Positions 1 through 32,000 of a stretch of DNA of 32,000 nucleotides are shown in pieces (position 1 is the first letter of the stretch; every line of letters begins with the position of its first letter). The stretch is from contig NZ_NEGA01000024.1 in the NCBI RefSeq assembly GCF_002135315.1, forward strand, positions 25,736 through 57,735, written 5' to 3'. Origin of the DNA: Acinetobacter sp. ANC 3903 (GTDB lineage Bacteria > Pseudomonadota > Gammaproteobacteria > Pseudomonadales > Moraxellaceae). Under the pieces are notes generated by a model, which saw only the letters and a program-made list of their open reading frames with translations, searched no databases and was not told the origin of the DNA. Both the position numbers and the translations under genes were made by a program.

Positions 1-811
1 AAATGGATATACCAGTGATGGGGGTTGATGGAGTTGTGATTGCTGCTACTGGATTAAGGGCATCAATTTTATAGATTTTTTTCAGACTGCCATGAATAGA
101 TTCCAGCTGAGCATCAATAGCTGCAAAACTTGGAGCATCTAGGCCCATTAAACCATCAAGCACATCTTTTAAAATATTCCACTGCTTTAAAATTTCTAAA
201 AAGACTTGGTAATTTTGATATTGAAAAGATTTTGAACTATTCAATAATGCCTGTTCAAACTGCTCTAAGGAGGTGTGAAGATATATTTCACTGTTTTCTT
301 CGCCATGCTTACGGCGTAAATTTTGATGATGCAATATACCGTCATAGTCCATTAAACAATAAAAAGGCGAAGTATCTTCTACAAGTGAGATATTCTTAAT
401 CAACACGGGCAGCTGATTAACCAGTCCTTGCAATAAGCCCAGACGTTGTTCCAAATCGCCATCTTCAATTTCAGGATATAACCACACCCAGAAATGACTT
501 AAGCTAAGTTGGGTTAATTCCAAACCTTTGGCTACACCATCAAAACCATACAGCTTGGACCATGCTTCAACCAGCCAGCTATATAATCGAATATCTTTGG
601 TTTTTTCAGTTAATAATTCAGTAGATTGGGTATGTACAAAACCCCAATCGGCCTGTTTGGGTTGAGCAATCCAGTCACCTTGATCTAATCGTGGATCATC
701 CTGAATTTTTGCTTTTTTAATTGCATGAAATTCATTGGAGAGAGAACAGTCCATTCCACAAGGGGCTTCATCTGAAATTGCCTTTAATAATAATTCGAGT
801 TCTAAACTCAT
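1..811 (-). CDS. tssA: T6SS baseplate/assembly protein TssA (ImpA N-terminal domain); N-terminal 270 codons only, gene runs off the left edge
   Basis: Absent from the ORF track because no stop lies in the window. Manual reverse-complement translation from the ATG at 811 stays open to position 2: MSLELELLLKAISDEAPCGMDCSLSNEFHAIKKAKIQDDPRLDQGDWIAQPKQADWGFVHTQSTELLTEKTKDIRLYSWLVEAWSKLYGFDGVAKGLE... This is the ImpA_N/TssA-type N-terminus (PCG.D ... RLYSWL..AW). It lies 38 bp downstream of clpV on the same strand. Confidence 0.8.
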   Translation of the reverse strand, partial: MSLELELLLKAISDEAPCGMDCSLSNEFHAIKKAKIQDDPRLDQGDWIAQPKQADWGFVHTQSTELLTEKTKDIRLYSWLVEAWSKLYGFDGVAKGLELTQLSLSHFWVWLYPEIEDGDLEQRLGLLQGLVNQLPVLIKNISLVEDTSPFYCLMDYDGILHHQNLRRKHGEENSEIYLHTSLEQFEQALLNSSKSFQYQNYQVFLEILKQWNILKDVLDGLMGLDAPSFAAIDAQLESIHGSLKKIYKIDALNPVAAITTPSTPITGISI

Positions 812-849
812 GTTCTGCCTTTCTGATTTTTTTTAAAAGTTTTTATAAA

Positions 850-3516
850 TTATGTTTCAGTGACTCTGGTTTTTTGAGTACGTTTTTTTGTTGTTTTTGC
901 TACAGGATCGAGCTGATAAACAATGTCATTATCCTGAACTTTAATATAAATCTGCTTCGGTAAGTTTTGCTCTGCTAGGCAAACTAAAATGTGTGTGGCT
1001 AAAGCGGGTAATACTGACGCATTGAGGATGTTATCGACATTGCGAGCGCCACTATCCACTTCGGTACAACGGCTGAGCAGTAATTCAATCAGATCTTGGC
1101 TATAAGTAACGTGAATAGCGTATTGTTGTTCTAAGCGTGCAGTAATTTTACTCAATTTATGCTTGATAATGCGGATCAGTAAATCATCATGCAAAGGGAA
1201 GTAGGGCACGATTCGCATACGACCTAAAAATGCCGGTTTAAATTTTTTGTACAAACTAGGCTTGAGGAGATCAATTAATTTCTCTGCTGTTGGCCATTGC
1301 TTAACTGCTGAATTTAAGCAGGCTTGCATAATGCTACTTGAACCAACATTAGAGGTTAACAGGATGGTGGTATTTTTAAAATCAATTAGACGACCTTCAC
1401 CATCTTCAAGCATGCCTTTATCAAAAACTTGATAAAATAATTCCTGAACATCACTATGGGCTTTTTCAATTTCATCCAATAAGACCACACTGTACGGGTT
1501 ACGACGTACCGCTTCAGTTAAGATGCCACCTTGGCCATAACCGACATAGCCCGGAGGTGCTCCTTTAAGCGATGAAATGGTGTGGGATTCCTGATATTCA
1601 GACATGTTGATGGTAATCAGATGAGATTCACCACCGTATAATTCATGAGCCAGTGCTAAAGCAGTTTCTGTTTTACCTACACCACTTGGACCCACCAATA
1701 AGAATACCCCTTGTGGCTTATTGGGATCTTCAAGTTTGGCTTTAGCGGTTTTTATACCTTGAACCAGTTGATGTAAGGCATCATCTTGTCCCATAACTCG
1801 TGCTGAAAGTTTATCTTTTAAAGTCAGAATTTGTCTAATCTCATTATTGGCCATTTTTCCCACAGGAATTCCGGTCCAGTCAGAAATAATTTCATGAATA
1901 ATCTGCGTATTCACGCGTTCAAAAACCAGCGGAGTCGTACCTTGAAGCTGAGCCAGTGCATGACGCAATTGAGCAATATTTGGATTTGAATGACTTGAAG
2001 TATCTTGATGTTCAATTTCTTTAATCTTGTTTACCAGCTGCAGTTCTTTTTGCCATTGAACTTGTGTATCACTGATTTCCTGAGCTAATGCAGAAATTTT
2101 AGCATTCAGCTCAATGATGCGTTCATGGTGAATCGGCATATTCTGCTGTTCTTGTTCTAGAATATCCTGTTCCAGATTCAGGTTATGCCATTGTGCCTGT
2201 AACTGATCTAGCTTAACCGGTTGTGCATTTTGAGTTAAGGCAACACGGGCTGCTGCGGTATCCAGCACACTGATGGCTTTGTCTGGAAGCTGACGCCCAT
2301 TGATATATCGATGAGAACTATGCACTGCTGCAATAATTGCTTCATCATCAATTTGTACGTTGAAATGTTGGGTCATGACAGGAATCATGGCACGTAACAT
2401 ATCAATAGCGACAGCTTCAGTCGGTTCTTCCACCTTAACTACCTGAAAGCGACGACTGAGTGCTGCATCTTTTTCAAAAAACTGTTTATATTCAGCCCAA
2501 GTCGTTGCTGCAATGGTGCGTAATTCGCCACGCGCAAGCGCGGGTTTAAGCAGATTGGCCGCATCGTTTTGTCCAGTTTGACCACCCGCACCAATCAGGC
2601 TATGGGCTTCATCAATAAATAAAATAATGGGATGGTTAGAACTCTGAACTTCCTGAATGACCTGCTTTAGACGATTTTCAAATTCACCTTTAACACTGGC
2701 ACCTGCCTGTAAAAGCCCCATATCAAGGATATGTAAATGAACATTTTTTAAAGCATCTGGAACTTGGTTATTCGCAATTTTCACAGCCAAGCCTTCCACT
2801 ACTGCTGTTTTACCAACTCCAGGATCACCCGTTAAGATTGGATTGTTTTGGCGACGGCGCATTAAAATATCCAGCATCAATCGAATTTCAAACTCACGGC
2901 CAATCACTGGATCAATTTCACCTTTTTTGGCTTTTTCAGTTAAGTCAATGGTGTACTGATCTAAAGCAGGTGTTTTTAATATCTGTTTGGATAACTGCGT
3001 GGTTTTTATGGTCTCGGAATGAGTTGCATTCAGTTCCGATGCTTGTTCGATACTTTGTATACATACATCTAAAAAAGTATGTTTCATGTGATCTACTGGA
3101 AATAACTCAAATAAGCAAGAGGCACGGATAGCGATTTGATTAAGATCTGATGCTGTTAATAATGCCACCAGAAGATGACCAGTTCGAATCAAAGGTTTTT
3201 GTTCTGCCAAGGCTAATAACCAGGCTTGTTCCAATAAATGCTCGATTGATTTTGCGAAAATAGGAGTACGCGTATTGCCCTTAGGCAATTGTGCAATACT
3301 TTTCTTTAAATCATCCATCAATCCATGGCGTGATATTTTGTAGTTTTCCAATAGCAGTTGGATATCATGATTTGCATAATTATGTAGAATTTCTAAAAAA
3401 AAGTGTTCAATTTCTATTTCATAATTCTGTTGAGCTATGCAGCTATTTGCCGATTTTTCCAGTGCTATACGGGCACAAGAAGATAATTTTGTAATCAAAA
3501 TTTTTAAATTATTCAT
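850..3516 (-). CDS. tssH: T6SS AAA+ ATPase ClpV/TssH (sheath disassembly)
   Basis: 888-aa ORF with two AAA+ modules. Walker A motifs are GDPGVGKTAVVEG and GPSGVGKTETALA; Walker B motifs are ILFIDEAH and VVLLDEIEKAH. ClpB-like middle coiled-coil region. Sits inside a T6SS cluster. Confidence 0.95.
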   Translation of the reverse strand: MNNLKILITKLSSCARIALEKSANSCIAQQNYEIEIEHFFLEILHNYANHDIQLLLENYKISRHGLMDDLKKSIAQLPKGNTRTPIFAKSIEHLLEQAWLLALAEQKPLIRTGHLLVALLTASDLNQIAIRASCLFELFPVDHMKHTFLDVCIQSIEQASELNATHSETIKTTQLSKQILKTPALDQYTIDLTEKAKKGEIDPVIGREFEIRLMLDILMRRRQNNPILTGDPGVGKTAVVEGLAVKIANNQVPDALKNVHLHILDMGLLQAGASVKGEFENRLKQVIQEVQSSNHPIILFIDEAHSLIGAGGQTGQNDAANLLKPALARGELRTIAATTWAEYKQFFEKDAALSRRFQVVKVEEPTEAVAIDMLRAMIPVMTQHFNVQIDDEAIIAAVHSSHRYINGRQLPDKAISVLDTAAARVALTQNAQPVKLDQLQAQWHNLNLEQDILEQEQQNMPIHHERIIELNAKISALAQEISDTQVQWQKELQLVNKIKEIEHQDTSSHSNPNIAQLRHALAQLQGTTPLVFERVNTQIIHEIISDWTGIPVGKMANNEIRQILTLKDKLSARVMGQDDALHQLVQGIKTAKAKLEDPNKPQGVFLLVGPSGVGKTETALALAHELYGGESHLITINMSEYQESHTISSLKGAPPGYVGYGQGGILTEAVRRNPYSVVLLDEIEKAHSDVQELFYQVFDKGMLEDGEGRLIDFKNTTILLTSNVGSSSIMQACLNSAVKQWPTAEKLIDLLKPSLYKKFKPAFLGRMRIVPYFPLHDDLLIRIIKHKLSKITARLEQQYAIHVTYSQDLIELLLSRCTEVDSGARNVDNILNASVLPALATHILVCLAEQNLPKQIYIKVQDNDIVYQLDPVAKTTKKRTQKTRVTET

Positions 3517-3741
3517 ATCACACTCAACATCTGTAAAGAACTTCAGTTTTTGTTATGTTTATATACTGAAATATCCTGATTTTATTATTTTTAAATTTTA
3601 TTTATTTAAAATAATGTTTTATTAATTTTTTATAAAAAATATGTGCACATGATACACATAATTTTTATAAAATTAAAAAAAATATCTGGTGTTTTTTACA
3701 TAAAAAAACAATAAAAAGTGTTATTTCACATTCCATCCCTG

Positions 3742-3771
3742 TTGACTTAGGGTGGTTATTTTTTGTTAAAT
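3742..3771 (+). promoter_or_regulatory. Candidate sigma70 promoter for the plus-strand T6SS operon (TTGACT - 18 nt - TTAAAT)
   Basis: TTGACT at 3742-3747 and TTAAAT at 3766-3771, in the 366-bp AT-rich divergent intergenic region between clpV and the first plus-strand T6SS gene. Pattern match only. Confidence 0.25.
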
Positions 3772-3882
3772 CTGTGCATGGATAAAAAGTCAAAATAATA
3801 AATTAAAGACGATAAAATCATTTAATGTGCTTAAACATATACTAATAATTAAATTTATAACTAGAAAAATTAGAGGCATCTT

Positions 3883-4587
3883 TTGAATAAATATAAGTTT
3901 TTTTTACCTTTGCTGGTCATGCTATCGATCAGTCCATTCACATTTGCGAGCGAAAATAATATTGAACTCAAAAAAGCTTGCATTAAGGATTATCCTTTAG
4001 TAGGCGATGAAACCGATCCAGAATTATTAAATATTTATCGTCAGATATGTGATAGAAAAAATAAAAAAAATATTGAATTGAAAAATCAATTATCCATTCA
4101 AGCTGCTCAAAGATTTCAGGCCTTGGGTAAAAATCTAAAAGTTTTACAATTAGTAGATGACTTGCGTAAACAGAATATTCAGCGTAGAGAATTGACTGAT
4201 GTGGCTTTTCTGGCTGGGTTAGGAATTGCCGAGAATAATTTACAGCATATGCGTAATCATGAAATGCGTTATCTGAATGAAGAAAGTACTTATCCTGCAG
4301 CAAAAGAATTGTCCGATCATATTCATAATGCACTACCAGAACCTGATACATCTAATGCTAAAGCTGTCACTGCAAACCGCATCAGATTAAAATCACGCGT
4401 GAAAACCACATTGAATACAAATCGTACAGCAGATAAAGCCACATCATTAAGCCGTCCCAAAAATTTCAATTTACAGAGCAAAATAATTAAAACCTCTGCA
4501 CGGAATACTATTGCTGCAACAAAACCGCAAAGTAACAATTCTATAACTTCGGGTACAAGCCCATTTGCTTCATTTAATAAGAACTAA
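3883..4587 (+). CDS. Secreted/periplasmic T6SS-associated protein in the position of Acinetobacter AsaA/TslA (assignment by synteny)
   Basis: 234-aa ORF with a TTG start preceded by AGAGG (3872-3876). Signal peptide MNKYKFFLPLLVMLSISPFTFA|SE. S/T/N/K-rich low-complexity C-terminus. Lies immediately upstream of tssB. Confidence 0.7.
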   Translation: MNKYKFFLPLLVMLSISPFTFASENNIELKKACIKDYPLVGDETDPELLNIYRQICDRKNKKNIELKNQLSIQAAQRFQALGKNLKVLQLVDDLRKQNIQRRELTDVAFLAGLGIAENNLQHMRNHEMRYLNEESTYPAAKELSDHIHNALPEPDTSNAKAVTANRIRLKSRVKTTLNTNRTADKATSLSRPKNFNLQSKIIKTSARNTIAATKPQSNNSITSGTSPFASFNKN

Positions 4588-4602
4588 AATAGGATAGTCT
4601 TC

Positions 4603-5106
4603 ATGGCTAAACGTGAAAGTGTACAAAAAAAATTACAACGCATTCGTCCACCCCGTGTACAACTGACTTATGATGTAGAAGTTGGCGATGGCAAAGAAAT
4701 AAAAGAGTTGCCTTTTGTGGTTGGTGTGTTGGGTGACTTTTCAGCTGCTTCAGAATTAAAAAAGACCAAATTAAAAGATAAAAAATTTATCAATGTTGAT
4801 TTGGATAACATTGATGAGGTGATGCAATCGCTGGCACCACGTGCTGCTTTTCAGGTTGAAAATACCTTGACCGAAGAAGGTGGTCGCATGTCCGTGGATT
4901 TAACTTTTAATGCAATGCAAGATTTCCGTCCCGAAAATGTCGTACAGCAGGTAGATCCTTTACGGAAGCTGGTTGAAGCACGAGAGCGTTTAACCGATTT
5001 GCGTAACAAGATTTCAAATAATGAACGTCTTGAAGACTTGCTGGATGAAATTTTAAAAAATACAGATCAAGTTCGGAAGCTAAGCGTGGAGGCAGAACAT
5101 GAGTAA
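4603..5106 (+). CDS. tssB: T6SS contractile sheath small subunit TssB/VipA
   Basis: 167 aa. The N-terminal KKLQRIRPPRVQLTYDVEVGDG..ELPFVVGVLGDFS is the conserved TssB signature. Overlaps the tssC start by 8 nt. Confidence 0.95.
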   Translation: MAKRESVQKKLQRIRPPRVQLTYDVEVGDGKEIKELPFVVGVLGDFSAASELKKTKLKDKKFINVDLDNIDEVMQSLAPRAAFQVENTLTEEGGRMSVDLTFNAMQDFRPENVVQQVDPLRKLVEARERLTDLRNKISNNERLEDLLDEILKNTDQVRKLSVEAEHE

Positions 5107-6580
5107 TTTACAAGCTGCCACTGCCACACATACTGATGTTAAAGAATTTACTTTGCTGGATTCAATTGTTGAGCAAAGTCGTATCGCACGTAATGAGGAA
5201 GAACATGATCGTGCAAAAAGCCTGATTGGAGAATTGGCCAAAGAAGTCATGGCTGGAACCATAACCGTTTCCGAAAATATGACCTTGTCGATTGATAAAC
5301 GAATTGCAGAAATTGATGCACTAATTTCCAAGCAGTTAAGCAAAATAATTCATCATGAACAATTTCAAAAAATTGAATCAACCTGGAGAGGCTTATATTA
5401 TTTTTGTCAAGAAACACCGTCCCATTCTTTAATTAAAATTCGCATGCTCAATACCAGCAAAAAAGAACTGATTAAAGATTTTCAGGGGGCGACAGATTTT
5501 GATCAGAGTACGCTATTTAAAAAAATATACGAAGAAGAATATGGCTCATTTGGTGGTGCACCTTATGCCACATTGGTCGGTGATTTTGAATTTGACCGTA
5601 CGCCATCCGATATGTATTTGCTGGAGCAGATTTCCCATGTTGCTGCAGCAGCGCATGCACCTTTTATTTCTGCAGCCAGTTCTAGCATGCTGGGCCTAGA
5701 GTCATTTACTGATATTGATCGCCCACGTGATGTTTCTAAAATTTTTGAAACTGCTGAATATATTCAGTGGCGTTCATTTCGCGAAAGCGATGATGCCCGT
5801 TATGTGGCATTGACCATGCCGCGCGTATTAGGGCGTCTGCCATATCATCCTAAAGATGGCACTGTTACTGAAGGGTTTAACTTTATAGAAGAAGTTACTG
5901 GTCAAAACCATGCTGAATATTTATGGATGAATGCAGCATATGCCTTTGCGACACGTTTAACCAATGCTTTTGATATGCATGGGTGGTGCGCAGCCATTCG
6001 TGGCGTTGAAGGTGGTGGCCTAGTTGAAGGTTTACCAGTACATACCTTCAAGACCAACGATGGTGAAGTGGTATTCAAGTGCCCAACTGAAATTGCCATT
6101 ACTGACCGTCGTGAAAAAGAACTCAGTGATTTAGGATTTATCCCTTTAGTACATTGTAAAAATACCGATTATGCCGTTTTCTTTGGTGCCCAATCGGCTC
6201 AAAAACCTAAAAAATATGACAGTGATAGCGCAAATGCCAATTCAGTATTATCCAGTCAAATTCAATATATTATGGCCGTTTCACGTATAGCTCATTATTT
6301 AAAAGCCATGATGCGCGACAAAGTGGGAAGTTTTGCATCTGCGGGCAATGTGGAAGCATTCTTAAATGAATGGCTATCAAAATACGTTTTGTTAGATGAT
6401 GGCGCATCACAAGAAGCTAAAGCACAATATCCGCTTCGTGAAGCATCAGTAAAAGTTGTAGAAAACCTGGCTCAACCTGGGCACTACAAGTCAGTGGTCT
6501 TTTTGCGACCACATTTTCAATTGGATGAGTTGTCGGTTTCATTGCGACTTGTTACTGAGTTACCTCAGTCTTCTAACTAA
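5099..6580 (+). CDS. tssC: T6SS contractile sheath large subunit TssC/VipB
   Basis: 493 aa, typical TssC length and conserved blocks (FDQSTLFKKIYEEEYGSFGGAPY, PRVLGRLPY, FLRPHFQL). Directly follows tssB. Confidence 0.95.
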   Translation: MSNLQAATATHTDVKEFTLLDSIVEQSRIARNEEEHDRAKSLIGELAKEVMAGTITVSENMTLSIDKRIAEIDALISKQLSKIIHHEQFQKIESTWRGLYYFCQETPSHSLIKIRMLNTSKKELIKDFQGATDFDQSTLFKKIYEEEYGSFGGAPYATLVGDFEFDRTPSDMYLLEQISHVAAAAHAPFISAASSSMLGLESFTDIDRPRDVSKIFETAEYIQWRSFRESDDARYVALTMPRVLGRLPYHPKDGTVTEGFNFIEEVTGQNHAEYLWMNAAYAFATRLTNAFDMHGWCAAIRGVEGGGLVEGLPVHTFKTNDGEVVFKCPTEIAITDRREKELSDLGFIPLVHCKNTDYAVFFGAQSAQKPKKYDSDSANANSVLSSQIQYIMAVSRIAHYLKAMMRDKVGSFASAGNVEAFLNEWLSKYVLLDDGASQEAKAQYPLREASVKVVENLAQPGHYKSVVFLRPHFQLDELSVSLRLVTELPQSSN

Positions 6581-6644
6581 ATCGCATGTTTAATTAGAAT
6601 GCAATTTTATAATAATTTAAAAATAAACCAGGAAAATATAAAAA

Positions 6645-7148
6645 ATGAAAGATATATACGTACAATTTCGAGGCAAATATAAAGTTGATGGCGAATCTCG
6701 TGATTCCGAGCACAAAGACTGGTTAGAAGTCAATTCTTGGGCACACAATATTCGCCAACCCAAATCTGCGACATCTTCAAGTGTAGGTGGCCATACTGCC
6801 GAGCGTGTTGAGCACTCAGATATGCTTTTTGTGAAAGATTTGGATGCAACAAGTCCAAAACTTTGGGAAGCATGTTCTGCTGGTTATACCTTTGACGAAG
6901 TTCAAATCGATTTTTACCGTGCCAATGGTGATAAGCGTATTAAATATCTTCAAATTAAATTAAAGCATGTGCTTGTTTCGAGCGTTACGCCAAATGTGAA
7001 TGAAGAAGGTGTACCCACTGAATCATTAGGTCTGAAATATGCTGCCGTAGAATGGACCTATAACCAGCAAGATATTAATGGCACACAAAAAGGTGCTGTC
7101 ACCAAGAAATGGTCACTTTCTAATAATACAGCTTCTTACGCTGCATAA
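6645..7148 (+). CDS. hcp: T6SS inner tube protein Hcp
   Basis: 167 aa. MKDIYVQFRGKYKVDGES..HKDWLEVNSW...ATSPKLWEACSAG is a typical Hcp1-family sequence. AGGA-type RBS upstream. Confidence 0.95.
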   Translation: MKDIYVQFRGKYKVDGESRDSEHKDWLEVNSWAHNIRQPKSATSSSVGGHTAERVEHSDMLFVKDLDATSPKLWEACSAGYTFDEVQIDFYRANGDKRIKYLQIKLKHVLVSSVTPNVNEEGVPTESLGLKYAAVEWTYNQQDINGTQKGAVTKKWSLSNNTASYAA

Positions 7149-7161
7149 TGGACTGACCTAA

Positions 7162-7200
7162 ATAGTGGCCAACTGCCGTTGGTCACTATGAGTGATTTTT
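7162..7200 (+). terminator. Stem-loop plus T-run after hcp (intra-operon terminator/attenuator candidate)
   Basis: ATAGTGGCCAAC (7162-7173), loop TGCC, then GTTGGTCACTAT (7178-7189). This is a 12-bp stem with one G.U pair, followed by GAGTGATTTTT. Confidence 0.4.
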
Positions 7201-7229
7201 AATTTTCATTATTAAATAATAAAAAAAAC

Positions 7230-7706
7230 ATGAACTTAGACCAATTATATCCGTACGGCTTTAAAAAGACTTTATTCGACCGCTTATTCGATGAAACTGA
7301 ACAGCATGATAGAGGGATTTCACTTCAGCAATTACGAGAATCTGTAGCCTCGGATCTAGAGGATTTACTGAATAGTCGTATGGCGCTGTTGGATGGTGTA
7401 ATTGATGATTTTCCTTTAGCAAAACAGTCTGTTTTGCTATTTGGGATTATTGATTTTGTCGGATTATCTACGGCCAATCCCATCGATCGGGATAAAATTT
7501 GTCAATCTATCGAACAATCAATTGCTGCGCATGAACCGAGATTAAAACAGGTTAAGGTCACCATGTTATTTGATGGTCATAATATGGGGGCATTGTCTTT
7601 AAGTATTCAAGCTTACTTAGACATTCAGCCTTTATTTGAGCCGGTTATTTTAGATGTATTACTGAAACCAACCACACAACAATATGTTATTTCCGCCAGA
7701 TCTTAA
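7230..7706 (+). CDS. tssE: T6SS baseplate protein TssE (gp25-like)
   Basis: 158 aa. The LFDRL...SVASDLEDLLNSR motif is typical of gp25/TssE. Position between hcp and tssF. Confidence 0.9.
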   Translation: MNLDQLYPYGFKKTLFDRLFDETEQHDRGISLQQLRESVASDLEDLLNSRMALLDGVIDDFPLAKQSVLLFGIIDFVGLSTANPIDRDKICQSIEQSIAAHEPRLKQVKVTMLFDGHNMGALSLSIQAYLDIQPLFEPVILDVLLKPTTQQYVISARS

Positions 7707-7717
7707 GTGGGTTTGCT

Positions 7718-9526
7718 GTGATTGAAGAACTGTTACCGTATTATGAAAAGCAATTACAAGAATTTGGGCAACAATCGCGTGAATTTGCACAAAAATATCC
7801 AAAAATTGCTCAACGCTTATCCCTCAATCAAGAGCAAGTTGATGATCCGCATATTGAGCGTTTGATTCAGGCTTTTTCCCTAGTAGCTGCGCGTATTGAT
7901 AAAAAATTAGCCGACAGCTATGAGGTGTTTACCCGCTCATTATTTGAAGTGATGTTTCCTCAGTATCTTAAGCCATTTCCTGCATGTTCAGTGGTCAGTT
8001 TTGAAGATACAAACAAGTTAAAACAGCTAACTGAAGTACATGAAATTCCTAAAGCGACTTCGTTAAAGTCACGCAGTTTTAAAGGTGTACAGTGTGAATT
8101 TACCACGACACAGCCTGTTCGATTACTACCAATCGCTTTAAATCATTTGGATTTTAAAACCCATCCTAGTGCACACATGCATTTAAATCAGAATGCGACC
8201 CTCAGTTTAAGTTTTAAAATTTATCAACCTACTCCCAAGCTGTTGAGCAATGAAAATTTACCGATTTACCTTGATGCTATTGCAAATTTTCCTTTGCAGG
8301 TTTTGGATAGTATATTTCATACCAGTACAGGATTTTCATTAAAAATTGGCAACCGTATTATTGAAATTGCTAATCCATTTACAGTCATGGGATTTGCTGA
8401 ATCTGAAAGCTTATTGCCGATTGATCAGCATACGCATCATGCTTATCGTTTACTGATGGAATATTTTTGTTTTGCTGAAAAATTTAATTATCTCAATCTT
8501 GATTTAAGTTTCTTAGAACATTTAGCAGCGAAAGATACCGAATTTGAGATCTTGATTCATTTCAAATTGAATTTAAATGATCAGGCCTGTATTCGAAATT
8601 ATAGCGAGCTGAATGTTGCAAACTTTAAACTGTTTGCAACACCTGTGGTGAACTTGTTTTATAAACAGGCAGAACCTCAGAAAATAAACCATAAACAATT
8701 AGAATATCCATTGCTCACCGATGCACATCATCCTGAATTTTATCAGTTATATTCAATAGTGAAGATGAACATGATTCGGGAAAAAAGTAATCAGGATCAG
8801 ATTGTTGTTCCAATTTTACCCTTTTTTGCCATGAGCCATTATCAACAGCATAGGGAGCAATATTTTTATAGTTTAAATCCTACACCATTACAGAATAATT
8901 CAGTGGGAATCCATTATTCCATTATTTCCAAATTTTTGTCGCCACATAGTACCAAGGCTGATTTCATTAGTGCGCAATTGCTTTGTTGCAATAGAGACTT
9001 GCCGCATGAAGCTTTAAGTCAGGCCAAAAATGTTCTGAATTTGAATGATAGTCATCTTGTACGGCGAGCATTGATTCTCAAGCGACCGACCAAGCCTTAT
9101 TACTTTGAGCAAAATAAAAAAGAACAATGGCGCATAATTTCTCATTTATCTTTAAATACTTTGTCGCTAATGAAAGGGAATGCCATTAGTCATATTAAGG
9201 AACTGTTAGCACTTTATAATTTGCCTAAATTGAAAGAAAACCAACAAATTATCGATGCCATTAAAAAGATAGATTTTTCTTTAACCCAAAAATTAGTTGA
9301 AGCCCAACCTTTTCCCTTATTTGTCCGTGGCATCAAAGTGAATTTGGTAATAGATTCACAAATTTTTAAAGGCCATAGTTTGTATATTTTCACTCAACTT
9401 TTAAGTCATATTTTTAATTTAAAAGTACAAATGAATAGTTATGTTGATCTTGTGATCTACGATTCAAATACCCAACAGGAGTTATACCAATGCGTGCAGA
9501 ACGTTGGTGGCAAGAAGCTTCTGTAA
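7718..9526 (+). CDS. tssF: T6SS baseplate protein TssF
   Basis: 602 aa, GTG start. The N-terminal LLPYYEKQLQEFGQQSREFAQKYPKIAQRL...DPHIERLIQAFSLVAARI is the conserved TssF N-terminus. Confidence 0.92.
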   Translation: MIEELLPYYEKQLQEFGQQSREFAQKYPKIAQRLSLNQEQVDDPHIERLIQAFSLVAARIDKKLADSYEVFTRSLFEVMFPQYLKPFPACSVVSFEDTNKLKQLTEVHEIPKATSLKSRSFKGVQCEFTTTQPVRLLPIALNHLDFKTHPSAHMHLNQNATLSLSFKIYQPTPKLLSNENLPIYLDAIANFPLQVLDSIFHTSTGFSLKIGNRIIEIANPFTVMGFAESESLLPIDQHTHHAYRLLMEYFCFAEKFNYLNLDLSFLEHLAAKDTEFEILIHFKLNLNDQACIRNYSELNVANFKLFATPVVNLFYKQAEPQKINHKQLEYPLLTDAHHPEFYQLYSIVKMNMIREKSNQDQIVVPILPFFAMSHYQQHREQYFYSLNPTPLQNNSVGIHYSIISKFLSPHSTKADFISAQLLCCNRDLPHEALSQAKNVLNLNDSHLVRRALILKRPTKPYYFEQNKKEQWRIISHLSLNTLSLMKGNAISHIKELLALYNLPKLKENQQIIDAIKKIDFSLTQKLVEAQPFPLFVRGIKVNLVIDSQIFKGHSLYIFTQLLSHIFNLKVQMNSYVDLVIYDSNTQQELYQCVQNVGGKKLL

Positions 9527-10485
9527 TTGATGATCTGATTACAACCCCAACAGCTTATGAGTTTACTCAGGCGATTCGTTTGTTGCGTCACACGCCATAT
9601 TCATCTACCACCCAGTACTGGGCGAATGATTTTAAATTTTATAGTTCTTTAAATCTTAATTTTCCCGTGACTGAGATTGAAAGCTTAAGCTTGGATAATA
9701 AATATATTCAGATCACTAATCTAATGATGGGTTTAACCGGTATACAAGGCGCTTTACCTTATAGCTACACCCATAAAATTAAACAAAGCCGTCGTCAGCA
9801 AAAACAAGAAACGCTTCAATTTTTAGGCTTATTTAATCATAAGCTGACCGCACAATATGTCGATGCGAGTCTGGCCTATTATTTGCCTATACGTTATGAA
9901 ATTGAAAGGGAAAATGATTATCTGGATATTTTGCATGCCTTAAATGGTTATGTCAAAACACAACAGAATCAGCCTGAATTGGAAGATTATTTTGCTGAAT
10001 TTTCAGGTTTAATGCAGGGCCAAAATAATACTGCCTATGCTTTAAAAACTATGCTGACTTGTATTTTCAAAACGGAATTTGTCATAAAAGAGTGGGTTGA
10101 AGAAAAATTTAAATTAGCGGATGCACAAAAAACAACTTTAGGTGGTTTAAATACCGGTTTACTCGGAATGAATACCTTTTGTGGCGATAGTATTCGTCAA
10201 ATGGGTGGGAAAATAGAAATTCAGATTGGCCCATTATCTAGAACTGATTATCTCAGCTTTTTACCGCAGCAAAAGATGAGTGAAAAATTAAAGAAAATAC
10301 TTTCAACCTGGTGTAGCCCAACGATGATGGTGGATTTGCGTTTAATTTTAAAAAAAGAAGACATCCAGCCCCTTTGCCTGGATTCAAGATCAGAACAGGG
10401 CTTGGCCCAGGGCACTTTTTTAATACCTAAACATACGGAAGCCAATTCAGAGACATGTTATGCATTATTAGGAGACATGCAATGA
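9490..10485 (+). CDS. tssG: T6SS baseplate protein TssG
   Basis: 331 aa. The block ...YEFTQAIRLL... is TssG-like. Overlaps the tssF end by 37 nt (translational coupling). Confidence 0.9.
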   Translation: MRAERWWQEASVIDDLITTPTAYEFTQAIRLLRHTPYSSTTQYWANDFKFYSSLNLNFPVTEIESLSLDNKYIQITNLMMGLTGIQGALPYSYTHKIKQSRRQQKQETLQFLGLFNHKLTAQYVDASLAYYLPIRYEIERENDYLDILHALNGYVKTQQNQPELEDYFAEFSGLMQGQNNTAYALKTMLTCIFKTEFVIKEWVEEKFKLADAQKTTLGGLNTGLLGMNTFCGDSIRQMGGKIEIQIGPLSRTDYLSFLPQQKMSEKLKKILSTWCSPTMMVDLRLILKKEDIQPLCLDSRSEQGLAQGTFLIPKHTEANSETCYALLGDMQ

Positions 10486-11900
10486 ATAAACTGATGCTGG
10501 GAACTTTTAGCAGTATTTTTCTATTGCTGAGTATGGTCATTATTTATTACTGGCGTGATATCCAATATGATCCTTCAGCTCTAGATTTAGTCTCATACTT
10601 TTTTGTTCTACCTGTCCTTTTGTCTTTAATTTTGCTTGCGCCATATTTCATTTATCGGGCTTATCGGTTATATATACGGCGTCATGAACAGCAAAATCAA
10701 ACCCTATTAGAACAGCAGCAATTGAATAAAGCTCAGACAGATAAGGAGCCCAAAATTGAAGAGATTAAATGGCTTAATTTAAATGTCTTTTCATCATTTG
10801 CATGTCATGCATTTGGTGAAAATGAAAAAATTATAGAGGGGCTAAAAAATTTTAAAACGCCGAAATTAGATTATAACTTGGCAAATAGTGTTGGTTTACC
10901 TGTTTTGTCATATAGAATTCATCCACTTGATCATGTGGCAGAGCTACAGGAGGATGAGCAGAATAGCGGAGATCAAAAGGGTCGGTTAGCACGTATAAAA
11001 GCTTTAATTCAACAACAATTAGAACAACAAACTGAAATCTTATGGCAAGTGGCTGAACATTTAAAGCAATCTGCATTATTTTATGATAGTGAACTAGCCT
11101 ATCAATATCGGATGCATCCTGCATGGAACAACCCCGATACTACAACCGATGATAAAGATGATCAGGACATTTCAATTGAGCAGGTGCCACGTCTAAATCG
11201 ACTTAACATTCATCTCTTGTTATCAGACAACTTATTACAGGCTTGGGATGAACATTTAACGCAGGAAATAGTGCTTCATTTTATAGAATCGTTGGGAATT
11301 CTTTCGCAGCAAATACATCTGCAGCCTCATTATATTGCCTCGCAAAACGCTTATACATACTGGCTTAAATTATTGGAGCAAATTTCAACCCAAAGTGATG
11401 AAGTTTCATTGCTCATCAATGTGGATTCGGAAATTGACCAAACATTGCTGGATGAAAAAATGTGGCAGATGGATAATTATTTGGCAGCAGAATTTGCATC
11501 CAGCTGGTGTGTGGCGGCGGCAGAGGTGAAGATCAATAACATAGATGCCATCAAGGTGCTTAAAGTTGCCAGCGATGGAGATGATTTATCTATTTGTCTC
11601 AATCAAGTAGTAACTCATCATACAGATCAAATCCAACAAGAACAGCCTTTTGTATTGGTTTTAGATGATGCAACGGATATAAAAAGTATTAAAAAAAATA
11701 ATCAGAGATTTGCACCCGCCTTAATTGAAACCCATCATCTTTTATATACAAAATCAATGCTGGGTCATACACAACATCTGGCAAAGATTTTTGGCTTTAT
11801 GTTGGGTATGCACCTGCCAGAGGAAATAACAATAATGATATACAGTAGCGATCAAGCTTCAACCTATGCTTTTTTTCAAACTAAAATTGTAGAAAATTGA
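10482..11900 (+). CDS. Inner-membrane T6SS-associated protein in the position of Acinetobacter AsaB/TsmK (assignment by synteny)
   Basis: The ATG at 10482 forms an ATGA overlap with the tssG stop, so it is preferred over the track's upstream start at 10455. Two N-terminal TM helices (GTFSSIFLLLSMVIIYYW, LVSYFFVLPVLLSLILLAPYFIY). No family recognised by eye. Confidence 0.7.
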   Translation: MNKLMLGTFSSIFLLLSMVIIYYWRDIQYDPSALDLVSYFFVLPVLLSLILLAPYFIYRAYRLYIRRHEQQNQTLLEQQQLNKAQTDKEPKIEEIKWLNLNVFSSFACHAFGENEKIIEGLKNFKTPKLDYNLANSVGLPVLSYRIHPLDHVAELQEDEQNSGDQKGRLARIKALIQQQLEQQTEILWQVAEHLKQSALFYDSELAYQYRMHPAWNNPDTTTDDKDDQDISIEQVPRLNRLNIHLLLSDNLLQAWDEHLTQEIVLHFIESLGILSQQIHLQPHYIASQNAYTYWLKLLEQISTQSDEVSLLINVDSEIDQTLLDEKMWQMDNYLAAEFASSWCVAAAEVKINNIDAIKVLKVASDGDDLSICLNQVVTHHTDQIQQEQPFVLVLDDATDIKSIKKNNQRFAPALIETHHLLYTKSMLGHTQHLAKIFGFMLGMHLPEEITIMIYSSDQASTYAFFQTKIVEN

Positions 11901-11956
11901 CTTGAAGTACTCACCATTTAAAGATGAATAAAAATAAATAGAATAACGAGAATCAC

Positions 11957-14900
11957 ATGTTTTATACCGTTTTAGCTTATGTCTGGCAATATGTAACCCA
12001 TCCCAAAGCCATTATTGCACTCTCTTTTTTAGTGGCATTGATTTCTTCCTATAACATCATTCCTCGAAATATTTTTTGGGCGCTCGTTGCAACCTATGTT
12101 TTTGCACTTATCGGCTATGGCGTATATCGGCTAATTCAAAAATATCGTCATGCACAACAGGGTGCAGTGCTTGCTGAAGCTATTGAAAATGATACACAAG
12201 CTGAATATGGCAAGCAGAAAGATACGCAAGAATTACAGCTGATGAGTCAGCAAATGAAAGAATCGATCCAGCTGATTCGTAAATCAAAGTTGGGAGATAA
12301 AAAAGGCAATGCAGCACTATATGAATTACCTTGGTATATGGTGATTGGCAATCCAGCTGCAGGTAAAAGTTCGGCAATTTATCATTCAGGGCTGAAATTT
12401 CCCTTTGAGGATTCCCATCAAAAAAGGGTTTCTTCTGGTCTAAGTGGCACTCGAAACTGTGATTGGTTTTTCTCTACCGAAGGGGTGTTACTGGATACTG
12501 CCGGGCGCTACTCAGTTTATGCTGAGGATCATTCTAAATGGTTGGGCTTTTTGAATTTATTAAAGAAAAACCGTACTCGAGCACCGGTTAACGGTTTAAT
12601 TGTGGTGGTCAGCATTGCCGAACTGATCAGCCAAAGCCCCGAGAAATCAATCCAGCTGGCTAAAAATTTAAGAGCGCGCATTCAAGATATTACCGAACGT
12701 TTAGAGATATTTGCACCTGTTTATTTAGTATTTTCCAAAATGGATTTAATCGCAGGATTTACTGAATTTTTTGAATGTTATGACGTCGACGAGTTTGATC
12801 AGGTGTGGGGAGCGACTTTAAAGTACGAGCCAAATTCCGTCCAGAATGTAATGACGATTTTTGAACAGCATTATGCTGTTTTATATGATGGTTTAAAAGG
12901 GCTAAGTACCACGCATCTTAGTCGACGTCATAGCCAGAATATTTCACCCAGTGTGATGACATTTCCTTTAGAGTTCAAAAGTTTAAAACCAGTACTGAAA
13001 ACTTTTATTGGGACTTTATTTGAAGAAAATCCCTATCAGTTTAAACCCGTATTCCGTGGTTTCTATTTTACCAGTGCCTTACAACAAGGTGTAATTGAAA
13101 GTCCAATGACCCAGCAGATTGCACAGGATTTTCATTTATCACAAAACTTAAATAGTGAAAATACTGAACTGGGTAATTCGACTTCACAAAACCATGGCTA
13201 CTTTCTAAAAGGTTTATTTTCAAATGTGATTTTGAAAGACCAAAATCTGGTTAAACAGCATATTAATCCTGTACGTAAGAAACAACGTTACTTAGCCTTT
13301 ATCACTGCCTTATTGGGTATATCCATTGTTTTAAGTTTATGGGTCTGGTCATATCGGAATAATCAGCAATTGATTGCCGATGTGCAATCCGATCTGGACA
13401 AGGTCGTCCAACTGGAAAAGCAATCCGGACAAGAACTCTCTACGCAACTGAATGCCTTGCTGATTTTACAGGAGCGTATGCAGCAGCTTGATCAATTTGA
13501 AGAAACTCAGCCTCTACAGTTTAGCTTTGGACTGTATCAGGGTCATGCGTTGCTAGAAAAATTACAAACTGAATATTTAAAGGGCATTAGACAACTGCTT
13601 TTGCAGCCGACACAACAGAATATTGCACAGTATTTACAACGTATAAAAAGCAACGAAGCCACTTTAAAGGCCAATCATGTTAGTGTTGAAATAAAACAAG
13701 TCGATAAAAATCAGCAATATTTAGAACCATCTGAAAGCAATCCCCAAGATGCTTACAATGCTTTAAAGGCTTACTTAATGCTGAGTAATCCTCAATATAT
13801 GGATTCAAGTCATTTAGGTGATCAGTTGACACGTTTCTGGCGTCCTTGGCTGGATTCAAACCGTGGCCTGATGCCACGTGGTGAAATGATCCAGAAAGCG
13901 GAGCAAATATTATCCTATAGCATCACGCTGGCACATACTCAAAATTTTCCAATCCTTGAAGCAGACGCTTTGCTGGTTGATCAGACCCGTCAGGTTTTAT
14001 TGGCTGTCGTTCGGGGGATGCCTGCACGGGACCGTGTGTATAACGAAATCAAAATGCGTGCCGCAGTGCGTTATCCTGCTGTAACTGTAAAGCAGTTAGT
14101 GGGGGGAAATGGCCAAAATATAGTACTGGGAAGTTATGCCTTACCTGGCATGTTTACTTATAAAGCATGGACTGAATATGTAGAAAAAGCGATTGATGAT
14201 GCCGCAAACCGCCCAATAGATAGCAAAGACTGGGTGTTAAATAGCACTCAATCGGATGATCTCACTTTTAGTGGCAGTTCAGACCAGATTCGTAAGCAAT
14301 TAACAGCACTATATAAGCAGCAATATATCGCTGAGTGGCGTAAATTTTCAAATGGCATTTACTATGCCAAGGCCAGCGATTTTAACCAGCAAACAAAAAA
14401 TATTGATATCTTGGGCGAGCCAGAAAATTCCCCCATTCGTGCCATTATTCAGCATATTGCTCAAGAAACCAGTTGGGATAACCCAGTGCTTCAGGCAGAA
14501 CTGGCTACACCGAAAACTGGTCTCATGGCATGGCTTAAAGCTAAAATTTTAACTCAGGATGAGCCTAAAGCGACGAACCTGGCATCGAATCAGGCACAAA
14601 GAGTCATTTTAAAAGAATTCCAGATGTTCTATCAATTAATTCGTAAACGCGATGATCAGCAAAACAAATCTTTATTAGATGAATATATGCAATCACTTGC
14701 ACAGGTCAGGAGTAAATTTAATGATCTGAAGAGTACCGGGGATATTGGTCCGGCAGCCTTTATTTTAGTCAAGCAAACGATTAATGATCAAAACTCTGTT
14801 TTTAATAATAGCCAAAAAATAATTGATGAAAAAATGACTGTTGGACTGAATGACCCAGATCAGCAAGTTCTGCAAAAATTATTAATGAGTCCCTTAACTC

Positions 14901-15781
14901 AATCCTTTGCCTGCTTATTGATTCCAGCACAGCATGAAATGAATAAATTATGGATGATCCAAGCGAATCAGCCATTTAGCGCTAACTTAAGTCAAAAATA
15001 TCCATTTAACTCTTCTGCAACATTGCAGGCCACTCGCCAAGAAATCAGTCAAATTTTGGGTGAAAATGGCAGTATTGCACGTTTTGTCAAAGACTATCTC
15101 GATCCGCTGGTCATTCGTCGTGGCTATCTATTAACCTCCAAAACCTGGAAAGATTTGGGGATTAGTCTGAATCCACAATTTGTAATGAATTTCCAAAGCT
15201 ATGTGGCCCCCAATAATGGCATGGCAACAGGGGAGTTGAACCAAACAACGGCAATAGCGGCAAGCAATCAATCGAATTTCCAGTTTTATCCTTTAGAAAA
15301 TTCACAACTTCTGTCTTATACCATTGATATTGATGGCCAAAGAATGGTCTATGAAAATGGCATTCAACAATGGGTGAATTTTGTCTGGCCAAATCAAGGC
15401 TCTATTCCGGGTGCACGTATTAGCGCGGTAGATTTGCAAGGACAAATACATACCATCTTGGATGAACCGGGGGAATATGGCATTAATCGCCTGATTGATC
15501 ATGCACAGCGTACACAACGTGGCGATAGTTTTGAGATGATCTGGAAAGATCAACAAAATCCTGAGCTAGCCGTAAAAGTTAATTTCCGTTTGATTAGTGG
15601 TAATTCAGGACGTATTGGTTCGAGTCGTGGGTATGCCGGCATGCAACTGGTTGATCAGGTGGTGAATGATAAATCGGTTCGTGTGGTTGCAGCCCAGACA
15701 GTCCCAACACCTGTAGCAGTGGTTAAAACAAATGCCACTCCTGCATTAGCAAGTATGAATAGTGCTGGAGTTAGCCAATGA
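11957..15781 (+). CDS. tssM: T6SS membrane-complex protein TssM (IcmF-like)
   Basis: 1274 aa. N-terminal TM helices, then P-loop GNPAAGKSS and LLDTAGR, a third TM ([20 protein letters not shown]) and a long periplasmic domain. Confidence 0.95.
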
Positions 15782-15830
15782 TGAATATAAAGCATCTCAT
15801 CCGCACATCAAAAAAAGAGGGAGCATATTC

Positions 15831-16790
15831 ATGCATACCATGAAAACTTTCCCGATTTATTATGGTAAATGTCCCGCACATGGTGATTTTTTGAAAACGC
15901 GAGGGCAGTCCGCTTTAATTCAACTACTAGATCAATGGATTACTGAGGCACTGGAATATGCCATGCAATCAGCTGATTTTGCTACAAACTATAAACAACT
16001 CCCTACGCTGGATTTTTTTATTGCAAATCCACAGGACAGCAGTTTTCTGGTCGCCAATTTAATCAGCAGTGAAGATAGTTCAGGTCGTCAATTTCCGATG
16101 TTGCTGAGTCATTTATTAGAAGTTGATTCGCCCGGTGATAATATTTTGTACGCACCCTTGCGTTATAAGCAGACTTTAATTGATTTATTGCAAAAGAATA
16201 GGGAATTACAGTCGCTCAGTGAGCCTGATCTTCTACCTGATAAACTGGAAAAATTAAGCAATGAAATTGAAGTGCTTACACGTAATGAAAGTGCTGAGTT
16301 TTATCAAGATCATACTATCCATTCATTTGCACAATTAATGAGTTTAAGTGCCAATGAGCTGGCTCAAAATATGATCGGTTTGGGATTATTGTTGCAGCCC
16401 GTGATTCAACAAGGAACGGCGCAGATCAAAAAAGTCCTGATTTTACCTATCAATAACACCAATTATAGCCATGAAATAGCCGCTTTTTGGGTCAATTTGA
16501 TCAGTTATTTTGTTTCAAAACAAAATGTAGAATTATGGACGGGAATTTTGCATCTGAAGCAACCCGTGCTGCTGTTTGGTTTCCAAGGTGCCGATATTAT
16601 TGCATTAAGCGAGATATTCAATCAAAAAATGGATTCCGGGCATTGGGTTTCACTGCTTCAAGCCAACTGGATTGATCCTTATTTAGAACAAAATGCAGGA
16701 CTTGCTGCTTTAGAACAAGTTTTAAGTGAGCGCCAACTAAGTCTTATACAAAGTATGAAACTGTTTAAACAAACCTTTATTAATGAATAA
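15831..16790 (+). CDS. tagF: T6SS-associated regulator TagF (DUF2094-type)
   Basis: The ATG at 15831 with AGAGGGA RBS (15817-15823) is preferred over the track start at 15762. The N-terminal [13 protein letters not shown] is the TagF signature. Directly follows tssM. Confidence 0.8.
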
Positions 16791-16796
16791 AATATT

Positions 16797-17558
16797 ATGA
16801 AAAAACAATATATTAAAATTATTATGCAGATCTTTTTTTTAATTTTCAGCTTATCTATAGTGACCCATGCCGAGCCGATTGTCATTGAGGGGGCGGTGCC
16901 CAATGAAGCCAGTAAACAAGAGATTTTAAATAAAATGTACACGACTTATGGGCAAGAGAATGTCATCGATAGACTTCAAGTCCGTGCTGTTACTGCTCCT
17001 AATGGTTGGAGCGGTGCTGTGAGTAATGTCATTACCGATGACTTAAAGAAAGTAAAACAAGGCAAACTAACCGTACGTGGTACGCAGGTGGATTTATCCG
17101 GAAAAATGAGCGATGAAAAGGATCTTCAGCCGACAACTACAAAATTTCACAGTCTTGTAGCAGCTCCTTATCGTTTAAATGCACAATTATCCGTAAACCA
17201 AGCTGAGCAACAAATGATTGATGCCACATTAAAGCATCGTATTATTGAATTTGAATCTGGAAGTGCTGTGTTAACTGCATCAGGCACACAAATTTTAGAT
17301 GAAATGGCGGTAGCATTGAATAAAGTCAGCGGTAAAAAAGTGAAGGTGATTGGCCACACGGATAGCTCTGGTGATGCAAATAAAAACCTGACTTTAAGCC
17401 AGCAGCGTGCAACTATAGTGAAAAATTATTTAATTGGGAAAAATATTGCAGCTGTAAATTTAACTGCAGAAGGTTTCGGTTCGAATCAACCTGTTGCTGA
17501 TAATACCACTGTAGAGGGTCGCAGAAAAAACCGTCGTATTGAGTTTCAAGTTCAATAA
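16797..17558 (+). CDS. OmpA-family peptidoglycan-binding protein (TagN-like)
   Basis: 253 aa. Signal peptide, then C-terminal OmpA_C motif (IEFESGSA...GHTDSSGDANKNLTLSQQRA...GRRKNRRIEF). Last gene of the plus-strand T6SS operon. Confidence 0.85.
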   Translation: MKKQYIKIIMQIFFLIFSLSIVTHAEPIVIEGAVPNEASKQEILNKMYTTYGQENVIDRLQVRAVTAPNGWSGAVSNVITDDLKKVKQGKLTVRGTQVDLSGKMSDEKDLQPTTTKFHSLVAAPYRLNAQLSVNQAEQQMIDATLKHRIIEFESGSAVLTASGTQILDEMAVALNKVSGKKVKVIGHTDSSGDANKNLTLSQQRATIVKNYLIGKNIAAVNLTAEGFGSNQPVADNTTVEGRRKNRRIEFQVQ

Positions 17559-17582
17559 GTTATTGCATTTAAAAACGATATT

Positions 17583-17618
17583 AAATAAGGAAGCATGATG
17601 CTTCCTTATTTATTTTTA
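17583..17618. terminator. Bidirectional intrinsic terminator between the tagN-like gene and the amidase gene
   Basis: Near-perfect palindrome AAATAAGGAAGCAT-G-ATGCTTCCTTATTT, followed by ATTTTTAT. Lies between convergent genes. Confidence 0.75.
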
Positions 17619-17621
17619 TGA

Positions 17622-19043
17622 TCAAGCATCCTGAATTCTACGCCAGGGTTTTGCCTGTTCAATTTCATAGGCCAATTCAATTAAAGTTTTTTCATCACCA
17701 ATATTGGCGGAAAGCTGCATGCTAATTGGCAAGCCATCCACTTGCGTTTGTCCCATCGGGATCGACATTCCTGGGGCGCCAACGACATTCTGAATGGGAG
17801 TAAAGGTAACGTAATTTTGAATCCGATCAAATAATTGATCAAATGGAAGCCTAGGCGATAGATAACCAATTTGTGGGGTTGTATGTGCTAATACCGGTGA
17901 AAGAAGTACATCATATTGGTTAAAAATGTCCTGATATTGTTGCTGCATTTTTTTTAAACGGTACAAAAATAACGGCGTTTTATAAAAGTTCTTTTTATAA
18001 AGTCCAGCAAGTCCAACGGTTAAATTATCCAGCTTTTTAGCATTAAATCCGGCCCCAAAAGCCTGTTTGCCAAAGGTTTGCAGCATAAAAGATAAAAAAC
18101 CCCAATATTCACTAAAATCATCAACAAAGTTTATGGAGATAGGCAGCTTAAACTCTTCAACATGATGACCCAAGTCTGCCAGTAATTTCGCAGTCTGGTT
18201 GAGGGTGAATGATGTTTCCTGATCAATTTGACCGGTGATGGATTGGGTAACTAAACCGATTCGTAAACGGCGCTGGTTAGGCTGTTTGATTAAACCAATT
18301 TTAGGCAGTTTTTTATTATAAAATCTTTGTTCCATACCAGCATAAAAGTAAGCCGTATCACGAACACTGCGCGTAACTACACCTTCACTGATGATATTAA
18401 TGGGTAAAGAACGTGCTGCATCACTATCAAAAGTACGACCGCGACTGGGTTTGAGTCCAATCAAACCACAGCAAGCAGCGGGGATTCGAATTGAACCGCC
18501 TCCATCATTGGCATGGGCAATAGGCACTACACCCGAGGCAACCATTGCAGCAGAACCACCTGAAGATGCACCGCAAGAATAGGCTGTATGCCAGGGATTA
18601 ACAGTTGCACTGCCATCTTTAAACTCAGTGGTGGCATTTAAACCAAATTCGGGCAGGGTAGTTTTACCTAAAACCACAAAGCCCTGATCTAAAATTTGTT
18701 GACTGATTTTTGGATTAATTAATACGGTTTTACCATGTACCGCTTTAGAGCCATGATGAGTTGTCAGGCCTTGGTAATCGGTATTGTCTTTAAAAAAGAA
18801 GGGAACACCGGCAAAAATTCCTGTTTGTTTGAAATGTGGCTTTGATAAGGCACGCTCAAAACAATCAAGCTGAATCGCATTGAGATGCGGATTGACGCGT
18901 TGTGCGCGGGCAATCGCGGCTGCTGTGACTTCTTCTACGGAAGCCTGTTTACTGCGAATTAATTGTGCAATACCCACGGCATCTAGATCTGACATTACAT
19001 CATTATCAAATGCATGAATTCGTTTAGAATTTTGCGATTCCAT
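17622..19043 (-). CDS. Amidase-signature family amidase
   Basis: 473 aa. AS-family motifs: FFFKDN (catalytic Lys region), CGASSGGSAAMVASG and NDGGGSIRIPAACCGLIGLKPSRGR. Confidence 0.9.
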   Translation of the reverse strand: MESQNSKRIHAFDNDVMSDLDAVGIAQLIRSKQASVEEVTAAAIARAQRVNPHLNAIQLDCFERALSKPHFKQTGIFAGVPFFFKDNTDYQGLTTHHGSKAVHGKTVLINPKISQQILDQGFVVLGKTTLPEFGLNATTEFKDGSATVNPWHTAYSCGASSGGSAAMVASGVVPIAHANDGGGSIRIPAACCGLIGLKPSRGRTFDSDAARSLPINIISEGVVTRSVRDTAYFYAGMEQRFYNKKLPKIGLIKQPNQRRLRIGLVTQSITGQIDQETSFTLNQTAKLLADLGHHVEEFKLPISINFVDDFSEYWGFLSFMLQTFGKQAFGAGFNAKKLDNLTVGLAGLYKKNFYKTPLFLYRLKKMQQQYQDIFNQYDVLLSPVLAHTTPQIGYLSPRLPFDQLFDRIQNYVTFTPIQNVVGAPGMSIPMGQTQVDGLPISMQLSANIGDEKTLIELAYEIEQAKPWRRIQDA

Positions 19044-19173
19044 ATAATTTTAGCCCTGTATTTCCGTATATTTTTGTTTTTTCATTTTGTCTTATAGAGA
19101 TCAGCATAAGAAAACAAAGCTGATCAAAATCATTTTACAACATAGTCATGACAATATTCACTGTCAATTTAAA

Positions 19174-20589
19174 CTATTCATCCATTATAAAACCTTGCAG
19201 CGTAGCAATAACCTGATCGAGTGAATGCTGAACTGAATCTGTCCATTCAAATGAACAGTTCATCCTTAAATAATGTTGTTTTTGTGCGGTGATATTGAAA
19301 AGTTGACCTGGTGCAATACCTATGTTCTGCTGGATAAGGACTTCATAAACTTGCATGCTGTCTACATTTTTAGGCAGTTTCAGCCATAAAAAATAGCCAC
19401 TCGGATAATATTCAATTTTACATTCAGGGGGTAAATTCAACTCTAAATATCTATAAAATAATAATTTATTATGCTGTAAATTTTTTCGTAAATTACGAAG
19501 ATGCTTTTCATAATGAAAATTAGACAAAAATTCCACTAAAGCGGTTTGCAGTAAAGAATTGACCGAAATAGTGCTCATTAACTGCAAATGCTGAATATGC
19601 TGCGAGTATTTCCCAGCATGCACCCAACCCACCCGAAACGTTGCACCCAAAGTTTTAGAAAAAGAAGAGCAGTGGAGAATCAAATTATTTTGATCATAAT
19701 AGGTCATGGGCAAAGGCTTTTTATGTCCAAAGTACATTTTTTCATAGACATCATCTTCAATCATATGAACTTGATATTGATGTAATAATTTTGAAATTTG
19801 GAATTTTATATCTTCTGAAACGGTAAAACCTATAGGATTATGGCTATTCAACATGAACCAGCAGAGTTTTACCGGATAGGTTTTTAAGATATGTTCAAAA
19901 GCATCCAGGTCAAATCCATGTTTTGGATGCTCTGGAATCGTAACCACTTTAAGGCCTACACGTTCAGCCGCTTGCCAGGCACCATAAAAAACATTTTGCT
20001 GCAAAACAATATAGTCACCTGGTTGAGCAATTGCTTGCAGCGCCAGGTTCAGCGCATCCATACCACCGGATGTAATGACAATGTCATCAGGATCGGTTGC
20101 TATACCTTGCATACAATAGCGTTGTGCGATCAGTTTGCGTAAAGCAAAATTTCCGGGTGGCAAGCTATCGATAGCATCATAACTTTTTTTATTACGTGCA
20201 ATTTGTCCCATAATCTGGGTCAGTTTTTTGGAATAGACCAAATCACTGGCCGGAAATGCCGAACCAAACGGAACAATATGTTCACCCTGAATGGATTTCA
20301 GATACTTAAAAATTAATGAATTGATCTTAATATTAGAATTGAGAGAAACAATTAAAGGTGTGTTGTGTTCATGGTCGGCATATGTATTTGCAATGTAATA
20401 GCCAGATTTTTCCTTCGCATAAATTAACCCTCTAGATTCAAGCTCTTGATAAGCATTCATCACTGTAATCAGGCTAAAACCGGAAAGCTGCACTTGTTCA
20501 CGTAAAGAAGGAAGTTTTTCATGGGCTTTCAGGGTGCCACTTTCAATCAGTTGTCTTAATTGATGAGCAAGCTGTTCTGACTTATACAT
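19174..20589 (-). CDS. MocR/PdxR-type transcriptional regulator (GntR HTH fused to a fold-type I aminotransferase domain)
   Basis: 471 aa. N-terminal GntR wHTH (LPSLREQVQLSGFSLITVMNAYQELESRGLIY), then an aminotransferase-like domain with the PLP-lysine motif SSFSKTLG. Confidence 0.88.
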   Translation of the reverse strand: MYKSEQLAHQLRQLIESGTLKAHEKLPSLREQVQLSGFSLITVMNAYQELESRGLIYAKEKSGYYIANTYADHEHNTPLIVSLNSNIKINSLIFKYLKSIQGEHIVPFGSAFPASDLVYSKKLTQIMGQIARNKKSYDAIDSLPPGNFALRKLIAQRYCMQGIATDPDDIVITSGGMDALNLALQAIAQPGDYIVLQQNVFYGAWQAAERVGLKVVTIPEHPKHGFDLDAFEHILKTYPVKLCWFMLNSHNPIGFTVSEDIKFQISKLLHQYQVHMIEDDVYEKMYFGHKKPLPMTYYDQNNLILHCSSFSKTLGATFRVGWVHAGKYSQHIQHLQLMSTISVNSLLQTALVEFLSNFHYEKHLRNLRKNLQHNKLLFYRYLELNLPPECKIEYYPSGYFLWLKLPKNVDSMQVYEVLIQQNIGIAPGQLFNITAQKQHYLRMNCSFEWTDSVQHSLDQVIATLQGFIMDE

Positions 20590-20806
20590 GTGGAAGTATG
20601 ATTTATGAAAAGTAACTGTCTATAAATATAACTGTATTTAGTCAATAAAAAAGTATTTTTATAACAGATTTATCTAAAAATGCAGATCTGTTATAAATTT
20701 TATGGCTGATGTTGTATCTATTAAATTCAAAAATATTTGCAATACTAGCGCACACTGAATGCAAACGCATGATGAATGTGCATAAAATGTTGAAATGGAG
20801 TGATAA

Positions 20807-21601
20807 ATGTTTGAAATATCGCAACTAAATTTGATCCAGCAGTTGCTTAAAGGACATAAAGTTTCTTCACAGATTGAAGGGTTACTCAAGCAAAAATATT
20901 TAAATGTCGAAGCCACATTATTAAGAGCAAAAAAGCTCAGAGAAATAGAGAAGGCAGGGCACATTGTGATCCTGCAAGACCCCATTACAGCGCATATCGA
21001 AGATGTAGCTTATTTGTTCTCACCATTTATATTGGCTAATCTGAATCGGAAGGTTATTTATTACACAGCTAAAAATGAACAAATTTTAAGCATTTTGTCG
21101 CGGTATTATCAGGCTAGTTATAACAATCTCAGCTTTAATTTTGATGAACTATTGGACAGCCTGGGCTTATCTCTACAATTAAATGATGAAGAAATGACTC
21201 GGGAAGAATTATTTTATCTAAATTTAATCAAAGGCTTATGTAATTCAAAAGTATCTAGGATGGTTTGTATTACGCGTCTGAATGTCAATCTGGAATTGAT
21301 TAATCTAATTGCTGATTTTCTGCATGTGCAGATTCAAGTCATTGCTCTAGAACAGCAATCTGAATACTTAGATATAAATAAAATCAATATGTTACAACTA
21401 TTGTTTAAGAATAAAAGTGATGAATACATACAACTTTGTACAAAATTTTCTCAAATTAATGCCAAGTTGCTGAAAATATTAGATTTATATAGATTTGATC
21501 AAGCCCAATTGCTGGTAGATGATATGTTTTATTCAGAGCATATTTTTGAAAAACTTTCAGTCTATGGTGAATATATGCAAACTAAAATTCAATATCATTA
21601 A
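20807..21601 (+). CDS. Hypothetical protein (264 aa), no family recognised
   Basis: Long ORF divergent from the MocR gene. Leu/Ile/Asn-rich and predicted helical. No motif identifiable by eye. Confidence 0.6.
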   Translation: MFEISQLNLIQQLLKGHKVSSQIEGLLKQKYLNVEATLLRAKKLREIEKAGHIVILQDPITAHIEDVAYLFSPFILANLNRKVIYYTAKNEQILSILSRYYQASYNNLSFNFDELLDSLGLSLQLNDEEMTREELFYLNLIKGLCNSKVSRMVCITRLNVNLELINLIADFLHVQIQVIALEQQSEYLDINKINMLQLLFKNKSDEYIQLCTKFSQINAKLLKILDLYRFDQAQLLVDDMFYSEHIFEKLSVYGEYMQTKIQYH

Positions 21602-21609
21602 ACTAAAAA

Positions 21610-21638
21610 AGCAGCATGCTTGACGAAAACATGCTGCT
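21610..21638 (-). terminator. Intrinsic terminator (perfect 9-bp stem) serving the minus-strand small ORF
   Basis: AGCAGCATG (21610-21618) and CATGCTGCT (21630-21638) with an 11-nt loop. On the minus strand the hairpin is followed by TTTTTT. Confidence 0.65.
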
Positions 21639-21664
21639 TGATCATAGATTTAGTTATATTGAAA

Positions 21665-21823
21665 TCATGGAAGATATGAATTATCTGCATTAACCACGAA
21701 TGCGACACCAATACAGAACAATAAAGCATAAATCCCGAACCAAATGATGGCGCGTTTGAAAGCTTTATCTGAAATGCCACTGTCAGCGTATTTTTGCTGT
21801 CTTTTTTGCTCTTGATCGTTCAT
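21665..21823 (-). CDS. Small membrane protein (52 aa), below the ORF-track cut-off
   Basis: Manual translation: MNDQEQKRQQKYADSGISDKAFKRAIIWFGIYALLFCIGVAFVVNADNSYLP. One clear TM helix, followed by the terminator at 21610-21638. The track's ORF 21598..21780 is in a different frame and looks spurious. Confidence 0.45.
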   Translation of the reverse strand: MNDQEQKRQQKYADSGISDKAFKRAIIWFGIYALLFCIGVAFVVNADNSYLP

Positions 21824-22011
21824 CAGGCTATCTCAATTTGTCTATCTGTTAGCTTGATTATTGACGATGTAAATGAGTATCTATAGATACAAAAAAGTGA
21901 AATATTTATATAACAGTTATAGTTTTAAATTTGCAGGGGCATATTGAAAGCGTGCTATGAATAGCTATTATAAATCCAATGCAAAAAATTTAGACCTGGC
22001 TTTAAACGGAT

Positions 22012-22623
22012 TTATCTATTTTCCAGAATGGATAAAAATGCTTCGATAAAGTTAGGTAGTCTTTTATGATGAATTTGTCCCACTTTAATGATTTCATAAG
22101 TTAAACCATCGGGTTGGAGCTTCTCACTTTCTATTTTTAACAGTTGTTGGGTTGACTGTAAGCCCTTTAACCAATCTTCAAGTGCTTTGATCGGTATATC
22201 ATTTTTAATATCGCCACCTTGCATCGCTGTTTTAAAATGGCTTAAGGTTGTACTGTCTTTAAAGCAGACTTCAACCCGATGTTCGGTACTGTTAAATAGA
22301 TCATGCTTGATCACAAACAGAAATTTTCCACTGACAGGTTTTAGGGCAGTGATATAAATATTTTTATGGTTTAGGCTATATCTTTTATTTTTGGCATTAT
22401 TAAATTCTGAAGTCCATCCTTGAGACTCTAAAAATTTATCCATTTCAATGAAGATCAGATCGGTGACTTGTTCTTCAAGCGTATCTGCAAGCTCCTTAAG
22501 TTCATGGCTAATCACGATTAAATTATTTTCCAACTTTGATCGTTGGGATTCCTCATCATCATGCTGTTTGGATTGGGCTAATACGGCTTGGAAGCGTTGT
22601 TCAGGCGTCATGATTCTACTCAC
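22012..22623 (-). CDS. Hypothetical protein (203 aa), no family recognised
   Basis: Single long ORF in an AT-rich region, with a charged coiled-coil-like N-terminus. Confidence 0.6.
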   Translation of the reverse strand: MSRIMTPEQRFQAVLAQSKQHDDEESQRSKLENNLIVISHELKELADTLEEQVTDLIFIEMDKFLESQGWTSEFNNAKNKRYSLNHKNIYITALKPVSGKFLFVIKHDLFNSTEHRVEVCFKDSTTLSHFKTAMQGGDIKNDIPIKALEDWLKGLQSTQQLLKIESEKLQPDGLTYEIIKVGQIHHKRLPNFIEAFLSILENR

Positions 22624-23101
22624 TTGATATAAAGCCTTATGCGTTAATGATGTGGCTGAATATATATAATTGCAAGTAAGAAGAAGGTACTTAAACCAAT
22701 CGTTTTCAACAGAATATAGATGAGTGTAAAATTATATATTATTGATATGTAAATATAAATTAATTAATTTTGATATCTGTGATATGTAATAGTGGTTAAA
22801 ATAAATACACATTTTGTAGCGATTCAACGAAGCAAATTTTTATTGCGCAAATTTCTCACTGGAATCCGAAAAAATTAATGGAATAAGAAGCAACTCAATA
22901 GAACATTTCTAATAAGTCACGTTAAGGGAGAATAATACTGTTGGGTAAGTAACAACTCTAATTTTAATATTTAGATAACTTGCAGACTATGAAAAGATGA
23001 CATACCTAATGACACTTAATTATTTTGATCTAAATTTACTAAGATTGAATAATTATTGCCAAACAATCATTTTTGAATCATTGACGTCCGTAAACAGAGT
23101 A

Positions 23102-24074
23102 ACCCCAATCCTGTTTAAGCCAATGATTCCATAATCTGAATGATTGGCTTATTTCGATGGATTAATTGGTATGCACATACCGAAGCATAAATCCCACTTA
23201 AAAAGCCCGAAATACTACGAGCTTTACTTGTTACTAAATTGTATTGTCCTTTCAATAGGCTGAATAACGTTTCTATTTTATTGCGCTGTTTTAAGTGATA
23301 TTCATCAGATTTTGGTAGTTGAACAGACTTCATATTCTTTCGATGATAGGTAATCAAATCAATACCTTGATCTCTTAATCTGCTTTTTAATTCTTGGCTG
23401 ATATAGCCACGATCTCCATAGAGCTTCGCTTGTAAACCTGTAACTAACTGCTCAACCATTTTAATGTCAGCAATATGCCCATTGGATAATGCTGAGCTAA
23501 TGATCTCGCCAAATTGATTCATCACGATATGTAATTTACAGCCATAAAACCACCCCATCGAGCTTTTACCGCGAGATGCGATCTTGGCTAATGATTTATG
23601 GCGTTGGATGCGTTGATTTTTACAGACAGGTAGAGTCGTTGAGTCAATCCATAAATATTGTTTGTATTGATCTTTCATCAGAGCGACATGTAGAGCGTGT
23701 AGTGCCAATTGATGCCTATTAATCAGGTGAATCATGCGATGGTAACAGGGCAAGCTTTTAAATAAATGACTTTTATCCTGTTTCAACCATGAGAAGAATG
23801 CTTTGAAATTGTTGAAGTGAGAACACTTATACCAAATGGCGATAAAGGTGATTTCAGAGATACTCAGTTGTGCTTTTCGGATTCTTAAGCAGTGATTGCT
23901 TTGCTTTAGAAATTTCCAATAAGTTGCTTCAAATTTAAGAAAGAAATCATCAATTACACAGAATAATTCGGTACTATTGAACATAAGGACTAGAGTTGTG
24001 AGTTTGGTGTGGTAACTCAACTGATGGCTCTAGTCCTCCCGTTTTTCAAGTTAAGTCTTATCCGCGATTCGGGT
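23102..24074 (-). mobile_element. IS982-family insertion sequence (ISAba4/ISAba9/ISAba825-like), about 973 bp, apparently intact
   Basis: Imperfect terminal inverted repeats: ACCCCAATCCTGTTTAAGCC (23102->) versus ACCCGAATCGCGGATAAGAC (reverse complement of 24074<-), about 14/20 matches. Flanked by the direct repeat AGAGTA at 23096-23101 and 24075-24080. Single DDE transposase ORF. Confidence 0.85.
23115..23984 (-). CDS. IS982-family DDE transposase
   Basis: Probable start is MFNSTELFCVIDDFF (ATG at 23984; the track extends to 23115..24020). Family-typical blocks: LWIDSTTLPVCKNQRI, WFYGCKLHIVMN, LYGDRGYIS, YHRKNM...RNKIETLFSLLK. Confidence 0.88.
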   Translation of the reverse strand: MFNSTELFCVIDDFFLKFEATYWKFLKQSNHCLRIRKAQLSISEITFIAIWYKCSHFNNFKAFFSWLKQDKSHLFKSLPCYHRMIHLINRHQLALHALHVALMKDQYKQYLWIDSTTLPVCKNQRIQRHKSLAKIASRGKSSMGWFYGCKLHIVMNQFGEIISSALSNGHIADIKMVEQLVTGLQAKLYGDRGYISQELKSRLRDQGIDLITYHRKNMKSVQLPKSDEYHLKQRNKIETLFSLLKGQYNLVTSKARSISGFLSGIYASVCAYQLIHRNKPIIQIMESLA

Positions 24075-24141
24075 AGAGTAACAAGTTTAGTTAAATGAGT
24101 AACGTATAGCGAACATGCTTTATATAAATTACATAGTTAGC

Positions 24142-24169
24142 ATTTCGTATAATATATATTATGTTAAAT
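24142..24169 (+). other. dif site (XerC arm ATTTCGTATAA, central TATATA, XerD arm TTATGTTAAAT); left junction (attL) of the integrated phage array
   Basis: 28-bp match to the gammaproteobacterial dif layout. The XerD arm is identical to E. coli dif (TTATGTTAAAT) and the XerC arm equals the Acinetobacter dif/pdif XerC consensus. Repeat identity with the second site starts at 24157. Confidence 0.85.
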
Positions 24170-24213
24170 AAGATATCCGAGATTGCGCCCTACATAACTC
24201 AGCCGTTGGCGCA

Positions 24214-24259
24214 ACTTCACTGGAGAGATTCACCAACATATTAATCTCTCCAGTGAAGT
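24214..24259. other. Perfect 17-bp inverted repeat hairpin (candidate packaging signal or minus-strand origin); second copy at 25717-25762
   Basis: ACTTCACTGGAGAGATT (24214-24230), a 12-nt loop, then AATCTCTCCAGTGAAGT (24243-24259). It is preceded by a 7-bp stem, TTGCGCC (24183-24189) paired with GGCGCAA (24208-24214). Confidence 0.6.
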
Positions 24260-24301
24260 ATCTTAATGAACATAATATACGTTATGCCGAAATCCGTGAG
24301 C

Positions 24302-24332
24302 TTTGGAAGTTTATATTTTTATTTTGGAAGTT
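24302..24332. repeat. Two 10-bp direct repeats TTTGGAAGTT spaced 21 bp apart (iteron-like); second copy at 25805-25835
   Basis: TTTGGAAGTT at 24302-24311 and at 24323-24332, inside the 415-bp repeat. Confidence 0.5.
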
Positions 24333-24543
24333 AATTTATAAACGTCCAATTCATTTTACTAAGCAACTCACCTACGGATCACAAAGCAGCTAATAGGATG
24401 ACATTACAAGCCTAACAATTCAGGAAAAAATAAATACGCCAATCCATAGAATAAAAATGGCTGCAATGCCAATAAAAGCAATGCAAAAATTAAAGCCTTC
24501 AAATTGATATTTTTTAACATAAAAGCCCTATTTTGATTCAAAT

Positions 24544-24690
24544 TTAGTCAATCGTAACCCGCATGTTATAAATGGGGGTGGAAAAATCAGTCAGGAGACT
24601 CGATTCAGGACTGAAGAAGTGTTGATTTAGGGTACTTTCCCCCGTGTTTTCACGGGTAATGGTGCTTTTTTGATCATTCTTATTTTTCAT
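24544..24690 (-). pseudogene. Truncated Rep: first 42 codons of the phage replication initiator fused to intergenic sequence (48-aa stub)
   Basis: 24572-24690 is identical to 31882-32000. Translation is MKNKNDQKSTITRENTGESTLNQHFFSPESSLLTDFSTPIYN then MRVTID*. Confidence 0.85.
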
Positions 24691-24890
24691 GATTAACCCC
24701 AATTAAAACAAACTGAATAGCCAGAGATAAAACCTAAAACAACACCAAGAGCATATGAAGCTAAATGTAGACCTGACATGTAATCACCCCAAACAACGAG
24801 TTAAATGGAATGAAATAAGACCTTTGAACATGATTGAATGACAACGAGGACATTCAGCAAGGTCGATTTGATGAACTGCATTAATTCGCA

Positions 24891-25139
24891 TTAGCAATCC
24901 CCCATTTCTTCTTTTAATTCAGCATTTGTTTTCTTATAGAGATCTGCATAAGCATCAATGTATGAATAGTCATAAGCCATTTCACTTGCAACAAGCGCCA
25001 AGTGTTCTAAGCACTGCTCTGTAGAGAAAGCAGGTACAAAGTTCTCTAAAGCGCATTGACCATGTTGAGAAACCAGTTCAGCAACTCGGTTAAAGGCTGC
25101 TTGGGTGAAATCTTGAGGACTCTTATAATTTAGTTCCAT
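24891..25139 (-). CDS. Phage hypothetical protein (82 aa), first gene of the leftward (replication) operon
   Basis: ORF upstream of rep' on the same strand and divergent from the 68-aa ORF. No family recognised. Confidence 0.5.
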   Translation of the reverse strand: MELNYKSPQDFTQAAFNRVAELVSQHGQCALENFVPAFSTEQCLEHLALVASEMAYDYSYIDAYADLYKKTNAELKEEMGDC

Positions 25140-25202
25140 GTAACAACATCACATGCAATGATTTTGACGAAACATAACACAATTACACGTAACAATACAA
25201 CA

Positions 25203-25225
25203 TGTGACAAAATAATATTGTCACA
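25203..25225. promoter_or_regulatory. Operator-like perfect palindrome TGTGACAA-AATAATA-TTGTCACA in the divergent promoter region
   Basis: 8-bp arms separated by 7 bp. It lies 24 bp upstream of the 68-aa ORF start, in the 109-bp gap between divergent ORFs. Confidence 0.5.
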
Positions 25226-25248
25226 AGAAACATTGTTGAGTTACTTAA

Positions 25249-25455
25249 ATGAGAAAATCTGATCTTTCAAAAACTTATAGAGTTCGCGGAGAATTTACAG
25301 ACAAGATCAAAAGCTTATCGTTAGATTTCATTATCGAAACTAAAGAAAGAATAGAAGAAGCGGATATCGTTAATGCTTTGCTTTACAAGCACTTAAACGA
25401 ATTAAAGGCAAAAGATGTAACTAAATATATAGAGGAAATAAAAAAAGCGGATTAA
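25249..25455 (+). CDS. Small phage regulator candidate (68 aa), divergent from the replication operon (repressor position)
   Basis: Only plus-strand gene of the module. Charged and helical, followed by an intrinsic terminator. The function is inferred from its position, analogous to rstR in CTXphi-type phages. Confidence 0.5.
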   Translation: MRKSDLSKTYRVRGEFTDKIKSLSLDFIIETKERIEEADIVNALLYKHLNELKAKDVTKYIEEIKKAD

Positions 25456-25490
25456 TTTGATTTTCATGGATATTGAGTACTGAACAAAAA

Positions 25491-25516
25491 GGGCCTTTTA
25501 TAGGCCCTTCTCTTTT
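25491..25516 (+). terminator. Intrinsic terminator after the 68-aa ORF
   Basis: GGGCC-TTTTATA-GGCCC hairpin followed by TTCTCTTTT. Confidence 0.6.
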
Positions 25517-25642
25517 GATACATTTTGCCAATCATAAAAAATAGTGAAAAACATTAAGTTATTGTTTTTTATAAATTACGTTTAGCTAGGGAAAAGCTCT
25601 CCGGTTTAACTCGATGTGTAATAAAATGCCAAGCTCTGACGA

Positions 25643-25672
25643 ATGTCGCATAACGTAACTATTATGTTAAAT
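25643..25672 (+). other. dif-like phage attP / tandem junction: ATGTCGCATAA - CGTAACTA - TTATGTTAAAT
   Basis: The XerD arm is identical to the one at 24159-24169. A good XerC-like arm (9/11 to ATTTCGTATAA; TCGCATAA as in E. coli dif) is found only if the central region is 8 bp. Confidence 0.6.
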
Positions 25673-26074
25673 AAGATATCCGAGATTGCGCCCTACATAA
25701 CTCAGCCGTTGGCGCAACTTCACTGGAGAGATTCACCAACATATTAATCTCTCCAGTGAAGTATCTTAATGAACATAATATACGTTATGCCGAAATCCGT
25801 GAGCTTTGGAAGTTTATATTTTTATTTTGGAAGTTAATTTATAAACGTCCAATTCATTTTACTAAGCAACTCACCTACGGATCACAAAGCAGCTAATAGG
25901 ATGACATTACAAGCCTAACAATTCAGGAAAAAATAAATACGCCAATCCATAGAATAAAAATGGCTGCAATGCCAATAAAAGCAATGCAAAAATTAAAGCC
26001 TTCAAATTGATATTTTTTAACATAAAAGCCCTATTTTGATTCAAATTTAGTCAATCGTAACCCGCATGTTATAA
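25660..26074. repeat. 415-bp direct repeat, copy 2
   Basis: Identical to 24157-24571. Confidence 0.95.
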
Positions 26075-26078
26075 GCCG

Positions 26079-26279
26079 CTATAATCTGCCAATCGTATGA
26101 TCCAACTTAATAAAAAGTACCTTTAATTGATCAATCTCTCGAGATAAATCATCATTCGATAACTGTATGTTTTCTAAATGTTTTTCTAAACATTCACGGA
26201 TAAAAATATAATCTTCTTTAAGTAAAACTCCCTTATTTCTATTGTAGCCAACTGTTCTATATAGATGTCTATTAATCAT
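26079..26279 (-). CDS. Phage accessory hypothetical protein (66 aa)
   Basis: ORF between zot and the intergenic region, divergent from the 87-aa ORF. No family recognised. Confidence 0.4.
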   Translation of the reverse strand: MINRHLYRTVGYNRNKGVLLKEDYIFIRECLEKHLENIQLSNDDLSREIDQLKVLFIKLDHTIGRL

Positions 26280-26320
26280 TCAGTGTAAAATCCGATTTTT
26301 ATCACATACTTAGATTAACC

Positions 26321-26584
26321 ATGCTAGAAAATCTATTTAATAAAAACAGATATATTTCAAACACCAATCTACTGTATAAAATTGCCAAAGATGCGTTACT
26401 TGAAAAGCATGTCATTAAACGCGGAAATCAAATTTTAGTATATGAAATCAGCAGCTTAAGACAGAAAGGAAAATTCATCAAAAGTCTGGAAATCAATAAA
26501 TTACCTATCACATTAAAATCAAAAAAATCAATCAAATATGCAAAAGTACCTAAACGTTCAGAAATCATTAAAGATTTTATTTAA
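26321..26584 (+). CDS. Phage accessory hypothetical protein (87 aa, very basic)
   Basis: Only plus-strand ORF within the structural half of the phage. Lys-rich. Followed by a GGGCG-GAACA-CGCCC hairpin at 26592-26606. Confidence 0.45.
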   Translation: MLENLFNKNRYISNTNLLYKIAKDALLEKHVIKRGNQILVYEISSLRQKGKFIKSLEINKLPITLKSKKSIKYAKVPKRSEIIKDFI

Positions 26585-26647
26585 TCAGTTCGGGCGGAAC
26601 ACGCCCTCTGTTATGCCCTATTAGATTCATTCTCCCGGATTTTGTAA

Positions 26648-28039
26648 TCAGAGAGAAGATGTTTCAGTATTTTGATTTTCCGGTTCACTCGTAGACACTC
26701 GCTCTGTAGATTGTTGATTAGAGTGTGATTGATTTGTTGAAGAATTACCCTGAGCAAAATAATTAAATGGTCTGTAACCATCTAACCACCTTCTACAATC
26801 CTTTTCAGACACTGAGAGCATATAGTTACCCTGCTGATCCACAGCAACAAGCTTACCACTGGAGAGCTTTATCACACCTGACATTCTAGGAAAGTCATTT
26901 GGATTTACTTCCTCAGGCACATATTCAAAATCATAAGGTTTTGAAGGATCATAAACATACTTCTTAACCTCTCCAGCTGAAGAAACCGATAAGCCACCTT
27001 TTGAAATATCATCAAACCATTTTGTGCATTCAGGTGTTTCAATATTTACAGCTTTTCTACAGATATTAGATAAATCTTGAATCTGCTGTTGTTGGGGTTG
27101 CTGTTGTGTCTGAGCCTTAGTCTGTTGTGGAGAAGCCGAAGACGTTGAAACAGTTTCAGCTTGAGCAGAATTCTTAAAGAATCCAAATTCAGAGGAATAA
27201 GCTCGATAGCCAGAATAAACAATTAAACAAAGAAAAAGTAAAACTGGGATTTTCAAACCCCAAGGCAATGAAGCTTTAGCTGTATGCTGTTCTGCTGAAA
27301 TGTAATACTTAAAAAGCCGTTTAGGGAAAAACCATATTTTCCAAGAAAGAGCATTTTTACGAGTAGCATTACCGAAACTATCCTGAATCTCAGAATAACT
27401 ATAAATAATCGCCAACTGCATCTTAAAAAGACGACGAAGAATTAAATGCTCAGAGGTTGCAGCCTTAACAAAGGAATTTAAAAGGTCAGGCTTTTGAGTA
27501 ACAAGAACAATGTCAAAGCCAAAATGACGATGCATAGTTAAAGCACGGCCAATATCTAAAATATCCTCTTTAGCTCTCTCAAGTGCTACCTTTTGAAGAT
27601 TGCGAACATTTTGAATTAACTGTTCTTGTTCTTTAACCTTTAAAGATAAAGGCAATTCTGTATAAACAAAACCATGCTTATTTAAAAGATCAATTTTTAA
27701 AGGAGTTGGAAGATTTGCATAATCTAGAATTTTAGTAACTTGATTATTATAGAGTTCATTAATATATCGAGGTAACTGATAATTTTTAAGCAAATCAGTC
27801 TTAGAAAAAGCTGGGTGTTCATGGGCTTCATCAAAAACAATTAAAGAACCATCTGGAAGATCTCGCCAGTCAAAAGGATTATTTGTTGAAGATGTAATAG
27901 GCAAAACACCTGGAATATTAATTCCAATGATGTTTGTAAAAATCATACGGTTAGGATTTTTTCTAACCGTTGTTTCTAATAGTTCAACACACCAAAGTGA
28001 CTTACCTGATCCAGGTGGTGCTGATATGGCTGTAAGCAT
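26648..28039 (-). CDS. Zot-like / pI-type filamentous phage assembly ATPase
   Basis: 463 aa. N-terminal P-loop ISAPPGSGKS and Walker B LIVFDEAHE. Central TM helix (IPVLLFLCLIVYSGY) and a Q-rich linker. AAGGGG RBS. Confidence 0.9.
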   Translation of the reverse strand: MLTAISAPPGSGKSLWCVELLETTVRKNPNRMIFTNIIGINIPGVLPITSSTNNPFDWRDLPDGSLIVFDEAHEHPAFSKTDLLKNYQLPRYINELYNNQVTKILDYANLPTPLKIDLLNKHGFVYTELPLSLKVKEQEQLIQNVRNLQKVALERAKEDILDIGRALTMHRHFGFDIVLVTQKPDLLNSFVKAATSEHLILRRLFKMQLAIIYSYSEIQDSFGNATRKNALSWKIWFFPKRLFKYYISAEQHTAKASLPWGLKIPVLLFLCLIVYSGYRAYSSEFGFFKNSAQAETVSTSSASPQQTKAQTQQQPQQQQIQDLSNICRKAVNIETPECTKWFDDISKGGLSVSSAGEVKKYVYDPSKPYDFEYVPEEVNPNDFPRMSGVIKLSSGKLVAVDQQGNYMLSVSEKDCRRWLDGYRPFNYFAQGNSSTNQSHSNQQSTERVSTSEPENQNTETSSL

Positions 28040-28136
28040 TTTATACCCCTTTTGTTCGATCTCCCCACGCGCACACTAAGCAGGAATCACAGGCTCATCC
28101 CGCCCAGCGCGCGCGCATAGCGATCCCACAAATGTG

Positions 28137-28415
28137 TTAAGACTTCCCTACCCAAATACGCGCACACTTGATAAATATGACAAGCTGTATCGTGGATAGA
28201 ATCATTGATAAACATAGGTCAAGCGTTAAAAGCTTAGAGAATGAAAGTGCAAGTTCAGGAAGATTATCTAAGGAATTTTGAGCTTCAATAATTAATCCAT
28301 CTAAAATATCTTTGACCCAGTTATAAGTAACTAAAGTCAGACCCGCACCCATAAGAATACGAGCAATAACACTAGAAATTAATGAAGTTAAAACAAGGGC
28401 CAACAACTTAGACAT
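28137..28415 (-). CDS. pVI-like minor coat/membrane protein
   Basis: 92 aa, strongly hydrophobic with several TM segments. Located between the pIII-like and pI-like genes, as in Ff-type and other inoviruses. Its start is 1 nt after the pIII-like stop. Confidence 0.65.
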   Translation of the reverse strand: MSKLLALVLTSLISSVIARILMGAGLTLVTYNWVKDILDGLIIEAQNSLDNLPELALSFSKLLTLDLCLSMILSTIQLVIFIKCARIWVGKS

Positions 28416-28416
28416 A

Positions 28417-29727
28417 TCAGACCCTCAATAAAATAAAGCCGCAGAAAACTAAAGTCATAAGCTGAAAAACATATTTAAGAGGCTCAATCGTGTTACAGAT
28501 CGGCTGCATTTGAACGGCTTTATTTACTTGAATACCGAAAGGCAAATCTTGTACATCAAATATAATATCAGCAGGACACGCCCTAACATTGGCTGTAATA
28601 AGATCTTTTTTAATTTCCTGTTTATCAAGCTCTTTTTCCGGAACATCAATAGGTTCAGGGGTTTCTGGAGGCTCTTTAGTCCAATCAAACCATTCCTTAA
28701 CTTTTGTAAAGAAAGATTCATTTTGTTTTAAATCAGTTTTTTGATTTTCTTTAATTTCTATGTTGTCTTGTTTTTGAACTTTAAAAAAATCACAAACAGA
28801 AGGTGCCCAAGTACAAAAATTAGGTAAAGTAAATTTACTACCTGCATCTGGTTTTGATGGATCATAAGTATCCGGTATACCATCACCATTTGTATCAGAA
28901 TTGGGATTTGGCGTTGTAGAACCATTAGGCTCAGTGCCAGGTTGAGGAGTAGCAGAATCTAAAGCAGCAGCTGTTTTTGCTTTTGGAGCACTTTCAGGGA
29001 TAGGACTATTTGGATCGTAAATATCAGTAATAACAGAAGGCAATGGAGACTTATTTTGACCTTCACCTAAAATTTCATTACCGAGTTCTGTATCAGACAA
29101 AAGTTCATACTCTTTAGGCTTAGGAGCATAAAGTGGGTTTGGCTCACTATAAATATCTTGATAAGTATTATTGCCATATTTAATATTATAGCCAAAACAT
29201 CTCATTGATTTTGCGCCAGTAATCGTACAAGAAGTAAATTTAATTTTATTATTAACATTACCAAACTGACTATTATTTAAATCAGATGAAAATTTAGTTA
29301 AAGCACCAGGACAATCAGAAACGGTATAACAAGTAACTGAAAAACCATTATTTGAAAGAATATAACGATTGGAATATTGAGTAGGATCAGCAGGATCTAC
29401 AGGCTTTTCTCTTTTAATAACTTGAGAACCCTCATCAATAAGCCAGCCCAAACCCTCAAGCATTACAGTAACAGATGTAAAAGCGGCAACACCAAAAATA
29501 CCAGCCCTAGCAGCAGAACCCAATTCAGAAGCAGCAACAGGCACACGAGCTTTATAAATAGGATCATTTGCAGCAGTAGCACCAACTTTTCGTGCAGTTA
29601 ATTCAACATTTTTAGAAGCTGAATCATAGACTTTTTCTACAATTTCCCACTTTTCAGCGGCACCTGCATATAATTCAGTAATAGAGAAAAGAAACAAAAA
29701 GGATAATAAAATAGAAATTCTCATCAT
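28417..29727 (-). CDS. pIII-like adsorption/minor coat protein
   Basis: 436 aa. Signal peptide MMRISILLSFLFLFSITELYAGA. Pro/Thr/Gly/Asn/Asp-rich linker (TPQPGTEPNGSTTPNPNSDTNGDGIPDTYDPSKPDAG). C-terminal membrane anchor LMTLVFCGFILLRV. Confidence 0.75.
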   Translation of the reverse strand: MMRISILLSFLFLFSITELYAGAAEKWEIVEKVYDSASKNVELTARKVGATAANDPIYKARVPVAASELGSAARAGIFGVAAFTSVTVMLEGLGWLIDEGSQVIKREKPVDPADPTQYSNRYILSNNGFSVTCYTVSDCPGALTKFSSDLNNSQFGNVNNKIKFTSCTITGAKSMRCFGYNIKYGNNTYQDIYSEPNPLYAPKPKEYELLSDTELGNEILGEGQNKSPLPSVITDIYDPNSPIPESAPKAKTAAALDSATPQPGTEPNGSTTPNPNSDTNGDGIPDTYDPSKPDAGSKFTLPNFCTWAPSVCDFFKVQKQDNIEIKENQKTDLKQNESFFTKVKEWFDWTKEPPETPEPIDVPEKELDKQEIKKDLITANVRACPADIIFDVQDLPFGIQVNKAVQMQPICNTIEPLKYVFQLMTLVFCGFILLRV

Positions 29728-29828
29728 TTTAAAATCCTATAGAGAGCGACGCAGATCACGACGAGAATGAAATAATTTAAAAAAGACTCAACTGACATGA
29801 TCTGCACCTAAAACACTTATGGAAAGGA

Positions 29829-30107
29829 TTATTTCTTTTTAATTACAGAAACAACCAAACCAAAAATAACGATACCCACAACAATAGTAAGCACCCAAAT
29901 ACCAGTAGAACTTAGAACTTCTTCACCACCCGCAGCCGTAGTTGCTGTTGTGACATCAGCAGCTTTAATAAAAGCGTTAGAAGAAGTTGAAACAGCTAGA
30001 GCGATAGTCGCACCAGCAGCAGCACCCATTTTGTATTTGAAACGCTGAAACCATGATTTTTCATGAATCTCTTGAGTTTCAATTTTTTCTACATTTTGTA
30101 ATCCCAT
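29829..30107 (-). CDS. pVIII-like major coat protein precursor
   Basis: Strong RBS AAGGAG 7 nt upstream of the ATG at 30107. Internal hydrophobic leader ending ...STSSNAF. The predicted mature part has an acidic/Thr-Ala-rich N-terminus, hydrophobic core IWVLTIVVGIVIFGLVV and basic tail SVIKKK. Confidence 0.75.
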   Translation of the reverse strand: MGLQNVEKIETQEIHEKSWFQRFKYKMGAAAGATIALAVSTSSNAFIKAADVTTATTAAGGEEVLSSTGIWVLTIVVGIVIFGLVVSVIKKK

Positions 30108-30130
30108 AGGATTCTCCTTTTTAAGTTAAG

Positions 30131-30316
30131 TTAGCGTGCTTTTTTTACTATCTGGAGAACACGCGTAATTATGAAAACTCCAGCAAACATTTTTAGAACA
30201 TACTTAATGAGTTCATCTCTGGCCTCATCAGTAAGTTCTGGAAGAAATGGAGTGAAAAGAACCCACTGATCACACGCCTGAGTTGCAGCATTAACGACTT
30301 CACAAACGTATGCCAT
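30131..30316 (-). CDS. Small phage protein (61 aa) with hydrophobic C-terminal segment
   Basis: Lies between the pV-like and pVIII-like genes, where inoviruses encode small virion or assembly proteins. The overlapping track ORF 30193..30399 is rejected. Confidence 0.5.
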   Translation of the reverse strand: MAYVCEVVNAATQACDQWVLFTPFLPELTDEARDELIKYVLKMFAGVFIITRVLQIVKKAR

Positions 30317-30328
30317 TTCTTAAAATCC

Positions 30329-30631
30329 TTAACTAGCTGACTTTGGCTGAACCTTTTCAGGCACCAAATCAACAAGAAGTGTTTTTGAATCAACGCCATT
30401 GTTTACGACATTAAAGATCGCTCTAGCTTTAAATGGCGGTTCAAATTTTTCAATGAGGTCATAATTCGAAGAAAGCCCCCAAGTGTATTGAGTGCTGACA
30501 ATGCCCTTAGAACGCTCACCAGATTGCATATCAGTTTCAATATAGACCTTGGTTGAATCGTAAGGCTTTCCGTTCATTTCACCCTTAGAGGCTTTAAAAG
30601 CGGTAACTACAACATCAGATTGCATTAGCAT
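30329..30631 (-). CDS. pV-like ssDNA-binding protein
   Basis: Lies immediately downstream of rep. Start chosen at ATG 30631 (AGGA 8 nt upstream); the track extends to 30664. NGKPYDS and the C-terminal LVDLVPEK resemble the f1 gene V blocks QGKPYS and LRLVPAK. Confidence 0.6.
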   Translation of the reverse strand: MLMQSDVVVTAFKASKGEMNGKPYDSTKVYIETDMQSGERSKGIVSTQYTWGLSSNYDLIEKFEPPFKARAIFNVVNNGVDSKTLLVDLVPEKVQPKSAS

Positions 30632-32000
30632 GAGTAAATTCCTTATATGAGGAGTTATTGACACCAGCCACGCCTACAAATAAAGGCATTTCATCGAGAG
30701 AACTTGTTGGTTTACAAGCATCAAGCGAAGATTTAATTGGCTGTTTTAAACGGATTGACTGCATCACAGCAGCATGAGAAAACTTGAGACGCTTCGGCAC
30801 TTCATCTTTTGGGGATGAAAGCATTGCGATTAATGCATCAGACTCAATAACTTTTGAGTATTGACGGATATATTTTCCGAATTGTTCACGGACAATTTCG
30901 ATTGAACAATCCCAGTTAATTTGAGACGTTTTTTTAACAACTTGAGTCTTTTCAGGCGTTACAAAGTCTTTTTCTAATTGCTTGGCAAGCCATTCAAAAC
31001 AAGGATATGCACCCAAAAAGTACTGTGAAGGAGACAGCAGAATATCAAGCGGAATATAACGATCCTTAGATTTAAACTCGACTTCTGCACGTGTCCAAGG
31101 ACTTAAAGGACTGCCCTCCTTTTTGCCACGTTCATAGAAACGGCAATACTTGCCACTAGTACGATCACCAACACAGAATGAACGACCCTTACCATTTGGA
31201 CGCTTCCAAGCACCCGGCTTTTCAATTTTCGGAGCACGACCACCACACCAGAAACCGTCAAGATCATCCCAGTGATCGGCAATATCTACAGATATATACT
31301 TGCCTTCAAAGTCATCATAAGCCAAGTCACAGCGGGTAATTTTTGGATTAACACAACCCTTAACTATTTCAATGCCAGTTGAAGAATCAAAGAAACGCTC
31401 ATAAGAAGTAAGCCATTTGTATAAACGGAGCTGCCAGCCTTTACGGGCCAAAGCACAGCCCGAACCGTTGATTTGTACAGATATTTTCTTAGAGCTATGG
31501 CCGTAAAGCACCATGCCGAGCATGTCTTGAAGTTCATATGCAAACTTGTAGTTATGCATACCACGATCACGTTTTTTTTCTAAGCCAAAGCCAAAAATCT
31601 CATAAAGATGGTGATCTAAGAAAGTTTCAATGCCGTAGGTTAATGAAGATTCGGCATTATCAGGATCAATAGAAAAATATTCTTTGCCTAGGGTAGATTG
31701 GCAAAAGCTAAAAGTTAGCCAGTCATGTGAAGCAATACCGTATTCATCACAAGGAACTGAATGCAGAATTGGCACATTGCCCTTTTCTGTTAGAACCATT
31801 TTTACGTTGTCGAGCTTCCGCGGGAAGGTGAACTCATCGCACTTCAGGCGAGGATCAACTGCCGTAACCCCCATATTATAAATGGGGGTGGAAAAATCAG
31901 TCAGGAGACTCGATTCAGGACTGAAGAAGTGTTGATTTAGGGTACTTTCCCCCGTGTTTTCACGGGTAATGGTGCTTTTTTGATCATTCTTATTTTTCAT
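30615..32000 (-). CDS. Rolling-circle replication initiation protein (filamentous-phage pII / replication-initiation-factor type)
   Basis: 461 aa. Blocks RCDLAYDDFEG and CRFYERGKKEG...WTRAEVEFKSKD resemble Rep_trans-type initiators. First gene of the phage operon. Its ATG is the last triplet of the window (31998-32000); the duplicated copy at 24690 shows an in-frame TAA 5 codons upstream. Confidence 0.8.
   Translation of the reverse strand: MKNKNDQKSTITRENTGESTLNQHFFSPESSLLTDFSTPIYNMGVTAVDPRLKCDEFTFPRKLDNVKMVLTEKGNVPILHSVPCDEYGIASHDWLTFSFCQSTLGKEYFSIDPDNAESSLTYGIETFLDHHLYEIFGFGLEKKRDRGMHNYKFAYELQDMLGMVLYGHSSKKISVQINGSGCALARKGWQLRLYKWLTSYERFFDSSTGIEIVKGCVNPKITRCDLAYDDFEGKYISVDIADHWDDLDGFWCGGRAPKIEKPGAWKRPNGKGRSFCVGDRTSGKYCRFYERGKKEGSPLSPWTRAEVEFKSKDRYIPLDILLSPSQYFLGAYPCFEWLAKQLEKDFVTPEKTQVVKKTSQINWDCSIEIVREQFGKYIRQYSKVIESDALIAMLSSPKDEVPKRLKFSHAAVMQSIRLKQPIKSSLDACKPTSSLDEMPLFVGVAGVNNSSYKEFTHANAI
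31867..31889 (-). other. Perfect 8-bp stem / 7-nt loop hairpin inside rep codons 38-45 (candidate plus-strand origin or nick site)
   Basis: ACCCCCAT-ATTATAA-ATGGGGGT. The mini-element deletion junction maps to the loop hexamer TTATAA. Confidence 0.5.

Follow-up and report, generated by a model that had tools for sequence, protein, structure and literature searches.

What brings a filamentous phage without an integrase to the chromosomal dif site, and in what form does it reside there? This is the question raised by the genome of Acinetobacter sp. ANC 3903, in which we analyzed a window of 32,000 nucleotides (GCF_002135315.1 NZ_NEGA01000024.1:25736-57735) whose positions 24142-32000 are occupied by a phage array.

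An inovirus array abutting dif

The site at the left end of the array (Table 1) is the sole match in the window to the degenerate Acinetobacter dif pattern (at most 3 mismatches; 0.01 matches expected by chance), and it differs at 3 positions from the published dif of A. baylyi ADP1, GATTCGTATAATGTATATTATGTTAAAT (PMC2731167). The canonical 28-bp dif proposed in the sequence-only reading was thus recovered, and it is probably still functional at this junction. The same reading had placed a T6SS cluster about 6.6 kb away, and the cluster (TssM/IcmF, TagF and an OmpA-domain gene) indeed ends at 17558, 6.6 kb from dif. As to the replication terminus proposed for this place, the GC skew shifts at about 24 kb, just where phage DNA begins. 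A comparison with genomes carrying an empty dif had also been proposed: in Acinetobacter sp. SA01 we found dif in the syntenic position, behind the same T6SS-amidase-GntR-hypothetical genes, but no clean empty site was found among the related genomes compared.

From left to right, the region consists of dif, a 1503-bp mini-element (Unit A), a regenerated attP and a full phage of 7310 nt (Unit B), with the phage genes on the minus strand. As had been noted, the same 415 bp follow both XerD arms: positions 24157-24571 and 25660-26074 form an exact repeat (100% identity) that begins 2 nt ahead of the arm. The two units had been taken for tandem phage copies; by sequence comparison, however, only the second is a full phage, and the first is a 1.5-kb deletion derivative that corresponds to the phage minus 5.8 kb. 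Unit A contains the shared module, a hybrid Rep-site junction, the first 46 rep codons, the regulatory module, and the phage XerC arm with its spacer. Since 24553-24690 and 31863-32000 share 136 of 138 positions, it ends in the 46-codon N-terminal part of rep. In short-read assemblies of this strain, contigs stop precisely at the array repeats, so that the integrated position of the mini-element is known from the present assembly alone. In the closest relative (about 89% nucleotide identity), rep is followed around the circle by the upstream module, attP, the shared module and zot, as predicted. As far as sequence allows a test, the evidence supports the proposed array of an integrase-less inovirus next to the chromosomal dif. 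The right end of the array falls beyond the window; in complete integrated relatives, the right junction has the form that had been predicted, with the phage XerC arm and the XerD arm ahead of non-phage DNA.

Table 1. Coordinates of the features of the array, counted from the first nucleotide of the window.
Feature	Position	Strand	Basis or remark
Chromosomal dif, attL of the array	24142..24169	+	XerC arm ATTTCGTATAA / TATATA / XerD arm TTATGTTAAAT
Unit A (1503-bp mini-element)	24157..25659	-	sequence comparison
Two inner hairpins, fork of folded attP, copy A	24183..24259 (24183-24214, 24214-24259)	.	inverted repeat, 17/17 bp
Site 2, copy A, inverted dif-like 28-mer	24265..24292	-	reverse complement TTTCGGCATAA CGTATA TTATGTTCATT
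45-aa hydrophobic ORF in shared module, copy A	24404..24541	-	ORF call
Truncated rep: 46 N-terminal codons followed by out-of-frame shared-module sequence	24544..24702	-	repeat comparison
Hybrid Rep-site junction	24554..24579	.	O2-type left, GTAACCCGCATGTTATAA, joined to O1-type right, ATGGGGGT
82-aa ORF, first gene of rep-side operon	24891..25139	-	phrog_20873; kept beside rep in relatives
Palindrome in divergent intergenic region	25203..25225	.	TGTGACAATATTATTTTGTCACA; candidate operator, putative function
68-aa ORF, opposite strand, adjoining attP	25249..25455	+	phrog_5219
Complete folded attP region: site 2, fork, site 1	25630..25805	-	strand expected to be packaged; -46.3 kcal/mol, z = -10.4
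Site 1, attP-type site between units	25643..25672	+	ATGTCGCATAA / CGTAACTA / TTATGTTAAAT
Unit B (full phage copy, runs off window)	25660..32000	-	predicted unit length 7310 nt
Site 2, copy B	25768..25795	-	same dif-like 28-mer
45-aa hydrophobic ORF, copy B	25907..26044	-	ORF call
O2, second Rep-site-like 18-mer closing shared module	26057..26074	.	GTAACCCGCATGTTATAA
66-aa ORF	26079..26279	-	phrog_13740; kept in all relatives
87-aa ORF, opposite strand	26321..26584	+	ORF call
Zot/pI-like assembly ATPase, 463 aa	26648..28039	-	HMM
pVI-like minor coat protein (DUF2523), 92 aa	28137..28415	-	DUF2523, E = 1.6e-11
pIII-like adsorption protein (TspB C-terminal-like), 436 aa	28417..29727	-	Neisseria_TspB-like, E = 4.7e-6
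Candidate major coat protein, 92 aa	29829..30107	-	hydrophobic C-terminal segment, KKK tail, position
Small protein, 61 aa, C-terminal hydrophobic segment	30131..30316	-	phrog_13391
Protein of about 100-111 aa in pV/RstB position	30329..30664	-	phrog_4994, a PHROG without assigned function
Rep, 461 aa, Rep_trans family (as RstA of CTXphi, RepC of pT181)	30615..32000	-	HMM
O1, candidate plus-strand origin hairpin, rep codons about 38-46	31864..31889	.	GTAACCCCCAT ATTATAA ATGGGGGT; putative origin function

Gene content of the phage

Rep, whose ATG is formed by the final three bases of the window, matched Rep_trans (PF02486, E = 1.2e-18) and the replication initiator phrog_453 (E = 8e-91), and Zot matched PF05707 (E = 2e-13) and phrog_197 (E = 2e-59). 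The TspB-like, DUF2523 and Zot genes are adjacent on one strand, in the pIII-pVI-pI order. A complete inovirus core had been proposed from the sequence, and its Zot, Rep_trans, DUF2523 and TspB-like (pIII, pVI) assignments all passed the HMM thresholds. The other two members of the core are candidates: pV by gene position, and pVIII by gene position and protein features, with a weak PHROG match (phrog_7106, E = 0.006); a PDB search returned no match for either protein. Family searches gave no match for the 45-aa hydrophobic ORF. From its position, the 68-aa ORF is a candidate repressor, like rstR. All ORFs of 24157-32000 are accounted for, and none encodes an integrase or transposase or has a recombinase domain, in line with the absence of an integrase from the original gene list.

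attP as a pair of inverted dif-like sites

The second site recognized in the sequence-only reading, with an XerD arm identical to that of dif and a phage-type XerC arm, corresponds to our site 1; its XerC arm has 2 mismatches to the host arm and its spacer is 8 nt long. The idea of an attP regenerated between the units therefore stands, but this attP is not a single site. Site 2 lies inverted relative to site 1, with 95 nt between the two 28-mers (83 nt between the paired arms) and a 6-nt spacer close to the host TGTATA. Exact copies of its 25-nt core occur in 13 stretches from IMG/VR and 63 from metagenomes, and the site is invariant across dozens of contigs, whereas the neighbouring fork changes by compensation (15 of 22 pairs in the fork helices). 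Pairing holds for 98.7% of cells across 14 distinct attP regions, with compensatory changes at 17 of 53 pairs and a dif-like stem that is invariant in both arms; none of 500 shuffles reached the attP value, and slid controls yielded 1-4 such pairs. These patterns support an attP consisting of two inverted dif-like sites predicted to pair as a forked hairpin in single-stranded DNA, as in CTXphi.

Long inverted repeats bound as duplex palindromes would also covary, which counts against the hairpin reading. A forked hairpin could instead serve packaging or minus-strand priming, which counts against a role in integration.

Junctions and the side of the crossover

We collected 11 distinct left junctions in relatives in addition to that of the window. 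All consist of the host XerC arm, a host-type 6-nt central region (TGTATA, GCTCTA, TATAGA or TATATA), the XerD arm and then phage; the phage spacer was seen in 0 of the 11, nor in the window. The attL had been described as the chromosomal XerC arm joined to phage DNA, and is actually a complete dif with the host central region. At the right junctions of relatives (n = 4), the phage XerC arm is followed by the XerD arm and then by non-phage DNA; between the arms, L032, L040 and L060 have the phage spacer CGTAATT, and L002 has the sequence CGTAGGA; both ends of one element are visible in L032 and L060. The phage spacer has 7 nt in three of these four junctions, and 8 nt at the internal site 1 of the window. 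Every crossover maps to site 1, and none to site 2 among the junctions examined. Since the host XerC arm and central region lie on the left and the phage XerC arm on the right, the crossover is on the XerD side. Judged from these sequences, it is located at the boundary of the XerD arm and the central region or inside the XerD arm, the mirror image of the Vibrio IMEXs. We infer both the identity of the recombinase and the strandedness of its substrate from the junction sequences alone.

About 15 related loci have a differing left junction, TAGGTGAACATAA followed by GTTAAAT, which we count against our best explanation. It also counts against exchange by XerD that this recombinase as a rule depends on FtsK or XafT as activator, and no XafT-like (DUF3653) protein was detected among the phage proteins at E <= 1. 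In the common variant with the 7-nt spacer, the base beside the XerD arm is T in the phage and A in the host, a difference that would disfavour one of the two ligations.

Recurrent mini-elements and two Rep-site-like motifs

The deletion in the mini-element is joined at two related 18-mers, one within rep and the other ending the shared module. A census of these motifs gave 24 O2, 19 O1 and 7 hybrids. All 7 have O2 to the left of O1; the reciprocal form (O1 left, O2 right) was seen 0 times. O2 is identical in 24 of 24 occurrences (22 sources), and all hybrids switch past the last mismatch, in TTATAA. Outside the window, the hybrid junction was found in 6 other loci with diverged flanks, including a finished plasmid and the chromosome of another species; arrays and mini-elements were identified in the window and at five further loci. 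A lineage whose Rep is 36% identical has the same architecture with a different motif (ACCCCCATTAATAAGATG left of the junction) and mini-elements of its own. The recurrence of the hybrid junction points to mini-elements as putative Rep-made satellites.

The hybrid junctions in 7 loci may stem from few events, which counts against Rep as the maker of satellites.

A model of integration and its alternatives

With moderate confidence, we interpret the region as an array of two elements from one Acinetobacter inovirus family, put into dif by the host XerC/XerD through the following route. The packaged plus strand would fold, and XerCD would bind the stem; only the bottom strands would be exchanged with dif, at the point where XerD cleaves in the hairpin's 3' arm, and replication would resolve the junction. 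An intact dif would remain on the XerC-arm side, and integration would be irreversible because the hairpin is absent from duplex DNA. The mini-element would be a product of Rep: rolling-circle replication between O1 and O2 would free a 1.5-kb circle with attP, which would integrate as the phage does. In the plus sense, the mini-element lies downstream of the full copy. If Rep nicked O1 of the full copy and stopped at the mini-element's hybrid site, a single whole genome of 7310 nt would be set free with its attP intact. The mini-element would then have the same role as RS1, or a second CTX prophage in tandem, has for CTXphi.

The crossover could also have occurred in a double-stranded replicative form, with site 1 alone as attP, XerD acting first upon activation by FtsK or a phage factor, and the hairpin with site 2 serving, for example, as packaging signal or minus-strand origin. 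That every crossover maps to site 1, with its good XerC arm and perfect XerD arm, speaks for this view, as do known XerD-first IMEXs (e.g., TLCphi), known IMEXs whose attP consists of an XerD arm plus central region (e.g., PM2-like phages), and the equally good folding of the two strands of the hairpin. However, a purely structural hairpin would need no invariant dif-like stem, and site 2 is invariant with a proper 6-nt spacer; moreover, XerD-then-XerC exchange across 6-nt versus 7-8-nt spacers predicts the phage spacer at roughly half of the attL sites, at odds with the left junctions observed. We consider this scenario unlikely. We regard as far less probable still, indeed as very improbable, the classical mode of CTXphi and VGJphi, in which XerC exchanges top strands and replication resolves the junction. 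[quoted passage not shown] The opposite was found at every junction (11 left plus the window, 4 right), which contradicts an exchange on the XerC side. If the coding strand is packaged, the genes should moreover run in the same direction as the dif top strand in this mode, and here they are antiparallel.

The mini-element, in turn, might be an accidental deletion over 17/19-bp microhomology, or an assembly artefact of episomal defective genomes, with no role as a satellite. The two 18-mers are similar enough for illegitimate recombination, defective miniphages are common in Ff phage stocks, and the integrated position comes from one assembly, those from short reads breaking at the repeats. Against an accident stand the same junction amid diverged flanks in the 6 other loci, the switch point that always lies within the last 6 nt, the lack of the reciprocal product, the invariance of O2, and the lineage with 36% Rep identity, in which the motif pair co-varies and mini-elements are present. 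An accident or artefact thus seems quite improbable to us.

Comparison with known systems

The array had been likened to the CTXphi, VGJphi and TLC-type elements of Vibrio, a parallel that holds for the CTXphi-like attP fold but not for the side of the crossover, which is opposite to that of CTXphi and VGJphi. For CTXphi, a folded attP, irreversible integration and production from tandem copies are established precedents (PMC4246890, PMC4439123). Like CTXphi and RS1 of Vibrio cholerae, the present phage is an integrase-less inovirus with a Rep_trans-family initiator, has two inverted dif-like attP sites in a forked hairpin (separated by about 90 nt in CTXphi and, according to where the arms are taken to end, by 83-95 nt here), and forms tandem dif arrays that include a shorter related element, in a layout that would permit rolling-circle production between adjacent origins. 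Unlike in CTXphi, where the crossover is on the XerC side and dif is re-created on the far (right) side, here it is on the XerD side of site 1 and the intact dif is on the XerC-arm flank; the candidate origin lies inside rep, and toxin genes are absent. RS1 encodes RstA, whereas the short partner here is a deletion derivative without a complete rep.

The crossover position is compatible with the XerD-first exchange of TLCphi-type IMEXs. TLCphi, however, has a degenerate XerD arm, a dif-identical central region, a duplex attP and the activator XafT, and XerC finishes the reaction. In the present family, every copy has a perfect XerD arm, the 7-8-nt spacer differs from that of dif in length and sequence, attP is foldable, and DUF3653 was not found. 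The spacer of site 1 resembles the 29-bp attP of VGJphi, which also uses host Xer with no integrase; VGJphi has a single site with reversible XerC-side exchange, in contrast to the two inverted sites and XerD-side junctions seen here.

Rolling-circle plasmids of the pT181 family share the Rep_trans initiator, and pT181 carries its nick hairpin within the N-terminal coding part of rep, where the candidate origin hairpin lies here. Ff miniphages are likewise sub-genomic circles that arise between two origin-like sites, as proposed here, although in the present family the second site, O2, is conserved and seems to belong to the life cycle, not to be an accident. The Af filamentous phages of Acinetobacter baumannii (Narancic et al. 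2024, PMC11209303) are likewise inoviruses of this genus, with Zot, TspB-like CoaA and a relaxase-type Rep; dif or attP sequences, an analysis of junctions and a hairpin are absent from that paper. The phage genome had no megablast match in the phage collection.

Possible implications for Xer exploitation and pdif modules

The family could represent a fourth way of exploiting Xer, a possibility we put forward tentatively and with some doubt: a folded single-stranded attP, one exchange at the XerD position and resolution by replication, together with self-made attP satellites of 1-1.5 kb generated via a second Rep site. With dif left intact on the XerC-arm side, phages would pile up on the side of dif opposite to that of classical IMEXs; at one related locus, dif is flanked left and right by two different inoviruses. 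An Acinetobacter pdif module is a small plasmid gene module bounded by inversely oriented XerC/D sites, unlike the present element, which is phage-derived and bounded by directly oriented sites. Two relatives (L001, L002) are located at plasmid pdif-like sites, and after insertion the sites alternate C/D, D/C, C/D. Since relatives and mini-elements at such sites create this alternation, single-stranded mini-circles of this kind could account for the otherwise unexplained movement of pdif modules on Acinetobacter plasmids.

The dif locus and the structure of the array

The sequence-only reading had recognised a canonical dif to the right of the T6SS genes, and this site (ATTTCGTATAA TATATA TTATGTTAAAT; XerC arm, central region and XerD arm) proved to be the sole match in the 32-kb window to a degenerate Acinetobacter-type pattern (up to 3 mismatches, both strands), with 0.01 matches expected by chance. 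It differs at 3 positions from the dif of A. baylyi ADP1 (PMC2731167). To its left lie T6SS genes, an OmpA-domain gene, an amidase, a GntR/aminotransferase gene and a 264-aa hypothetical gene; the best named relatives of the flank proteins are from Acinetobacter, and similar DNA in annotated collections was found only in Acinetobacter johnsonii plasmids. Acinetobacter sp. SA01 (L022) has the same left-flank gene order, followed about 440 bp on by ATTTCGTATAA TGTATA TTATGTTAAAT. The window site is therefore the chromosomal dif locus of the clade. The GC skew changes sign near 24 kb; since the change coincides with the start of phage DNA, all of whose genes are on the minus strand, it was not counted as evidence for the terminus.

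An array of two units starts at dif (see table). The same 415 bp had been noted after both XerD arms, and the stretch from 24157, 2 bases before the first XerD arm, is indeed repeated exactly at 25660-26074 (hereafter, the shared module). Just before the second copy comes ATGTCGCATAA CGTAACTA (25643-25661), part of an attP-type site (site 1) with a different XerC-type arm and an 8-nt spacer. From another repeat (24553-24690 against 31863-32000, 136/138 identical) it is clear that the first unit ends in rep, of which it has the first 46 codons; the ATG of rep is formed by the final three bases of the window. The unit length given by the repeats is 7310 nt. The view of the array as tandem phage copies was right about the attP-type site between the units; the first unit, however, is not a full copy, but a mini-element (unit A) corresponding to the same genome without 26075-31881.

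Main features of the array and its left flank (window positions)
Feature	Position	Description
203-aa ORF	22012-22623	between conserved flank and IS; no annotation possible
IS, IS5/DDE_Tnp_1_3 family	23115-24020 (about 22900-24040)	between conserved flank and dif, about 120 bp left of dif
dif	24142-24169	XerC arm, central region, XerD arm
Unit A	24157-25659	1503-bp mini-element
Site 2	24265-24292 and 25768-25795	inverted; dif-like 28-mer
Hybrid site (O2/O1)	about 24566-24571	predicted Rep stop
Palindrome TGTGACAATATTATTTTGTCACA	25203-25225	perfect arms; between divergent 82-aa and 68-aa ORFs
Site 1	25643-25672	attP-type
Unit B	25660 to beyond 32000	full phage copy; order in plus sense (window minus strand): regulatory module (82-aa ORF, divergent 68-aa ORF); rep; 100-111-aa protein; 61-aa protein; 92-aa coat candidate; pIII-like; pVI-like; Zot; antisense 87-aa ORF; 66-aa ORF; shared module (45-aa hydrophobic ORF, attP)
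O1	31876-31881	predicted Rep start

The gene set had been read as a complete inovirus core. HMM searches support Rep (Rep_trans, E = 1.2e-18; phrog_453, 8e-91), Zot (E = 2e-13; phrog_197, 2e-59), a DUF2523 protein in the pVI position (E = 1.6e-11) and a TspB-like protein in the pIII position (E = 4.7e-6), whereas the pV and pVIII labels reflect position and protein features only. There is no recombinase gene within the element, which is integrase-less as proposed. The small ORFs have neither DUF3653 nor any other domain (Pfam, E <= 1), a PDB sequence search with the 111-aa and 82-aa proteins gave empty or meaningless matches, and promoter and terminator scans stayed at background level. The palindrome between the divergent ORFs is a candidate operator of the lysogeny switch.

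The right end of the array lies beyond the window, and the data on right junctions are from relatives. The closest of these, the IMG/VR contig L011 (about 89% nucleotide identity), runs contiguously through rep, the 82-aa ORF, attP, the shared module, the 66-aa and 87-aa ORFs and zot, confirming the circular order predicted for the unseen right end. Exact-protein look-ups gave no match for Rep and pIII, and for Zot, the 82-aa ORF and a flank gene they returned only short Logan contigs ending at repeats or IS. Megablast against the phage collection gave no match. The genome-collection scan found 3 loci only, one of them chromosomal (L006, A. johnsonii CIP 64.6), a scaffold with N gaps at the repeats.

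A folded attP with two dif-like sites

The shared module contains a second, inverted dif-like 28-mer (site 2; reverse complement TTTCGGCATAA CGTATA TTATGTTCATT), 83 nt past the paired arm of site 1 and with 95 nt between the two 28-mers. As single-stranded DNA, the 176 nt around 25630-25805 fold into a long stem of site 2 with site 1, with a 2-nt spacer bulge and two inner hairpins, at -46.3 kcal/mol versus -15.3 +/- 3.0 in shuffles (z = -10.4); folding of the complementary strand is just as favourable. CTXphi attP(+) has the same architecture (PMC4246890).

Exact copies of a 25-nt core of site 2 are present in 13 IMG/VR stretches and 63 metagenome stretches. In a comparison of 14 distinct attP regions, neither arm of the stem varies in its dif-like part, and the fork and distal stem show compensatory change: double changes are seen in 17 of the 53 pairs, and pairing holds in 98.7% of cells. 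These values were reached by 0 of 500 shuffles, and slid controls gave 1-4 such pairs. The covariation shows upkeep of the inverted repeats, not their action as a Xer substrate, a role that is putative.

Position of the crossover

The left junction had been predicted to keep the host XerC arm, as it does; the crossover, though, does not lie at the XerC arm, because the central region is the host TATATA and not the phage CGTAACTA, and phage identity starts 2 bases before the XerD arm. Relatives contributed 11 further distinct left-junction sequences, all with a host-type XerC arm and a 6-nt host-type centre, and the phage spacer was found in none of these 11. The host-type XerC arms at left junctions are ATTTCGTATAA, ATTGCGTATAA, ATTACGTATAA, GTTACGTATAA or GTTTCGTATAA; the central region is mostly TGTATA, otherwise GCTCTA or TATAGA, and is followed by TTATGTTAAAT and the shared module. 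The right junctions of relatives (n = 4) consist of the phage XerC arm ATGTCGCATAA, a spacer (phage CGTAATT in three, CGTAGGA in one), TTATGTTAAAT and non-phage DNA. Both ends of one mini-element are visible in L032 and in L060, and no junction at site 2 appeared in the census, whose contigs perhaps do not all represent independent events, though their flanks differ.

An exchange by XerC only, on a folded strand or on duplex DNA, predicts the phage spacer on the left and the host spacer on the right, the opposite of what is seen. XerC-first models, considered for each of the two strands and for duplex DNA, are out, since they would place the phage spacer at the left junction, and a complete two-step Xer reaction, with each spacer outcome expected half the time, does not fit the census. 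On the simplest reading, only the bottom strands would be exchanged, at the position of XerD cleavage, and replication would follow. Inoviruses in general package the coding strand; given this, the bottom-strand cut would fall in the 3' arm of the hairpin. The spacer CGTATA of the free 5' arm is complementary to the host bottom strand over 4-5 nt from the XerD side, which would stabilise the exchange. Such a reaction would leave dif intact on its XerC-arm flank, and the array would grow from the XerD arm. Against a XerD-side exchange, XerD needs an activator, and none was recognised among the small ORFs (Pfam, E <= 1); moreover, in the 7-nt spacer variant the base beside the XerD arm differs between phage and host. 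Dependence on Xer, the recombinase that would cut and the single-stranded substrate are all predictions from the junction sequences.

The arrays of about 15 related loci end in a second left-junction type, TAGGTGAACATAA/GTTAAAT, instead of dif (L006:16150-16200, L014, L021, L029, L031, L036, L040, L041, L043, L049, L059, L065 and L079, among others). Both the central region and the initial 4 nt of the XerD arm are missing here. An AT-rich stretch comes before the junction, and a GTTCATGAAC palindrome is conserved about 95 nt upstream. The junction may represent an alternative target, or else mark where another element ends.

Mini-elements are joined at a pair of Rep-site-like motifs

The two sequences brought together by the deletion in unit A are related 18-mers: one, O2, closes the shared module (...TTTAGTCAATC GTAACCCGCATGTTATAA GCCGCTA...), and the other, O1, lies at about codons 38-46 of rep (...ACTGCC GTAACCCCCATATTATAA ATGGGGGT...), where CCCCCAT pairs with ATGGGGG around the loop ATTATAA. 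The unit A junction has the O2 version of the 18-mer and then ATGGGGGT. Over all fetched loci we counted 24 O2, 19 O1 and 7 hybrid sites, each hybrid running from O2 on the left into O1 on the right. Four of the hybrids are in metagenome contigs, and the others in the window, the chromosome of A. johnsonii CIP 64.6 (L006) and a finished A. johnsonii plasmid (L002); the reciprocal hybrid (O1 left, O2 right) occurred in none of the fetched loci. The switch point in all hybrids is past the second mismatch, within TTATAA. A distant lineage (L016; Rep 36% identical) has the rep-internal motif ACCCCCATTAATAAGATG/GGGGTAAC, and in its mini-elements ACCCCCATTAATAAGATG/CCGGTAAA adjoins the sequence upstream of the 66-aa ORF homologue. 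Therefore, each of the two diverged lineages has a matched motif pair and mini-elements joined there. The L016 locus (L016:1900-11100, IMG/VR 2860764190_000001), a provirus in an isolate genome, contains at least two full copies along with two mini-elements, of 1064 and 1245 bp. Arrays of this kind can thus be long and mixed.

The plus-strand origin of pT181-type Rep_trans replicons lies inside rep, and by analogy O1 would be the plus-strand origin here. CTXphi RstA, too, nicks in a hairpin loop (PMC4439123). O2 would then be a second site for Rep termination and re-initiation; replication from O2 to O1 would free exactly the 1503-nt circle, which by its junction was probably made by Rep, and the reciprocal 5.8-kb circle would be without attP and hence not expected in integrated form. 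A Rep start at O1 and stop at the hybrid site would give exactly 7310 nt with the internal attP intact. In the plus sense, the mini-element is downstream of the full copy in the window, and from this geometry only it may act as a terminator for full-genome release, a role filled in CTXphi by tandem copies or RS1. The Rep nick sites and the production of virions are likewise predicted.

Flanks of dif and plasmid sites

Among the relatives compared there was no clean empty dif. In SA01, the nearest genome (L022:11263-11340), 53 nt of the shared module (its first fork hairpin) come after dif, fused to a GAAATCCG-like leftover of site 2, with unrelated genes beyond, namely chromosomal ABC-transporter genes. 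This looks like the scar of an earlier element, imprecisely lost, rather than an empty site. The chromosome-like metagenome contig L023 (12824-13243) has, where relatives have dif, two inversely oriented pdif-like sites 364 bp apart (ATTTCGTATTA GTACCA TTATGTTAAAT and ATTTTGCATAA CGTGTA TTATGTTAATT). Short-read assemblies of the window's own strain break at the IS near dif.

Sequence to the left of the XerC arm (...GGACATTTCTATTTT(G/A)G...TTACA...) is common to an A. johnsonii plasmid (L002:3550-3600) and two chromosome-like contigs (L022:11170-11234 and L023:12760-12823), and another flank on that side, ATAAATAACTTAGATTGCGTATAA, is common to L027, L060, L064, L076 and L046. These common flanks suggest further mobile elements on the XerC-arm side. 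In L018:1-7330 (IMG/VR 3300031134_000491), a dif (ATTGCGTATAA TGTATA TTATGTTAAAT, 7268-7295) lies between two unrelated inoviruses. The one on the XerD-arm side is a member of the window's family; the other has a Phage_CRI/G2P Rep, DUF2523 and Zot, with genes on the plus strand, collinear with the dif top strand as the classical mode predicts. Phage relatives and a mini-element were also found at pdif-like sites of A. johnsonii plasmids (L001:3955-8550, pIC001A; L002:3550-5110), the pIC001A phage being interrupted by two IS3 copies.

Relation to known elements and implications

[quoted passage not shown] A first characterisation of A. baumannii filamentous prophages appeared in 2024 (PMC11209303); one subgroup was described as tandem, with flanking replication/regulation modules, and as "probably" using host machinery like CTXphi and Ypfphi (PMC11209303). 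An analysis of dif, attP or junctions is given neither there nor in PMC12285184, and in the full-text literature on Acinetobacter with IMEX, dif or prophage we found no such analysis, dif integration appearing only as a suggestion. Given the earlier IMEX descriptions and this lack of junction analysis in Acinetobacter, the basic nature of the element, an integrase-less inovirus at dif, is already known, and three respects are new: the apparent XerD-side crossover together with a folded two-site attP, the conserved putative second Rep site giving attP-bearing mini-elements, and the use of plasmid pdif-like sites besides the chromosomal dif. XerD-side joining combined with a CTXphi-like folded attP is absent from the three described IMEX classes.

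At the sequence level, the junction census makes the case that a single widespread family of Acinetobacter inoviruses attaches to the XerD side of dif, a reading with a clear prediction for catalytic XerC and XerD mutants. For annotation, the edges of such arrays are where to look for dif in this clade. Self-made mini-elements would be a simple explanation of the replication/regulation modules flanking A. baumannii filamentous prophages, and would also account for short-read assembly breaks there. Xer-site (pdif) modules are carriers that spread carbapenemase genes in Acinetobacter, and to our knowledge the mechanism of their mobilisation is still unknown; the presence of this family at plasmid pdif-like sites ties phage biology to these modules.

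Follow-up and report, generated by a model that had tools for sequence, protein, structure and literature searches.

To understand why a full-length filamentous prophage at the dif site of Acinetobacter sp. ANC 3903 adjoins a much shorter copy of itself, and how such a copy could have arisen, we analysed a 32000-nt stretch of DNA containing the array (hereafter the window). Self-BLAST of the window revealed two repeats. One, of 415 bp, is 100% identical between 24157–24571 and 25660–26074, and the other pairs 24553–24690 with 31863–32000 at the 5′ end of rep over 138 bp with two mismatches, the match reaching the window end. The limits of these repeats therefore define a first unit of 1503 bp (24157–25659), named here the mini-element. 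As the two repeats overlap by 19 bp (24553–24571), the breakpoint is a shared motif and there is no blunt join. The first-pass annotation had described the breakpoints as base-precise; this was confirmed to the base, but the join is a conserved, duplicated 19-nt site and not an arbitrary one. Short-read unitigs from SRR5436198 were 100% identical to the window, with L002 corresponding to 31905..26045 and L003 to 24566..25672, and they terminate precisely at two points, the deletion junction and the XerD-arm end; the junction is therefore real in the reads. Both the repeats and the unitigs agree with the earlier description of a 1.5-kb reduced phage copy in tandem with the full phage.

The gene order in the array (mini-element, then full phage) depends on the repeat resolution of the draft assembly. 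Because L003 was the sole continuation found for the 5′ end of rep, and because more than 20 relatives have orf68 and orf82 immediately upstream of rep, an orf68/orf82 module probably also lies 5′ of the full-length rep, past position 32000. The right end of the array is predicted to consist of this module, then ATGTCGCATAACGTAACTATTATGTTAAAT, then host DNA.

The full-length copy is a 7310-nt filamentous phage (inovirus) with its genes on the minus strand. Its Rep_trans gene rep (30615–32000, with the ATG at 32000) matched PF02486 (E = 1.2e-18) and phrog_453 (E = 8e-91). Its morphogenesis genes include Zot (26648–28039; PF05707), a DUF2523/pVI-like gene (28137–28415; PF10734) and a TspB-like pIII gene (28417–29727; PF05616), with phrog_197, phrog_1242 and phrog_7568 matches among them. 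A Zot/pI-type ATPase with pVI-like and pIII-like genes, all in one direction, together with a rolling-circle initiator, place this phage among the inoviruses, and its circular relatives measure 6.9–7.9 kb; no match was returned when the whole element was compared with the INPHARED phages by megablast. The 5.8-kb segment carried only by the full phage (26075..31862, minus strand), which L002 covers at 100%, contains orf66, Zot, the pVI-like and pIII-like genes, coat candidates, orf111 and rep from approximately codon 47. All of the morphogenesis genes and 90% of rep are missing from the mini-element, as had been noted at first, the absent 5.8 kb running from orf66 to rep.

What the mini-element retains of rep (rep′; 24544..24690, minus strand) starts at an ATG at 24690, equivalent to 32000 in the full copy, and comprises approximately 41 genuine codons followed by readthrough to a stop codon in the intergenic (IG) segment, giving 48 aa. 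The 42 codons counted in the first-pass annotation correspond to approximately 41 up to TTATAA (24566–24571), or to 46 if the shared 19-mer is included. Apart from small ORFs, the only other genes of the mini-element in the ORF list are orf82 (24891..25139, minus strand) and the divergent orf68 (25249..25455, plus strand), and none of the mini-element ORFs scanned (orf82, orf68 and rep′) matched a morphogenesis family. Orf82 is a conserved small protein (phrog_20873, E = 6.5e-37) found in 23 viral contigs and 11 genome loci, and in related phages its gene lies directly upstream of rep. It matched no Pfam, NCBIfam or PDB sequence family and gave no Foldseek PDB match (AlphaFold model, pLDDT 65); a permissive Pfam scan of 17 homologues for XafT/DUF3653 also returned no family.

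Orf68 (phrog_5219) has 192 homologues, every one annotated as hypothetical, and likewise showed no Pfam, NCBIfam or PDB sequence family and no Foldseek PDB match. In relatives it is replaced by alleles of approximately 40% identity. On the basis of its position and this allelic variation, orf68 is a candidate immunity regulator. Its AlphaFold model consists of a long helix and a short helix (pLDDT 80), and the idea of a ribbon–helix–helix repressor was dropped because the model is all-helical. An operator-like palindrome, TGTGACAATATTATTTTGTCACA (25203..25225), lies between the promoter-like sites of the divergent orf82/rep and orf68 transcription units, and a terminator-like hairpin follows orf68 (25489..25509, plus strand). 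The mini-element has neither Rep nor virion genes, so it needs the helper phage for replication and export. It is identical with the helper except for two junction bases, and it keeps the junction site, the IG hairpins and attP. The original reading of the unit as a deletion derivative of the adjoining inovirus, retaining attP, hairpins, an origin-like site and a divergent orf68/orf82 control module, was therefore upheld.

At the left end of the array (attL), an exact match to the Acinetobacter dif consensus is present at 24142..24169 on the plus strand (ATTTCGTATAA TATATA TTATGTTAAAT; XerC arm 24142–24152, XerD arm 24159–24169), where 0.02 matches were expected, and it sits at the maximum of the window's cumulative GC skew. 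The junction between the mini-element and the full phage is formed by attP site 1 (25643..25672, plus strand; ATGTCGCATAA CGTAACTA TTATGTTAAAT), at the end of which L003 terminates. A second dif-like site, TTTCGGCATAA CGTATA TTATGTTCATT, lies at 24265..24292 on the minus strand, inverted relative to attP site 1, with its full-unit copy at 25768–25795. In single-stranded form, these two inverted sites were predicted to fold into a forked hairpin of −48.2 kcal/mol (z = −10; shuffles −17 ± 3.1) with a bulged central region, as expected of a CTXφ-type attP. A double-stranded attP of the VGJφ type with an 8-bp spacer was disfavoured, the strong ssDNA fold of the inverted sites favouring the CTX type. 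No integrase domain was found in any phage ORF scanned, and the element, having a dif-like attP and inserted at dif, is of the IMEX class, as are those at at least ten other loci. Exchange on the XerC side was not seen: the perfect dif retains the host XerC arm and the host central region. Of the central region, just the final 2 nt (from 24157) share the identity with attP, and the exchange point is therefore on the XerD side.

The first copy of the IG segment (24157..24571, minus strand) contains, besides the second dif-like site and the right flank of site B (see below), a hairpin with a 17-bp, 100% complementary stem (24214..24259), which caps the folded attP region and may be a packaging signal or a minus-strand origin. 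Two iteron-like direct repeats, TTTGGAAGTT(T/A)AT (24302..24335), have an inverted TTGGACGTT copy nearby, and relatives carry other short repeats in their place. The 415-bp IG repeat recognized at first is exact, but it also codes for a 38-aa hydrophobic peptide (24404..24520, minus strand; MLKNINLKALIFALLLLALQPFLFYGLAYLFFPELLGL), and in relatives an AGGG–ATG start directly follows site B. An Rfam search of 24000–26300 gave nothing above threshold.

The 19-nt motif at the breakpoint occurs three times in the window (0 expected), each time on the minus strand. Site A, TTATAATATGGGGGTTACG (31863..31881), is inside rep at approximately codons 36–46 and has a stem, ACCCCCAT/ATGGGGGT, around the loop TTATAAT. 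Site B, TTATAACATGCGGGTTACG (26056..26074), lies 4 nt past the orf66 stop codon, and 17 of its 19 positions are identical with A. The third occurrence is the deletion junction, the hybrid site J (TTATAACATGCGGGTTACG; 24553..24571), in which the left flank and loop come from A and the right arm from B. Compared with site A, J shares TTATAA at 24566–24571 exactly, and both of its mismatches are B-type. The mini-element covers, to the base, the arc of phage DNA that lies between sites A and B, both of them conserved and origin-like. Approximately 20 related phages from IMG/VR and from genomes have A and B once each and in direct orientation, even though these phages otherwise share 30–75% protein identity.

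Across 21 distinct phages, the hairpin positions of site A are at least approximately 90% conserved, synonymous positions included, whereas the neighbouring codons vary at third positions. The predicted fold of site A has a stem of 8 bp and a loop of 7 nt (−8 kcal/mol, z = −2.4), and a compensatory C–G to A–T change was found in the stem in two relatives (L022 and L023). An A-like hairpin was also sought at the other sites: B has no left arm and is unfolded, and J folds weakly because of one mismatch. On the 3′ side of the motif, a flank, ATTGACTAAATTTGAATCAA (24533..24552, minus strand), forms an imperfect inverted repeat centred approximately 25 nt from the loop and is conserved in 18 distinct B sites and 13 J sites; its 7/9-palindromic TTGACTAAATTTGAATCAA, approximately 25 nt 3′ of the loop, is present at B and J and absent at A. 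By analogy with related origins, this flank is a candidate Rep-binding site. At motif position 11 every junction is B-type; in addition, position 7 is B-type in type-1 junctions and position 1 is A-type in type-2 junctions, which places the crossover in the loop (TATAA).

Rep residues 1–46 were matched by tblastn in other mini-elements. Hybrid A/B junctions bound mini-elements at at least ten other loci, on Acinetobacter chromosomes and one plasmid, and attP site 1 also bounds those in L027–L031, L036–L038 and L052. The first-pass annotation had proposed a search for the mini-element alone at dif elsewhere, and such cases were found, flanked by host genes, in A. pragensis (L030) and Acinetobacter sp. 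A47 (L033). Two tandem mini-elements are present in A. bouvetii (L027) and on a complete chromosome of A. indicus (L038), where the full phage is absent from the locus. In A. gerneri (L036) and in a MAG (L037), a mini-element adjoins an unrelated full phage. A. johnsonii has one with IS (transposase) fragments on the upstream side (L029) and another on a complete plasmid (L052). In L022 and L031, the mini-element is upstream of the full copy; an apparent 418-bp insertion at site A of L031 was dropped, being actually a scaffold gap of ten N. A closed 1311-nt cycle with such a mini-element was recovered in the assembly of one read set (L042). The module and rep′ of most mini-elements are closest to a full phage (100% in L022, 99.8% in L031, 97.4% in L029 and 96.6% in L037) and not to another mini-element, a pattern implying that mini-elements arose at one site repeatedly and independently. 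Type-2 mini-elements from three species are 84–90% similar to one another.

Taken together, these results make it fairly probable that the mini-element originated as a sub-genomic product of rolling-circle replication, which the Rep_trans protein initiated at B and terminated at A, and that it was subsequently integrated by XerCD via a CTXφ-type folded attP and is dependent on its helper. In such a pathway, the phage Rep, of the pT181 RepC family, would nick the TTATAA loop, and rolling-circle synthesis from B to A would free a single-stranded circle, sealed at the hybrid site J, that holds the IG segment, attP, rep′ and the orf68/orf82 module. This circle would fold as the forked hairpin predicted above and could then be inserted by the host XerCD at dif, the position at which the element is found. 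Several observations count against this model. The retention of a second site that would split the phage's own genome is one, and exchange on the XerD side, unlike that of CTXφ on the XerC side, tells against a CTXφ-type integration. Site B of this phage lacks the left hairpin arm and remains unfolded, and the fold of J is weak. The loop-only crossovers could mean selection for a working junction and not a fixed cut, and solitary mini-elements could be remnants after homologous loss of the full copy.

A Rep-independent origin would also agree with a junction inside a direct repeat of 19 bp: slippage or microhomology-mediated recombination at the 17/19 repeats could have removed 5.8 kb from a replicating form or from two full prophages in tandem, leaving an inert mini-element. 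With conserved repeats of this kind, deletions would recur at one position whatever the lineage, and homologous recombination at the 1.1-kb or 415-bp repeats could leave solitary mini-elements. However, the crossover lies in the first 6–10 nt (the loop) in at least six lineages and never in the longest identical stretch, GGGTTACG; if the events were independent and the crossover position random, a loop-only outcome would have a probability of approximately 0.55^8 to 0.35^6 (<0.01). Passive deletion also does not account for the conservation of A and B, including the synonymous sites in rep, nor for mini-elements beside unrelated phages (L036 and L037), tandem pairs with no full phage (L038 and L027), the plasmid copy (L052) or the circular unitig (L042). 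We therefore regard it as unlikely, although it is the alternative to be taken most seriously.

The arrangement itself could be questioned, since the DNA comes from a 57.9-kb contig of a draft assembly and the de Bruijn graph of SRR5436198 would fit dif–mini–full, dif–full–mini and a prophage with a free circle equally well. There might then be a single full prophage, with the 1.5-kb unit an extrachromosomal circle or a collapsed or expanded repeat threaded into the assembly, or, in a milder form, the order from dif might be full phage and then mini-element. Against this, the junction k-mers occur in the reads, and read pairs would need to span just the 415-bp IG segment to fix the order. Integrated mini-elements are moreover unambiguous on the complete chromosome L038, between host genes and dif in L030, and on the complete plasmid L052, and those of L036 and L037 adjoin heterologous phages and are free of repeat ambiguity; an assembly artefact is thus improbable. 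Less probable still is an autonomous lineage of RS1- or TLC-like satellites, with a member that landed next to the phage and is not its derivative. Mini-elements standing alone or beside unrelated phages (L036, L037, L030, L033 and L038) and the mutual similarity of the type-2 mini-elements would suit such a lineage, but the two junction bases derived from B are the only differences between rep′ and the neighbouring rep here, the module is one unbranched unitig common to both copies, and most mini-elements are nearest to a full phage.

The rolling-circle origin that we favour can be compared with several known systems. In CTXφ, tandem copies or a second downstream origin are needed for rolling-circle release, and RstA nicks an apical loop (PMC4439123). 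As with CTXφ and RS1 at Vibrio cholerae dif1, the present elements have no integrase and an inverted dif-like attP pair that folds in ssDNA, are placed at dif and form tandem arrays in which a short regulatory-region element adjoins a full phage, although the exchange point at dif is beside the XerD arm and not the XerC arm. RS1 has an additional gene, rstC, alongside intact copies of rstA (its Rep gene), rstB and rstR. The hallmarks of an RS1-type satellite, an intact initiator and an antirepressor (rstA, rstB, rstR and rstC), were not found here, rep being a 48-aa ORF. Unlike that of RS1, the rep of the mini-element is cut to approximately 41 codons, so it cannot replicate alone, and the element is a precise arc between the two origin-like sites of its own helper.

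In Ff phages, two origins in direct repeat, acting as initiator and terminator, yield small circular ssDNA (PMC4403547). The principle of the engineered two-origin ‘microphage’ cassette matches the B-to-A arc, and, like the miniphages or defective interfering particles of f1 and M13, the mini-element is a helper-dependent deletion derivative that keeps the origin and IG signals. Ff miniphages, however, are episomal laboratory products of high multiplicity without attP or regulatory genes, whereas the site pair described here is natural and conserved in wild-type genomes, and the resulting element is integrated and passed on across species. The analogy with f1 miniphages and RS1/CTXφ drawn in the first-pass annotation holds as a way of working, because mini-elements were found elsewhere at dif together with a closed 1311-nt cycle. 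The Pf4/Pf5 ‘cheater’ miniphages of Pseudomonas aeruginosa show recurrent structural-gene deletions with edges within a few nucleotides (PMC11996451). The recurring loss of structural genes is shared with the present elements, but replication functions are kept in the Pf miniphages, which are short-lived and result in loss of the prophage, and no conserved duplicated site or stable dif integration has been described for them.

In pT181, the origin hairpin is inside the 5′ part of rep, and here too an origin-like hairpin (A) is within the 5′ part of rep. Plasmids of this family are nicked in the hairpin loop, with the Rep-binding repeat ICRIII 23 bp downstream (PMC4797284). The phage Rep belongs to the same family as RepC and RepD (Rep_trans), its candidate nick site is likewise in a predicted hairpin loop, and the distance of approximately 25 nt at which an imperfect inverted repeat follows B and J can be set against the 23 bp of ICRIII. 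In sequence, however, the candidate site does not resemble the nick site of pT181, and this phage has its hairpin at one site (A) and its downstream repeat at another (B). Af filamentous prophages of Acinetobacter baumannii form arrays with rep- and regulator-only units in complete genomes. Their units contain a whole rep gene (380–405 aa, some of the Phage_CRI type), unlike the truncated rep here, and junction analysis, origin-like sites and solitary mini-elements are all absent from the paper describing them.

What the mini-element does for its helper can be stated conditionally. As assembled, the array reads full phage, mini-element and dif in the phage sense, and J is downstream of prophage site A. 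Replication from A to J would free a perfect full-length genome without excision, as in CTXφ–RS1 arrays, and the second copy of the regulatory module would double its dose. The mini-element may thus terminate replication downstream so that phage is released, or contribute an immunity dose, although in the order seen in L022 and L031 it would not act as a terminator for full-length release, which counts against the first of these roles. A helper may replicate and package mini-elements in trans, to which the circular 1311-nt unitig and the copies beside unrelated phages or on a plasmid are indirect pointers. It is possible, if still doubtful, that phages of this clade carry A and B as a built-in Rep site pair and regularly bud an integrative mini-replicon with attP, an immunity or regulatory module and a recombinant, fuller origin (J, combining the hairpin arm of A with the downstream repeat of B). 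Such a self-made satellite, integrating at dif or plasmid pdif sites, would be a release terminator for an irreversibly integrated prophage and could spread or persist alone across species.

Miniphages and RS1-like satellites are known mainly as laboratory by-products or as one-off Vibrio elements. The elements described here are a natural, genus-wide family of integrated miniphages whose edges are set by two conserved origin-like sites, and they provide a precise candidate origin and nick site for a large group of uncharacterized Rep_trans inoviruses. The same sites give an annotation rule for arrays that are confusing to interpret at dif sites of Acinetobacter and at plasmid pdif sites, which also move carbapenemase modules. 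They further offer a testable mechanism whereby phages could make their own satellites and, if the model is true, the full-plus-mini array would be the virion-producing unit.

Comparison of the window with itself showed that 24157-24571 and 25660-26074 are identical (415 bp, 100%), and that 24553-24690 matches 31863-32000 over 138 bp with 2 mismatches, the match running up to the window end. The first array unit, the mini, is 1503 bp long, in agreement with the 1.5-kb unit with a 415-bp repeat described in the first-pass annotation. The breakpoints, which had been called base-precise, could indeed be mapped to the base, but there is an overlap of 19 nt between the two repeats, and the boundary coincides with a motif that is both duplicated and conserved. 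A filamentous phage makes up the second unit; it codes on the minus strand for a Rep_trans initiator (30615-32000, ATG at 32000), orf111, small coat candidates, a TspB-like pIII (28417-29727), a DUF2523/pVI-like protein (28137-28415), Zot (26648-28039) and orf66 (26079-26279). The window edge (32000) falls on the first base, A, of the rep ATG, with the full copy's module (the orf68/orf82 region) and right-hand att site lying just beyond. The mini retains the intergenic segment (IG), ~41 rep codons, whose reading frame runs on to give a 48-aa ORF, the divergent orf82 (24891-25139, minus strand, 82 aa) and orf68 (25249-25455, plus strand, 68 aa), and attP. An operator-like palindrome separates the two small genes, and a terminator-like hairpin lies 3' of orf68. 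Both products are members of PHROG families found in phages; family, structure and fold searches gave no assignment for either, Rfam gave 0 matches and close phages were not found in INPHARED.

Logan unitigs of SRR5436198 matched the window at 100% identity. Unitigs L002 (31905..26045) and L003 (24566..25672) stop exactly at the branch points expected of a de Bruijn graph if the deletion junction and the full phage coexist; thus the deletion junction is real in the reads. A unitig end was also found at the XerD-arm end, where IG and the right-hand host flank part ways. The graph requires that the module after the full-length rep be identical to 24691-25659, in line with the earlier expectation that this segment also adjoins the full-length gene.

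The 19-nt motif occurs 3 times in the window, against 0 expected. In phage sense (the minus strand), site A (31863-31881, TTATAATATGGGGGTTACG) lies inside rep, site B (26056-26074, TTATAACATGCGGGTTACG) at the start of IG, and site J (24553-24571) in the mini, with B-type bases behind a rep-derived left flank. An IMG/VR scan with orf82 as the query gave 23 related contigs of 4-11 kb (5 circular, 6.9-7.9 kb), all with the gene order orf68 (reverse), orf82, rep, orf111, coat, pIII, pVI, Zot and orf66. In nearly all of these relatives, a single A site within rep is matched by a single B site close to orf66 in direct orientation, the pair being kept even where Zot was ~30% and Rep ~70% identical. 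Across 21 distinct A sites, each position of ACCCCCAT-TTATAAT-ATGGGGGT-TACG was ~90% conserved or more, and the flanking codons showed ordinary third-position variation. Site A is predicted to form a hairpin (8-bp stem, 7-nt loop), and two relatives (L022 and L023) carry a compensatory stem change (AACCCCAT/ATGGGGTT). Site B of the window phage has no left arm; its conserved right flank, ATTGACTAAATTTGAATCAA, is an imperfect palindrome with its centre ~25 nt away from the loop. In site J, the left arm derives from A, and the right arm and flank derive from B. Sequence comparison shows A and B to be cis elements that are conserved, and the mini to be the B-to-A arc of the adjoining phage.

Recurrence was assessed by a GTDB genome scan, exact-protein look-ups and a plasmid search, counting the architecture attP, (orf68 allele), orf82, truncated rep of ~46 codons, J, IG and dif. 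The mini alone at dif, which the first pass had suggested looking for in other genomes of the genus, was found, for example, in A. pragensis (L030), with thiolase genes on one side and dif on the other. The A. indicus complete chromosome CP070997.1 (L038, phage-sense 9840-12463) holds a tandem pair of 1269-bp copies flanked by host genes, with the full phage absent at that locus. Two tandem copies also follow a host CFA-synthase gene in A. bouvetii (L027). Further minis were present in Acinetobacter sp. A47 (L033), A. johnsonii (L029) and A. baylyi (L035) and, downstream of unrelated full phages, in A. gerneri (L036) and a MAG (L037). The mobilizable MOBP plasmid NZ_CP068185.1 of A. johnsonii (L052, reverse-complement 3597-5051) carries a complete mini between attP-like and dif-like (pdif-like) sites, indicating that plasmid pdif sites are targets too; a further hit, NZ_CP140710.1, gave a partial match of the same size as that of L052. 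A Logan unitig of ERR11525819 (L042, 1-1341, 30-nt terminal overlap) closes into a cycle of 1311 nt that includes J, attP, orf68 and orf82; its source is either a free circle of the mini or an array made only of tandem copies. Several short contigs terminate exactly at TTATAA and the XerD arm.

Over the 656 nt preceding each J, the nearest sequence was usually a full phage and not another mini (100%, 99.8%, 97.4%, 96.6% and 88.5%), which indicates that minis arose many times. Position 11 of the junction motif was B-type in all cases and, where informative, position 7 was B-type and position 1 A-type, placing the crossover in the loop (TATAA). Junctions have formed repeatedly and at a specific position.

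A perfect Acinetobacter dif, ATTTCGTATAA TATATA TTATGTTAAAT, lies at 24142-24169, the window's cumulative GC-skew peak, and the inter-unit junction (25643-25672) reads ATGTCGCATAA CGTAACTA TTATGTTAAAT. A second dif-like site in IG, TTTCGGCATAA CGTATA TTATGTTCATT (minus strand, 24265-24292 and 25768-25795), has the opposite orientation to attP site 1. When single-stranded, the attP region is predicted to fold into a forked hairpin (-48.2 kcal/mol; shuffles, -17 +/- 3.1) whose centre is bulged and whose tip carries a perfect hairpin of 17 bp; attP as modelled is of the CTXphi type. In the perfect dif that is regenerated, both the XerC arm and the central region (TATATA in the window, TGTATA in A. 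indicus) are those of the host; thus, in contrast with CTXphi (PMC4439123), the exchange point is beside the XerD arm. From their flanking sequences, the minis are evidently integrated at dif or pdif sites. In relatives L013-L016 (e.g. L015 90-247), the same orf82-rep core is joined to another attP, with two near-consensus dif-like sites within a 64-nt inverted repeat, showing that the integration module has been swapped within the phage family.

Other features were observed around these loci. The A. gerneri contig has a second perfect dif ~700 bp past the array, inverted (11537-11564 (+), 10813-10840 (-)). In A. indicus, the first attP has on its left ~85 bp that resemble IG (91% identical), apparently left over from the end of an older element; A. 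bouvetii has a comparable remnant (9544-9613). What looked like an insertion in locus L031 proved to be a gap in the scaffold. An IS5-family transposase gene (DDE_Tnp_1_3, E = 1.9e-48; 23115-24020, minus strand) lies ~120 bp from the window dif, and IS5-type transposase genes, whole or in fragments, flank the minis of L029 and the plasmid L052 as well, a pattern that suggests a build-up of IS elements beside these dif arrays. Between this IS and a GntR-aminotransferase gene, 20600-23100 has a GC content of 31-33% (36-42% elsewhere) and ORFs of 264, 203 and 103 aa without a Pfam match, and may be further foreign DNA beside dif. Self-comparison also gave palindromic inverted repeats at 3617-3681 (82% over 68 nt) and 17582-17612 (97% over 31 nt), which have no relation to the phage.

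Could the mini have formed by slippage or microhomology between the 17/19 repeats? Such events would likewise recur at one place; however, they leave unexplained the conservation of sites A and B, the crossovers avoiding the longest identical stretch, and the minis lying beside unrelated phages and on a plasmid. Mis-assembly of the unit order is possible for the window, as the unitig graph fits dif-mini-full, dif-full-mini or one prophage plus a free circle alike and it is the draft contig that gives dif-mini-full, but it fails for the mini class, of which unambiguous integrated members are known elsewhere. That the window mini belongs to an independent satellite lineage is unlikely, given its identity to the adjoining phage.

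The analogy drawn earlier with f1 miniphages and RS1 holds for the mode of working. In this the mini resembles Ff and Pf miniphages as well as RS1 beside CTXphi, but it is not of the RS1 type because it has no intact rep; nor is it a plain laboratory miniphage, since it is integrative, carries regulatory genes and has natural paired sites as its edges. Very long A. baumannii arrays (CP144563, CP070358 and CP113080; L044-L051) combine 6.5-kb Af-like prophages with ~2-kb units holding only a whole rep (Rep_trans, 380-385 aa, or Phage_CRI, 405 aa) and small regulators, which are more RS1-like than the window mini. A study of A. baumannii Af phages noted tandem repeats, as well as prophages with a flanking replication/regulation module, but did not analyse the junctions (PMC11209303), and no description of the paired sites or the mini family was found in the searched literature.

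We propose that Rep would nick in the hairpin loop, and that synthesis starting at B and ending at A would free the mini circle, on the same principle as the engineered Ff cassette that pairs an initiator with a terminator origin (PMC4403547). The pT181 family, where Rep cuts within a hairpin loop and its binding repeat follows 23 bp downstream (PMC4797284), has a layout that such a nick would match. The folded mini circle would then be integrated by XerCD. The contig order puts J downstream of A, and replication from A to J would yield an exact 7310-nt genome without excision; release without excision has been proposed for CTXphi tandem arrays (PMC4439123). The double dose of the orf68/orf82 module could, in addition, influence immunity.

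Follow-up and report, generated by a model that had tools for sequence, protein, structure and literature searches.

A hairpin inside the rep gene of an Acinetobacter inovirus prophage as candidate plus-strand origin, and its loop as the point of fusion in associated mini-elements

The prophage, the mini-element and the dif site

The window, i.e. the whole stretch of 32,000 nucleotides from Acinetobacter sp. ANC 3903 which was analysed, harbours an array at a dif site. It consists of a CTXphi-like prophage with a unit of 7310 nt followed, in tandem, by a mini-element of 1503 bp, and chromosomal T6SS genes lie on its left. Its main features are:

24140..24167, plus strand: dif-type site, ATTTCGTATAA TATATA TTATGTTAAAT, at the junction of chromosome and mini-element
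24157..25659, minus strand: mini-element, 1503 bp, with an intergenic block (containing ORF45 and attP), orf68, orf82, rep' and the hybrid core; delimited by the repeat spacing of 1503
24572..31881, minus strand: full phage unit, 7310 nt, with the rep core and the hybrid core as its limits; delimited by the repeat spacing of 7310
24572..24691, minus strand: rep', duplicating the initial 120 nt of rep, recognised by sequence identity
24891..25139, minus strand: orf82 (PHROG 20873), small gene upstream of rep or rep'; open reading frame and PHROG match
25249..25455, plus strand: orf68 (PHROG 5219), divergent small gene of the regulatory module on the mini-element; open reading frame and PHROG match
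25625..25810, minus strand: attP region with two inverted dif-like half-sites and a long single-stranded-DNA hairpin of the CTXphi type
30615..32000, minus strand: rep, 461 aa, Rep_trans rolling-circle initiator whose ATG forms the end of the window; open reading frame with Pfam and PHROG matches

The 7310-nt unit encodes coat-like, TspB/pIII-like, pVI-like and Zot/pI proteins, and related free contigs range from 6.2 to 8.6 kb. As a megablast search of positions 24100-32000 against GenBank phages gave no match, the phage is without an annotated reference. A comparison of positions 23000-32000 with Rfam produced nothing exceeding the gathering score. The mini-element, which resides beside the prophage at dif, is devoid of structural genes and contains only ORF45, orf68, orf82 and rep'. 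Reading rep' through the junction gives a peptide of 49 aa which retains 43 rep codons and ends in TPIYNMRVTID followed by the stop. A homologue of orf82 is located upstream of rep in the related locus L002, which has scaffold gaps beside its mini-element and whose element order was left out.

The dif-type site is identical at 25 of 28 positions to the dif of Acinetobacter ADP1 listed in PMC2731167. Within it, at position 24157, starts the first of the two 415-bp repeats (24157-24571 and 25660-26074) which the earlier note had reported and which are identical at 415 of 415 positions, the identity stopping abruptly exactly at both ends. The attP region is predicted to fold with -48.2 kcal/mol (z = -10.5), its stem pairing ATTTCGGCATAACGTATATTATGTTCATT with an inverted dif-like site; its right-hand part is repeated at 24157-24307. 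Between 24553-24690 and 31863-32000, 136 of 138 positions match, with the polymorphic core positions 24561 and 24565 as the sole differences. A deletion with its crossover in the loop of a hairpin within rep had been proposed for the mini-element. While the loop crossover holds, a simple deletion in place does not, the mini-element being a separate 1503-bp unit in tandem at dif.

Rep matches Pfam Rep_trans (PF02486) over residues 220-372 with 67.9 bits (cut-off 29.6) and PHROG 453, "replication initiation protein", with 8e-91. It is alignable to RepSTK1 (PDB 4CIJ) over the RFYE(K/R) motif of the catalytic tyrosine, RFYERGKKE corresponding to RFYEKNVQ of RepSTK1. The motifs listed for Rep_trans proteins are a YxKxxE-like sequence with the catalytic Tyr, RxD and WxRxE (PMC5714925); R223-x-D225 and W302-x-R304-x-E306 are invariant among 16 homologues. 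The N-terminal region is hypervariable and rich in indels, and the peptide (S)TPIYNMGV forms a conserved island there. A search of the genome contigs with Rep as query yielded three loci only.

The hairpin within rep and its conservation

31863..31881, minus strand: copy of the 19-nt core within rep; pattern match
31867..31889, minus strand: rep-internal hairpin, in phage sense ACCCCCAT / TTATAAT / ATGGGGGT; candidate nick hairpin of the plus-strand origin (dso)
31875..31881, minus strand: hairpin loop TTATAAT (phage sense); putative zone of cleavage and joining from the comparison of junctions, the precise position of the nick being conjectural
31951..31966, minus strand: second hairpin at the 5' end of rep, CCCGTG AAAA CACGGG (phage sense), codons TRENTG; possible auxiliary origin element

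The earlier note had described a 19-nt core in three copies, and CGTAACCCSCATRTTATAA is indeed found exactly at 24553, 26056 and 31863 of the plus strand. In 100 shuffles no match occurred even with two mismatches, and none is expected by chance. Both hairpins noted within rep are likewise present, the one at 31867-31889 (ACCCCCAT/ATTATAA/ATGGGGGT) being perfect and CCCGTG-TTTT-CACGGG occupying 31951-31966. The former spans codons 38-45 of rep (TPIYNMGV), the site as a whole codons 38-46, and as single-stranded DNA it folds with -7.4 kcal/mol (z = -2.3). The second hairpin is partly kept, with some compensatory changes, in Acinetobacter lineages and is absent in others. No conserved or ICRIII-like inverted repeat is convincingly evident by eye 3' of the rep hairpin.

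We checked the rep hairpin against about 90 related loci. It occurs at the same codons in every relative which keeps the 5' end of rep, including those with 33-39% Rep identity, where it reads CCCCCAT-TAATAAC-ATGGGGG or, in variants, has the arms CGCCAT/ATGGCG or CCCAC/GTGGG. Its conservation goes beyond what the amino-acid sequence requires, as evidenced by covariation, rare fixed codons and compensatory amino-acid changes. Six of the eight stem pairs have changed on both sides (42 distinct sequences), the covariation score of the stem amounts to 0.121 compared to 0.048 in shuffles (reached by 0 of 500), and 89% of cells are paired, compared to 42-56% in slid controls. Several compensatory pairs affect the encoded residues of both arms, T to N going together with V to L, I to V with M to T, and a silent Pro change with M to I. 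In one lineage (L009, L010, L090) the stem contains a G.T pair, which is tolerated better in RNA than in DNA.

Gly44 is encoded by GGG in 35 of 35 cases and Pro39 by CCC in 28 of 35, while in the remainder of the same rep genes GGG accounts for 7% of the Gly codons and CCC for 4% of the Pro codons. ACG is used in the core in 24 of 24 cases (11% in the rest of rep), and wherever CCT occurs (n = 6) it is paired with ATA on the opposite arm. Among 100 conserved degenerate codon columns, that of Gly44 is the sole one with a single codon in all sequences. Judged from these sequence comparisons, the rep hairpin is selected as nucleic acid.

The intergenic site and the hybrid junctions

26036..26081, minus strand: putative intergenic Rep-site island, TAGCGGC TTATAACATGCGGGTTACG ATTGACTAAATTTGAATCAA, just past the orf66 stop; no GC hairpin
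24553..24579, minus strand: hybrid core of the mini-element, composed of the rep 5' arm and the intergenic 3' arm; imperfect hairpin with one C.C mismatch

The core copy at 26056-26074 lies inside the intergenic island, a conserved stretch of about 45 nt in an otherwise diverged spacer (20 distinct loci) whose conserved block continues for about 25 nt beyond the core on the 3' side. In the window lineage this site has no stable fold (z = +0.44). In L025, it is itself a perfect 7-bp hairpin; that this represents a decayed rep' is unsupported, since an orf66-like gene and a terminator-like repeat are found upstream. Likewise, the island was rejected as a promoter with TTGACT as -35 box because no -10 box at workable spacing could be discerned by eye. 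The intergenic site is limited to part of the clade: in the relatives with 33-39% Rep identity and in several Acinetobacter lineages, which lack this core, no second match rises above chance level. Where present, it also occurs in free phage contigs without a mini-element.

In phage sense (the minus strand of the window) the three sites read:

rep site: ...CCACCCCCAT TTATAA T ATG G GGGTTACGGCAG
intergenic site: ...TAGCGGC TTATAA C ATG C GGGTTACGATTGAC
mini-element site: ...CCACCCCCAT TTATAA C ATG C GGGTTACGATTGAC

Hence, the join falls within the shared TTATAA, just as had been proposed, with the rep side up to this hexamer and the intergenic side beyond it. Besides the window, hybrid cores with a rep 5' side and an intergenic 3' side are present in L002, L024, L027, L056 and L082-L092, making up about seven groups distinguished by their flanks, and all of them cross in the loop block. 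The junctions from several lineages place the join within TT/A/T/A/A/Y, in each case 5' of the G/C position, and every hybrid retains the conserved block downstream of the intergenic core. All three hits of a metagenome scan are loop-type junctions. Joins inside the 3' identity block of 8 nt, GGGTWACG, and the reciprocal hybrid (intergenic 5' side, rep 3' side) were looked for as well, with 0 hits each. From the block lengths we calculate a chance of about 0.01 for the loop-only pattern under a uniform microhomology model; how many of the junctions arose independently is hard to say, horizontal spread of mini-elements occurring as well (those in L027 and L056 are heterologous). In the window, L002 and L024, rep' and the resident rep share 97.8-100% identity, compared to only about 81% between lineages, which points to separate local origins of the mini-elements.

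Probable roles of the two sites and proposed formation of mini-elements

We consider it fairly probable that the hairpin in rep represents the ancestral origin of the plus strand, that the intergenic core serves as a second site for Rep confined to some lineages, and that mini-elements arise from Rep joining the two. The conservation of the hairpin, the junctions in its loop and the Rep_trans family of the initiator support what the earlier note had suggested, namely initiation at one nick site and termination at a second one by a rolling-circle Rep. The element is an Acinetobacter inovirus prophage with a Rep_trans initiator, integrated at dif in the manner of CTXphi. We infer that Rep cuts at the rep hairpin and, by inovirus convention, on the coding strand; the nick would fall in the loop TTATAAT of a hairpin with GC stem and AT loop, as with pT181-family Rep proteins, which act at a hairpin inside rep. 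The second substrate would be the intergenic TAGCnnnY-TATAAY-ATGCGGGTWACGAT... past the last gene on the morphogenesis side, a site which has no hairpin but has loop and 3' arm in common with the rep origin. Cleavage at one site and rejoining at the other in the course of rolling-circle synthesis would free the 1.5-kb arc as a circle, its cargo being the intergenic region and attP together with the small regulatory genes and 43 codons from the start of rep. Equipped with a hybrid core (rep 5' arm, intergenic 3' arm), this circle could integrate at dif via its folded attP. In the tandem array thus formed, synthesis starting at the rep hairpin of the prophage and ending at the hybrid core of the mini-element would produce a complete 7310-nt phage circle. 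As synthesis across the array would regenerate the phage circle, the mini-element may take the role which RS1 or a second prophage has for CTXphi, i.e. an RS1-like helper role. Two fully active direct sites on one circle would constantly split the genome and, therefore, at least one of them would have to be attenuated.

The placement of the hairpin at codons 38-45 corresponds to that of a pT181-type origin within the rep coding region, provided that it acts as the origin. As in the plasmids pT181 and pC221 (ICRII/IR-II hairpin in repC/repD), the initiator belongs to PF02486, the hairpin lies in the 5' coding part of rep, a region with little constraint on the amino-acid sequence, and a GC-rich stem carries an AT-rich loop presenting the nick site, which in the phage is a presumed one. 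The terminator of pT181 reportedly comprises 18 bp. Loop and 3' arm of the pT181 origin hairpin, CTCT/AATAGCCGG, resemble TTAT/AATATGGGG of the phage. In pT181, rep itself harbours the origin, and the protein can do without the residues specified by this stretch (PMC5703833); in its family the nick occurs in the hairpin loop, replication passes the nick by 10-12 nt at termination, and the centre of the Rep-binding ICRIII is 23 bp downstream of the nick (PMC4797284). In contrast to these plasmids of Gram-positive bacteria, the present element is a filamentous phage of a Gram-negative host, has no evident ICRIII-like specificity repeat downstream of the hairpin and possesses a second related site elsewhere in its genome.

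CTXphi of Vibrio cholerae shares with it the Rep_trans initiator (RstA in CTXphi) and the dif integration via a folded single-stranded attP with two inverted dif-like sites, both of which are recognised here. RstA cuts within the loop of an apical hairpin, and virions originate from tandem arrays (PMC4439123), in which rolling-circle synthesis runs from the origin of one element to that of the next to give virion DNA; a tandem array exists here, too. The ori(+) of CTXphi is intergenic, adjoins rstR and comprises 167 bp with several hairpins. Unlike this, the universal candidate in the phage studied here lies inside rep rather than beside a repressor gene, and the lineage-restricted intergenic site is upstream of attP. 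The mini-element resembles RS1 in being a small satellite-like neighbour without structural genes. Yet RS1 encodes full rstA, rstB and rstC, whereas the mini-element, its rep cut to the 49-aa peptide, keeps just 43 rep codons and has no functional initiator of its own; a counterpart of rstC was not identified on it. Unlike RS1, it visibly stems from a fusion within the loop of the origin.

In its composition, the mini-element fits a miniphage of the Ff type (f1/M13), that is, a deletion derivative keeping the intergenic region, and the engineered split-origin mini-phagemids are sub-genomic circles of this kind as well. Deletions at the Rep nick site in M13 and pC194 were reportedly described by Michel and Ehrlich. 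In f1, the separated initiator and terminator halves of the origin yield mini circles, synthesis starting at one origin copy and stopping at a partial second one so that the arc between them is freed (PMC10334589). Unlike here, Ff phages replicate by means of gene II protein, which is of the HUH type, and their origin is intergenic. Their miniphages are defective-interfering products of the laboratory, whereas the present ones are integrated, recurrent and partly spread horizontally, and the second site occurs naturally and is conserved. Origins inside the initiator gene, as here, are known from gene A of phiX174 and of P2; these encode unrelated HUH initiators, lack such a GC hairpin and belong to phages with lytic or other life styles.

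It is conceivable, though rather unlikely, that the intergenic Rep site is maintained by selection as a programmed "split origin" which spins off a circle with attP, the immunity and regulatory genes and a hybrid origin. The beneficiary would be the phage or a selfish 1.5-kb module inside it. Since integration of the CTX type is irreversible, a single prophage would yield no virion DNA; a self-made mini-element alongside it would supply the second origin copy for rolling-circle production from the chromosome, and the same mini-elements might also spread as satellites to other helpers.

Compared with the preferred assignment, the roles of the two sites could be reversed, which we regard as unlikely. 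In the lineages possessing it, the intergenic site with its downstream block would then function as origin of the plus strand, the arrangement of textbook inoviruses and of CTXphi, and the rep hairpin would be a secondary Rep site (terminator-like or an autoregulatory operator). Mini-elements would result from synthesis which starts at the intergenic origin and stops prematurely 1.5 kb downstream, at the rep hairpin. The intergenic position of the CTXphi origin and the downstream block retained by every hybrid agree with this, and the conserved block of about 25 nt following the core might bind Rep, its position being comparable to that of ICRIII in pT181. Moreover, the mini-elements beside heterologous phages (L027, L056) must replicate from a hybrid core with an intergenic 3' side, and both the hairpin formed by the L025 intergenic site and the want of an evident ICRIII-like repeat next to the rep hairpin count against the latter as origin. 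However, those relatives which possess the rep hairpin as their only site imply that it must be able to serve alone as origin, and the intergenic site of the window is unable to form the extruded hairpin which Rep_trans initiation on duplex DNA uses.

We judge it quite improbable that Rep is not involved at all. In that case, the cores would be conserved for unrelated reasons, the rep hairpin, for instance, as an mRNA structure controlling rep translation and the intergenic motif as a promoter or operator, and mini-elements would emerge from a tandem prophage by RecA-independent slippage or short-homology deletion between the 17/19-nt direct repeats. Direct repeats of such length are known substrates of slipped-strand deletion, a stem pair of the G.U type is tolerated in one lineage, and the missing reciprocal junction would be expected here as well, because the excised circle is without attP. 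Yet the longest identity block of window-type cores is the 8-9-nt GGGTTACG(A), and five of five hybrids of this type, which comprise three or more distinct arms, have their crossover in the loop block of 6 nt, none having been found to cross in the longer one. Furthermore, both elements share exactly loop and 3' arm, the part a Rep_trans protein would need at termination, and a role in mRNA only leaves the near-identical copy in a non-coding spacer unexplained. That the hairpin is an accident of the peptide TPIYNMGV, which is conserved, and the triple core a mere result of the duplication of the mini-element, two of the three window copies belonging to the 415-bp repeat, has a negligible probability and is contradicted by the compensatory changes which shift amino acids on both arms together, by the covariation and by the fixation on rare codons; the intergenic copy in free phage contigs without a mini-element speaks against it, too.

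The plus-strand origin of filamentous phages is normally sought in the intergenic region. As far as can be concluded from sequence comparison, the present data would locate it within rep throughout an entire clade of Rep_trans inoviruses from Acinetobacter and more distant hosts, thereby linking the phage arrangement to that of pT181-type plasmids. Annotators may recognise it by a T(T/A)ATAA(T/C) loop on a GC stem, situated some 40 codons from the start of rep. In addition, the joining of the origin to a second site by Rep would offer a testable route to satellite-like elements beside dif-integrated phages, comparable to RS1 beside CTXphi. If the split origin actually exists, it would constitute a built-in mechanism of satellite generation in a clade of filamentous phages.

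The prophage array and its chromosomal setting

The window comprises bacterial chromosome from the type VI secretion cluster to the transposase gene and filamentous-phage DNA from about 24140 up to its end, with all major phage genes on the minus strand:

850-17558: type VI secretion cluster (ClpV, TssB, TssC, Hcp, TssF, TssG, TssM, TagF)
23115-24020: IS-type DDE transposase gene (DDE_Tnp_1_3)
24140-24167: dif-like site, ATTTCGTATAA-TATATA-TTATGTTAAAT
25625-25810: attP of the CTXphi type, its right-hand part repeated at 24157-24307
32000 to 30615, minus strand: rep (Rep_trans)
Following rep, minus strand: PHROG 4994 gene, coat-like, TspB/pIII-like, pVI-like and Zot/pI genes, orf66
Mini-element, 1503 bp: intergenic block (attP, 45-aa ORF); small PHROG genes orf68 (divergent) and orf82; rep' (first 43 rep codons, read-through product of 49 aa)

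The secretion cluster looks complete and lies about 7 kb or less from dif. It is followed by an amidase, a GntR-aminotransferase regulator and the IS transposase, whose gene is found about 120 bp from dif, on the side of the array that faces the chromosome. The nearest homologues of Rep are from Acinetobacter, and none of the annotated GenBank phages matches this prophage at the DNA level.

The dif-like site is identical to the dif of A. baylyi ADP1 (listed in PMC2731167) at 25 of 28 positions. Two inverted dif-like sites in the phage intergenic region give rise to a long hairpin in single-stranded DNA (attP fold of -48.2 kcal/mol, z = -10.5), resembling the folded attP of CTXphi (PMC4439123). 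Between them lies a perfect 17-bp hairpin, at 24214-24259 and again at 25717-25762. Since the left boundaries of the repeat (24157 and 25660) fall inside dif-like sites and an attP is present, the array reads, in phage direction, full phage (unit of 7310 nt), attP junction, mini-element, dif and chromosome. The start of rep' is intact, and a 49-aa Rep N-terminal peptide, ending six codons beyond the junction, could be expressed from 24544-24702.

The hairpin within rep

All three copies of the 19-nt core described in the earlier note were recovered exactly, against a chance expectation of none, and the 415-bp repeats proved identical at 415/415 positions with sharp ends. Apart from two polymorphic core positions, 24553-24690 (138 nt) equals 31863-32000. 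The perfect hairpin claimed for rep is likewise present at 31867-31889, with an 8-bp stem and a 7-nt loop (-7.4 kcal/mol when folded as DNA, z = -2.3).

Because of its position, its compensatory changes, a covariation test and codon use across 92 related loci, we conclude that this hairpin is selected at the nucleic-acid level. It occupies the same position in all loci which keep the rep 5' end, and even relatives with 33-39% Rep identity retain it, as CCCCCAT-TAATAAC-ATGGGGG. Stem changes are matched on the opposite arm (AACCCCAT/ATGGGGTT, CCCCCGT/ACGGGGG, ACCCCT/AGGGGT, CGCCAT/ATGGCG, CCCAC/GTGGG), several of them altering amino acids of both arms. Among 42 distinct sequences, pairing is found in 89% of cells and both-sided changes in six of eight stem pairs, a covariation reached by none of 500 shuffles; with the 3' partner shifted 1-3 columns, pairing falls to 42-56%. 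Gly44 is the sole single-codon column among 100 conserved degenerate codon columns of 51 non-redundant rep genes.

Codon use in the core and elsewhere in rep (35 Acinetobacter-type genes)
Gly44 GGG: core 35/35; elsewhere 7% of Gly
Pro39 CCC: core 28/35; elsewhere 4% of Pro
Thr46 ACG: core 24/24; elsewhere 11% of Thr
Thr38 ACC: core 31/31; elsewhere 21% of Thr

In all six cases of CCT at Pro39 a compensating ATA is present on the opposite arm. Covariation and rare-codon use are thus both observed where the earlier note had proposed checking for conservation beyond the need of the protein. The hairpin-encoded peptide forms a conserved island within a hypervariable, indel-rich N-terminal region; this poorly constrained surrounding recalls the pT181 plasmids, in which the residues that the origin encodes can be dispensed with (PMC5703833). 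The annotated Rep of A. qingfengensis (P0033 in Rep alignment A1) starts with MGVT, at the ATG of the hairpin 3' arm, and this start is either mis-called or a hint of a dispensable N-terminal region.

A second hairpin, confirmed at 31951-31966, encodes the codons T-R-E-N-T-G near the rep 5' end and may be an auxiliary origin element. It is partly conserved among the loci with some compensatory changes (CCTGT/ACAGG in L015, GTGT/ACAC in L024) and absent at the homologous positions of L027 and the distant relatives.

Junctions and second sites

As the earlier note had read it, the mini-element core consists, in phage sense, of the rep 5' flank through TTATAA followed by intergenic C-ATG-C-GGGTTACGATTGAC onward. 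Such hybrid cores, with a rep 5' arm and the intergenic 3' side ATGCGGG, are present in the window and in L002, L024, L027, L056 and L082-L092, forming about seven groups by flank. The proposed crossover in the loop holds throughout: all of the junctions map to the 5' side of the G/C position, and the lineages combined confine the join to the loop TT-A-T-A-A-Y. The longest identity block in window-type cores is GGGTTACG(A), and no junction within it was found in IMG/VR; in a metagenome scan open to both bases at the G/C position, the three matches were all loop-type. Under a uniform microhomology model the observed positions have an estimated P of ~0.01. The reciprocal junction was searched for and not found, which is uninformative because that product would lack attP.

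Compared with the adjacent cognate rep, rep' is 100% (window), 97.8% (L002) and 99.6% (L024) identical, and only about 81% between lineages, which suggests that mini-elements formed locally and repeatedly. They also appear to move between helpers in a satellite-like manner, since in L027 (326-346) and L056 (10083-10103) the rep' arm and the adjoining full phage are of different Rep lineages.

The intergenic site is a conserved island of about 45 nt, TAGCnnnY-TATAAY-ATGCGGGTWRCGATnnACnAAA..CAA, situated directly after the orf66 homologue in an otherwise diverged spacer. It is limited to part of the clade; the remaining Acinetobacter lineages and every distant relative showed only the rep hairpin, the best second match being at chance level. 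No hairpin can form from the intergenic site in the window lineage (z = +0.44). Reversed roles, with this site initiating and the rep hairpin secondary, are kept alive by the conserved downstream block of the island and seem to us unlikely.

L025, of an A. baumannii-type lineage, has at its intergenic site (6800-6840) a second origin-like hairpin, CCCGCAT-CCTATAAT-ATGCGGG, which is perfect over 7 bp and in which a C:G pair of the rep hairpin is replaced by G:C. Two distant relatives, L072 (1378-1394) and L073 (1223-1239), carry a partial core copy, AG[GC]AATACGGGGGCTGA, some 160 nt upstream of the hairpin in rep; this copy may represent a different type of second site. Upstream of rep in L030, a 458-bp direct repeat (54-511 and 920-1377; 99.8% identity) has a period of 866 bp.

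Initiation, mini-element formation and precedent

An origin inside the initiator gene is familiar from phiX174 and P2, whose initiators are unrelated, and CTXphi/RS1 arrays and Ff miniphages are likewise known. For pT181-type plasmids an origin inside rep is established (PMC5703833). Plasmid members of Rep_trans, the family of the prophage initiator, nick the loop of a conserved hairpin within rep and terminate after running 10-12 nt beyond the nick (PMC4797284, PMC5703833). In CTXphi, the nick made by RstA falls in an apical loop and tandem arrays yield the virion DNA (PMC4439123); splitting the f1 origin into initiator and terminator halves releases the intervening DNA as a circle (PMC10334589).

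Cleavage and joining by Rep would be the simplest account of the comparative data. The rep hairpin would be the ancestral origin and the intergenic island a second Rep substrate with the loop and the 3' arm in common; if Rep cut one site and joined the end at the other, the 1.5-kb arc would be freed as a mini-element, which would then integrate at dif. Since the junction gives no sign of which strand was cut, we follow inovirus convention and take the coding strand to be the nicked one.

Literature searches retrieved no description of a filamentous-phage origin inside rep or of a conserved second Rep site generating integrated mini-elements; the one publication on filamentous phages of A. baumannii mentions, without explanation, prophages that have replication/regulation modules on their flanks. 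On comparative sequence evidence, the reading of a rep-internal phage origin with second-site mini-elements appears well supported. Were synthesis in the window array to begin at the rep hairpin (31881) and stop at the hybrid core (24572), an intact genome of 7310 nt would be restored, and we infer that the mini-element would thereby render an RS1-like service.
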